Shown here in pieces: positions 1 to 64,000 of a stretch of 64,000 bases of DNA (the stretch's first letter is position 1; every line of letters starts with the position of its first letter). The DNA is taken from positions 62,001 to 126,000 of the forward strand of contig NIVC01002871.1 of NCBI GenBank assembly GCA_002269645.1. Reading direction: 5' to 3'. Position numbers and translations under genes: made by a program. The stretch comes from Macrostomum lignano. Its lineage: Eukaryota. The notes below the pieces were generated by a model. It was not told the DNA's origin. It did not search any database and worked only from the letters and a program-made list of their open reading frames with translations.

Positions 1-61
1 CGAACTTTCTATTGGATATGTAATTTTGCTGCTCGGGATTCTTTCCGTTGGACCTCGATCA

Positions 62-1860
62 AACCGATCCCTGACGGTAACGCTAGATATCGACGGTCGC
101 AGTTGTCCGTTTGAACTAGACACCGGTCAGCCATCACGTTGATTGGCGGGAAGAGGTTGGCGGACGAGAGGCTTCCAGGACTTGCCTATACAGTCCACCA
201 CGATGGTGCTCATGCGCACGTACCCCAACGAGCAGTTCAAACTGCTGGGCGATTCAAGGGTCTCTGTGAGTTATAACGGCTAGAACCAAATTCTTCCACC
301 GCTCGTGTCTCTCAGGGCAATGGGCCTTTTCATATTGCTTGCTCTGGTTCCAGAACCAGAACCAATTTGTGAAGTATAACTTTTTGTCTCCATAACTAGA
401 GGGAGATACGTGCTATAAAGTTTTTATTATTGAATGACAATCGCCAAGAAGAAAGTGAAAAATTGTGCTAAGTTAGGTTGTTAAGGCAGTCAAATATGAA
501 CAGAGTTTAATAGTTATACTGCTGTTTTTCTTGGAATTCCGAACCGATTCTGGTTCTGGAATTGGTAATATGAAAAGACCCAATGTCGATCTTCTTGGAC
601 GAGATTGGATGGCTCGACTAAGGTTGGACTGGCAGGCAATCATGGCTCAGGTCAACTCAGTCAGCTCCAGCTCCGCAACCACCTGATGCAGCAGCTAGCT
701 CTCTGAAGTCTTCGCTGACGGATTGGGTGGTATCACATCCAGGCTCGTGGCTCAGGTCAACTCAGTCAGCTCCAGCTCCGCAACCCCCTAGTGATGCAGC
801 AGTTCTCTGAAGTCTTCGCTGACGGACTTGGGTGGTATCGCCACGGCGAAGTCAAACTGCAGGTGGACGAGCAGGCCATGCCACGATTCTTCAAGGCCAG
901 GCCATGTGCCGTAATCACTGATGACGAGAGGACGAGGAGCTGATACGACTCGAGGCCAAGGGCATCATCGCAGATCAAGAATTCAAACTGGGCTGCTCCA
1001 ATCATCCCGGTGGTGAAGGCAAACGGCGATATTTGCATTTGCGGCGAATACAAAGTTCACCTTCAACGCCGCGGCCAAGCCTGAGCACTATCCATTGCCA
1101 CGGATTAGAGGACATCTTCGTCAAGCAGATTATTAAGATGCAAATAGACAAAACTCGACTTATCGAACGCGTTTTTGCAGCTGCCAATGTCCGAGGGGAG
1201 CCGTGCCTACCTAGTCATCAAAACATCGAGAGTCTTGTTTCAACTCAATAGACTGCCCTTCGGCATTAACTCGGCCAGCGCCATCTTCCAGCGTACTCTG
1301 CAAGCGCTATTGGGTGATCTATTGAGACGACAAGGTGTTCGTCGACGACATTCTCGTCACAGGCAAGCAGCACAAACAGAACCTAACTAGAGTGCTGCAG
1401 CGTCTTCAGGACGCTGGCCTTCGACTAAACAAGGCCAAGTGCCTGTTCTTCCAAGATTCTCGGGATCGAGGGCCTTCGTTCCGTCTGCACTCCGCCCGAT
1501 GGTCCTCTGCGTACTGCATTAAGCTCGATCATCCTGGGGCTAGCCGCATGGGAGCGCTCGCGCGCATGCAGCTACGTGTGGTGGCCTGGGCTGGACCGTC
1601 AGAGCATGTGAAACCAGCCGGGCTGATCCACCCAATTCGCCAGTGCACCCATGGCCCTTCCCATCCGAGCCATGGTCCAGACTGCACGTCGACTTTGCTG
1701 GGCCAGTGGACGGACGCACTTTTCTGGTGCTTATCGACGCGGACAGCAAGTGGCCGGAGATGAAGCAGCTGACCAGCATGACGTCGACCACGACAATCGG
1801 CTGTCTCCGCGAGATCTTCGCGCGCCAGGGCCTGCCATGGACTTTAGTGTCGGACAACAG
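62..1860 (+). mobile_element. Decayed Ty3/Gypsy (K02A2.6-like) LTR retrotransposon pol remnant: protease, RT, integrase; frameshifted and internally deleted
   Basis: Manual translation: LDIDGRSCPFELDTG (71-127, retropepsin DTG); LLGRDW (~591); WAAPIIPVVKANGDICICG; LPFGINSASAIFQR and FVDDILVTG (RT); PWSRLHVDFAGP...IFARQGLPWTLVSDN (integrase core, 1643-1860). No recognisable RNase H segment; ~100-bp tandem duplication at ~643-840. Confidence 0.9.
322..581. mobile_element. ~260-bp MITE inserted in the Gypsy protease region
   Basis: Left end GGGCCTTTTCATATT..TTCCAGAACCAGAA; right end reverse complement GGGTCTTTTCATATT..TTCCAGAACCAGAA. AAT direct repeat at 319-321 and 582-584. Removing it restores in-frame SQGNVDLLGRDW. 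Confidence 0.8.
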
Positions 1861-1861
1861 G

Positions 1862-2341
1862 AAGTTGATTTTTCACAGGGATTGAAAATACGAGTAGGAT
1901 GCAATGAATGCGATGGTTCATCCCAAGCACTCGGGCAACTTCTGAACGCCCTCTGCAGCACCCGAATCACCCTGCTGTTTCAAAAGTCGGACGATCTCGT
2001 TAAAGAGCTCGTTCAGGCATTGATACAGGCGACCTCAAGTCCTCTGTGAGAATTCGGTGGATGCTGGATGAAAGAATTCCACTAAGCTCTGCCAGCAAAC
2101 CACAGATGAGCTCGACGTTGCTCTTGGTCTGCACTTCCCGGGATACCCCAGATCTCGGCTCGTCCAGGGTCGAAGTGCAGCCGCTCTTAAGCCAATCCTA
2201 CCACTTGTACACAGCGCGCTAGCACAGCGCATCTTTGCCATACGCGTCTACAAGTCGCCAGTGAACTTGTGCAGCTGGCGTTCCTTGCAGCAATTAAGTT
2301 TTAATGTAACACCGCTGCTTGTTCTGCGGGTCATCTCCCAT
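1862..2341 (-). mobile_element. Tc1/mariner transposase remnant (N-terminal HTH joined to a C-terminus-like tail; internal deletion, stops)
   Basis: Minus strand from ATG 2341: MGDDPQNKQRCYIKT*LLQGTPAAQVHWRLVDAYGKDALC*RAVYKW*DWLKSGCTSTLDEPRSG...SIHRILTEDL, followed in another frame by EGVQKLPEC. Confidence 0.75.
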
Positions 2342-3163
2342 TACCGCGACGTCGGCCAAGGAAGGAAAACAGTGATGAGGAGAATTGCGGTGGTGACGAT
2401 AAGAAAAGGGCAAATAGTTCAAGTGCGCAGGAAATTATTGGAGGGCAGGGCAGCTATAGTGACAGCTGCAGCCACTAGAGCGATGTCTATGGTGGAAATC
2501 GATCGATTGCACGAACTTTTGGGATACCCCTGGTATGTTTCGTGCCACAGCACGCCTGGCTATGTTAGGGCCCGGAGCCCCCAAATAGTAAAACCGGATG
2601 CCACGGGCTCACATCTCTTATCTGTCTGCCATTCGGGAGCTACTTCCTAGTGCAAGAATCAAAGACTGTTCTCAAGTCAGTTCTGAAACAATTTAACGTC
2701 CTAAAATTGTATGGTTGAAGTTCTAGTAGTTCTTGTATTCTTTTAGGTAACCCAATACTATTGTGGCGTCGCCGTCAGATTCAAATTAACTCGATGAAAA
2801 AAATATATGTATTGAAAACTACATGTACAATGTACAAATATCTTCTGCATTTCTACTGCCAGTGAGCCTGCAGCTTTACGTGTCTTTTTACGAGCTATAT
2901 CTCTGTCTAATAACAATGAAATATATTTGTCCTGTGCTCGCAGATTTTCATGCCTCGCCTTTGATCACGACAGCGGCTTTTCTTCACCAAAAAAGAAGTA
3001 AATTAAAATCCCGAAAAATATTTCACAAAAATATCTTTAATGAAAGAAGCTATCACTTTTTACTCTAGAGTACAGCGATCGTTTGAGAATTAATCATACT
3101 TTAGTATACACAAATGTAGAATATGCAGAAATTAACTTCACTATTACACCAAACTCAGAAAGC

Positions 3164-5838
3164 TCAAGAATAAAATTGCGAGCCTGTCGACCTGAAAGCA
3201 TCGGCGCCACGAGCGGCCGCGGCGGCGGCAATCGCGGGGGCACCGCTCTTGACGTGAACTGTCTCGCTGATCTCGCCGCAGTCAACGACCAGCTCCAGCT
3301 GCTCCTCCTTGACTGACACAACTCGCTGGCCGCTGGTCTCTTTGGTCACGATGCGCTTCCTGATGATCAGCTGTTCGATCAGGCGGTCCTCTTCCGGCGG
3401 CGAGTCGGACCGATCGCTGGCGGTTGCGACAGACGAACCTTCAGTTAAAGAGGCGTCGCTTGAACGTCGATTGTTGACGACATTGCGCGTTTTGACGCTC
3501 GGAGCCGCTGGCGTCGTTGTAGCTTTGAAATCTTTAGTTGCAGCGTCGAGCGGCGGCACCGGCCGCACTGAGGCATCGCCACATATCTTGCTTCTGCGCT
3601 TGGCCCTCTGCCCGCCACCGCCTTCTTCCACTTCGTCTTCCTCTTCGCTGACCGTCTTCAGGAGGGCGGCCAGCGTTGGCTTCAGCTCCGGGCGGAGGCC
3701 ATCCTCGTGGGTGTGCAGCCATTTGAAGTCGGTCTCCGTCTGGTTAGAATGGGATCTTTGGCTGGAAATTAACAAATGAGCTTGTTATGATAACTTGTAC
3801 TTTTGTACCTGCATTCACTCGCATACTGTACAGGACCTATGGTGTTTCCCTTGGTCGTTGAAAACATTAAGACAAACTAGAAAAAACTAGTTCAAGAAAT
3901 AGCTTACGGTCATTACGGGGCTGCATAAGGTCGTAATAGATAATTCCAAAAAAGGCTGAATGTCTAAAATGGTCATCAAGGTCAAGCGTCAATCAGTGTC
4001 ACCTCTGCGAGTCCTTGATCAACGATCGGGCCAGCTCGGCGGTCCGCGCGCACCCGGAAGCTTCCGCTAGAGCCCGGATGTCGCGCCCGTCCGCGCATCT
4101 GTGCAGATAATCGGCGCCCCGCCGGATCAGAAGTCGCAGGCAGTCGAGATGGCCGTGCGCCGCGGCCAGCGTCACCGGCGTGTGGCCGCCATCCTGCGGC
4201 GATGTCGGCGCCGGGTTCGGATCGACGCCCGAGCCCAGGAGGAGGCGGGCTACTCGAAGGCTGCCGTGTCTGGGCGCGGTTAGGCGAAGGTGTGGATGCA
4301 GATGCGGTACGCGTACCTAGCTTTTACTGGTAGCGCCTTGGACACTGCAGGAAAATAAGTATCTTGGCACACAAATTTCCAAACCACAAAATCCTTCAAA
4401 AACAAACAAACTTCTTAACTGTCTACACACGATTCTCAAAATACAGCGCACGGTCCTCAAAAACCACAAAAAGTCCTCTCGAACCCCACAAAATTCACAG
4501 ACTTTCAACAAGAAACTACTAACGGTCTTTAAAAATCACAAATTTGTGAGAAACAACACAGTCCTCTGTTTATTAGTAGCGCTGTCACAACAACCGGCGA
4601 GAAGCATTGTCTACCTCCAAAACCATATACACAATCGATCATTACTGCCCATTCCACCGACTCCCCTGTACAGGCACACAAGCGCGCGGATACGCACGCA
4701 GTCATACGCACAGGCACACACTCACACAGGAGTGCACAGCGGCCCTAACTTTATTTATCGTTAGGCATGTACACTTCACTGTGCCTTGGGGGTTGGCCCT
4801 TCAAGGGTGTTAATTGCACGAGCAGAGCCAAGCCGAGATTCCAATTTAGCCCCAAATTAATGTGACTGTACTGGGAATCGAGCTTGGGCCGCTGGCACAT
4901 CAGAGCGCCGCGCCAGACCACTGGGCTACGCCCCGCCCCCCTAGAGATATAGGCTTAGGTAAGCATTGTAGGATGATGCTTTCACACACAGTCCTCACAG
5001 ATGGTACGCAATTCTCACAATCATCACAAATCCCGTACAATCCTTCACAGTCTTCAAAGACGAAATCAAATCGTTGCGCACCGCAATCTGAACGATGACT
5101 TCAGCATTTCCAGATCAGCCATTTGCCAATTCCATAAGCGTGAGCTCCCCACCTGGCGCACACGTGCAGGGCAGTTCTCCCGGCCGAGTCGGCCACCAGC
5201 CGGTCGGCGCCAAACGACAGCAGCCGAGCGGCCACGTCGACTGCGTCCACCAGCGCCGTGACCATCAGCGCCGTGAAGCCGGCCGGACCGCGCAAATCCG
5301 GCGCAGCGCCCAGCTCCAGCAGCAGCTCGGCAACCCTGGCCGAGTTGTTCCTGGCCGCCAGCATCAGCGGCGTCGCCGCGTCCAACTGACGTCGCCGGTC
5401 GACCCGGGCGCCTCGGGAGATTAACAAGCCGGCCATGCGCGGCAGGTCGGCCTGGCAGCACCACATCAGCGCCGTCTGACCGTCCGGCTGCGTGGTCGCA
5501 TCGGCGTCCGCCCCGGCATGCAGCAGCACTCCGGCCACGGCCTGGGCGTCCCGCTGAGCCGCCACCATCAGCGGCGTGCAGCCGCCCAGCTTGGCCGAGT
5601 CCGGCTCGTCCGGCCTGGCGCCAGCCTCCAGCAGCATCTGGGCAGCTTCCCACGCGTCGGCGAGAGCGGCGCCGATCAGCGGCGTCCGACCGGCCGACGT
5701 TCGGCTATTCGGATCGACGCTCGGCCGACGGTGCAGCAGGGCGCGCAGGTCGGACAGGCGGCCCAGCCTGGCTGCCTGATACAGCTCGTCCGCCAGCTCT
5801 GGTGTCGAGATTTTTTCGCTGCCAATGCTGTTGCCCAT
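3164..5838 (-). CDS. Ankyrin-repeat protein, ~516 aa, 3 coding exons, low-complexity C-terminus
   Basis: Exons 5838-5153, 4269-4003, 3761-3164 (686+267+598=1551 nt; GT-AG; phases 2,2). Repeated G-x-T-P/A-L-x-x-A-A motifs; the first junction rebuilds ALHVCAR|HGSLRVARLLL. Starts MGNSIGS. Confidence 0.85.
4586..4941 (-). mobile_element. tRNA-derived SINE, family A, copy 1
   Basis: Closely matches 11472-11775 (-) and 43428-43742 (+); head has an A-box-like TAGCCCAGTGG and B-box-like GCTCGATTCC. Confidence 0.8.
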
Positions 5839-6159
5839 GGAGGCGTCTGAAGTTAAGCGTCGACAAAGTCTCACTCCGTTTGCTTAGTGCGCATGTGTCA
5901 GCACATAAAAGGAACTGAAATACCGCCTGTTCGGTCTCCCAGCTTTATTCATATAGGATTTCGTATGAAGTTAATGAAATACAAAAATAGCTAGATTAAG
6001 GCGAAGCTGAACTTGGAAACTCTTGCACACTACTTGTGATTCTCACAACCCGCTAAGAGTCCTTACAGACCACATTCGGAGGAGAGCAGAGCATCTCAGC
6101 GGTAAACGATGATATTAGGCAAGAAAATTGCCCACGGGGTTGTCGATCAATTCACACCT

Positions 6160-6290
6160 ATGAGGGCCAGCCCCCGAGGCACAGAGAGTGTACATGCCTG
6201 CTGATGATTAGAAAGTCAGGGCCGCTGTACACACTGTGTGAGCGTGCGTATGAGTGCGTGGGCTTGTACGTGCTCATAAGTCAGTGGAAT
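6160..6290 (+). mobile_element. Partial SINE sharing the family-A central domain (family B)
   Basis: GGCACAGAGAGTGTACATGCC...AGGGCCGCTGTACAC..TGTGTGAG shared with family A; similar pieces at ~11150-11345 (-) and ~42375-42500 (+). Confidence 0.55.
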
Positions 6291-6302
6291 AGTCATAGTT
6301 GG

Positions 6303-7140
6303 TCCTTCACAAGATACTAAAAGTCCACACAAGCCTCACACGGTTCTCACAAGCTACTAAAAGTCCCCACAAGCCTCACACAGTTCTCACAAGCTACTAA
6401 AGTCCCACAAGCCTCACACGGTTCTCACAAGCTACTAAAGTCCCCACAAGCCTCACACGGTTCTCACAAGCTACTAAAAGTCCCCACAAGCCTCACACAG
6501 TTCTCACAAGCTACTAAAAGTCCCACAAGCCTCACACGGTCCTCACAAGCTACTAAAAGTCCCACAAGCCTCACACGGTTCTCACAAGCTACTAAAGTCC
6601 CCACAAGCCTCACACGGTCCTCACAAGCTACTAAAGTCCCACAAGCCTCACACAGTTCTCACAAGCTACTTAAGTCCCCACAAGCCTCACACGGTCCTCA
6701 CAAGCTACTAAAAGTCCCCACAAGCCTCACACGGTTCTCACAAGCTACTAAAGTCCCACAAGCCTCACACGGTCCTCACAAGCTACTAAAAGTCCCCACA
6801 AGCCTCACACGGTTCTCACAAGCTACTAAAGTCCCACAAGCCTCACACGGTCCTCACAAGCGACTAAAAGTCCCCACAAGCCTCACACGGTCCTCACAAG
6901 CTACTAAAAGTCCCCACAAGCCTCACACGGTTCTCACAAGCTACTAAAGTCCCCACAAGCCTCACACGGTCCTCACAAGCTACTAAAAGTCCCCACAAGC
7001 CTCACACGGTTCTCACAAGCTACTAAAGTCCACACAAGCCTCACACGGTTCTCACAAGCTACTAAAGTCCCCACAAGCCTCACACGGTCCTCACACGGTC
7101 CTCACAAGCTACTAAAAGTCCCACAAGCCTCACACGGTCT
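6303..7140. repeat. Minisatellite, ~37-40 bp unit CTCACAAGCTACTAAAAGTCCCCACAAGCCTCACACGGTT
   Basis: About 20 tandem copies read directly. Confidence 0.95.
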
Positions 7141-7912
7141 CCACGACTGTCCTTGCGGATGAAATGAGATCTCTGCACACCACAACCTGTGCGATGACTT
7201 CACAATCTTCGTATCATTGTGAATTCATCAGAGACCGTCTCTTACCTTTCCATTCGCGTCCAAATTATAGACAAAAAACAATAAAACTGACTTACCTCTA
7301 TTAACCATAGATGTAACTACGCAATTTCGACTAAGGCTTACCTGTCCCGGACATTCTAACAATCCATTTTTATAGTCAAATTCTGACGCAAACGAACTGT
7401 GCCTATAAGGAATGATAGTTGATGCGCTAAGATTGTTGCAAGTAAATTCTTCCGGTTGGGCTTACCGCTAGTGATTAGCTATCTCTGATGATCTTCACAA
7501 GATGACTGCGCTGGCCCAAGCCATTTTAGGACTGTTGGTTTGAATTATTTAGCCGTACCGATTCAAACCCGATGGCTGGTTGTGCGACGTTATCGCATGA
7601 TGGCCCTTGCCCGGCCTAACAGCAAATTTCTGTGGCCCAGTACGCCTGCGACTGTACGCTTATACGAGCTAATAAACAGGCTCTACCGGGGTATATGCCA
7701 CTCTTCAGAGACGAGCCTCTCCCAGTGCTCAATACTGTCCGTGCGGGTATAAGCCCAGTATATTGTGTGGCTTGGGCACCAAGCAATATAGCTAGAAAGG
7801 ACAATGAGATTCTAAGGACAGAATGTAAATACGAGTATAATTTAGAAGAAGCACACAGCTCAACACTGCTTTTGCAGGGAAAAACTGCAAGCTAATTTAA
7901 TAATTTATCAAA

Positions 7913-8480
7913 CTGCTTACAGAAACTGAGCACTCCAGTAGCCACTTTAGCAACTCACAACCTCCTTACAGAAACTGAGCACTCCAGTAGCCAGTTTAGC
8001 AACTCACAACCTCCTTACAGAAACTGAGCACTCCAGTAGCCAGTTTAGCAACTCACAACCTCCTTACAGAAACTGAGCACTCCAGTAGCCAGTTTAGCAA
8101 CTCACAACCTCCTTACAGAAACTGAGCACTCCAGTAGCCAGTTTAGCAACTCACAACCTCCTTACAGAAACTGAGCACTCCAGTAGCCAGTTTAGCAACT
8201 CACAACCTCCTTACAGAAACTGAGCACTCCAGTAGCCAGTTTAGCAACTCACAACCTCCTTACAGAAACTGAGCACTCCAGTAGCCAGTTTAGCAACTCA
8301 CAAACTGCTTACAGAAACTGAGCACTCCAGTAGCCAGTTTAGCAACTCACAAACTGCTTACAGAAACTGAGCACTCCAGTAGCCAGTTTAGCAACTCACA
8401 ACCTCCTTACAGAAACTGAGCACTCCAGTAGCCAGTTTAGCAACTCACAAGCTGCTTACAGAAACTGCATGAGCACTCCA
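7913..8480. repeat. Minisatellite, 49-bp unit CTTACAGAAACTGAGCACTCCAGTAGCCAGTTTAGCAACTCACAACCTC
   Basis: About 11 tandem copies. Confidence 0.95.
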
Positions 8481-9224
8481 GAAAGACCAGAAACTAACTA
8501 ACTTAGCACCCCAGAAAATGACGTCCCAGCTTGTTTTAATCAAGATATAGATTGTCTTTTATCAAACTGAGACACCCGCAACTCGATAAAAAAGCGAGTG
8601 TAGAGTTCTAAAATTAGCATAAGGAATGAATACATATTTCATAACTGAACCAAATGAGGTCAAATTATGGAATTGGCTATTCTTAGCGATGCCTCATTGA
8701 ATAGTATTGTTTAAATATACTGTAATTCTTGTATAGAAATATCAAAACTACTACCTGCCTAGCCTGACTAACGGCAACAATTAAATTATCACGTCGTTTA
8801 ACATTGGATTAACTATTGATTCCATGTTCAGAATAGGCTGCCGAGCTTTAACTTTGTCGATGCTATCTTTAGAACTGGAAAAATAGCTACATGTAGATAG
8901 GTCACTCGTAAAAATTCGCTCAACGACTCTTTTTCAGTAGCAATGCATTTTGCAATGTATAAAATAAAATAAAAAGTTTTTTTATTTTACAACAAGATAT
9001 TTGAAGTTTTGAAGCTCTAACAATTACAGCGTCTATTGAAGCAGAGCCATTAAATTAGCATCTTCATCCTGTTTGACTGTTGACACTGCACCCAAATCCA
9101 GTGGGTGTGCATACCGAGCAAAAGAGAAAAGGGGCGGCGCCCCAGCCCCCAGTCAGGACGATAAATAGTTTGGCTTTCGTCTTGCCCGCTTATGTCTGAC
9201 TTTGGCCTCTCTCCTTACTGCTTT

Positions 9225-9360
9225 CTCATTGGCTGAGCTAGATTGGGCCTGCCCCTTAGGTTGAGTTTCGTCCGTCTAACTTTGTCCTCTCTCCTTGCTG
9301 CTCTCTCATTGGCTGAGCTAGATTGAGACTGCCCCTAGGCTGAGTTTCGTCCGTCTTGCG
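9225..9360 (+). promoter_or_regulatory. Duplicated ~80-bp segment with reverse CCAAT boxes (ATTGGCTGA) upstream of the orphan gene
   Basis: CTCATTGGCTGAGCTAGATTG occurs twice, ~400-500 bp before ATG 9741; promoter role inferred. Confidence 0.3.
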
Positions 9361-9740
9361 TTCACTAGTGTACATCCAGTTAAAGGCTGGTTGTTTGTTC
9401 TTAATCCCATATGCTCCTCGAGTCCTATGCTCCTGAGGCCGCCAGCCCCAAGGAAGGAAAGGAAATTTTTGCTGCCACATAAAATTTACGTGACACTGTT
9501 CAGACAAACTACTGAAAACAGAGTAGATACTTTACTTTTCACCACTTTAGTTCTGAGTGGCAACTATTTTTTATAGTATCTGCAGACAAGTCTTAACAAA
9601 TGTTTCTATGGTACAAAGCTATCGTGGATTTTTTGCAATCGTGTTCGCTAAGAAATCGAAGCCATCGCACACAGTTGTTTATCTGTTCATCAAAGTCAAT
9701 TATTTTTGCCTTATCAACAGCCTCGCAAGCAAAGCAGCAG

Positions 9741-12700
9741 ATGCCGTCGATTCTGACAAAAATTCGAGACGTCTGGCGAAAGAAGAAGACTACCCAGAAA
9801 CATTCAGCTGAAGACTATGAGGACACCGCCACAGTCACCGCCACAGCCACTGCCACAGCCACCGAATCTGCATCCGACAGCGACATTGGCGTCTCAGTCA
9901 AAGTGACCGAGTTCCGACGGCCGGCGGCCGAGAAGTTGCTGAGGCGGATCTCCTCGCTCAGACTGGCCAGGCCCAGCCACTGGCTCACGGCGCGTGGGTT
10001 GGGGAGAAGCCGCCGGCTGATTTAATCTCTTCATCTTCATCCCTTCATGCTTCTCTTCATGTCACTTTCTTCATCTCCCTCTCTTCATGCTTCTCTTCAT
10101 GTCCCTCTCTTCATCTCTCCCTCTTCATATCCCTCTCTTCATGCTTCTCTTTATGTCCCTCTCTTTATCTTGCTATCTTCTCTTTGTCTCCCCTCTCTAT
10201 TTCTTCATCTCCATCTTTATATCCCTACTTATAAGATTCTCTCAGTCTACTACTTTTTTTAATCTACTTTCCTGATTTTTGCACACCTTTCTTTACAATG
10301 ACAAAATAAAGGAATACCATGCTACTAATTTTGATCAATATAAATTAAGATTAGGCTATTATCATTACAAAAAGAATCGATTCAATTATGTAATCCATGC
10401 TCGCAGGCACACAGCACAACAGCGGTACAAACCGGAGCAGGAGTTGCAGCAGCAGCAGCGGGGGCAGCAGTAACAGCAGCTTGAGCAGAAGCTGCAACGC
10501 AAATCCTTCGAACTTAACGCCAGTCAGCAAGTCGGGCGACATCTCCAAGGCCGAGCCGCTGAAGCCGAAACGAGTTCGAAGCGCGGAACCGAAATTTGAA
10601 TCCGAAGACGATGACAGCAGGGACGGCAATCGAACTCTGGACGCTAGCGGAGATGAAGTGCCGGCGATAAAAAGGGGGTCCTATATAAGGTGTGTACTTG
10701 CAGTTGACAATTCAAGATTATAAGGGGCCGTTGATAAGGTGTGTACTTGCAGTTGACAATTCAAGATTATAAGGGGCCGTTGATAAGGTGTGTACTTGCA
10801 GTTGACAATTCAAGATTATAAGGGGCCGTTGATAAGGTGTGTACTTGCAGTTGACAATTCAAGATTATAAGGGGCCCTTGATAAGGTGTGTACTTGCAGT
10901 TGACAATTCAAGATTATAAGGGGCCGTTGATAAGGTGTGTACTTGCAGTTGACAATTCAAGATTATAAGGGGGCCCTTGATAAGGTGTGTACTTGCAGTT
11001 GACAATTCAAGATTATAAGGGGCCGTTGATAAGGTGTGTGTACTTGCACTTTCGGACACGCGTATAGAAGCTCACAGTCGGTTTGGCCTGGTGCTTTAAA
11101 ATCAATATTCATAGGACTGTGAGCACCCTGGCGCAATGCTTTCCGCGACCTTGTCCTACAACCAGCGCTGATGCGATTCCGCTGACTCCTGAGAGCACAT
11201 AAAAGCGCGTCAATACTACACGCAGACACGCACTCATACACGCGCTCACACAGGGTGTACAGCGGCTTTGATGGCTTTCTAATCGTCTGGCATGTACACT
11301 CTCTGTGCCTTGGGGCCTTGCCCTCATGGTTGTGAATTGAGCAGAAGCCTGTGCAATTTTAGTGCACGGGCCACATAAACTTCGGGCTCCACTATTTTTC
11401 TTAAGCTGACATCCCTTTTTTTATTAGAGGCAGGGGGTTGTGTGGACCCTGGCGCACATTAAGCGACATAGGCACACAACCGGCGAGAGGCATTACTGCG
11501 CATTCCGCCGACTCCCCTGAGCAGGCATACAAGCGCGCGGATACGTACGCAGGCACACACTCACACAGGAGTGTACAGCGGCCCTAACTTTATATTATCG
11601 TTAGGCATGTACACTTCACTGCGCCTTGGGGGTTGGCTCTCAAGGCCGTTAATTGCACGAGCAGAGCCAAGCCGAGATTCCAATTCAGCCCCAAATTAAT
11701 GTGACTGCACTTGGAATCGAGCCTGGGTCGCTGGCACACCAGAGCAGCTGCGCTACCGCTGGGCTACGCCCCCCCTAATGACATCCCTTTTGTACTGTTC
11801 GTCTTTCCAGCAGGGCATCGCCAAGCCGCCGGCTCAGGCGAAGCGGCAGCCACCGACTTCGCCTCGCCCTGCCGACCCGGCTGCGGGAGTTTCTCTGCTG
11901 GCCGCGGGTGGCTGGCGGGAGATCCACTGGCGTTGCCGGCACCAGCGCGGAGAACAAAGACTTCACGGTTGGCCAGATCGAGTGCCTCTATCAGCTGCCG
12001 CAAACGCCGATGCCCAGCGCCGCGACTGTTGGTCATCGAAACTCTTTGTCAAATTTGGCGACGGATAAAGAGTCACCAAATTCTGCTATCATTGCACCAA
12101 AACCTGTCATTGAAACGCCAAATGGACCATGCGAGATTGAAGATGAAGCGACGAACGCGGATATAAAACCGGAAGTAATCAAGCATGAACCGGAAGTGAA
12201 ACAAGAACGATCAGCAGAGCCAGGATCGGAAGTAAACGTAGACCAATACGAACTGGAAGTGAATTTTCACAAACAGGAACCGGAGACAGACGCAGACCAA
12301 CTCGAACCGGACGTGAAAGCAACTCTCGAACAGGAGTTAGAAATCTACGCCGATCTGGAACAAGATTCGGAAATCAACTCGGAACCATATCAGCAACCGG
12401 AAGCGGAATCGGAAGCGAACTTTGACATAGTCGAATGGTCGCCGAAACTAGATGAAGCGGTGCTTGGGAAAGCGGAACCGAACTATGCCAGTACCGCGGC
12501 TTGCGAACTATCTCGGCAAGCCAGGCCTTCAGCAGCCTTCAGCGAGGCCTACGGCGACACCAGGCGAGAGTGCGGCTCAGTTGAACTCGCGATTGATGGC
12601 CTCTCATTGGCTGACGAGGCCGAGTATCAGCGACTGTTCAACCGGCGAGCGAGGACGCTGATTGGGTGAGCGAATTCGCCTGCTTCATCAGATTGTCTAT

Positions 12701-13821
12701 TCCTCGTACCATAATCCTCAGGTTTTAATCCGCTAGGCAGACGCACTGATTTGGGGTTTGCCACGGAATTTGCGCTCACAAGGGCGACTTCCCAGGGCAA
12801 AATTTGTGCGCACTGGGTGTGATAAATGAGGGTCCGTGGATTTTGTCCGCTGGTTGCAGGTTGACTGTTGCCAGAAGTTGTTCAGAAGCGTCCACTTCAC
12901 ACAAAAACTGCAAAATACATACATATGTATACAATGTTAAAACTCTGAGGAACTGCAACTTCCTTAACGCTGATAGTTAAGCAGAGTTGGCCCTGGTTAG
13001 TAGATCGTACGCAGCTACAGAATTGACTGCTTGCGTCACGCCTCAATCAACGCAGCCACAGTGAAGCGAGTGGCTAAGCTGAGCTACAATTCACGTTGCT
13101 GTGATTGGGTAGCAGCTCTGAGCTGCGGCTAAGCTAGACAGAAGACTTTGGAGCCTGATAAAACAACCTGAACAGCTTGTGAACAAATACGAGTAGGTTG
13201 TATTTTTGCCCTGAGCAGCTCGGAAACCACAGAAAAAAGTGGTATCCTTGTATCCGAAAAAGAAATATATCGCACGGAATCGAACCAGGGATCCTGGCGC
13301 GAGATTCAGACGATTTACCCAGAAATAGTTGATAAATTGGCACAGATGTAGAAAAACAATTCAAAGCTACATGTAGCTATGTGCAGAGCAACTGAAAAAT
13401 CAGCCATGCACTACAAGAATCGTCGGCTTGTTTCCAGTTGGAATCACACGAAAAAACGCTCGGTGCATCGGCTAATTGATTACGTAATCATTGAAAATGG
13501 CCGTCTATAATTAATCTCGCACAATCCAGAAACGGCTCAATTGATTCCCGCGTCCGCAGCAGCAGCACCAGCGCGGAGGACACCGACTGTCGAGACGTCG
13601 AGCCCTGTCCCGCTGTGTTCGCCGAGGTGCTGCCGATCGGGCTGATGAAGGCGGCGCCAGACGCCAGGTCGACGGCTTCGGCTGAGGGCGAAGAGCCGTC
13701 GCCAGGCTCGGCCAGCTGCCTGATTGCTACGCTGACAAGAATGACGGGCAGCCATCAGGGCCGTCTGCTGCAACTCGCCAGCGAAAGCCTCGATGAGCCC
13801 GAGGACAGCGCGACCGGCTGA
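9741..13821 (+). CDS. Hypothetical orphan protein, ~560 aa, Ser/Glu/Pro-rich, likely disordered, 4 exons
   Basis: Exons 9741-9993, 10407-10689, 11811-12665, 13530-13821 (253+283+855+292=1683 nt; phases 1,2,2 all consistent; donor GG|GTGAGC at 12665). No recognisable domain. Confidence 0.6.
10683..11047. repeat. Minisatellite, 49-bp unit that begins at the exon-2 splice donor
   Basis: Unit AAGGTGTGTACTTGCAGTTGACAATTCAAGATTATAAGGGGCCGTTGAT, 8 starts. Confidence 0.95.
11472..11775 (-). mobile_element. tRNA-derived SINE, family A, copy 2
   Basis: Near-identical to the copies at 4586-4941 and 43428-43742. Confidence 0.8.
12943..13003 (+). pseudogene. Degenerate 5S rRNA-like fragment (possible SINE3 head)
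   Basis: AGTTAAGCAGAGTTGGCCCTGGTTAGTA resembles the 5S internal region AGCTAAGCAGGGTCGGGCCTGGTTAGTA (recalled consensus). Confidence 0.45.
13265..13325 (-). pseudogene. tRNA-like fragment (B-box) or SINE head
   Basis: Minus strand GGGTAAATCGTCTGAATCTCGCGCCAGGATCCCTGGTTCGATTCCGTGCG contains GGTTCGATTCC; no complete cloverleaf. Confidence 0.35.
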
Positions 13822-14542
13822 CTATGGCGTCAGTTTTACAACATCGCCTTCAACTTTGGCGTCATTGCATTTGTGACGTCACTTTATCTTTCTGCAGACA
13901 TGTGTAATATATACATGTATGACGTCACATTCACTTTGTGTAACTATGACCTATGAAGTCATCTGGCTTCGTGTAACCAAAACGACCATTTGAATCCATT
14001 AAAAGTTTTAGTAACTATGGCGTCATATTAATCTTCTGCAACCGCGACGTCAATGAATTTTGAGTAATAAAGAAGAAACACTTTATCAACAGAGATTAGT
14101 TGGATTATTTCCGCAGAGAACTTTTAATATCGAGTTCTTTTATACAACAGAGCTTATGCTGTTTGAGAATCTATTTGAAAGCTAAAACAATCGGGCAGGA
14201 AAATAATAGGAACAATACGCATTTTTGAAATAACAAAAGACTATCACTGACAACAGCTGCTAAAGGAAACTCAAAAAAAACATTTATTGCTTGTAAACAC
14301 TAATCCGACGCATTTCAGATGGACGGTAAAATGCAAAAATAGGACGTGACTTGCAAAGTTTTTAGCGTAGGTATACTGCTTGCAAAATGAAAAAAAGTAG
14401 ACGAAGAAGTGCAGAATGTATCAGCAATAGGAATTTTTCGATTATGATTGTGGCTCTATTTAATTCAATAATTAGAAGCAAGCTATGAAAGTAAAACTTC
14501 AATTGGGTAAAAAGAATGCTGATCAATCTGGTTCGGGCCGAG

Positions 14543-15125
14543 AATCACGCGACTGTTGATCAATAGGGTGAGGGTTAGGATCACGTGACTGTTGATCAAT
14601 AGAGTGAGGGTTAGGATCACGTGACTGTTGATCAATAGGGTGAGGGTTAGGATCACGTGACTGTTGATCAATAGGGTGAGGGTTAGGATCACGTGACTGT
14701 TGATCAATAGAGTGAGGGTTAGGATCACGTGACTGTTGATCAATAGAGTGAGGGTTAGGATCACGTGACTGTTGATCAATAGGGTGAGGGTTAGGATCAC
14801 GTGACTGTTGATCAATAGGGTGAGGGTTAGGATCACGTGACTGTTGATCAATAGAGTGAGGGTTAGGATCACGTGACTGTTGGCAAATAGGGTGAGGGTT
14901 AGGATCACGTGACTGTTGGCAAATAGGGTGAGGGTTAGGATCACGTGACTGTTGATCAATAGGGTGAGGGTTAGGATCACGTGACTGTTGATCAATAGGG
15001 TGAGGGTTAGGATCACGTGACTGTTGGCAAATAGGGTGAGGGTTAGGATCACGTGACTGTTGGCAAATAGGGTGAGGGTTAGGATCACGTGACTGTTGGC
15101 AAATAGGGTGAGGGTTGAGATCAGC
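14543..15125. repeat. Minisatellite, 36-bp unit GATCACGTGACTGTTGATCAATAGGGTGAGGGTTAG
   Basis: About 16 copies between the convergent 3' ends of the orphan gene and PITPNM. Confidence 0.95.
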
Positions 15126-15382
15126 AATAGGATCACTTGGCTAAGAAAGTGCTAAAGCATAAAAGCAACAGCTTGCAAAAGATGGTTTGCAGTCCAAAAG
15201 AAGATCTACAATCTAGTATAAAGCGGATTTGTAAAACAGAGAGATAGTAATATAATTGCATAGAAGCAACAGCAGAAATATAATTTGTAGCGATATTATT
15301 AATCACCATAAGTTTAATCAAGCTAGACTCGAAAGTAAATTAGGAAATGCACTGGCAATAATTAACGTATAAAACAAGTTTG

Positions 15383-18300
15383 TCACTTGGTTTTCAACAG
15401 CGAGGCTGCCGGACTGCGCGGCGCCATCAACGGCGAGGAGCCGCGCGGCGAGGCGGCCGGGCCCCGTGCTGTGGCCGCCAGCCGGCTGGGGTCGAGGCGG
15501 GTGCCTCCCAGCGCTGGCGAAGCTGCTGAGGTCGACGCTACCGTCGCCGCCGCCGCCGTCGACGTCGCTGTCGCCGAAGCGAGGCCGAAGCAGCCTCGTC
15601 GGAAGAAGGCGCGGCCAGAGCCGCTGGCCGGGCGGGAGCTCTCATGGCCGGACTGCAGGCTGGCCAAGTGGGCAGCGTAGCCGTCCGTCAGAGGCTGCGG
15701 GATTGGACAGATTCTGACACTTTGATGATCGGGATCTGACACTTTGATGATGGGGATCTGACACTTTGATGATCGGGATCTGACACTTTGATGATGGGGA
15801 TCTGACACTTTGATGATGCAGATCTGACACTTTGATGATGCAGATCTGACACTTTGATGATGCAGATCTGACACTTTGATGATGCAGATCTGACACTTTG
15901 ATGATGCAGATCTGACACTTTGATGATGCAGATCTGACACTTTGATGATGCAGATCTGACACTTTGATGATGCAGATCTGACACTTTGATGATGCAGATC
16001 TGACACTTTGATGATGCAGATCTGACACTTTGATGATGCAGATCTGACACTTTGATGATGCAGATCTGACACTTTGATGATGCAGATCTGACACTTTGAT
16101 GATGCAAATCTTACACTAATTTGATGATGGGAGTTCTGACACTTTGATGATGGAGTTCTGACACTTTGATGATGGAGTTCTGACACTTTGATGATGGAGT
16201 TCTGACACTTTGATGATGGGGATCTGACTATTTTAAGAAGATGGGGATCTGACACTTTGATGATGGGAATCTGACACTTTGATGATGGGGATCTGACTCT
16301 TTGATGATGGGGATCTGACACTTTGATGATGGGGATCTGACACTTTGATCATGGGGGTCTGGCCCTTTTATGGTAGGGATCTGACACTTGATCATGGGGA
16401 CTGACACTTTTACTGATGAAGATCTGATGATCAGTGGGATCTGACACTCTAAGTGGGGATCTGACACTCTAAGCGGGGATCTGACACTCTAAGCGGGGAT
16501 CTGACACTCTAAGCGGGGATCTGACACTCTAAGCGGGGATCTGACACTCTAAGCGGGGATCTGAGACTCTAAGCGGGGATCTGACACTCTAAGCGGGGAT
16601 CTGAGACTCTAAGCGGGGATCTCACACTCTAAGCGGGGATCTGACACTGTAAGCGGGGATCTGACACTCTAAGCGGGGATCTGAGACTCTAAGCGGGGAT
16701 CTGACACTCTAAGCGGGGATCTGACACTCTAAGCGGGGATCTGACACTCTAAGCGGGGATCTGACACTCTAAGCGGAGATCTGAGACTCTAAGCGGGGAT
16801 CTGACACTGTAAGCGGGGATCTGACACTCTAAGCGGGGATCTCACACTCTAAGCGGGGATCTGACACTCTAAGCGGGGATCTGACACTCTAAGCGGGGAT
16901 CTGAGACTCTAAGCGGGGATCTGACACTCTAAGCGGGGATCTGAGACTCTAAGCGGGGATCTCACACTCTAAGCGGGGATCTGACACTGTAAGCGGGGAT
17001 CTGACACTCTAAGCGGGGATCTGAGACTCTAAGCGGGGATCTGACACTCTAAGCGGGGATCTGAGACTCTAAGCGGGGATCTCACACTCTAAGCGGGGAT
17101 CTGACACTGTAAGCGGGGATCTGACAGTCTAAGCGGGGATCTGACACTCTAAGCGGGGACCTGACGATTAGCATAGAACTCACCGTGGCCAGTCCCGCCC
17201 ACTTCCTGCCGCCCCTGCCCACAACGAACACGTGCCTGGCCCCCACAGCCCTGAATGCCGGCACGTCCTTGGCCGAGCCGTAGGCCGCGTGCAGCCGCAG
17301 GCCAGTCTGGGCCGTCAGCCGTTGCAAGCAGGCCGCCTTCTGTCGCATTGCGTCGGCCGACAGTCCGTCGGCAAAGAACAGCATGCCGTGAGGAAAATTG
17401 TGTCTGGCGAGCCAGCCAAGCACCCGGCGCAGCTGCATGTCCGGCCGGGCGGTCACGTACAGCAGCAGGTAGCCCAGGTCCTGCCAGTGCCTGGCCACGT
17501 CCACTGAACCGGGACGGACCTGATGGGCAAGCGAGTCGGGCGTGGTGCCATTTTCCCAAATTATCCCATCTCAACTGGGGAGATTTCTCATGCCATTATC
17601 CCATCTCAACTGGGAGACTTCTCATGCCATTATCCCATCTCAACTGGGAGATTTCTCATGCCATTTCCCATCTCAATCGGGGAGATTTCTCCTGCCATTG
17701 TCTCATCTCAACAGGTGAGATTTCTCCTGCCATTGTCTCATCTCAACAGGTGAGATTTCTCATGCCATTTTCCCATCTCAACTGGGGAGATTTCTCATGC
17801 CATTATCCCATCTCAATCGGGGAGATTTCTCATGCCATTATCCCATCTCAACTGGTGAGATTTCTCATGCCATTATCCCATCTCAATCGGGGAGATTTCT
17901 CATGCCATTATCCCATCTCAACTGGTGAGATTTCTCATGCCATTATCCCATCTCAATCGGGGAGATTTCTCATGCCATTGTCTCATCTCAACTGGTGAGA
18001 TTTCTCAAGCCATTATCCCATCTCAATTGAGCAGAGCACCCATAACAAACGCTTACCTTAGGGTCGCCGCCCATAAGTGACACGCTGGCGGCAAAGGAGC
18101 CATCAATAGAGAAGGCCACGCACTCCGTATTCGGCGGCACAACGGCCAGATTAAGATCGGCGCAGGTGAGATCCGACCTGGCAACCAGTTTTAAGGTGTG
18201 CGAGCCGAGCGGCAGGCGGCGATCGGTGGGCAGAGCGAAGCTCAACTTGCCGTGGCTGTCCGTCCGACCGCTGCCCAGGTAGGTCCAGTCTCCGCTGGGC

Positions 18301-21300
18301 GGCTGGCTCAGCGAGTGGACGTCGATCTGCTCCGAGGGGAGGCGGTGGGTAGGGCAAGGTTGCCTGTTTGCTTTCGCAAATAATTACTTCGAAATTCATT
18401 TCACCCAATCTCTCTTATCTCCCATCTGGCTTATCTCCCATCTGGCTTATCTCCCATCTGGCTTATCTCCCATCTGGCTTATCTCCCATCTGGCTTATCT
18501 CCCATCTGGCTTATCTCTCATCTGGCTTATCTCCCATCTGGCTTATCTCCCATCTGGCTTATCTCCCATCTGGCTTATCTCCCATCTGGCTTATCTCCCA
18601 TCTGGCTTATCTCCCATCTGGCTTATCTCCCATCTGGCTTATCTCCCATCTGGCTTATCTCCCATCTGGCTTATCTCCCATCTGGCTTATCTCCCCTAAT
18701 TCATATATGCTGTCTCATATCTTATCACTTCTCTTTTATCTGCACTCCTTCTAAACCTACTCTGTCCTGTCTCCACTTTACTTACAATTTCATCGGACAG
18801 TGACAGCATGTCCAGCGGTCCGTACATGAACCTGGCTGTCACCACCTGCGATTGGCCCTCCGTCACGATGACGTCATTCGCTCTGTGATTGGCTGTCGCG
18901 TGCTAAAAATAGCAAGATTGGATAAGTTTTATAAAAGCGACTCATAATCGAGTTCTAAGCTGGAGAAGGCTAACCTACCCGGACTACAATAGTAGAAAAG
19001 CTAACAATGCATATAAGCATTTTGTAGCAATCAAATTAGAAACAAATGAAATTAAACAATAGCATGGATTTATAACAATGCCTTTAAATTATGTAACACT
19101 GCTGCGCCTCCCTACCAATGCGATACAACAGTAAAATGTTTTATTGCACAAACAAAAACTACTTTAAAAAATCGTTCTCAAATTGCACTACTTCATCTAA
19201 GTAGTAAGATGCGAATCTTTATTAAAAATGAAAGAATTTTTTTACAACCGGAAGGCCATCAGTATCAGAGTGCTGGACCACTGGTAGCCACGCGACCCAA
19301 ACAAAGACTCATAGAGCTACATATAGACATAAACAACAAAGACGGTGCGCATTTTAATGAGCAGGCGAAGTTAAATTTACCACAGTTTTTGTAATAGCAC
19401 AAAACTCATTCGCTACTCTCGACGCCATAAAACATCGACAAAACAAATAGAATTTTATGGCAGGATAAATCCAACTTGACTACTCATATAGCGATCCTTA
19501 CCACAGTAATATGAGGCAGACAGGCGGACTGGTTTTCATGAAGAGAATTGAGAGAAAAAGTAGGTAGAAAAAATTTACTACTTCTCTACTTCCTACGCTG
19601 ATCAGTAGTCGCACTAGCACACATAAACCATTTAGGAATCAACAGTATAATTTATTCGGGCTTCAAATTTTATTGGCTACTGCCAGTGAAGTGTTTACAA
19701 TAATCGCCCCTCCAGCAAAGACACTCGCCAGTCAAACTTCAAAGGCCGGTTTTTATATAAGCTAAAATACTTAAAAATCGCTTTTTTGTGTCTTATTAAA
19801 TTAGGCAAAAATACTTTACTTACTGCTTATATCAGTAGGCAAATAGGCAACTATCATTATAATACGAGCGTATTTGAAAAATTCATAAAATAAAATTAAA
19901 GTACCTTCAATCGAACCCCGCCAGTCAAGCGTCTTCGAAGGCGTTTCTTTCCAGACGCCGACGCCTCGGAGCCGCCGGCTGACATGAAAGACAGGCCGGC
20001 ACCGGAGTATGGAGTGGGTGTAGTACTTCCCGATTCTCGATCGAGATCAAGCTCTTCATCGCCGACAAGACTGCTGGCAGATTGGTACATCTGTAATCGG
20101 TGAGATCTTCAATCACAATCGAGCTCAAAATGATTCGAGCTATTATAAATGTTTTTAAGAATCAACTGCTCTAACCGATGTAGCTGCCGTGGATGTGCCG
20201 CCCGGATGCCCAGCCGATCCGTAAGGCACATGAATCTGCTGTCGAAGAATAAACGCGGCAGCGTCGGCGCTCTCCCAATAGCTGGCGTGGAACAGCAGTG
20301 GCATAGCGTTGACGGGGAATCTGGTTAGCGAGTCCGGGCAGTGCAGGCTGTAATCCAGCCGCCTGGCGCCCCACCAGCGCTGGCAGACTGCGGGTGCGTG
20401 TCAGGCAGCAATATTATTATTCTACTTTCCTAAATTCAATTGAGTAGCAAGCATTGAAAATGACAGCTATTTTTTAGAGGAGAAGAGCTATCTAAAATTG
20501 TGGTACATTGCAGCACATGATAATAGTGGATGGGGTAGTAAAATCTGTGTGCGGGGCTACAGAGAGGACGGAGGCTTAACCCCCCTCCCCAGGGTGAGAG
20601 GTTGGGGCAAAAAAAATCTGTGTGCGGGGCTACAGAGAGGACGGAGGCTTAACCCCGCAGGGTGAGAGGTTGGGGCAATAAAATCTGTGTGCGGGGCTAC
20701 AAAGAAGTAAACCCCCCAAACAGATAAGCAATACAATCGGAAGGGGTTGGGGTTGCAGAGAAACGACGGGGACAGGTTAAAAGAGCTGATAAAACAAAGT
20801 TGAGTCGAGATTAGCTTAATAGCGTATGTGCCGTGTTTCTTTTCTCAGTTAGTATAGACCACACAAAGTTACTGTCTCACCATCCTGCATGAGCTCCAGT
20901 AGCGAGGCGTCCACTCCGCCACCGCTACAGCCGCTGGAGCCGGAGTTCTGCCGAGATAGCCGGCACCCGATTCGCTCTTGCGCTGTGGCCGGAGGTTGCG
21001 ACGGCGGCGGTGGAGGCGGCGGCGGCGGAGGCGGCTGAAGATGCGATGCCTCTGACTGCAGCAACTCTGGACAGGTGTTCAGCGTCTCAACTAGAGTTAT
21101 GGACTCGGCTAGGTGTTGCAGCTGCATCTGCAACTGAAGCTGGTGCTTCTGCTGTTGCTGCTGATTCTGCGGCAGCAGGCTGCATTTGGGCAGCGAGACC
21201 GGCGCCAACCAGCGAAAGCTTTCGGCTAGCAGCGGTTCCAGCCGGAACGAGCAGGGATCCGTGTTGTGGTAGAGGTTGTACACCTGCTCGCAGGCTGGCC

Positions 21301-24300
21301 GAGCTGCCCGGTATAGGAAGAACAAGATGGGATTAAATGGATTGCTAATTTGCTAGCAATCACGTGGTTAAGGCGGGTAGTAGTCTCTACCCTACCTGCT
21401 TACCTGCCATATCTATCAGGATAGTAGCTATACTGAGCTCCCTGCCGTGTCTATCAGGATAGTAGCTATACTGAGCTCCCTGCCGTGTCTATCAGGATAG
21501 TAGCTATACTGAGCTCCCTGCCATGTCTATCAGGATAGTAGCTATACTGAGCTCCCTGCCATGTCCACCAGGATAGTAGCTATACTGAGCTCCCTGCCAT
21601 GTCTATCAGGATAGTAGCTATATTGAGCTCCCTGCCATGTCTACCAGGATAGTAGCTATACTGAGCTCCCTGCCATGTCTATCAGGATAGTAGCTATACT
21701 GAGCTCCCTGCCATGTCTATCAGGATAGTAGCTATACTGAGCTCCCTGCCATGTCTATCAGAATAGTAGCTATACTGAGCTCCCTGCCATGTCTATCAGG
21801 ATAGTAGCTATACTGAGCTCCCTGCCATGTCTATCAGAATAGTAGCTATACTGAGCTCCCTGTCATGTCTATCAGGATAGTAGCTATACTGAGCTCCCTG
21901 CCATGTCTATCAGGATAGTAGCTATACTGAGCTCCCTGCCATGTTTATCAGGATAGTAGCTATACTGAGCTCCCTGCCATGTCTATCAGGATAGTAGCTA
22001 TATTGAGCTCCCTGCCATGTCTATCAGGATAGTAGCTATACTGAGCTCCCTGCCATGTCTATCAGGATAGTAGCTATACTGAGCTCCCTGCCATGTCTAT
22101 CAGGATAGTAGCTATACTGAGCTCCCTGTCATGTCTATCAGGATAGTAGCTATACTGAGCTCCCTGCCATGTCTATCAGGATAGTAGCTATACTGAGCTC
22201 CCTGCCATGTCTATCAGGATAGTAGCTATACTGAGCTCCCTGCCATGTCTATCAGGATAGTAGCTATACTGAGCTCCCTGCCATGTCTATCAGGATAGTA
22301 GCTATACTGAGCTCCCTGCCGTGTCTATCAGGATAGTAGCTACTAAGCTACCTACCTACGAGTACATGTGGTTAGCAGGTACTGCACAACTTACATCGAT
22401 GCTAGAAAGCAGTAAGCTCGAACTCAAATACTTTCTCGCGACACTATGTACACTATTCACCTTTTAATTCCGAACTCAGTCAGTAGCGAATAATACAGGG
22501 AAGGAAAGGTCTATATAAGTGGGATAATGTGGTCTCTGTAGATTTTTACGTCGCATGGACTTTCCCCAGATTCCCCATGGATTTCCCACGGTTCCACTCA
22601 CGAAGCCTGTCTTGCCCCAGCGCTAGCTGCCGGTAGGTCAACAGCAGAGCCAGCGGACAGCCCAGCAAGAAAAAGTCGGCTACCGGAAAGTCCAAACGAA
22701 TTTGCGTCGAGTTGCTGGAGTCGCCGGCATCATCGGCGTTGTCGGCGTCGGCTTTGGCGGCTACGCTGGCCAGAATGTCGTAGCCGACGATGCCGCCGAT
22801 GCTGTCTCCGATCAGGCACACCTGGGGGTATGGGGTTAGGCGAAGTGGCCAGCCTAGGGTGAGACGGATTCGAAATATAAGAGATGTGCCATAAATTTCA
22901 CTATTAAGTAAGTGATGCATCACTGAGCTGAAATACTTACAGAGTCTGCCAAAAAGCAGTCGAGAGTGGCACCATAGTGACAGAAACATCAACTGAGAGA
23001 GAGATAAAGTCATACATCCTAGCATGAATGATAGGTCTAAGCGTGACAGATACATGTGCATCCGAGAGTGACAGATACATGTGCATCCGAGAGTGACAGA
23101 TACATGTGCATCCGAGAGTGACAGATAAATGTGCATCCGAGAGTGACAGATAACAAAAAACGCACCCTGGCATTGGCAAACTCTTTGCCCTCATCAGTAG
23201 CCAGAAATTCTCGCCGCCTCTCGTTGAGCCGCCGCGCCACGCCAGCCAGTAGGCCCGGATAGTCGGGCGTCGACGTCATCAGTAGCGGCACGGTGGCGAT
23301 CGGCGCGTGATCGAAAGACAGCGCCAGAGAAGCGTCAGCCGACGATCGCTGCAGCCGGTAGTTGTAGGGCGACACCGCCGCTAGGCGTTGCAGCGAGGCG
23401 GCAACCAGAGGCGGCGACGACACCAGTCGGACGGCGAATCGGCCGCGCAGGCGTCGATAGGCCGGCGACGATTGGGCGACAGCGTTGAGGCAGCTGCGCA
23501 GAGTGCTGGCGTCGGCGTGTTTGTTGTGGTACTCGTGGTTGGTGTCAAGCACGCTGCCACCGTGCAGGACTAGAAATAGCACGCGCTGCTGCTGCTGATG
23601 GTGGTGGTGGTGTTGATGGGGCCGCTGGTGCGGAAGCTCCTGTGGCGGCGGTGGAGGCGGCGGCGGCGGCGGTGGCCCGGGCGAGGTGAGCGTCGAGGAC
23701 CGGCTGTTAACGAGGGTGTAGCTGCTGGCACAGGTGGCAAAGGAGGCCGTCTCGGCGATCTCGGAGCGGGCGTCGAAGTATTCGTCGGAGATGGACAGGG
23801 CGTCGAATTCAGGGTCGGCGTCCGACTGAGCATCGACTGCGACGTGTACTGTTGCTATGCGGGGTAGGCAACGGTATGTAGGGGTGGGTGTTTTTTTTCT
23901 GCCTGCTAGCGGCGGGCGAATAGGCAATGCTACCGGTCCTAGCGAATCTATTTCCGCGGAATTTCAGGCAGTCCTGTTTTACTCCTTCGTCGTAGAGCGA
24001 TTCAAAATACGGATATTCATTCTCTGAGCAACCCAAATTTAAGTCTTGATCCTCTGAGCCATTTTCCATTTTAGAAATTTCCATCAGATAAACCTAGTTT
24101 AGGACAATCGTCCTCTGCTTAATCTCGTCGTTGAGACACCCGTCCTCTAAGTAACCTCATTTGAGACACTAGTCCTCTGAGTAACCTCATTTGAGACACT
24201 CGTCCTCTGAGTAACCTCATTTGAGACACTCGTCCTCTGAGTAACCTCATTTGAGGCACTCGTCCTCTGAGTAACCTCATTTGAGACACTCGTCCTCTGA

Positions 24301-27300
24301 GTAACCTCATTTGAGACACTCGTCCTCTGAGTAACCTCATTTGAGACACTCGTCCTCTGAGTAACCTCATTTGAGACACTCGTCCTCTGAGTAACCTCAT
24401 TTGAGACACTCGTCCTCTGAGTAACCTCATTTGAGACACTCGTCCTCTGAGTAACCTCATTTGAGACACTTGTCCTCTGAGCAGCCCCATTTGAGATACT
24501 TGTCCTCTGAGGCCTGGTCTAACTGACCCAACGAACAATGACCCCCAACGGATCTCACCACTAGCGAGATGCTCACTCAGATGCGAGTTCCCTGACGCCG
24601 CCGTCGCCGCTGTCGTTGACGCCGCAGCCGAGGCGGCGGGCGACGCTGGCAGCCGTTGCGAGTGGCCGGACGACGACGACGACGAAGCTACGGTGAGAGC
24701 AGCGCAAGCGTCGCCCGCAGAGGCGGAGGCTGGCGAACGAACTGCCGCGTCGAGACTGCCGGCCTGGACAGAGCAAAAATGGCAAGTAGAAGAGCCGAAA
24801 AACAGCGTGCCATATTTGTATGCACAGGTACGAAGTAATTCTTGAGTGGCCTTTAGCTTGACGTTTCTAGCTGAAATTCTAGGAAACTGGTCAATTCCTA
24901 GAATGATACAATTAGGTAAAGAGTGACATGGATAGGGCAAAAGGAGTGACACAAAAAGTGACACTAGAACGTCAAGAAGTGATACAAATAAAATTCAAAA
25001 GTGAAACAAGTGACACAAAAGAGATCTTATACTAACACAGAGAAGCTCAAAGAGTGAAACAATAAAGATCACAGAGTGAAACAATAAAGATCACAGAGTG
25101 AAACAATAAAGATCACAGAGTGAAACAATAAAGATCACAGAGTGAAACAATAAAGATCACAGAGTGAAACAATAAAGATCACAGAGTGAAACAATAAAGA
25201 TCACAGAGTGAAACAATAAAGATCACAGAGTGAAACAATAAAGATCACAGAGTGAAACAATAAAGATCACAGAGTGAAACAATAAAGATCACAGAGTGAA
25301 ACAATAAGGATCACAGAGTGAAACAATAAAGATCACAGAGTGACACAATAAAGATCACAGAGCTACACAATAAAGATCACAAAGTGACACACGGAAGATT
25401 CCAGAGCTACACAATAAAGATCACAGAGTGACCTAAATCTCCCAGAATGATCTCAACCGTCCCTAAAAGCGTCACCTCTTCGAGCGCGGCAGCAGCCATC
25501 CGCGCCTGCAAAGCCGCCGCTGTCTCCGCCTCCAGACGCCGGATGTCGTCGATACTCAGGCCGACCCACTCGTCCTGCCAGGCCCAGGCCTGCCTGTGCG
25601 CTCTCAGCATGGTCTTGCGCAGGGCCACGTCGTGTATGAATCTCTCGATTTTAGTCTGCATGCCCCAGTAGCGGAATTCCACCCGGCACAGCTTGTAGCT
25701 GCACATCACCCGGCCTCCACCGCCCAGATTGCGCCTCCAATCGTCGGCTAGAGGGCCGCGGCCGGTCGCCTTGGAGACAAACAGACGCGGATCCTCGTCG
25801 CGATGATAGTGGCCGGGATCGACCCAGTCGCGGACGATGTCGATGTAATCCACTTGGCGCGCGAGATCGTTGCCCTAGATAATGAAATTAGCGTTTTTAT
25901 ACGTTTTTCTAATTTTAGTAGGGTTTTTTGAGTAGACACTTTATTTTAATGTGCGTCAGAGAGCAAGAGAAATAGGCCGCTTAGAAATATGCATCGAGAA
26001 GAGTTAGTAGGGTGCGGAAAAACATTGCTTGCATAGTTATTGATTGTCGGTCTTGATTAACCGGAATGTAGGAGTACACTCTTTGGAATGTACCCTGTCT
26101 GGAGTGTACACTGTCTGGAATGTACACCGTCGAGAATGCACACTGTCTCTGGAATGTACCCTGTCTCTGGAATGTACCCTGTCTGGAGTGTACACTGTCT
26201 GGAATGTACACCGTCGAGAATGCACACTGTCTCTGGAATGTACCCTGTCTCTGGAATGTACCCTGTCTGGAGTGTACACTGTCTGGAATGTACACCATCG
26301 AGAATGCACACTGTCTCTGGAATGTACACTGTCTGAAATATACCCTGTCTGGAGTGTACACTGTCTGGAATGTACACCGTCGAGAATGCACACTGTCTCT
26401 GGAATGTACCCTGTCTGGAGTGTACACTGTCTGGAATGTACACCGTCGATAATGCACACTGTCTCTGGAATGTACACTGTCTGGAATGTACACCGTCGAG
26501 AATGCACACTGTCTCTGGAATGTACCCTGTCTGGAGTGTACACTGTCTGGAATGTACACCATCGAGAATGCACACTGTCTCTGGAATGTACACTGTCTGA
26601 AATATACCCTGTCTGGAGTGTACACTGTCTGGAATGTACACTGTCGAGAATGCACACTGTCTCTGGAATGTACACTGTCTGGAATGTACACTGTCTGGAA
26701 TGTACACCGTCGAGAATGCACACTGTCTCTGGGATGTACACTATCTGGAATATACCCTGTTTGGAGTGTACACTGTCTGGAATGTACCCTGTCTGGAGTG
26801 TACACTGTCTGGAATGTACCAGTACACTGTCGAGAATGCACACTGTCTCTGGAATGTACACTGTCTGGAATGTACACTGTCTGGAATGTACACTGTCTGG
26901 AATGTACACTGTCTGGAATGTATGTACACTGTCTGGAATGTACACTGTCTGGAATGTACACTGTCTGGAACACATAACTGTGGTCGGGAATGTACACCGT
27001 CGAGAATGCACATGTCTCTGGAATGTAGGTCTACACTGTCTGGAATGTTGAAATGTACGTACACCGTCTAAAGTGATTTATGCAGCTCCCTCAAAATGCA
27101 CGCTTTATCTTGCAGCTACATCAATTGCTCAAGCTATTTATATTTGTATTACTTTAGGCAATATGGAGATCGAAGAATGTTTACAATAAAAAAACGACCC
27201 AGTATAAACTACTATAAGCAAAAATACCCGCTTTCTTCAATTACAACGTTATAAAAACGCTAAAAGTACAAATATTTGCAACTCTCACCTCCAAGCCGAA

Positions 27301-30300
27301 GACATTCTCGGCATCGCCGCCGTCGTCTCTGTAGACGGTCTCAATCTCGAGTAGGAATTTCTCCACAAACGGGCACTTGTAGCGGGTTTTTGTATAGGGG
27401 TATGCATTCCAGGCTTCTTCTTCCACTCGAAGTGCCGACTTGGGCAGGATGGCGCGGAACCAGGCTGTGGTTGGGCGTTGCATCGGGTAGGCAGTTCAAT
27501 GGCACTCCATAGACACCTCGATAATACTAATGGCACTCCATAGACACCTCGATAATACTAATGGCACTCCGTAGACACCTCGCTACTATTAATGGCACTC
27601 CATAGACACCTCGCTACTATCAATGGCACCCCATAGACACCATGCTACTATCAGTGGCACTCCATTGACACCATGCTATTATTAATGGCACTCCATAATA
27701 GACACCATGCTACTACATGTATCAGTGGCACTCCATTGACACCTCGCTACTATCAATGGCACTCCATTGACACCTCGCTACTATCAATGGCACTCCATTG
27801 ACACCATGCTACTATCAATGGCACTCCATTGACACCATGCTACTATCAATGGCACTCCATTGACACCATGCTACTATCAATGGCACTCCATAATAGACAC
27901 CATGCTACTACATGTATCAGTGGCACTCCATTGACACCTCGCTACTATCAGTGGCACCCCATAGACACCATGCTACTATCAGTGGCACCCCATAGACACC
28001 ATGCTACTATCAGTGGCACCCCATAGACACCATGCTACTATCAATGGCACCCCATAGACACCATGCTACTATCAATGGCACCCCATAGACACCATGCTAT
28101 TATTAATGGCACCCATAGACACCATGCTATTATTAATGGCACCCCATAGACACCATGCTATTATTAATGGCACCCCATAGACACCATGCTATTATTAATG
28201 GCACCCCACAGACATTTTCCTATCCTAAATGTCACTTGAAACTCCATGGTACAAGTACTGCTTATTAAACACTTTACTATCGCTGACAGTGCACAACAAA
28301 ATACAAACAGCACGTGACTACTTTTAAGTAGTAGAAACCGGCAACGGAGGCTCACCAGGCAAGTGGCTGCCAATGTGGTAGATCTTAAAAGTGTACTGGC
28401 CCCGGCCGCCCGGCCCGTTCTCGTACGGCTCGTTAATGATTATCTCCACGCCGGACCCGCTGCCGGTGCTCTCTTCGCGGGATTTTTTCTGCGTTGTTAA
28501 AATTGTGGGTAAAGTGTCGGTGAATGCGTTGGTGATGATGTCGATAAAAGTGTGGATAAAGTCGATTAAAGCGTTAATTAATATTTCGATGAACGTGTCG
28601 TTGAAAGTGTCAGTGAAAGCGTCGGTAATAGTATCGATGAAAATGTCGATGAAGGCGTCAGTAATAGTGCCAATGAGAGTGTCGGTGAATATTGGCGAAC
28701 TGTCGATAAAAGTGTCGACAGCACTGCACTCCGCTGGCAGAATTTATTAATATATTCGTACAATCCCAGTAAAACACTTCAGGACACGGTGTCCGCCAGT
28801 CCAGCTCTGATTTAAACATGACATTTGATGGGCAGGGCAGGCTGCCAGCCAAAGTGCCTCTGCCCAGATCCCTCGAGTAAGAAGAAGCGCGCTACTCCAA
28901 AGCCCAGCAATGAACTCATAGTCATACTCATAAGCAAAGCTGTGTCGTTTTTTAGCTTGTCCGCTTCTTGAGCTGAGACAGAAAATGAGAGAGGCTGCGC
29001 TGGAGCCTCATCAAGCCTCGGGTATCGGGACATAGCTTGGGGGGGAGGGGGCAGTGGACAGCGGATGAGGGGAGGCAACGAGCCGAAGTGAATTCAATCG
29101 ACTTGGCAAACAGGACGAGAAACTTGCGAGCTCTTCTGGAAGATAGGTTTTTTCTGTTTCTTTTTATATAACGTTATATTATACTTTTATTTAAGTACGC
29201 AGAGCTGACCCCGATAAAGGCCAGACTGTCAGAACGGGCTCTGGGATGAAGGAGGGTAATTTCCTCACCCCCGACCCCCAATAACCGCATTTTCGGGATC
29301 TGAATTCAGAAAGCTGAACTGCTTCATCAGGGCTTGGAGAGTAGGCGAAATTGCGGAATAATAAAACTTAAATTTAAAGCGGATGTCACGAAAGCGAAGA
29401 ATTTTAGAATGGTTACCATGGAACCATGAAGTTCCTGATGAAACATCCGGAAAGGAAACCGACTACTGGCCACAGATACTATATAATATAGTATATAATA
29501 TAATATAGTATCTGTGCTACTGGCTTGACCAATAGAAATCTAGGCAAGTGAACAACTTTTGGTTCAACCCTCGCTTCGATATTTGGTCCAGAAAGACGGT
29601 TCAGATTTTTTCCAATTGGATCATAGACAGTTCAAGTCATAAACAGGTTGGGTCATGGGCAGATCGGTTCAAAGACAGTTTAGGTCATAGACAGGTTGAG
29701 TCATAGACAGACTGGGTCATAGACATTTTGAGTCAGTTTGAGTAATAAACATGCAATCTGGGTCACATAATTTGGGTAATAAACAGTTTGGTTTCACAGA
29801 CAGTCTGGGTCATACGTGTAGGTCGGGGACTTAAAGGTCAGGGGTTTGATTCTCGAACCACTCGGAACAATTTGTGTCTTTGAGCAAGGCACTCAACTCT
29901 GCATTGCTTCAGTTCACCCAGCTGTAAAATGGGTGCCAGCATTAGCTGGGGTAATTGAAGGTAATGTGTGGCGACCCCCCAGTCCTTGGACTGAACAGCC
30001 GTGCGCAGCCTTCAGATGCGCCGCGCAATAGCTGCGGCTGAGCTGTCGGTTGCACATCTATTAGGTGCAGATGTAATCAGTTATTATTAGTAATTTAATT
30101 GGGTCATAGGCAGTTTCAGTTATAGATAGTTACGTCATAGATAATTTAGGCCATACTCATAGAAGCTTTGCTGTGCCGTGACCTTTTCTTTTCCAGATGC
30201 ATTTATTTAAAGGTCCTTGGCCAATTGCCATTCGCAATCATTTCTAACAACGTTTTCTTTATTAATTACTTTAGTTTGCTACAGAACGCATGACTTCTTG

Positions 30301-33059
30301 GCAAAAAAGCAATTAATCGCCCTAGAAAAGCAATTTAATTGGCGAAGCGCGCGTGCCAAAGCTAAAAGTACAAAAACAGTAAAATTCAGGGCAAAACAAA
30401 ATCTTTTTATTTATTTTGAACCTTTAGCGCTGTATGAAGGTGCAGCAACTTCCAGTCCAATCAAAGATGGGCCATCAAGCGTTTAACCCAGAAAGTTAGT
30501 GCAGCAAGAAAGCTTGTAAGATCAACAATTCAATCAATTAATCAACCAATCGAACAATTAATTAATCAATTAATCAATCAATCAGTCAATAAATTGACCA
30601 ATCAACCAACCAACTAACCAATAAATCAATCAATCAATCAATCAATCGATCGATCGATCAATCAATCAAGTAGCCGATAAATCTATCAATTAATCATTCA
30701 ATCAATCAACCAACCAGTAAATAAACTAATGGAAAATCAAACAACCATATTCTAACCATATAAGTAATATCAGTGTAGACTACAATGCTCAAAAGCTAGG
30801 TTCCATTTTAAATGCAGTTTGTGGATAGGTCTAATTAAAGCATCAGACATTTAATTAGTTCCTTGCTTCAGTTCCTTGAAACTGCACTGATGGAGTGCGG
30901 CCAGCGTTGCTGTATACTGTGCCTGTGCATCCCACTTATTCAAACAAAATTCTAATCAATCAAGTTCTCTTTTTGCGTTCTTTAATCTTTTTTTTAGAAT
31001 ACACACTGAATATATAGACATTAAAGAACGCGACCTTGAAAATGCATGCACTTTAACTGTAGCACTGTTGCTTTGTCCCAACAGCATGAGACTATTTATA
31101 TATATACTTCGTAGAGATTATAAATGCGTTGTATTGCAAATTTAGATCTGCTCAAGACTATTTACTTGAATTGAGACTATTTACATTTAATTATTTTATG
31201 GATAGTTTGCTTCTTGGAAATTGAAGGCGTTGATTGGAGAGGGTTGTAGACAGTTTTTGTTTTCAGATAGCGTGGGTCGTAGGCATTTTTGGTCATAGAT
31301 AGCTTGAGCCAGAGACAGTTTATGTCATAATATAATAATATTATTTGATTAAAACCAGCCCTACTGTGTGCTGATTGCAACCGACAGCTCAGCCGCAGCT
31401 ATTGCGCGGCGCATCTGAAGGCTGCGTACGGCTGTTCAGTCCAAGGCCTGGGGGATCGCCACACATACCCTCAATTATCCCAGCTAATGCTGGCACCCAT
31501 TTTACATCTGGGTGAACTGCAGCAATGCAGAGTTAAGTTCCTTGCTCAAGGACACAAATTGTTCCGAGTGGATCGAAAATCGAACCTGCAACCTTTCAGT
31601 CGTGAGTTGTGTCATAGACAGATTGGGCCATAGACAGTTTAGCTCATAGACGGTCTACGTCGGAGAAGTTTGAGTCATAGACAGTTTATGTCATAGATAG
31701 CGTGGGTCATAGGCAGTTTGGTCATAGATAGATTAAGTCATAGAGAGTTTGCGTCCAAGACAGGTTGGGTCATAGACAATTAATTATAACTCAACTTAAT
31801 ATGACCTGAACTATATTTTAATGCACAGAGACATTAATCAATGGCCTCAAACTGTGCATGACTTAACCTGTCTATGACCCGATCTGTCTATGACACAACC
31901 TGTCTATGACACAACCTCACAACCTGTCTATGACACAAACTGGACGTATATGACACAACCTGTCTATGATACAACCTGTCTATGACACAACCTGTCTATG
32001 ATACAACCTGTCTATGATACAACCTGTCTATGACACAACCTGTCTATGATACAACCTGTCTATGACACAACCTGTCTATGACAGAACCTGTCTATGACAG
32101 AACCTGTCTATGACAGAACCTGTCTATGACAGAACCTGTCTATGACGCAACCTGTCGATGACACAACCTGTCTATGATACAACCTGTCTATGACAGAACC
32201 TGTCTATGATACAACCTGTCTATGACAGAACCTGTCTATGATACAACCTGTCTATGATACAACCTGTCTATGACACAACCTGTCTATGTCCCAACCTATG
32301 ACCCAACCTGTCTATGACACAACCTGTCTATGACCCAACCTGTCTATAACCCAAACTATTTATGACCCTACCTGTTTATGGCAAAAACTGTGTATGACTC
32401 AAACTGTTTAAGGCTTTCTTATTACGACCGTAGTACTATTTAAATCTAGCGAGACTTATACGGCGTTACACTGGGAAAATAAATTTACTTGGGAGTGAAA
32501 AGGGATTTAAAAATCCCTAATCCAGAAATAAAAAGAGCCTTAGCAGAGCATCCCAAGGAAGAATATAGCCCCCCTCCCTAAAGAGCAGCTGCAGCAAAAT
32601 AGCGTCAGATCTATAGAACTGATGAACTGATGGCGAAAATAGCACAGCTTGGCAGTGAAGGCTAGAGATGAAGGAAGGTTAGGGGAGGGAGAGAGCGCAC
32701 AAGGATAATTAGATTTTGTCGCTCGGCTCGGGCAGGCTGGGATAGCTGGGGAGGACATGAGGCCGAGGGGGAATAGGCAGGAAGACAGTGAGGGTCGTAG
32801 CAGTGTCTATACGTATATCTCTGCGCAGCTGATGATGGGGGATCAAAGCCCCTCTCTACTCTACCCAAATAGCGAATCTCAGCCTCCCTGCTAAGTCGCT
32901 GCTGCATCATCCTCCCATTCCTGTAGAATTTATACTGCTTGACTTGGCAATATAAATTATAGATAAGCAGAGCTCTCTCACCTGAATCATGTACAGCTGA
33001 GCAATCCTGTACTCTGCCACGGTGAGAGGCATGCAGATTCGGTACTCTTTCACCAGCAT
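15383..33059 (-). CDS. PITPNM: Membrane-associated phosphatidylinositol transfer protein (PITPNM/Nir2/rdgB): PITP, FFAT-like, DDHD and LNS2 domains, ~1251 aa, 14 exons
   Basis: Exons 33059-32982, 28488-28356, 27464-27289, 25874-25476, 24763-24559, 23854-23166, 22821-22602, 21303-20881, 20387-20176, 20090-19905, 18902-18786, 18326-18057, 17519-17184, 15694-15383 (3756 nt; all phases consistent). Motifs [105 protein letters not shown]. Confidence 0.95.
15707..16430. repeat. Minisatellite, 22-bp unit CTGACACTTTGATGATGCAGAT (last PITPNM intron)
   Basis: Tandem copies, degenerating after ~16230. Confidence 0.95.
16437..17165. repeat. Minisatellite, 20-bp unit CTGACACTCTAAGCGGGGAT (last PITPNM intron)
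   Basis: About 36 copies; shares the GATCTGACACT core with the adjacent 22-bp array. Confidence 0.95.
17560..18028. repeat. Minisatellite, ~35-bp unit TTATCCCATCTCAACTGGGGAGATTTCTCATGCCA
   Basis: About 13 copies filling intron 17520-18056. Confidence 0.9.
18415..18693. repeat. Minisatellite, 16-bp unit ATCTCCCATCTGGCTT
   Basis: About 17 copies. Confidence 0.95.
21411..22342. repeat. Minisatellite, 38-bp unit CTATCAGGATAGTAGCTATACTGAGCTCCCTGCCATGT
   Basis: About 24 copies. Confidence 0.95.
23043..23150. repeat. Short minisatellite, 25-bp unit GAGTGACAGATACATGTGCATCCGA
   Basis: About 4 copies, ending ~15 nt from the donor at 23165. Confidence 0.85.
24132..24510. repeat. Minisatellite, 30-bp unit GTAACCTCATTTGAGACACTCGTCCTCTGA
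   Basis: About 12 copies. Confidence 0.95.
25052..25437. repeat. Minisatellite, 22-bp unit GAGTGAAACAATAAAGATCACA
   Basis: About 16 copies. Confidence 0.95.
26085..27055. repeat. Compound minisatellite built on GGAATGTACACTGTCT and GTCGAGAATGCACACTGTCTCT modules
   Basis: Higher-order mixing of 16- and ~22-bp modules. Confidence 0.9.
27495..28207. repeat. Minisatellite, ~31-bp unit ATGGCACTCCATTGACACCATGCTACTATCA
   Basis: About 22 copies with variants. Confidence 0.95.
29833..30055 (+). mobile_element. SINE with MIR/CORE-like central domain, 5'-truncated copy
   Basis: B-box-like GGTTTGATTC, then TGTGTCTTTGAGCAAGGCACTCAACTCTGCATTGCTTCAGTTCACCCAGCTGTAAAATGGG; same family as 31376-31607 and 54397-54655. 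Confidence 0.8.
30525..30715. repeat. Imperfect (TCAA)n microsatellite
   Basis: ATCAATCAATCAA runs. Confidence 0.85.
31376..31607 (-). mobile_element. SINE with MIR/CORE-like central domain, inverted copy
   Basis: Reverse complement of the 29833-30055 family. Confidence 0.8.
31615..32400. repeat. 16-bp repeat family in both orientations: GTCATAGACAG.TT.. (31615-31780, also 29630-29815) and ACAACCTGTCTATGAC (31865-32400)
   Basis: The two units are reverse complements of each other. Confidence 0.85.
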
Positions 33060-33366
33060 TTCTGATGCGAATAACTGAATTCAATCAAATTAACTGTTAA
33101 ATCTATTTATAATCTATATTCTCTACCCAATGCAAGTTGCAAACTGTTCATTGCATTTCATTTGCAGCCCTGATTTGAATTAGGTGCTGAAAGTTTTTGA
33201 CAGAGTTGATGAATTGATAAGTAAAAAACATTGTCATACCCTGGTAATATTATGTGCAAGAGAGCCATGATAGCACAAAAGATAAATATAATTCAATTTT
33301 CTAACAATACCGACATAAATTACTCGTACTTAAAGTCTTGTAACTAAAAAGCTATCCCCAGTCCAA

Positions 33367-34040
33367 TCCCTGAGACTGCAGCTATCCCCATTCCCATCCC
33401 TGAGACTCCAGCTATCCCCATTCCCATCCCTGATGCTGCAGTTATCCCCATTCCCATCCCTGATGCTGCAGCTATCCCCATTCCCATCCCTGAGACTGCA
33501 GCTATCCCCCATTCCCATCCCTGAGACTGCAGCTATCCCCATTCCCATCCCTGATGCCGCAGCTATCCCCATTCCCATCCCTGAGACTCCAGCTATCCCC
33601 ATTCCCATCCCTGAGACTGCAGATATCCCCATTCCCATCCCTGATGCCGCAGCTATCCCCATTCCCATCCCTGAGATTGCAGATATCCCCATTCCCATCC
33701 CTGAGACTCCAGCTATCCTCATTTCCATCCCTGATGCCGCAGCTATCCCCATTCCCATCCCTGAGACTGCAGCTATCCCCATTTCCATCCCTGAGACTCT
33801 AGCTATCCCCATTCCGATCCCTGAGACTCCAGCTATCTCCATTCCCATCCCTGAGACTGCAGATATCCCCATTCCCATCCCTGAGACTCCAGCTATTCCC
33901 ATTCCCATCCCTGAGACTGCAGATATCCCCATTCCCATCCCTGAGACTCCAGCTATCCCCATTCCCATCCTTGAGACTGCAGATATCCCCATTCCCATCC
34001 CTGAGACTCCAGCTATCCCCATTCCCATCTCTGAGACCCA
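33367..34040. repeat. Minisatellite, 30-bp unit CTGAGACTGCAGCTATCCCCATTCCCATCC
   Basis: About 22 copies upstream of PITPNM coding exon 1. Confidence 0.95.
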
Positions 34041-36765
34041 TCCCTACAGTTACCACATCCTGAAATTTCCATTTGCGCAAACACTTCCTAGACAGGTCGC
34101 CATGAGAAATTCAAGCCCAGGCGCAAATTCAAAAACGCCCCTGTTCACAAGTAAATTTCACAGACAGTTAATCCCCATTATGGGAAGCATAAAGTGCATA
34201 TATATGCGGATCGTGAGATAGTTACAATTGACCTCTGAAACGAGCAGCATTTCAGACTGCAACTGTCCACTTTTGAAGGTCAGTTGAACTTTTCTATTTC
34301 CACTGAGCATGTTTAGAAAAGTCCAATTAATGTGTCTACAAAACAAATGTGAAAACGGCATGTTGATGCTGTTCCTTCAACTCATAACAAGATTTATAAC
34401 CATAATTTTCAATAATCGGCCTTCAAAACGTTTTTAATGCTTCGTATTGTCTCTTAGTACTTCGAAGTAGTTGCTTGCTACTAACTTACTAAAGCTGCTT
34501 TCTGGTCTTCCCAGCTCAATTTAGTATACAAAAAGACTCGATTGTACCCTAGGGAAAAAATGGCAAAAGGGATAAAATTGTGGTAGAATCCAAGATAAAA
34601 CTGGCAAGGATAGGCATCAGCATGAGCTGAGCCAAGAGGAGAAATTAGCGCATGGGAATACGTATGGATGGAGAGGAGCGGCTGGGGGAGCAGGGGTTTA
34701 TACCACCGGGAAGAAGAGATTAAAGTCCCAGGCCAGACTCGGTGCTTGATCCCAGGATGCGAATCAACCTGACCAATGGCGAATTAGCAATTTGGCCAAG
34801 CCTTGCGCTTCCCAACCTTCCTTCCTCTCTGGCATGCTCGTCTCGCATCATATAGATTAACTTTATCGGCCGTGTGTTCGACTTTTTGTCTCGAATAAGA
34901 TGAGAAGGAGGCCGGAAAATATTCGATGGCTCTGGTGATAGCAGCTAGCCGAGAATCCGGGGTTCTTTAGGACTAGAATTAAAGTGCAGATTCTATGGTT
35001 TATCTATCCCAAGCATAAGATTGCCTAGAATGCATTCCATGTGACTTAATGGCTAGTTTTGCATGGCTAAAACTGCCTGCTAGAACTAGTTCCAGATGAC
35101 AATCAGTTTTTGGTAGCCTTGTATTATTTCTGGCTTTTACCAAGAGGCAAATAGAATAATAGAATTGATATTCAATATCAATATGCAATATATTTTTACA
35201 GATCAATATAATAGCATTGGATTTAAAAATGGTTTTTAATTAATTTTCATTGGCTAATAAACAAAAATAGGAGTTCATAGTGAAATGTTAAAACCCTCCC
35301 AAATTTATGCTGAGATAATTTCACATAACAAATGAATGAATTCAACAACTGCATGTGAATATTTTTATAAAGTATATTTTTAATTTAAGTCTCCATCATT
35401 TATAATAACATATTTTTTGCAAAAATATTAAATTATAATATTTTACAAAACATATACAAGTCTCCAGTAAGAGCTGCCTACTGTTCGAAATATTAGCAGT
35501 TTAAAAGCTTGTATATTTATAAAGACTTATAAGAATTATAAACATGGCTTAGGTAGACACTAAACATACAAATACTTAATATAACAAGAGTTCCTCTAAA
35601 AAGCACTTTTTTCATTTGAAAGACAAGTAAGTTTGACTTTTTATTTCTCTTTTAAGAAATTCAATCTTACTACCGAGTGTAGGTGTCAAAAGCATATCAT
35701 CTTTTATATTATGTACTACTTTGTTTCACGCTTGAACAAAAAAGCTAAGCTATTAAATGACATCTTTTGGTAAAATTTTATTTCATTCATGAGCTAAAAA
35801 ATCTAGTCAAAAAGTTAGGTTGCAGTGATTAGACAAATAGCGAATATGTGTCTAGCTTTGAGTTATCGTTTTTTATGTTCTAGCAGAACAGATAGACACT
35901 GTTAAACTTAATTCTGTCTGTTGTTGACTTTTGAGCGCGATAAATAAAAAATTATTTCATATAATGAAGAAAGTTCAAACTACAAATCTTTACGCCAAAC
36001 GCAATTAAACAAAGAAATTGGCTTCGCAAAAGTAAGTAGCTACTTTGTGTGGTTTAATTTTTTGAAGTTTTTATTAGGGACTTAGGAAAAAAATTTAAAA
36101 TGATAATAAAATCAGCTTTGTCATTAGATTCCAGTTTTGCCGGAACCGAACCGGATTAATGAAAAAGCCAAGAGAAAAAATGACGATTCTAGCCAGGCTT
36201 ACTGCTTGACAAGGTTTTCAATGTGTAGAAAGCAGTCAGCCAGTTTCAGCTTTTTTCAGTTTTAGTGCACACAGCAATTTTGTCAATCTGAACTTGCTTA
36301 TATTTATAAATTTTCTACTTGAGTTGGCCACAATATTAGGCCCCCAGCCACCCCCTAGCCTATAGTAGGCCTGCCCCTATATAATGCCAATTGTAGTGAT
36401 ACAGATAGGCCTAAGTGAGTGGGTTAGGGTTATTGAGTGGATTAGTGAGTGGGTTAGGCCTAGTTAACTAATTTGGCCTAAAATAAGATAGGCCTATTTA
36501 ATATTAGGATACCAAGTCCAAAATTCCATAATAAATATAATTTTTTTTCATAGGCCTAGGCCTAACTGCCATTTTTATCTTTCTTTCTTGACTAGGCCTG
36601 ATTTTCAAAAGGCCTAAGGTGAATGTGTCTTTTTTTAGCCAAATAGGCCTAAGCCTAAGATTTATCAAATGACAAAAAAAAAAAAAGAAAAAAATAACTT
36701 TTAAAATTTCATTGGACTTAGGCCTAGACAAAAGTTGGATAAACTCATACTTAGGCGCAACCCAC

Positions 36766-36920
36766 AACCTAGGGATTTACCCAGCCATTTCTATTTGCAA
36801 CACACGCATGTAAATCACTATTGGACAGAAAAGTAATCAGCTGACTGCTCTTAGCCAATAGTGACTTACATGTGTCGTGTGTGTGTTGCCAATTGAAATG
36901 GCTGGGTAAATCCCTAGGTT
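36766..36920. repeat. ~155-bp fold-back (MITE-like hairpin)
   Basis: Arm AACCTAGGGATTTACCCAGCCATTTC...CACTATTGG pairs with CCAATAGTG...GAAATGGCTGGGTAAATCCCTAGGTT; ~30-nt loop; CAC on both flanks. Confidence 0.75.
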
Positions 36921-37165
36921 CACCAACAGAAAATTAGTCAGCTGATTGCTCTCAGCCAATAGTGACTTACATGTGTGTGTTGCCAATAGAAATGGCTAAA
37001 TGATTCCCAAGCCCCAAGGTTATGCATGTATAGGTAAACCTAAACTAATTTAATTAGATATTAAAAGAACATAATAGAAAAGTTTGAAATTTTGATATAA
37101 ATATAGGTAGGCCATATATATATGTATAGCTAGGTCATTGGGGTCTATGAGAGTTTCTTATAGAT

Positions 37166-38356
37166 AAATTGCCTACTGAGATTTGCTTGTAAGAGATTTG
37201 AATACTAAGCTTTTCTTGACAAGATTTTCTTGTCTAGGCCTATGAACAAATTGCCTACTAAGTTTTTGGCAATCCTTTGGTTGGTTTCCCATTCTAAATT
37301 ATTTAAACCCTATACCAATGGGCGGCCTACAATATGTTGGCCAACTATCTGACAGTCAACCATTTGCTGTATTTCCGAGACCCCAACAACCTAGTGGCTT
37401 GTAAGAATATTATAGAGGGAATGTGGGGCAACTGCAAAGCCAAGTTTCAAGCTATACATGGAACCAGCAATAATTTGTTTGAAATGTACTTGCAAGAGTT
37501 CATGTGGCACCAAGCTTTCCTTCATTAGCACTTTGGCAATATCCTCTACTAGAAATAACTAGATAATATACTACTACCTTATATAAAACTCTGTGAACTC
37601 TTGCAAGAACTCTGTGAGCTTGTTGGACTCTGAAAAGTTCAAAAAAAGGTTTAAATAATTTAGAGTAGGTAACCAAAGGATCACCAGTTTTTTGTCAAGG
37701 ACAAGGTTTCTTGCAAGGTTTGCACTTGCCACTTGGTAGGCCTATTTAGTTATATGTAATTATATATGCATAGATACATTAGTCAGCTATTAATTCATGA
37801 ATATGCTATGTTGCTTTGTTTTCCAAATCTCTTTATTTAGACTTAGGCTTATATACATACATGCGCAACTGCTGGCCAACCTGGCCAATCTGGCCACTAT
37901 AAATTGTGGTGGATTAGGGGTAAGTTGCAAAAATGCCCAGCCTAAAGAATACAGACTTAGTACTAATTAGATGACGAGGCATTTAGCCCTTATAAGACAG
38001 TCATAGTTACTCCTGCCGTTTACCCAAAATTGCGTTAGGGTTTCTTTTACAGGTAAGTCGCATGGCCAGTGTAAATCAGGGGGGGGGGGTTGCGCATGTA
38101 TGCCTATATATATAAGACTAACTTATTAAATAGCATTGGGGGGGTAATGCAGATTGAATCCAGCTACTGCATGGCTAAATGCACTGTTGGAAAATATGCA
38201 TTCTGGACAAAAATTGGCAAAAAATCTTAATGAATAATTTGCTCATAGGCAAATCTTGATAGGCAATTTGCTTATAGGCAAAATATACTATAGACAATTC
38301 TTGTTAGGAAAATCTTGGTAGGCAAATCTTGGTAGACAAATCTCAGTAAGCATTTT
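37166..38356 (+). mobile_element. Merlin (IS1595/ISXO2-like) DNA transposon remnant
   Basis: 37343-37528 encodes YLTVNH...FRDP...NIIEGMWGNCKAKF...GTS...YLQEFMW, the Merlin/IS1595 C-terminal DDE signature. Candidate inverted ends AAATTGCCTACTGAGATTTG and CAAATCTCAGTAAGCATTTT with subterminal repeats. Confidence 0.7.
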
Positions 38357-38919
38357 TTGTGGGTAATTCATTAAGCTAGGCCCTTAGTGGCTTATAGCAA
38401 ATCAACCTTTCTTTTGCTTGCTATATGCTTTATGTTAGGGTTTTAGTAGTAGGCCTACAACACTTCAAATTATTATTTTTGCCTCTTTGCACTGTCATTA
38501 TAATTTTTATGCAATGTAGGCTAAAGTCTTCTTATATGGTTTTAAATTTAAAGGGATATAGAATAGTGTTGGCAAAATGGTATGAAGTAAATATACTAAT
38601 AATATAATAGGCCTACTTATAAAAGCTAGGCCTAAAAACCTTTGTTTTAATATCAAGTGTCTAGAATATATGCATAAGGCTCTATTTAGTCTTGTATAAC
38701 AATTTCTATGTAGGCATGAGCAATAATTTTAATACCTGCTTTTGTGTCAATTTCCTTTAAATTTGTAGCTTAAACTTACTTTAAATCAGAATAATTAAAA
38801 TATAAAATGACCCTAATGCATGCAGCAATTCAAAAGCTCAATTCTATTGAGCAATTTTGTGCAAAGAAATTTTGCAAGGCTTTCTCCCTTAGCAAAAACA
38901 AGTTTACAAAACCAAAGCC

Positions 38920-41900
38920 ATGGCTGAAGCTCACCAAGCAGTTGTGTTTGCTTTCAACATCACTGACCAGGGCATCCAGTTTGAATTTGACAAAGACGCC
39001 CTCCACCAGGTATGGCGGTCGGGAGTTCGCGCCTACAAGAAGCGCTATGCTGGCTTTAAGAATCGGCTGAGAAACGGCATCTACCCGGCTAAACCGGGCA
39101 GCCTGCTCACCACCATGCTGGTCATGATTTTGGCCACCATGTTTGGCAATGACCTGTCACTTGGCTATGTCAAACTGCTCAATCCCGTTGTGGTCAAGTG
39201 AGTCGTCATGCCAATAAATGCATTTCAGTCTTTGAAATTTCACTATGTAGGACTTTCTTCCCTATCCCAGAGTTCACTCTCCGATCGGCATCGAGACTCA
39301 CCCTCCTCATTCTAGAGAGTCACTCTCCAGTCGCATCCTCATTCTAGAGAGTCACTCTCCAGTCGCATCCTCATTCTAGAGAGTCACTCTCCAGTCGCAT
39401 CCTCATTCTAGAGAGTCACTCTCCAGTCGCATCCTCATTCTAGAGAGTCACTCTGCAGTCACATCCTCATTCTAGAGAGTCACTCTGCAGTCACATCCTC
39501 ATTCTAGAGAGTCACTCTCCAGTCGCATCCTCATTCTAGAGATTCTCTCTGCAGTCACATCCTCATTCTAGAGATTCACTCTGCTGCAGTCACATCCTCA
39601 TTCTAGAGAGTCACTCTCCAGTCGCATCCTCATTCTAGAGATTCACTCTGCAGTCACATCCTCATTCTAGAGATTCACTCTGCAGTCACATCCTCATTCT
39701 AGAGAGTCACTCTGCAGTCACATCCTCATTCTAGAGAGTCACTCTCCAGTCGCATCCTCATTATAGAGATTCTCTCTGCAGTCACATCCTCATTCTAGAG
39801 ATTCACTCTGCTGCAGTCACATCCTCATTCTAGAGAGTCACTCTCCAGTCGCATCCTCATTCTAGAGATTCTCTCTGCAGTCACATCCTCATTCTAGAGA
39901 TTCACTCTGCTGCAGTCACATCCTCATTCTAGAGAGTCACTCTCCAGTCGCATCCTCATTCTAGAGATTCACTCTGCAGTCACATCCTCATTCTAGAGAT
40001 TCACTCTGCAGTCACATCCTCATTCTAGAGAGTCACTCTGCAGTCACATCCTCATTCTAGAGAGTCACTCTCCAGTCGCATCCTCATTATAGAGATTCTC
40101 TCTGCAGTCACATCCTCATTCTAGAGATTCACTCTGCTGCAGTCACATCCTCATTCTAGAGAGTCACTCTCCAGTCGCATCCTCATTCTAGAGATTCACT
40201 CTGCAGTCACATCCTCATTCTAGAGATTCACTCTCGAGTCATTCTCATTATAGAGATTGTCAGTGACCCCCACAATCCCACTTTCCTATCTAAGGTACCT
40301 GGGTGTTGTTCCGCCGCACGACACCTATGTCTCCTGCGCACTAATCGCTTGCGGTCTTTGGCTGAGCGCTATACTGCTGTACAAGCAGCTGATTGGCTGC
40401 CTGCTAGCCTATCACGGCTGGATGTACGAAGCCCACGGCCGCAGCATATCCTGGCGCACCAAAGTGTGGTCAGTGCTAGTTAAGCTGCTAGTCTCGTGCA
40501 AGCGGGCCGGCCTGTATTCGTTCCAGGGCGCACTGCCGCGCCTGCCTGTGCCTAATGTTGACGATACAATCCGGCGCTACCTGGTCTCTATGGAACCGTT
40601 GCTAAGCGACGATCAGATGGCCGAGATGCGTCAATTAGCTGACGAATTTAAATCTAAGGGCACCGCCAAGAAATTGCAATTCTATCTGCGACTGAAGTCT
40701 TGGTGGGCGCCTAACTATGTCAGCGATTGGTGGGAGGAGTTTGTCTACCTGTACAGCCGGGATCCCATTATGGTGAGCGCCCATCTCCACAGTAGCAGTT
40801 CAATCCAATTATTTTATTACTCCCCAAGCCAAATGGTGTAAAATACTCTCGCCATGCTACTAAAACTAAGTAGTCTTATTAAGTAGCTTCGTGCTGAGTT
40901 TATGCGTTCAGAATCGCTTAATTTGTTCCGTGCAGATTCCTTGAGCAACTGGGAGTTATAAATTATTAAATTAGGAAGTTCAGAATGAAAATAAAATGCC
41001 AACATCTCTATCTAGCCCGTATAAAAGTGGGAAGTCACATTTTGACTATGTGACCGTTTTGTGACCCTTAAACGACGATCACTCGTGCGACTGTCAATGT
41101 GACCCTCGGGTGTGGTTCGTAAGCCTCTCTGACCCACATGAGTTTCAAAAGGCTACGCAGATTTCATGTTAACAGATTACTCAAATTTGACAACTAATAG
41201 ACAGCCAAAGTCGCAATAATTCCAATAATTGTGACATTTCATTGCACAAAAAAACATTGTTTAGTCCTAACGGTAGGGGAACAAACATCCGGGTTCGCGC
41301 TTGGCCAAGGGGACTTATCGTACGATTCACGTCCATGACTCCTGAGAGCCGACACCCCAGACACCAAAGGCGCAGTCTGCACATGCCTGTCAATGAGAAA
41401 GTCGGGCCTTGTCCGCTGTCCCTCTAGTAACCATAGTAACCATAGTAACCAACTAGAAATGTATAAGTAGCGCAGGCCCCGTGTATCTTAATTGAGTTTT
41501 CTTCTCAACAAAACATAAATTAGTCGCCACCTCCTTCAACGCTGGCCAGGTGAACTCCAACTATTACGGCATCGATGCCATATTTGTTCGGCCAACCCGA
41601 GTGCAAGCGGCCAGGGCTGCCAACGTGTCCTGGTCTATGCTGCAGTATTGGCGCAAGCTGAGCCGCGAGGAAGTCAAGCCGCTTAGCATTAACGATACTG
41701 TGCCATTGTGCAGCTGGCAATACGAGAGACTGTTTGCTACAACTAGAATACCCGGCGATGAACGCGACCGGATTATGCACCTGAACGATGCTAAGCATAT
41801 TGCTGTGTACCACGCGGGCAGGTACTTCAAGGTAAAGCTGGAACATAACATGAAATATTAACTAGTATTTTGCCTATATTGTTAGCAAAATTTTATCCCC

Positions 41901-43229
41901 TAATAAATTCCTATTTCTGTTTAAGACGGGGTATCCGACTCTAGCACTAAAGTACATCAGTTCAATATTAGATTCCCTGCACGACCGGCTTATTGCTGGC
42001 CCAAGGATTGTCTTGCAAATCACACCTATGCCTGTCTGTCTGTCTTAGTGTCTGTCTGTCTGTCTTAGTGTCTCTGTCTGTCTGTCTTAGTGTCTCTCTA
42101 TCTGTCTGCTTGCCTGCCTGTCTTAGCATCTGCTTGTCTGCCTGTCTTAGTATCTGTCTGTCTGATTGCGTGTCTGTCTTAGTGTCTATCTGTCTGTCTG
42201 TCTGTCTTAGTGTCTCTCTGTCTGTCTGCTTGTCTGTCTGTCTTAGTGTCTGTCTGTCTGCTTGCGTGTCTGTCTTAGTTTCTATCTGTCGGTCTACCTG
42301 CCTGGCTGCCTTTCAGTCTCTCTGTCTGTTTGCCTGTCTTAGTGTTTGTCTGTCTGTCTGATTGTCTGTTTCAACCCCAAAGCACACAGTGTGTTCAGGC
42401 CTGTTGATGAGATAGTCAGGGCCGCTCTACACCCTGTATGAGCGTTGTGCCTGCCTACGTATCTCCGTGTGCGTGAGCGTGCTCTCCTGCTCAGGGGTCA
42501 ACAGTATTATTAGCATGGCTGGCTGCTTGTCTGCTCGCTGGTTGCGGGTTGATTTTCGCCTCTCTCAGGCCCTCTGCGGAACTGTAACTAAGTAGAGTTT
42601 GCTAGATTTTGTTCTATTTCAAGTGCATCTGAACTGGCTAGATTGGTCTTATCTTTGATTAGATCACGTGACTCAAGATTTTATTACCAGTATGCCGGAA
42701 TAATGTACATTTAAACCGGGGCAATAAAATCTCGTGCTCCCAAGTGGCATTAGAACTTCACGAGCTAATTAGGCGCTGTCCTTGGCCTCTTTCTTTCAGG
42801 TGTACTTTTACTATGCCGGCCGTTGGCTCGAGCCGTGCGAGCTGGAGCAGCAGTTCCAAAGCATCTTGAACGACAAATCGGCGCCGGCCGCTGGAGAGGC
42901 CGATTTGGCCGCTCTCACCGCCGGCGAGCGCCGGGTTTGGGCCAGGGCGCGTCGCGATTTCTTCTCGCGCGGCGCCAACCGAACCAGCCTGGACGCCATC
43001 GAGCGCGCCGCTTTTGTGCTGGCGCTTGACGAGGAATCGGCCGATTACGATCCAGAAGACGATTCTCAGCTTGATAGATTTGCCAAGAGCCTGCTGCATG
43101 GCAACGGCTGCAATCGCTGGTTTGACAAGACCTTCACCCTGGTCGTGTTTGCTAACGGACGGGTTAGTCTGCGAGTTGCTGTGTATTCGATTGACAGGGA
43201 CAGGCAGACAGACAGGTAGACAGACAGGC

Positions 43230-43268
<39 letters not shown>

Positions 43269-46200
43269 GGCATACAGGCATACACTAAGACAGACATACA
43301 CTAAGACAGACAGACAGACAGGCATACACTAAGACAAGACAGACAGACAGACAGACAGACAGATGGACAAGACAGACAGACTGTAAAACAGACAGAGAGA
43401 CCGAAAGGCAGGTGGACAGTCAGAGACGGGGGTCGTATCCCAGTGGTCTAGCGCGGCGCTCTGATATCCCAGGCTCGATTCCAAGTGCAGTCACATTAAT
43501 TTGAGGATTCATTTGGAATCTCGGCTTGGCTCTGCTCGTGCAATTAACGGTCTTGAGGGCCAACCCCCAAGGCACAGTGAAGTGTACATGCCTAACGATA
43601 AATACGTTAGTGCCGCTGTACACTCCTGTGTGAGTGTGCGCCTGTGCGTATGACTGCGTACGTATCCGCGCGCTTGTGTGCCTGCTCAGGGGAGTCGGCG
43701 GAATGGGCAGTACGCTCGTAATGCCTCGCCGGTTGTGTGACCATGTCGCCTAAAGTGCGTGCACACAGCCCCTACAGCCCATAGCTCAAATTAAAAACTC
43801 CTAACAAATAGTCAGAGAAACAGCCTGACTGACTGACAGTTAATTATGTGTAGATTCATATTATAGAATGTTAGATGTTTTAATAACTACCTACTAATGC
43901 GATCTTATCTAATGCAATTATTATCATCTGAAATTTTCAGATTGGCTTCAACGCGGAGCACAGTTGGTAAGTTTTGTTTTAATGCTCTCTTTCTACTAGC
44001 ACTCTCGGGTTACTGCAGTTTGCAGAACACAACCTGCGCTGTTCCTGGCAGTCTAAAATGTAATAAAAGCGGTACATTCTTATTTTTTATCAAGGGCCGA
44101 CGCTCCTGTACTCTCTCAGCTATGGGAAGAGACTGTTATTACCAGCGACATTGTGCCCGGCGTTGGGTGAGCTATGCTCTGTTCTTGTTATGTCTATGGA
44201 TATTAATTATTTCGTCATCACCCTTCTGGCTGTCTGTCCTTGTATTTTCCCTCGTCTAGCTGTCCTTCAATCTTTATTGTCACTCGCCTGACTGTCCTTA
44301 AATCGTTATTGTCACTCGCCTGACTGTCCTTCAATCTTTATTGTCACTCGCCTGACTGTCCTTCAATCTTTATTGTCACTCGCCTGACTGTCCTTCAATC
44401 GGTATTGTCACTCGCCTGACTGTCCTTCAATCTTTATTGTCAGTCACCTGACTGTCCTTCAATCGTTATTGTCAGTCACCTGACTGTCCTTCAATCTTTA
44501 TTGTCACTCGCCTGACTGTCCTTCAATCGTTATTGTCACTAGCCTGACGGTCCTTCAATCGTTATTGTCAGTCACCTGACTGTCCTTCAATCGTTATTGT
44601 CACTAGCCTGACGGTCCTTCAATCGTTATTGTCAGTCACCTGACTGTCCTTCAATCGTTATTGTCAGTCACCTGACTGTCCTTCAATCTTTATTGTCAGT
44701 CACCTGTCCTTCAATCTTTATTGTCAGTCACCTGACTGTCCTTCAATCTTTATTGTCAGTCACCTGACTGTCCTTCAATCTTTATTGTCACTCGCCTGAC
44801 TGTCCTTCAATCTTTATTGTCACTCGCCTGACTGTCCTTCAATCGTTATTGTCACTAGCCTGACTGTCCTTCAATCGTTATTGTCAGTCACCTGACTGTC
44901 CTTCAATCGTTATTGTCACTAGCCTGACGGTCCTTCAATCGTTATTGTCAGTCACCTGACTGTCCTTCAATCGTTATTGTCACGCGCCTGACTGAGCTCC
45001 AGTAGAGGCGCAAGTCACTCGCATAGAAACGAATATCACAGACGAACAACCATAGTCGCCAACCAATTGCAGCTACAACTCGGACGGGCACTGCAAAGGC
45101 TCGCCAAAGGGCACGGTGCCAAATCCGATCCGATTGCAATGGGATCTCAGCGCCTCCTGTCGCGACGTGATCTCGAGCCAGCTGCGCGTTGCCACTAACT
45201 TATTAAATGACGTCGACCTGCACCTGGTGGTGCACACGCAGTTTGGCAAGGGCGCCATGAAGACCTGTCGAATGAGTCCGGACGCATTTGTCCAGCTGGC
45301 CCTGCAGCTCGCCTACTTCCGCGACAGCGGCGGCCAGTTCTGCTTGACCTACGAGGCCTCCATGACCCGGCTGTTCAGGGAGGGCCGCACCGAGACTGTG
45401 CGCTCGTGCACCAATCAGTCGTGCGAGTTCGTGCGCGCTATGGAGTCAGGAAATGCCAGCGTGAGTCGGCCTTCCTTTCTGAATGATTGCTAGGTAATGG
45501 GTGTGCGGCACGTAGGCAGCTGCTCACTGATAAGGAGCAATGGCCATTGGGTGCAGCGGCTCACTGATAAGGAGCAATGGCCATTGGGTGCAGCTGCTCA
45601 CTGATAAGGAGCAATGGCCATTGGGTGCAGCTGCTCACTGATAAGGAGCAATGGCCATTGGGTGCAGCGGCTCACTGATAAGGAGCAATGGCCATTGGGT
45701 GCAGCTGCTCACTGATAAGGAGCAATGGCCATTGGGTGCAGCTGCTCACTGATAAGGAGCAATGGCCATTGGGTGCAGCGGCTCACTGATAAGGAGCAAT
45801 GGCCATTGGGTACAGGGACCATTAGGTGCAGCCACCATTAGGTGCAGGAACCGGTGGTGAAATGCAAATTCTTATCCAGCCTGGCAATAATTATACACTC
45901 GGAATACAACAGTTGCACTCCTCTCCACCTTGTCCGTCCCCTCCCGGCAGAAGGCGGACCTGATTCGGCTGGTCCGGGCCGCGGCCGACAAGCACCAGAC
46001 CATGTACCGGGACGCAATGACCGGCAAAGGCGTCGATCGGCATCTCTTCACTCTGTACGTTGTTTCAAAGTACTGCAAGATCCAGTCGCCATTCCTAGAG
46101 AAGGCGCTGCACTGCCAGTGGAAACTGTCCACTTCGCAGACTCCGCACGGTCAGACTGGGAAACTGGATCTGAGGAATAGTCCCGACTCTATTAGCGCTG

Positions 46201-46992
46201 GCGGCGGCTTTGGCCCCGTCTCCGAGGACGGCTACGGCGTCTCCTACATTATCGCCGGAGAGGACACCATCTTCTTTCACATCAGCAGCCGCGTGAGCTG
46301 CGACCTGACTGTGAGTTGCTCCTGCATTCTGATAGCTAGATTAGCTTGGAGTAGGTTAATTAGTAGATACATTAGCTTGGAGTAGGTTAATTTGTAGATA
46401 GATTAGCTTGGAGTAGGTTAATTAGTAGATACATTAGCTTGGAGTAGGTTAATTTGTAGATAGATTGGCTTGGAGTAGGTTAATTAGTAGATACATTAGC
46501 TTGTGTAGGTTAATTAGTAGATACATTAGCTTGGAGTAGGTTAATTAGTAGATACATTAGCTTGGAGTAGGTTAATTAGTAGATATTATTAGCTTGGAGT
46601 AGGTTAATTAGTAGATATTATTAGCTTGAAGTAGGTTAATTTGTAGACGGATTAGCTTGGAGTAGGTTAATTAGTAGATACATTAGCTTGGAGTAGGTTA
46701 ATTAGTAGATACATTAGCTTGGAGTAGGTTAATTAGTAGATACATTAGCTTGGAGTAGGTTAATTTGTAGATACATTAGCTTGGAGTAGGTTAATTTGTA
46801 GATACATTAGCTTGGAGTAGGTTAATTGGTAGATACATTAGCTTGGCGTAGGTTAATTAGTAGATAGATTAGCCTAAATTAGGTAGTCCCCCCACTGCCA
46901 TCTCCATGGCAACCATTGTTAAACTGCAGAACTCTCGCCGGTTCGGTGACCAGATCTGCCGGGCCCTGCAGGATCTGAAGAATCTCTTCTAG
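38920..46992 (+). CDS. CPT1: Carnitine O-palmitoyltransferase 1, ~769 aa, 9 exons
   Basis: Exons 38920-39197, 40295-40772, 41550-41831, 42800-43162, 43941-43966, 44095-44166, 45073-45460, 45951-46310, 46930-46992 (2310 nt; phases consistent). Motifs [88 protein letters not shown]. Confidence 0.95.
39305..40255. repeat. Minisatellite, 32-bp unit CCTCATTCTAGAGAGTCACTCTCCAGTCGCAT (CPT1 intron 1)
   Basis: About 29 copies with recurring variant blocks. Confidence 0.95.
41255..41455 (+). mobile_element. Possible diverged tRNA-SINE with (CATAGTAAC)n tail
   Basis: A/B-box-like TAGTCCTAACGGTAG and GGGTTCGCG; CACATGCCTGTCAATGAGAAAGTCGGGCC resembles the family A/B domain; tail repeated about 3 times. 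Confidence 0.4.
42030..42370. repeat. (CTGT)n microsatellite (CPT1 intron 3)
   Basis: Read directly. Confidence 0.9.
43198..43400. repeat. (GACA)n microsatellite (CPT1 intron 4)
   Basis: Read directly; reverse complement of the intron-3 tract. Confidence 0.9.
43428..43742 (+). mobile_element. tRNA-derived SINE, family A, copy 3
   Basis: GGGGGTCGTATCCCAGTGGTCTAGCGC...GGCTCGATTCC head; body matches copies 1 and 2. Confidence 0.8.
44258..44992. repeat. Minisatellite, 32-bp unit GTCACTCGCCTGACTGTCCTTCAATCGTTATT
   Basis: About 23 copies. Confidence 0.95.
45517..45812. repeat. Minisatellite, 37-bp unit GCTCACTGATAAGGAGCAATGGCCATTGGGTGCAGCT
   Basis: About 8 copies. Confidence 0.95.
46335..46875. 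repeat. Minisatellite, ~31-bp unit ATTAGCTTGGAGTAGGTTAATTAGTAGATAC
   Basis: About 17 copies starting ~25 nt after the donor at 46311. Confidence 0.95.
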
Positions 46993-47716
46993 TGAGCCTG
47001 GCTGGATGAGTGATTTTCGATTTAATACTGTTTAAGAAGGCAGACAAGATAATAACCAAAATATGTTTTCATGTGTTGCTGACCTGATCAACCGGTATGT
47101 CAGGCTCATGTTTAAAATCGTTTTTTGTCAGTTTTAACCTGTTGCTTTTTCCTTGAAAAAATTTGTTCGCTAAACATTTTATTCTGTTTTCTTAATCTTA
47201 GCTAGCTTTTATATATGCTAATAATTAGTAGTAGTCAGTCAGCAAGTTGTGCCTAACGGCCATATTAAACTGCTGCTTGCCCCCTGCTGAGAATTCGTTA
47301 ATGACTAATAGAATCTGGATCTTTGTATCGCACAGCTTGAAATTTTATTTATTGGTGTAATCTCTTAAATTTTCTACTAAAAATAAGTTTCTCTTCATAC
47401 TTTACTTAGGTTAGAAATGTTGCTAAAAGTAGTATGTTGCAAATTTTCCGGTTTCACTAGAAATTTACTCAGCTTCAGCTGCCAGAAAAGTGGCATACTG
47501 TGTGTGTATTTTGAATTTCTATACAGCATCGTCTAGCACTGCATCATTGCCGTAGCTTTTTTGCTCAGTTTTTGTGTATTGTATTAATTAGTATATTGGA
47601 CTAGCGGCTGCACCCCTCCACAGGGTGGAGGAAAAACTTTACATCATTGGTTATTGAACAATAAAAACAAAGCAGTGGCAGATCCACCAATTCATTTCGC
47701 CAACTGACCCGGATCC

Positions 47717-47950
47717 ATCTTCCTCCTCCAGCCTCCATCCTCCATCCTCCATCCTCCATCATCTCCATCCTCATCCTCCATTCTCCTCCATCCTCCATTC
47801 TCCTTTCTCCTCCATCCTCCATCATCCTACATCCTCCATCCTCCTCCATTCTCCATTCTCCTTCCTCCATCCTCAATCATCCTCCATCATCCTCCATCCT
47901 CCCCGTCATTCTCTATTATCCTCCACCCTCTTCCATCCTCCTCCCTTCTC
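47717..47950. repeat. Pyrimidine-rich (TCC/CCAT) low-complexity tract
   Basis: Read directly. Confidence 0.85.
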
Positions 47951-48607
47951 CAGAAACCAATGGCAGATACAGGAAATTCGCCACTGCTTTCTTTGTGAGC
48001 CACCTCATTGTTGTTGCACAGCAGCTTGTGAAATCACTAATTTTGTTAGAACTATCGTGTTTTGTGTTTTAATATTGTTCGTTAATTTCAAGTTTAATTA
48101 TTATTTTCAACTGTGTACTTACTGCGAAGGCTGTATTCTCACTCTGAGCAACATAAACTAGAAATATATTTAAAAAATCAGACATCTGACAGAATCGCTA
48201 GAAACGCGTCATTAATTTTTTTTGCTTGGAAAAATATCCCTTTTCGTTGGATAATAATCATGTTTTATTTATTTATCGCTACTACTAGTAGCTAATAAGC
48301 AAACAAAGTATTCATGTGTTCGGCGACAATGCTGATTAGAGCAGTAGCTAAGCTAAAAGCTAACTGCTTTGCTCATGCTTAGCATTCTAATACTTATTTC
48401 TTCTGCACGTGGCTCTTCAGCCCCTGCCTTCACCTCTTAGCTCCGCTGCTCCACTAGCCAGCTCTGTCAACACACTTTGACCCACTGCGGTTTGTGTGCG
48501 CTGACTCTCCTCCCCTCTGCCATTTCTCTTGATTAAATTCTTGCAGCGAGCGACTCTTCAGCTCTCAACTCAGTTGCACAGAGTTCCCTCTATTGAATAG
48601 TCATGAA

Positions 48608-51600
48608 ATGCCCTTTAAACAGCAACCGACCGCTGGCATCGTGGCTTTGACGTCTCGGCCACGATTCACTCTTCTCCTGACGTTGCTGCTCAGCTTGAGC
48701 AGTCAAGCAAATCCAGCCAGAGGCGTCAGCGCCGGCAGAAAGTGGCGCCGACTGCCGCGCGCCGGACTGATTGAATGCGGTCATGAGTTCAACGACCTGC
48801 AGTCCAAGTGGCTGCTGGCTCCGCTGATTGTACGCGCTAGCTGGACGCCGCCGCCGCGACAACACGGGTATCGTCGGCATGACCAGCCGCTGCTCAACCT
48901 GACGGTGACTGTTCACTCCGTGCTCAAGGCTGACTCGCCGCGCCTGCAGGCTCACATTGACGGGATCAGAGAGACTCTAGTTGGCGAGTTCAGCCACCAA
49001 TTTCGGCGCCGGCTGCAAAGGCTGTCCTGCACTCCGTCTGCTGACCGAACTGGTGCATACTCAGCCAAAGGCTATATCCTGTTTCTGAAGCCGACTGGTC
49101 TGAGCAACTACTTCCGGCATGCCTTCCTGCCGGCCAGGTTCACTCAGCACAATCTGGTCAAGATGCAGCTGGTGCAGAGTGAGCGACTTGCGCTGAACTG
49201 AGGCTGAGATGGACAGACAGACAGACGGACAAAAAAACGGACAGATGGACAGGATGAGATCGACAGGCAAATAGACTAAGAACGACAGACAGACAGACAA
49301 GTTACGAGCGTAAGGTGACCAGACAGACAGGAAGGCTAAGATAGACAGACAGACAGACAGACAGGCTAAGATTGCGAGCCGGACGAGAGAAAAGACCCAG
49401 CTAATCAAAGCTCTGCAGTCAGTGGTGATTATTTAGTATTACCCCTCCCCTGCCACTGCGTCAGTAAAATGATGAGCCGGTAGGTGCAGGCGGCAATGCC
49501 TAATTTGCGCAAGAAATGAGATAAAAAATGCCAAAAATAATTTTATTTTTTATTGACGGAGCTTACATTATGAGCTAAAAACAGCATTTCAAAAGTACAA
49601 GATGTACTTTATTGCAATCAAAGTACTACGTCTTGGAGACCCCACAACTTGCTACAAGCTACTGAAAGTTCCCGTACACTTTTAAAAAAGTGCATCTGTA
49701 CCCGAAATAAAAGTGCACATGAACTTGTGAGCAAAAAGTACTACTAATCTTCATGCAAACGCTTCTCCAACCCAGCGAGCCCGCCAGCGTTGACTGGCCG
49801 CATTCGATATCGATGGAAGCGTCGGGGGCCGCGACGGCCCCGGCGGAGAAATCGACGCGGACGTCGACTCCCACAGAAGCCGTCGAGCCTGCGCCTGTCC
49901 TGCAGCGCCGAGGGCAGCCCGCCGCCTCGAGCTCGCTGGCTCAAAGACGGACGAGATGTCGTCGACGCGACGAACTCGGCAGGCGGCAGACGGGACATCC
50001 GGGTGGTGGCCAGGATCAAGAAAAGGTACCGCTTTCGGTTTTGCTTTGTATGCTTTCTCTTCTACATCCTCCGCTGCTCCTCCTTCCGCTCCTACCATCA
50101 TCCTCCTCCATCCTCCATCCTCCATCCTCCATCCTCCACCATCCTCCTCTCTCCACCATTCTCCTCTCTCCTCCATCCTCCTCCATCCTCCACCATCCTC
50201 CTCTCTCCACCATTCTCCTCTCTCCTCCATCCTCCTCCATCCTCCACCATCCTCCTCTCTCCACCATTCTCCTCTCTTCTCCATCCTCCACCACCCTCCT
50301 CTCTCCACCATTCTCCTCTCTCCTCCATCCTCCTCCATCCTCCACCATCCTCCTCTCTCCACCATTCTCCTCTCTTCTCCATCCTCCACCACCCTCCTCT
50401 CTCCACCATCCTCCTCTCTCCTCCATCCTCCTCCATCCTCCACCATCCTCCTCTCTCCACCATTCTCCTCTCTCCTCCATCCTCCTCCATCCTCCACCAT
50501 CCTCCTCTCTCCACCATTCTCCTCTCTTCTCCATCCTCCACCACCCTCCTCTCTCCACCATTCTCCTCTCTCCTCCATCCTCCTCCATCCTCCACCATCC
50601 TCCTCTCTCCACCATTCTCCTCTCTTCTCCATCCTCCACCACCCTCCTCTCTCCACCATCCTCCTCTCTCCTCCATCCTCCTCCATCCTCCACCCTCCTC
50701 CATCATCCTACATCCTCCATCCTCCTCCATCCCCCGCAGAGGCCAGCTGGTGACCACCCGGTTGGTCCTGAAGCGGCCGACACAGTCAGCTGTGGGCAAC
50801 TTCAGCTGCCAGTTCTACAATCTTTATGGCAATGCCAGCGCTTCTATTGCTGTCAGAGGTGAGTCTATTTACTAAGTGCATATTTACCTTTTGTAAACAG
50901 AAATATTCTTGTTAAATTAAACCTACTACTACTACTACTACTACTGCCGAGTAGCAGTAGTGTAGTGTGTACTTTCTCTAAACCGTATAGTAGAATTTCT
51001 ACCAGCCAATCAGCGCAAAGCCTTCAGTAAGATTGATTGCATTGAATTCGATAAGCTGTGGCGGCTGATTCTTGATTTATTATCAAGTGTGTGCGAGGGA
51101 GGGGAATCATCTCATTCTGTTCATCGAATTTCTGCCTGCCGGACTGCAACAACTACTAGCTGAAGACAAAATGCCAGCGGACTCAGGAAGCAGCGGATTT
51201 CTTGCCGCCCCGAACAGCGCCAGGGCCAGGCAAGGTTGGTCAAATCCGGGGCGACCTCTGTTGCAAACTATTTATATAGAATTTTTTGTTTTGTCTCAAA
51301 AACTTTGTTCGGTTTCAAGGCTTCAAGGTCATGACCTCATTGTCATTAGATCCCATGTCATGACCTCATTGTCATTAGATCCCATGTCATGACCTCATTG
51401 TAGTTAGATCCAAAGTCATGACCTCCTTTTGGCTAGATTCGAGGACATGACCTCCTTTTGGTTAGATTCGAGGAAATGATTGCGGTTAGATTCGAGGACA
51501 TGACCTCATTGCGGTTAGATTCGAGGACATGACCTCATTGCGGTTAGATTTGAGGACATGACCTCATTGCGGTTAGATTTGAGGACATGACCTCATTGCA

Positions 51601-54600
51601 GTTAGATTCGAGGACATGACCTCATTGCGGTTAGATTCGAGGACATGACCTCATTGCGGTTAGATTCGAGGACATGACCTCATTGCGGTTAGATTCGAGG
51701 ACATGACCTCATTGCGGTTAGATTTGAGGACATGACCTCATTGCGGTTAGATTCGAGGACATGACCTCATTGCGGTTAGATTCGAGGACATGACCTCATT
51801 GCGGTTAGATTCGAGGACATGACCTCATTGCAGTTAGATTCGAGGACATGACCTCATTGCGGTTAGATTCGAGGACATGACCTCATTGCGGTTAGATTCG
51901 AGGACATGACCTCATTGCGGTTAGATTCGAGGACATGACCTCATTGCGGTTAGATTCGAGGACATGACCTCATTGCAGTTAGATTCGAGGACATGACCTC
52001 ATTGCGGTTAGATTCGAGGACATGACCTCATTGCGGTTAGATTCGAGGACATGACCTCATTGCGGTTAGATTCGAGGACATGACCTCATTGCGGTTAGAT
52101 TCGAGGACATGACCTCATTGCGGTTAGATTCGAGGACATGACCTCATTAGCACAACCTGTGGGTATCCTGCACTCGCACTTCCGCAATCAATGCTTCAAC
52201 GCAGGCGAATCTCTAGCATTATGCCATCTTTGACTGAACAGCCAGTCCTAGCAAGAGAAGTATTGCAGGGTTTTGGCGAGACTAGACCCCTCCATACACA
52301 GGCACACACACACTAGTTAGTAGTAAATATTTTAAAGCTCGTGTTCTCAAAACTCCCACGCTTATTTGCTCAAGCGCTGCAATTGATGACTGCGGGGGTT
52401 GGCTGGACTCAAGCTGCGGTTTCTAGCTCGTATACCTCTCGCTGTCATTCACTAGCAATGGAATCTCATTCTCAGGTTGTGCCGCTGGGGGGGGGGGGGG
52501 TTGGTTGAGGCGAGCCTGGGGAAGTGTGTGTACTCGAGTGTCTCATTGTCACAGAGTCCCTCTGTCTGCGGCAGCGAGGCTGCACAGACGCAGGGAGACA
52601 GAGAGAGAGAGAGGAGATAGAGAAGGCTGGTCAGTGAAATGCGGTAGAAGATGCCACTAATGCAACAGCTGGTTGAAGACTATATAATTTTGAAAGAAAA
52701 AAACGCAAAAGAGCAGATCTTCTTTTGGGCAGTGCTCGAATATTTCAGATTTATTAAATGAACCCATAGCTTTGGCTGAAGATTTAGCTTAAGCCGCAAT
52801 CCCTATTTATGCTGATAAAAATTGCATTACAGTTTCCGACATTTTCGCCGATATGGGGCAGTCGCAGTCAACTACTCGTACAAGTGAGTGACTTCTCTGT
52901 ACTGTTGCAACAAAGGTTTAGTTAGGCATTGACAGCCTTTCGTTTGGAGTATCTAGCTCGTACTTGGAAGGGAATGGACACTGCTGTCTATGGCATTCAA
53001 GAGATTAGCACCTCATTCTTTTCTTTCCTCCATGGCCTGGCCGCAGCGCAAAAACCCCGGGGTTAAGACCATAGACAGCAGCAACAGCAACTATGTCTGT
53101 GGCCTAAACCCTTGGGCTTTTGGGGCCTCGGAGACGGCCGATAAATGCATTAGTGAATGCTGGTGTGCCACATCAATATAGAATTTCTTAGAAAAATAGT
53201 TTGACTACTAGCAATCTTCGCCCCCCGTTGGGGGACATCTGTATAGAATCTCTGTTCTCTACAAGTAACAGAAAGATAGCCAAATAAAGCTTTCACAAAG
53301 AAAACAGACAAACTACTCAAATGAAGTGAAATGCAAAAAGAAATCATCCCAAGACAGCAAGCATGCCCCAGATAGCAAGCATCCCCAGATGGCAAGCACC
53401 CTCAGATAGCAAGCATCCCCAGATAGCAAGCATCCCCAGATAGCAAGCATCCCCCAGATAGCAAGCATCCCCCAGATAGCAAGCATGCCCCAGATAGCAA
53501 GCATCCTCAGATAGCAAGCATCCCCCAGATAGCAAGCATCCCCAGATAGCAAGCATCCCCAGATAGCAAGCATCCCCCAGATAGCAAGCATCCCCAGATA
53601 GCAAGCATCCCCCAGATAGCAAGCATCCCCCAGATAGCAAGCATCCCCCAGATAGCAAGCATGCCCCAGATAGCAAGCATCCCCAGATAGCAAGCATCCC
53701 CCAGATAGCAAGCATCCCCCAGATAGCAAGCATCCCCCAGATAGCAAGCATCCCCCAGATAGCAAGCATCCCCCAGATAGCAAGCATCCCCCAGATAGCA
53801 AGCATGCCCCAGATAGCAAGCATCCCCAGATAGCAAGCATCCCCCAGATAGCAAGCATCCCCCAGATAGCAAGCATCCCCCAGATAGCAAGCATCCCCCA
53901 GATAGCAAGCATCCCCCAGATAGCAAGCATCCCCAGATAGCAAGCATCCCCCAGATAGCAAGCATCCCCCAGATAGCAAGCATCCCCCAGATAGCAAGCA
54001 TCCCCCAGATAGCAAGCATCCCCCAGATAGCAAGCATCCCCAGATAGCAAGCATCCCCCAGATAGCAAGCATCCCCAGATAGCAAGCATCCCCAGATAGC
54101 AAGCATCCCCAGATAGCAAGCATCCCCCAGATAGCAAGCAAGTCACTCAGCAACATATTTAAGTTTCCACCCCGAAACCAGTGATCAACTTTTCTCAGAT
54201 CCCAGTCCCGAGTGACGCAATCCTCGTGTCTCAACCGTGAATGGCTTAAGCTGGTGAGGAGAGAGTGGAGAGTTTTGGCTAGAGTTGAATTAAAACTGCC
54301 ACTTGCTGACCAGTGGTTTGAGGGTGGAAACTTTGACATGTTGCTGAGTGTAATAATGACAATAATAACTGATTACACCTACCCTAATGGCCAGATGTGC
54401 AACCGACAGCCCCAGCTATTGCGCGGCGCATCTGAAGACTGCGTACGGCTGTTCAGTCCAAGGACTGGGGGGTCGCCACACATACCTTCAATTACCCCAG
54501 CTAATGCTGGCACCCATTTTACAACTGGGTGAACTGAAGCAATGCAGAGTGAAGTGCTTTGCTCAAGGACACAAATTGTCCCGAGTGGGTCGAGAATCGA

Positions 54601-57600
54601 ACCCCCGACCTTTCAGTCGTGAGTCCGACGCTCTAACCACTAGGCTCCAGCCCCCTTGACACTGTTAAGTGTACAGGCTCGATAGTTAATAACTATTGAC
54701 TCAAGAGTTAGGCTGACAAATTTGATTTCTACCGATATGTAGCGTTGATAACTTTGTTAGCTCTATGAGTTAAGCTGGAAGAGTTGATTTCGACCGATAC
54801 ACTCGTACACAATACAGCGTAGACAGTTTCGATCGAGAAACAATACACTGAACAGATGGTGGCAACAATTGTTAGTTGAGATCAATAGCATTTTGCCGTC
54901 AATTGTTTGCTAATCTTAACTGACGATTTTATTGTAACATCGGTCCTCGAAACCTTAACCCTCGCGTTGTTTGCTTTCACCGTTCAGTGGCCACAACGCC
55001 CCCGCCGACTCGCTACCTGTGCGATTCGAGCTCGATGACCCGCTGCCTGCACGGCGGCACCTGCTATTATGACCAACTGAACAGCCGGCCCTACTGCATG
55101 TGAGTTGCTCAGCTGCTGTATAAAAGAAAGGCAAGGCCCTGTTATGTAACTTTCACTGTTTTTTTACAGTAACGGCTAATACAATTCAACTGGAACTCAA
55201 GTCCTACAGGTGATAAGGGAGAGAATACGAGCCGTAGTGAGGGAGAGAGAGGTAGAGAGAGAGAAGCGAGTAGCTTTCGAAAAAGCACTAGAGTTAAGCT
55301 GATACAGTTTCTTCGACCGATATGTAGCGACAATAACTTTGCTAGCTCTAAATTTTACCTGGTGAAGTTGATTTCTACCGATATGTATTGTTAATAACTT
55401 TATTAGCTCAAGATTCAAGTTGGAAGAGTTGATTTCTACCGATATGTATTGTTAATAACTTTATTAGCTCAAGATTCAAGTTGGAAGAGTTGATTTCTAC
55501 CGATATGTATTGTTAATAACTTTATTAGCTCAAGATTCAAGTTGGAAGAGTTGATTTCTACCGATATGTATCGTTAATAACTTAATTGGCTCAAGATTCA
55601 AGTTGGAAGAGTTGATTTCTACCGATATGTATTGTTAATAACTTTATTAGCTCAAGATTCAAGTTGGAAGAGTTGATTTCTACCGATATGTATCGTTAAT
55701 AACTTAATTGGCTCAAGATTCAAGTTGGAAGAGTTGATTTCTACCGATATGTATCGTTAATAACTTAATTGGCTCAAGATTCAAGTTGGAAGAGTTGATT
55801 TCTACCGATATGTATTGTTAATAACTTTATTAGCTCAAGATTCAAGTTGGAAGAGTTGATTTCTACCGATATGTATCGTTAATAACTTAATTGGCTCAAG
55901 ATTCAAGTTGGAAGAGTTGATTTCTACCGATATGTATTGTTAATAACTTTATTGGCTCAAGATTCAAGTTGGAAGAGTTGATTTCTACCGATATGTATCG
56001 TTAATAACTTAATTGGCTCAAGATTCAAGTTGGAAGAGTTGATTTCTACCGATATGTATCGTTAATAACTTAATTGGCTCAAGATTCAAGTTGGAAGAGT
56101 TGATTTCTACCGATATGTATCGTTAATAACTTTATTGGCTCAAGATTCAAACAGGAAAAGTTGATTTCTACCGATATGTATTGTTGATAACTTTGTTGGC
56201 TAAGCTGGATAAGCTAGCAAAGTTAATTTCCACCGATATGTAGCGAAAACAATTTTGTCAAAAGCATAGGTCTATTCGGCAGGAGTTCACCTCGCATCCA
56301 GAAGTAACCGGGCAGAGAGACGGGACCTGATTGCTGAAGGGACACGAGTACTCAGAAATCCATATTGGCGATTGCTCCCACTTCCTTAAGGCAGGCAGGC
56401 TCAAGGAACAAGCATAGGTTTTCCTGCACCCAGCGTGTGGTGTCAGATCGACTGTCTCCTCGTACTCCACAGCGATTTATATTTCCGAATATTTTAAAGC
56501 ACAAGATGGACTAACTGAGATTGGCGGGCAGCAGAGCAAACACTGGATAGGAATTCAGCCATGAAAATTGGAGCTTGTGCTGCAGAGCAAACAGACCTCT
56601 CCTTGCTAGCTTGATTTTTCTGTTCTCAAATGTTTAAACCCGCGCTTAAGCCTGCGCTTTGGAGACTTTCGCATCCAGTTTTTATCTTCATCAAAGTTCC
56701 GCGAGTCTGGACTAGCCTGCGCACCTCATCGCCGATCAATCAATCAGAGAGCGGCGGAGAGTGCATCAGCTGCTATTTGGCCTCTTGCGGTTGCCCGCTA
56801 AGCCTCATCTCAGCGCGCAGTCTCTCCAATTCTCGGCCGAGCTCGATTGCTCATTTTGCCTGGCCCTCACCACCTGCCCCTCACTGCCTGCCCCTCACCG
56901 CCTTCCCCTCACTGCCTGCCCCTCACCGCCTGCCCCTCACTGCCTGCCCCTCACCGCCTTCCCCTCACCGCCTTCCCCTCACCGCCTGTCCCTCACCGCC
57001 TTCCCCTCACCGCCTTCCCCTCACCGCCTTCCCCTCACCGCCTTCCCCTCACCGCCTGTCCCTCACCGCCTTCCCCTCACCGCCTTCCCCTCACCGCCTT
57101 CCCCTCACCGCCTTCCCCTCAACGCCTTCCCCTCAACGCCTTCCCCTCACCGCCTTCCCCTCACCGCCTTCCCCTCAACGCCTTCCCCTCAACGCCTTCC
57201 CCTCACCGCCTGTCCCTCCCCGCCTGTCCCTCACCGCCTGGCCCTCCCCGCCTGTCCCTCCCCGCCTGTCCCTCACCGCCTGCCCCTCACTGCCTGCCCC
57301 TCACCGCCTTCCCCTCACCGCCTTCCCCTCACCGCCTGGCCCTCCCCGCCTGTCCCTCCCCGCCTGTCCCTCACCGACTGCCCCTCACTGCCTGCCCCTC
57401 ACCGCCTTCCCCTCACCGCCTTCCCCTCACCGCCTTCCCCTCACCGCCTTCCCCTCACCGCCTTCCCCTCACCGCCTTCCCCTCAACGCCTTCCCCTCAA
57501 CGCCTTCCCCTCACCGCCTTCCCCTCACCGCCTTCCCCTCACTGCCTGCCCCTCACCGCCTGGCCCTCACCGCCTGGCCCTCACCGCCTGTCCCTCCCCG

Positions 57601-60600
57601 CCTGCTCCTCCTCGCCTGCCCCCTAATCGCCTGGCCCTCACCGCCTGTCCCTCCCCACCTGCCCCCTAATCGCCTGCCCCTCACCGCCTGTCTTTCCCCG
57701 CCTGCCCCTCACCGCCTGCCCCTCACCGCCTGTCCCTCCCCGCCTGCCCCCTAATCGCCTGCCCCTCACCGCCTGCCCCTCCCCGCCTGCCCCCTAATCG
57801 CCTGGCCCTCACCGCCTGCCCCTCCCGCCTGCCCCCTAATCGCCTGGCCCTCACCGCCTGGCCCTCACCGCTTGTCCTTCTCCGCTGCCCCTCTCCGCTT
57901 CCCTCAGCCTCCAACCAATATATGTCTCGTATTCTCCTCTCTTCTATTCTCATTGAATCCCCTGTGACGCACACACCAACTCTCTCTCTACCAGCTTCTC
58001 TCCCAAAGCTTCTGCCACTCAGTCGCTCGAGTGCCCTCCAAGTCTATCAGTTTTCCCGCCTTCATAGCGCACTGGAGCATCATTATCCAATCCCGCTTAG
58101 AAGTCCCAAAATCCCCAATAGTCGCCCTAACTAGCAGCCTTCTCCCTTCCCCAGCCATCACTCGAATTCATTTCGAATCCTGTCGCAGGATCTGATTAAT
58201 CGCCCCTCGCCTCCTTACCCTCCTCCCCACTACCAATGGAATTCCCCTGGCTGCAGTGCGCGCCAGAGAGCGTTGTTAACAGGCGAATATTGCGCTGATT
58301 TTCAGCGACGCAGATTTTTTTATTCATCACAGGCCGCTCCCTGCTGGGCCCTTGGGGACCAATTTAGCCTGCAATTTGGCCGGGCAGTCACATATCGAGG
58401 CACTTCTGTTCCTGTCTCAGTTCTGGACTTTCGCTGACCCTCCCACTCTCTGCTCTCTTTTATGCTAAGGCGCTGTTCTAAAAGTACAGCATGAGAAAGA
58501 GGGGACTAAAATGCTCAATTAGGGGGCAGGGCAGCTCAGCCGTTAAACGTGTCTGAATCTCGGGCAGCGACTCCTTTGGTTTGATACCTTGCGCGCGCAG
58601 ACTCCAAGCTCATCTGGGGCTTGTGCGCGAAAACTGGGCTGGGGGTTGTCGTGCGTACAGTATCTGCGTACAGCTGGAGTCTCCACAGCCTTCCTGCATT
58701 ATCTGTTGAATATAAACCGCTCGTCTACTCATTGCAATTTAAATTCGCGCCAAAATCCGGAAATTTTTCAAATCACAATTACGCTCGTAGTTGAATGTTT
58801 TTCTTTTTTGTTTTGCTTAAAATGACGATTTGATTCCAGATGCCCGAGCCCGTACACTGGTCTCATTTGCGAAAAATTTGATGATGACGCTTTTGAGCAG
58901 AGTGAGTCATATGAGTCATAGTTTCGACCAGCCTATGTTTGTTAAAACGATTGTCAAATTGGCGTTTCTGCTGGTTTTAAATAACACGATAACTCAAAAC
59001 AAAATTTTATTGCTGCTACTGAATCAAAATTGATTTTCTAAACTCCTTTCACACAAGTTGAGGTCAACTTCTTGACAATAAATCTAGACAAAGTCAAGGA
59101 TCTGGCTAATAAAGAGTTTGTTTTACAAGCTAAATGTATAACTGCTTTGCTGATATAATATTTTCAACTAACATTTGCTAATCTTTTTATAATTAATGAA
59201 ACAGGCTAAGCCAGATGACACGTCACCCCACCCTATCGAATCATGCTTTTAATTACAGGTGCCTCACCACGGCTGCGGAGGCGGCTCGTCACCATGGGAA
59301 TTGCGTTGAATTCCAGCGTAATTATCAGGCCGGGGGATCTGAGCGACTTTGAGGGGATTTCAGGATAGGGAAAGACCGTTGTTAGGAAAATTAATTATTT
59401 TAAAAAAATTATTCTAAATTAGAAAAAGGATATTTGTTTCAGAATGAGAAATTCGGAGTTCAGAATGAGAAATCTGGAGTTCAGAATGAGAAATCTGGAG
59501 TTCAGAATGAGAAATCTGGAGTTCAGAATGAGAAATCTGGAGTTCAGAATGAGAAATCTGGAGTTCAGAATGAGAAATCTGGAGTTCAGAATGAGAAATC
59601 TGGAGTTCAGAATGAGAAATCGGGAATTCAAAATGAGAAATAAGAAAAGTCATGATTCAGAACAGGCTTGAGAATTAAATGTCATCGACTTTGGAAATAT
59701 CTGAGGAGAAATGCATTTAGATGTTTACCAGAATTCAGCATAACTAGAACCGCACCCTCAGATGACCAGAAGCAAACAGCTTGAATAGCCGCCCGCCTAC
59801 CCTTTCCAGTCCGCTTAGTGGTGTATCCTCATTACCCGGAGACTGCCTGCGACTCGGTCCACTGAAAATCCTCGCTTAAAATCTGCCCATTTACGGCCTC
59901 ACTGATGTCTCTCCTTAGCCCGAATTCTCTCGCCCCTGCACCCAAGTACACGGGCTTCTGCTTGCACTTTCCGGTCCAGTGGATCCAGAAATTCCTGTCA
60001 GTCTCTTTGCCGAGCGCCTACTGGTGGGCAAAACTAGCCAAGAAGTTATCCTCAACCCACTAGAATTCCCTCCGCCCTGTGAGAGCAGTGTTTAGCAGCT
60101 GGGCGGGTCGATGCGGGAGTTCGATCCGAAACGGGACCCGGCTGATTTTTGTAGTGCAGTACGGAAATGGGACGGGAGAGAGACAGGGAGAGAGTGACTG
60201 CGGGGAGGGAGAAACCCAACCTAGAAAAGGGAAGTACAAATTGAGGTTTGAATCTACAAGCTGGCATTAGGCATCCAGTGAGAATCATTAGGCTGGCATT
60301 AGGCATCCAGTTAGAATCATTAGGCTGGCATTAGGCATCCAGTTAGAATCATTAGGCTGGCATTAGGCATCCAGTTAGAATCATTAGGCTGGCATTAGGC
60401 ATCCAGTTAGAATCATTAGGCTGGCATTAGGCATCCAGTTAGAATCATTAGGCTGGCATTAGGCATCCAGTTAGAATCATTAGGCTGGCATTAGGCATCC
60501 AGTTAGAATCATTAGGCTGGCATTAGGCATCCAGTTAGAATCATTAGGCTGGCATTAGGCATCCAGTTAGAATCATTAGGCTGGCATTAGGCATCCAGTT

Positions 60601-62976
60601 AGAATCATTAGGCTGGCATTAGGCATCCAGTTAGAATCATTAGGCTGGCATTAGGCATCCAGTTAGAATCATTAGGCTGGCATTAGGCATCCAGTTAGAA
60701 TCATTAAGCTGGCATTAGGCATCCCGTTAAAATCATTAGGCTGGCATTAGGCATCCAGTTAGAATCATTAGGCTGGAATTAGGCATCCAGTTAGAATCAT
60801 TAGGCTGGCATTAGGCATCCAGTTAGAATCATTAGGCTGGCATTAGGCATCCAGTTAGAATCATTAGGCTGGCATTAGGCATCCAGTTAGAATCATTAGG
60901 CTGGCATTAGGCATCCAGTTAGAATCATTAGGCTGGCATTAGGCATCCAGTTAGAATCATTAGGCTGGCATTAGGCATCCAGTTAGAATCATTAGGCTGG
61001 AATTAGGCATCCAGTTAGAATCATTAGGCTGGCATTAGGCATCCAGTTAGAATCATTAGGCTGGCATTAGGCATCCCGTTAGAATCATTAGGCTGGCATT
61101 AGGCATCCAGTTAGAATCATTAGGCTGGCATTAGGCATCCAGTTAGAATCATTAGGCTGGCATTAGGCATCCAGTTAGAATCATAAGGCTGGCATTAGGC
61201 ATCCAGTTAGAACCATTAGGCTGGTATTAGGCATCAAGTTAGAATCATTAGGCTGGCATTAGGCATCCAGTTAGAATCATTAGGCTGGTATTAGGCATCC
61301 AGTTAGAATCATTAGGCTGGTATTAGGCATCCAGTTAGAACCATTAGGCTGGTATTAGGCATCCAGTTAGAATCATTAGGCTGGCATTAGGCATCCGCAC
61401 TGGAACTGTTTGCAGAGCTGCTGAGCAGCACGGCGGCCCGGGCTGTGGACCGAGTCCTGACCCGCATGACCATAGGGGTCATAGCGGTAGTCATAGCTCT
61501 CATGCTCATACTGTCATGGTATCTGGCTAAGTAAGGCTGCGGGACTGCCGCTCTGATCTGTGCGGGATCATCCTGGATGTTGTTTCCTTTGTTTCTATTC
61601 AATCTTATTCTGTTGTTTCGGTTTAATAACCAACTTAGATTGTCGGTGTTGTTTTGCATTATTCTGCTTTGTGTTTTCATTTTTAATAGCGCCGCGGTTT
61701 GCACCAATCATAGTTAATGAATTGTTTTGCAGACTACGTGAAAAGTCTGGCGTCCGCTAGCGCAATTTCGCGATCGAACACGGGCCTAATAGTGGCCATG
61801 ATCATTGCTCTGCTCATCGTTATTGGCCTGCTCATAGCTGTCTGCTACCTGACCTGCAGCATGTGAGTCTGCTTAGTTCATGTCTGACTGAATCTTCTCT
61901 GGACTCAAAGTCTTACACTTCATTCCAACCGCTGCAATGGCTGCACAATCAGCTGGTAGGGTGGGTCTCAGATTTGGTTGCAATTTGTACTTTTATGTCT
62001 GGATAGGAAAAGAAATCGAAGGCCAGATAGATAGGAGTGACCTGATAGGTAAGAAAGGCTTGATGGAAAGTTTTGAGAATCTCCCTGCAACGCTGGCTCC
62101 AACGGGCGGCCTCTCCAATCGACCGAGCAGCGAGAGAGAAGACAGAAAGAAAGGAATAGCATTGAAAGTGTTGGGGTGAGAGAACGTCCTTGAGGCGGTT
62201 TGGGCCTGTCCCCTGGTTCCTGGTCAGGTGAGGGTCCCAGCTAAGAGTTTAATTATGCAGGACAGTGCGCCTGCCTGGCTGGTTCCCACGGACCCACCTC
62301 CCAGCAACTCATCCCGGATCTTGTGGTGCCCAGGCTTCAATCATTCGCTTTATTGCACCTGGGCCGTCTCGGCGCGGCTGTAAATTCGGTTTATACAGTT
62401 TTATTTTATAATTTCTACTTTAAATTGTTGTCAACTGCTTGTTGTTTTGGGCAAACTTTCTGTCCTTCTCTTCTCTACTGTGCTTGTTGGCTTGAAAACT
62501 GTTCTTTGCTATGAATATATTATTGCATGCACGCTGGAAACTTGCAGTTAAGCTCTTATTTAACTTAATGGAACAATATTGGGCGCGTCCGATAAGTGCG
62601 GAACTGATGTCAGACTGCAGGCGTCCAAGGCCAAGAAATCGATTTGGTTCCTCTCTTGGTTTGATGAATTTTTCTCACATTATAGAGGCCGCGCAGTCGA
62701 GGGAAGAAAGCGATAAGGAAAAATGGGAACTATTTAAGCGTATAGTAAGTAGTAAGGAAAATTTGAATATGATTTGTTATTTACGGCAATGCGGAACCAA
62801 TGACGAATTAAGAACGCAGGGCGTTACCAAATAGATCATCTGTGGTCGGTTCGTTCTGCAGGAAGCGAAACTCGAAGCTCAGTGGCCCTTCACGGACAAA
62901 TCATTTATTGAATGTCAAATTGAATGTCACATTGCCTGGCGAAGATATGTCTGGAGCATCGTCATCAGCAAATTGA
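48608..62976 (+). CDS. Neuregulin/vein-like EGF-family ligand precursor: signal peptide, N-terminal domain, Ig domain, S/T linker, EGF, TM, short tail (~463-468 aa)
   Basis: Exons 48608-49178, 49776-50025, 50740-50858, 52833-52883, 54988-55099, 59259-59317, then 61416-61530 or 61733-61862, then 62862-62976 (phases 1,2,1,1,2,1,2 consistent). Ig motifs LRLSCSAEGSPPPRARWLKDG and GNFSCQFYNLYG. The EGF is split by a phase-2 intron between C4 and C5, typical of EGFR-ligand genes. The last exon is the least certain. Confidence 0.8.
49210..49370. repeat. (GACA)n microsatellite
   Basis: Read directly. Confidence 0.85.
50098..50730. repeat. Pyrimidine-rich minisatellite (TCCTCCATCCTCCACCATCCTCCTCTCTCCACCAT...) filling the intron inside the Ig domain
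   Basis: Ends ~9 nt before the acceptor at 50739. Confidence 0.9.
51171..51234 (+). CDS. Candidate alternative first exon of the neuregulin-like gene (Ig-less isoform)
   Basis: ATG-MPADSGSSGFLAAPNSARARQ followed by a phase-1 donor AG|GTTGGT; CCAAT at ~51006. Confidence 0.35.
51328..52148. repeat. Minisatellite, 29-bp unit CATGACCTCATTGCGGTTAGATTCGAGGA
   Basis: About 28 copies. Confidence 0.95.
53355..54140. repeat. Minisatellite, 18-19-bp unit CAGATAGCAAGCATCCCC(C)
   Basis: About 42 copies. Confidence 0.95.
54397..54655 (-). mobile_element. Near full-length tRNA-headed SINE with MIR/CORE-like domain
   Basis: Minus strand: GGGGCTGGAGCCTAGTGGTTAGAGCG (A box)...GGGGGTTCGATTC (B box)...TGTGTCCTTGAGCAAAGCACTTCACTCTGCATTGCTTCAGTTCACCCAGTTGTAAAATGGG. 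Confidence 0.85.
55365..56240. repeat. Minisatellite, 61-bp unit GTTGATTTCTACCGATATGTATTGTTAATAACTTTATTAGCTCAAGATTCAAGTTGGAAGA
   Basis: About 13 copies; diverged relatives at ~54690-54800. Confidence 0.95.
56862..57905. repeat. C-rich minisatellite, ~15-bp unit CCCTCACCGCCTTCC
   Basis: Read directly. Confidence 0.95.
59437..59640. repeat. Minisatellite, 21-bp unit GTTCAGAATGAGAAATCTGGA
   Basis: About 9 copies. Confidence 0.95.
60263..61396. repeat. Minisatellite, 32-bp unit GGCTGGCATTAGGCATCCAGTTAGAATCATTA
   Basis: About 35 copies, ending ~19 nt before the acceptor at 61415. Confidence 0.95.
61416..61530 (+). CDS. Transmembrane exon A of the neuregulin-like gene
   Basis: TTTGCAG| acceptor, |GTAAGG donor; encodes LLSSTAARAVDRVLTRMTIGVIAVVIALMLILSWYLA; phase 1 to 2. 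Confidence 0.75.
61733..61862 (+). CDS. Transmembrane exon B (alternative) of the neuregulin-like gene
   Basis: TTTTGCAG| acceptor, |GTGAGT donor; encodes YVKSLASASAISRSNTGLIVAMIIALLIVIGLLIAVCYLTCS; phase 1 to 2. Confidence 0.75.
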
Positions 62977-63057
62977 TTTTTGCGCTTCAACAGCAATCCA
63001 TGGAGCGATTCCTAAAACAACAGTCAATCAAAAGGGTGATTCAGTGATGCTCAGCGA

Positions 63058-63333
63058 TTATGACCCAGTTGGTAGCTTCGACTGGATGTCGAGCGTTGAA
63101 TTTCTCGAGACATCGACTGACTTTGACTTGCTTTGACTCAGCTGCAGGGGGTTCCGGGCAGCCGGATACAGCCCCTGACGACCATGGGCAGCTGATGCTG
63201 CTATGTCGCGCAGGGAGATCCGGTGGTGCTGGTGTCCGCAGCGGCGGTCCCACTCCAGAGAGTCCACAGGAGGTAGATGGTTGCTCGCCAGGTAGCCCTT
63301 AGGTAGCGGACGAGCTGGCAGAGACTCTCGGGC
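63058..63333 (-). CDS. Possible terminal exon of a convergent minus-strand gene extending beyond the window
   Basis: CTAACGTTTTTAG| acceptor (near 63345) followed by an open frame ...[17 protein letters not shown]...KLPTGS*; upstream exons not resolved and the start coordinate is approximate. Confidence 0.3.
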
Positions 63334-63577
63334 CTAAAAACGTTAGAGAGGCTCGGGTTTGGGCCGAGGTAGGTGAGCCTGTCCTGAGTATTCACAGATG
63401 AAGTCGATCTGATCTGGTGAATGTTCATCGGAATGAACATTCTTCAAGATGCGGATTTTTCATTTTTCCCTGGAGGTAGCGATGCCTGGCAAAGAATCCA
63501 TGAGACGCAAGAGGCCCATGGTTGAATCGTTCCACGGATCGTACGTCATCTCTACATTACTGCACGCTGGTTTACTC

Positions 63578-63725
63578 CCGATTCGCCGAATCCCGATTCG
63601 CCGATTCCCGATTCCCGATTCGCCGAATTCCCGATTCGCCGAATTCCTGACTCGCCGAAATCCTGATTCGTTGATTCCTGCTTCGCCGAAATTCCTGATT
63701 TGCCGAATTCCTGACTCGCCGAACC
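63578..63725. repeat. Degenerate CCGATTCGCCGAATTCCTGA repeat; inverted copies at 63965-64000
   Basis: Read directly. Confidence 0.8.
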
Positions 63726-64000
63726 TTCCAGTTTCTAATTGTACGACGCCACAGGTGGAAGTGGATGCATGCCAGGTGGGCCGGGTTGTGATTGGCCAGC
63801 TCTGGAGGCTCTCCTGCCTAGCCCTGTCCGCACGCTCGTATATAAGGGCCAGATTTCCAGTTGAGGCAGTCACACTTTTATAAATACAACTCTCCACAGA
63901 AGCACTTGTTCAGCTGATGGTGCGCCTGTGTGTGTGTGCGTGTGTGAGTGGATGGTCAATGGGGTAATCGGCAAATCAGGAATTCGGCAAATCAGGAATT

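What the first reader, a model, noticed from the sequence alone, without database searches (positions are those of the whole stretch)
61416..61862. Two mutually exclusive transmembrane exons in a neuregulin-like EGF ligand
Seen: two adjacent exons, each with strong splice sites and identical phases (1 to 2), encode different stalk plus TM segments (…DRVLTRM-TIGVIAVVIALMLILSWYL versus …ISRSNT-GLIVAMIIALLIVIGLLIAVCYL). Including both would shift the frame, so they must be alternatives. Established: the stalk and TM determine whether EGF ligands are shed by ADAM proteases or by rhomboids, which prefer small helix-breaking residues near the TM start. Inference: splicing may switch the shedding route or signalling range; exon B has an Ala/Ser/Gly-rich entry and extra Cys residues. 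Swapping the whole TM segment is unusual among the neuregulin isoforms I know.
Basis: partly seen in the sequence, partly recalled or inferred. Interest (0 to 1): 0.7.

Follow-up and report, generated by a model that had tools for sequence, protein, structure and literature searches.

The report
Two alternative membrane anchors in neuregulin
A flatworm (Macrostomum) neuregulin gene has two adjacent exons that each encode a stalk plus membrane anchor and cannot both be used: one is the ancient neuregulin anchor shared with humans, the other is flatworm-specific, and the same pair sits in a related M. lignano gene.

Summary
Exons 61416-61530 (A, 115 nt) and 61733-61862 (B, 130 nt) have AG/GT borders. 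Both run phase 1 to 2, and each encodes a stalk plus a hydrophobic helix. Including both gives a premature stop.

Chance is excluded: they are the only two such candidates on either strand of the window. Both use synonymous codons like the window's other genes.

The gene is a Macrostomum NRG-type ligand: signal peptide, NRG N-domain, Ig, EGF, transmembrane segment, short tail. No transcript data for this gene could be reached.

Comparative evidence is strong. An A-type exon of exactly 115 nt and the same phase exists in two M. lignano paralogues (46-65% identity, z about 9). In one paralogue it lies 213 nt upstream of the annotated B-type exon, unannotated.

Exon A aligns without gaps to the juxtamembrane/transmembrane segment of neuregulins from polyclads to human. 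Exon B is lineage-specific.

The preceding EGF C-loop exons (58840-58901, 59259-59317) form a second frame-exclusive pair.

The proposed shedding switch is untested. Conservation does not support B as the sequence-specific (rhomboid-type) substrate.

The parts
48608..49178 (+). Exon 1: signal peptide (MPFKQQPTAGIVALTSRPRFTLLLTLLLSLSSQA) plus the conserved NRG N-terminal domain (ECGHEFNDLQSKWL...GYILFLKPT..YFRHAFLP). The 3' border (donor CAGA|gtgagc, phase 1) is approximate.
   Evidence: Exhaustive HMMER with this ORF finds only three M. lignano NRG-type families at 42-48% identity. tblastn maps them to 48647-49189. Codon-usage z is 5.6 and 6.5. The same KYIFFLxPT motif occurs in NRGs printed in PMC4914847 suppl..
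49776..50025 (+). Exon 2: basic linker plus the first half of the Ig I-set domain (..KPSSLRLSCSAEGSPPPRARWLKDGRDV..). The acceptor could instead be 49877.
   Evidence: Pfam I-set 30.9 bits, above cutoff. tblastn to P0079/P0080/P0081. Phases checked.
50740..50858 (+). Exon 3: second half of the Ig domain (GQLVTTRLVLKRPTQSAVGNFSCQFYNLYGNASASIAVR), phase 2->1.
   Evidence: (acceptor and donor both in the top 1%).
54988..55099 (+). EGF exon 1: C1-C4 of the EGF domain (..RYLCDSSSMTRCLHGGTCYYDQLNSRPYC), phase 1->2.
   Evidence: 41-55% identity to the M. lignano paralogues.
58840..58901 (+). EGF exon 2a: canonical C-loop (I-CPSPYTGLICEKFDDDAFEQ), 62 nt, phase 2->1. It completes CX7CX5CX10CXCX8C.
   Evidence: Pfam EGF 26.1 bits against a cutoff of 21.5. 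PDB matches to epiregulin, TGF-alpha, NRG1 and EGF. 71% identity to P0079 CPAFYTGTLCEKFD.
59259..59317 (+). EGF exon 2b: alternative non-canonical C-loop (M-CLTTAAEAARHHGNCVEFQ), 59 nt, phase 2->1. It is frame-exclusive with exon 2a.
   Evidence: Translation. Conserved as CLIVSNETAENCVEFQ in L001 (used in model P0087) and as CLPDTANGSTAATPRDCAEFL in L002. The EGF score falls below cutoff with this exon.
61416..61530 (+). Stalk+TM exon A: 115 nt, phase 1->2, LLSSTAARAVDRVLTRM-TIGVIAVVIALMLILSWYLA. This is the canonical neuregulin juxtamembrane/TM segment.
   Evidence: Identical 115-nt length and phase in L001 (19577-19691) and L002 (19665-19779), 20/37 and 17/37 identities, z 9.4 and 9.3. Gap-free alignment to NRG TMs of seven bilaterians, summed z 6.1.
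61733..61862 (+). Stalk+TM exon B: 130 nt, phase 1->2, YVKSLASASAISRSNT-GLIVAMIIALLIVIGLLIAVCYLTCS. This is a lineage-specific alternative anchor.
   Evidence: The positional and phase counterpart in L002 is 19993-20128 (136 nt), annotated in P0079 and in the published M. lignano NRG transcript. Sequence similarity is weak (z 2.4) but one Cys is invariant, 7 residues before the exon end.
62862..62976 (+). Tail exon (phase 2 entry): KRNSKLSGPSRTNHLLNVKLNVTLPGEDMSGASSSAN*, stop TGA at 62974-62976.
   Evidence: Acceptor in the top 1%. A basic start follows either TM. The analogue in paralogues is G/A + RRRLD... Caveats: no codon-usage signal, and other phase-compatible acceptors at 62007 and 62686.

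Best explanation
The window carries a Macrostomum neuregulin (NRG-type EGF ligand) gene whose C-terminal half is built from two consecutive pairs of frame-exclusive alternative exons, in the order a, b, A, B.

Exon A encodes the ancestral neuregulin juxtamembrane plus transmembrane segment. Exon B lies 202 nt downstream and encodes an unrelated stalk (Ala/Ser-rich) and a longer helix (about 25 against about 20 hydrophobic residues) with Cys residues at the cytosolic end. Both are phase 1->2 with lengths of 1 mod 3, so a productive mRNA holds exactly one of them. Including both gives a stop inside B, far upstream of the last junction, which should trigger NMD. Skipping both gives a short soluble Ig-EGF form.

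The outcome is two type I pro-ligands with the same ectodomain core and the same short basic tail but different anchors. Because stalk and TM are what sheddases, intramembrane proteases and sorting machinery read, the choice most likely sets how, where and whether the EGF module is released.

Shown: exon anatomy, frame logic, coding signature, conservation of both exon types and of their tandem order in paralogues, and the identity of A with the pan-bilaterian NRG TM.

Inferred: actual alternative use in this gene, probable pairing of a with B and b with A, and any effect on processing.
For: - Anatomy and frames.
- Uniqueness in 128 kb of sequence.
- Codon usage against non-coding controls.
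- Ligand identity.
- A-type exon conserved with identical length and phase in L001 and L002.
- In L002 the unannotated A-type exon lies 213 nt upstream of the annotated B-type exon, and all four a/b x A/B combinations are in frame; a+B reproduces P0079.
- The A-type exon is intact in all three near-identical M. lignano copies, and the single difference is synonymous.
- Use of each type in M. lignano: a+B in the transcriptome-derived 'M. lignano NRG' and in P0079/P0081/P0090; b+A in model P0087.
- Paralogue Mlig001833 has a stop inside its a-type exon and no B-type exon, but keeps b, A and a phase-compatible RRRLD tail exon. This fits a pairing of a with B and b with A.
- A equals the canonical NRG TM.
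- Splicing of the juxtamembrane region is known to change processing of EGF ligands and other membrane proteins: lin-3 and ROM-1, PMC519001; CADM1 shedding, PMC5385562.
Against: - No transcript, EST or protein of this very gene could be found, so alternative use here is not observed.
- P0087 is a gene model that ends by reading through the donor (..SWYLAR, then TAA). Its support from RNA is unknown.
- B-type exons are only weakly similar to each other (z 2.4).
- A and B are barely similar to each other (z 2.2-2.6), so origin by tandem duplication is unproven.
- The tail exon shows no codon-usage signal, and the window ends 1 kb further on, so the 3' end of the model may be incomplete.
- No competing RNA structure that would enforce exclusivity was detected.
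Confidence: 0.78

Rival explanations
1. Only one of the two exons is used in this gene. The other is a silent copy that is still intact, either because it is retained in the family for use in other paralogues or because it was silenced only recently.
For: The M. lignano annotation and the published transcript of Mlig015540 use only B, and its A-type exon is unannotated. Paralogue Mlig001833 has lost B altogether, so loss of one type does happen. Exon A has the weaker acceptor and donor.
Against: Paralogue families only about 45% identical still keep the A-type exon at exactly 115 nt, open, in phase and with splice sites, at 46-65% identity. Flanking introns do not align. An unused exon would not survive that divergence. 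Both window exons carry coding-type codon usage.
Confidence: 0.12
2. The two pairs are not independent. The gene makes two fixed C-terminal modules: a+B (canonical EGF on the novel anchor) and b+A (non-canonical EGF loop on the ancestral NRG anchor). In this nested splice pattern, b and A lie inside the a->B intron.
For: Every M. lignano product seen is a+B, b+A or a-terminal. In Mlig001833 the a-type exon became terminal and B is absent, while b, A and the tail remain.
Against: All four combinations are in frame, both here and in L002. The ancestral bilaterian arrangement is a+A. There are only a handful of models and no junction counts.
Confidence: 0.45
3. One reading: the switch selects the sheddase. 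B, with its small-residue entry, would be a rhomboid substrate, and A an ADAM substrate.
For: B has the ASASAIS stalk and Gly at the TM start and middle; A contains ..AARA-VDRV.. (direct reading). For lin-3, juxtamembrane splicing decides ROM-1 dependence (PMC519001).
Against: The sequence-specific conservation lies in A, including an invariant I-G at the outer end of the helix. B stalks are conserved in composition only, which is what loosely specific metalloprotease shedding needs (PMC5385562). In B the small-residue run is separated from the helix by R-S-N-T. No protease data exist for flatworm NRGs.
Confidence: 0.12
4. The switch acts on sorting or back-signalling rather than on the sheddase. 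The short ancestral helix A keeps NRG-type intramembrane processing or partner binding. The longer, Cys-bearing helix B changes membrane domain, surface residence or palmitoylation.
For: The hydrophobic spans are about 20 and about 25 residues. One Cys is invariant 7 residues before the end of B-type exons. The vertebrate NRG1 TM is functionally sequence-sensitive: V321L disrupts gamma-secretase-dependent nuclear back-signalling (PMC11502234). The Dscam1 exon 17 alternatives likewise encode the TM domain (PMC1397879).
Against: The tail in this gene is only 38 residues, without codon-usage signal or a Neuregulin ICD domain. There is therefore little to signal back with. The idea is purely inferential.
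Confidence: 0.25

Closest known systems
Vertebrate NRG1/NRG2 and invertebrate NRG-type ligands (Ig + EGF + TM; Barberan et al. 2016, PMC4914847)
   Same: The N-terminal NRG domain, Ig I-set domain and EGF with ErbB-ligand cysteine spacing are shared. The exon A juxtamembrane/TM motif [DK]R[VL][LI]T..GI...[AS][WY][YF].[AK][KR] followed by a basic run is also shared. The EGF C-terminal part is alternatively spliced in both (mouse Nrg1 exon 9 or 10).
   Different: Mouse Nrg1 has one common TM exon; here there are two. The tail is 38 residues without the Neuregulin intracellular domain. The conserved Arg of GxRC is Ile (GLIC). The b loop has 13 residues between C5 and C6 instead of 8.
Published 'Macrostomum lignano NRG' (Mlig015540; PAA56579.1 / A0A267E6Z9) and paralogues Mlig001833 and A0A1I8HAW4
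   Same: The architecture is the same, and so is the exon order a, b, A, B with the same phases. The A-type exon is exactly 115 nt. N-domain identity is 42-48%.
   Different: The window gene is a fourth, more divergent family member that matches no deposited protein. The deposited products show only one anchor per gene. The A-type and b-type exons of Mlig015540 are unannotated.
C. elegans lin-3 S/L/XL isoforms (PMC519001)
   Same: An EGF ligand whose alternative splicing between EGF and TM changes dependence on a rhomboid protease. This is the best precedent for the proposed functional logic.
   Different: lin-3 uses an alternative donor and a cassette exon to insert 15 or 41 residues. The TM exon itself is constant.
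Drosophila Dscam1 exon 17.1/17.2 (PMC1397879)
   Same: Two tandem, mutually exclusive exons that each encode the transmembrane segment of a type I Ig-superfamily protein, conserved across species.
   Different: Dscam1 is an adhesion receptor, not a growth-factor precursor. Its two exons are clear homologues of each other, whereas A and B here are barely similar.

Membership tests
NRG-type EGF ligand (Barberan et al. 2016 definition) | Immunoglobulin I-set domain N-terminal to the EGF domain | tested here: met
   Pfam I-set 30.9 bits (cutoff 23.7) and Ig_3 31.8 bits.
NRG-type EGF ligand (Barberan et al. 2016 definition) | Single EGF domain with ErbB-ligand spacing CX7CX4-5CX10-13CXCX8C | tested here: met
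   With exon 2a the spacing is C-7-C-5-C-10-C-1-C-8-C (direct reading). Pfam EGF scores 26.1 bits against a 21.5 cutoff. PDB matches include epiregulin, TGF-alpha and NRG1. With exon 2b the last loop has 13 residues and the score falls to 15.4 bits.
NRG-type EGF ligand (Barberan et al. 2016 definition) | Transmembrane segment C-terminal to the EGF domain | tested here: met
   Maximum 19-residue Kyte-Doolittle mean is 2.62 for A and 3.45 for B, each followed by K/M-KRNSK.
Neuregulin family proper (orthology with bilaterian NRGs) | Conserved NRG N-terminal domain and conserved juxtamembrane/TM motif | tested here: met
   The N-domain matches M. lignano NRGs at E about 1e-19 and shares the ..YIFFLxPT.. 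motif with NRG2 and invertebrate NRGs. Exon A aligns without gaps to seven bilaterian NRG TMs, summed z 6.1.
Neuregulin family proper (orthology with bilaterian NRGs) | Long cytoplasmic Neuregulin domain (Pfam PF02158) | tested here: not met
   No hit in Pfam. The tail is 38 residues. The window ends at 64000, so further exons cannot be excluded.
Functional ErbB/EGFR ligand | Conserved Arg in G-x-R-C before C6, and receptor activation | tested here: not met
   Exon 2a reads G-L-I-C and exon 2b reads H-G-N-C. Receptor binding is not testable with these tools.
Mutually exclusive exon pair | Adjacent exons with the same entry and exit phase, where joint inclusion or joint skipping breaks the frame | tested here: met
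   115 and 130 nt, both phase 1->2. A+B gives a premature stop, and skipping both shifts the frame. The same holds in L002.
Mutually exclusive exon pair | Transcripts contain one or the other, never both | not testable with these tools
   No RNA data for this gene. In paralogues each type appears singly in deposited products.
Mutually exclusive exon pair | Homology of the two exons (origin by tandem duplication) | tested here: inconclusive
   Peptide similarity z 2.2-2.6, p 0.01-0.03. No DNA similarity. The acceptor contexts are similar: GAAYTGTTT(T)GCAG|A.
Rhomboid substrate of the Spitz type | Helix-destabilising small residues in the outer part of the TM, and cleavage by a rhomboid | not testable with these tools
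   Both helices have Gly near the outer end (TIGV.. and GLIV..). No assay or validated predictor is available. A literature search for the Spitz motif found nothing usable.

The most novel reading that the evidence does not exclude
A neuregulin gene family in which splicing replaces the anchor that has been kept from flatworms to humans with an unrelated one, coordinated with a swap of the receptor-binding loop of the EGF domain. One locus would then encode two different signalling molecules: a canonical EGF on a novel, possibly palmitoylated anchor, and a non-canonical EGF on the ancestral NRG anchor. They would differ in release, range and perhaps receptor choice among the eight Macrostomum EGFRs.
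Probability: 0.3. Interest if true: 0.7.

Novelty: new variant of a known kind. Interest (0 to 1): 0.58.

Why it matters
How far an EGF-family signal travels depends on how its membrane precursor is cut and sorted, and that is decided by the stalk and the membrane helix. Known neuregulin and lin-3 isoforms vary the stalk but keep one helix.

Here a conserved genomic design offers a natural either/or between the ancestral neuregulin helix and a different one, in a regenerating flatworm that is open to RNAi and transgenesis. That makes two things directly testable: what the deeply conserved NRG transmembrane sequence is for, and whether splicing can reroute a growth factor between release pathways.

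It also shows that the deposited M. lignano NRG gene models miss two conserved exons.

Tried and rejected
- Protein search with the spliced Ig-EGF-TM-tail product: no hit.
- Exact look-up of a CPT1 ORF of the window: not on record.
- JGI metagenome scan: no relative.
- Profile search with the b+A alignment: nothing, because only cluster representatives are searched.
- Rfam and tRNA scans for lineage markers: empty.
- blastn self-comparison of 58.7-63.3 kb: no DNA similarity between A and B or between tail candidates.
- Competing RNA pairings (docking/selector type): two 12-nt perfect inverted repeats, against about 0.4 expected. Duplex energies were no better than shuffles. Not pursued without orthologous introns.
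- I first doubted exon 59259-59317 because it has no codon-usage signal, an EGF score below cutoff and no PDB matches. I considered it a terminal exon giving a soluble form. Its conservation and use in M. lignano overturned that doubt.
- The first codon-usage control, with random open windows anywhere in the window, was too permissive: 22% reached z 2.75. It was replaced by presumed non-coding windows.
- Divergence among the three near-identical M. lignano copies is too low (about 1-2%) to test selection on exon A.
- AlphaFold model of the N-terminal domain: pLDDT 46, unusable, so no fold search was run.
- Similarity of B to the TM of polyclad NRG-1 (..VLCYL..): marginal, z 1.9.
Full report
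**What is in the sequence.** The window is eukaryotic and rich in minisatellites. Reading 58.8-64 kb and translating confirms the finding at its exact coordinates.
- Exon A is 61416-61530 (115 nt), bordered by ..tttgcag| and |gtaagg.
- Exon B is 61733-61862 (130 nt), bordered by ..ttttgcag| and |gtgagt.
- Each is open in only one frame, the one entered with one base carried over and left with two.
- A reads LLSSTAARAVDRVLTRM-TIGVIAVVIALMLILSWYLA. B reads YVKSLASASAISRSNT-GLIVAMIIALLIVIGLLIAVCYLTCS.

Spliced translations show that A alone or B alone runs into a basic tail exon at 62862 (K/M-KRNSKLSGPS...SSAN*). A plus B stops nine codons into B. Skipping both shifts the frame and ends in a short soluble form.

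**Is it more than chance?** I scored all AG and GT sites of the window with a generic splice matrix. I then asked for open exon-like intervals of 70-200 nt with at least the scores of A and B. There are 52 on the two strands, and only A and B contain a TM-like 19-residue window.

I also trained a synonymous-codon model on 761 codons from three other genes of the window. It gives z 2.8 for A and 3.9 for B. Among 2337 open 40-codon windows in presumed non-coding DNA around the gene, 1.1% reach 2.7 and none reaches 3.8. A looser control was uninformative.

The donors rank in the top 3% and 1% of all GT sites. The acceptors rank only in the top 10% and 6%.

**The gene.** Upstream on the same strand lie, in order:
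- a signal peptide and a roughly 140-residue domain (exon 1, 48608-49178);
- an Ig I-set domain in two exons;
- the first four cysteines of an EGF domain (54988-55099).

Two short exons follow that can each supply C5-C6. Exon 58840-58901 (a) reads CPSPYTGLICEKF.. and exon 59259-59317 (b) reads CLTTAAEAARHHGNCVEFQ. Both are phase 2->1 with lengths of 2 mod 3, so they too exclude each other.

With a, Pfam finds I-set and EGF above cutoff. The EGF domain has the ErbB-ligand spacing and matches epiregulin, TGF-alpha, NRG1 and EGF in the PDB. With b these matches are lost.

**Relatives.** Word-indexed searches with spliced products found nothing, and no contig or transcript of this gene is on record.

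An exhaustive HMMER search with the contiguous exon 1 ORF found exactly three families, all from Macrostomum lignano, at 42-48% identity:
- Mlig015540 (P0079), which is the 'Macrostomum lignano NRG' printed in the supplement of Barberan et al. 2016 from transcriptome data;
- Mlig001833 (P0080, P0087);
- A0A1I8HAW4 (P0081, P0090).

The window shares dispersed repeats with M. lignano loci at 83-93% identity. It therefore comes from M. lignano or a close congener, and the gene is a fourth, undeposited family member.

**Both exon types are conserved.** tblastn of the family against the window showed that model P0087 continues after the EGF core with CLIVSNETAENCVEFQ. That is 53% identical to exon b. 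It then continues with RAIDRVLTATTIGVAATVIIGIVVLSWYLAR, which is 64.5% identical to exon A.

I fetched the M. lignano loci.

In L001 (Mlig001833) the order is:
- EGF1;
- an a-type exon that ends in its own stop (..CEKIDIY*, the soluble P0080);
- a b-type exon;
- an A-type exon of exactly 115 nt, phase 1->2, with a strong donor;
- a phase-compatible tail exon, about 940 nt further on, starting RRRLD...

There is no B-type exon in L001.

In L002 (Mlig015540) the order is:
- EGF1;
- the a-type exon;
- an unannotated b-type exon (CLPDTANGSTAATPRDCAEFL);
- an unannotated A-type exon, again 115 nt and phase 1->2 (YLSSRSVRQTDRLLTSVAIGTACCVIGALFLLAWYLA);
- a 213-nt intron;
- the annotated B-type exon (136 nt, phase 1->2);
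- the RRRLD exon.

All four a/b x A/B combinations are in frame there, and a+B reproduces P0079.

A-type exons share 17-20 of 37 residues without gaps, z about 9 against composition-preserving shuffles. B-type exons are only weakly alike (z 2.4) but share position, phase, an Ala/Ser-rich stalk and a Cys seven residues before the exon end. The A-type exon is intact in all three near-identical copies of Mlig015540, and the single difference is synonymous.

Families that have diverged to about 45% identity, with unalignable introns, would not keep an unused exon open, in phase and at identical length. I take this as strong evidence that both exon types are functional.

**What exon A is.** The NRG sequences printed in the Barberan supplement let me align exon A and its two M. 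lignano counterparts with the stalk/TM of seven other neuregulins. These are Prostheceraeus NRG-2, Lineus, Owenia, Crassostrea, Halicryptus, Branchiostoma and human NRG1.

They align essentially without gaps. The shared pattern is [DK]R[VL][LI]T..GI....V......[AS][WY][YF].[AK][KR] followed by a basic run. The summed similarity of exon A has z 6.1. Exon B has z 2.8 and the L002 B-type exon z 0.

Exon A is therefore the ancestral neuregulin anchor (human ..KRVLTITGICIALLVVGIMCVVAYCKTKK..). B and b are additions known so far only from Macrostomum. A link of B to the polyclad NRG-1 TM is marginal. The ancestral combination is a+A, and the genomic order is a, b, A, B.

**How it most likely works.** Exclusivity of A and B at the protein level follows from the reading frame.
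- Double inclusion puts a stop more than 100 nt upstream of the last junction, which should trigger NMD.
- The 202-nt intron is too long for steric exclusion.
- Both introns are U2-type.
- I found no convincing competing RNA structure.

Deposited M. lignano products are a+B, b+A or a-terminal. The one paralogue whose a-type exon became terminal has also lost B. This suggests, but does not prove, that a pairs with B and b with A.

Functionally the two anchors differ in three ways:
- the stalk: a conserved R..DR[VL]LT against a low-complexity A/S run;
- the helix length: about 20 against about 25 hydrophobic residues;
- the cytosolic Cys residues, present only in B.

Precedents show that such differences matter. 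lin-3 juxtamembrane isoforms differ in ROM-1 dependence (PMC519001). Juxtamembrane splicing sets ADAM17 susceptibility of CADM1 (PMC5385562). A single Val-to-Leu change in the mouse Nrg1 TM disrupts gamma-secretase-dependent back-signalling (PMC11502234). Dscam1 exon 17 is a conserved pair of alternative TM exons (PMC1397879).

Which protease or sorting route goes with which exon cannot be decided here. The conservation pattern argues that A, not B, is the sequence-specific substrate or partner.

**Caveats.**
- There is no RNA evidence for this gene.
- P0087 is a model that ends by reading through the A-type donor.
- The tail exon at 62862 lacks a codon-usage signal and has competitors at 62007 and 62686.
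- Paralogues have long tails, and the window ends at 64000.
- The exon 1/exon 2 border is approximate.

**Verdict.** The gene is a neuregulin. The two exons are frame-exclusive alternatives conserved within a Macrostomum NRG family. One is the pan-bilaterian NRG anchor. The shedding-route idea remains a hypothesis, and its assignment of roles is not favoured. This is a new variant of known kinds (neuregulin/lin-3 juxtamembrane splicing; Dscam-type TM exon pairs) and is of moderate to good interest.

Noticed in passing
window 58840-58901 and 59259-59317: A second frame-exclusive exon pair supplies the last EGF loop: canonical CPSPYTGLIC against CLTTAAEAARHHGNC (13-residue loop, no Tyr-x-Gly). 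The b type is conserved in M. lignano loci with loop lengths of 10 and 15 and an invariant CL...C[VA]EF. It parallels the alternative Nrg1 exons 9/10 but is far more divergent.
   Followed up: partly
L002 (M. lignano NIVC01002603.1) 18923-18987 and 19665-19779; same in L003, L004: The published M. lignano NRG gene (Mlig015540) contains an unannotated b-type EGF exon and an unannotated A-type (ancestral NRG) TM exon. Both lie inside introns of the deposited model.
   Followed up: yes
L001 (M. lignano NIVC01001050.1) 16206-16257, 19577-19691, 20637-20739: Paralogue Mlig001833 has a stop codon inside its a-type exon, giving a soluble Ig-EGF product, and lacks any B-type exon. An unannotated tail exon (RRRLDQLKF...QYC*) fits the A-type exon. 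Model A0A1I8IZT6 instead ends by reading through the donor.
   Followed up: yes
window 62007-62048: A 42-nt interval has good splice sites (acceptor top 3%, donor top 0.6%). Entered in phase 2 it reads KRNRRPDR*, beginning like the tail exon (KRN..). It is a possible alternative short-tail or poison exon. It shows no codon-usage signal.
   Followed up: no
window 62862-62976: The predicted tail exon has non-coding-like codon usage (GC3 0.41 against about 0.7 in other exons, z -1.5). It encodes only 38 residues, whereas paralogues have 110-195-residue tails. The 3' end of the gene may be different or lie beyond the window.
   Followed up: partly
window 60260-61396; L001 18773-19183; L002 19186-19318: A 32-bp x 35.5 minisatellite ends 20 nt before the acceptor of exon A. 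Both M. lignano paralogues also have a tandem repeat, of a different unit, in the intron just upstream of their A-type exon. This may be coincidence in a repeat-rich genome, or may bear on use of the weak A acceptor.
   Followed up: no
window 59919-60023: An exon-like open interval (105 nt, phase 2->2, codon-usage z 3.0) reads ..APAPKYTGFCLHF.., reminiscent of the EGF loop PYTGLICEKF but without C5 and out of phase with the TM exons. It may be a decayed exon copy or chance.
   Followed up: no
window 48740-49178: The roughly 140-residue domain between signal peptide and Ig (ECG..F.D.QSKWL ... GYILFLKPT..YFRHAFLP) has no Pfam match. It is shared with M. lignano NRGs and, by motif, with human NRG2 and many invertebrate NRGs. 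The AlphaFold model had pLDDT 46.
   Followed up: partly
window 59851-59862 / 61445-61456 and 60232-60243 / 61981-61992: Two perfect 12-nt inverted repeats link the intron upstream of A with exon A and with the intron downstream of B, against about 0.4 expected by chance. There is no energy signal above shuffles.
   Followed up: partly
window 40257-46385 (+), 5101-5874 (-), 20849-23927 (-): Neighbouring genes include a CPT1-type carnitine palmitoyltransferase just upstream of the NRG gene (54-58% identity to vertebrate CPT1), an ankyrin-repeat ORF, and a further multi-exon gene on the minus strand.
   Followed up: partly
window 4640-4939, 11418-11775, 29828-30022, 31408-31607, 37899-38054, 43428-43758, 54425-54656: Dispersed repeats are shared with the fetched M. 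lignano loci at 83-93% identity. This places the window in M. lignano or a close congener.
   Followed up: partly
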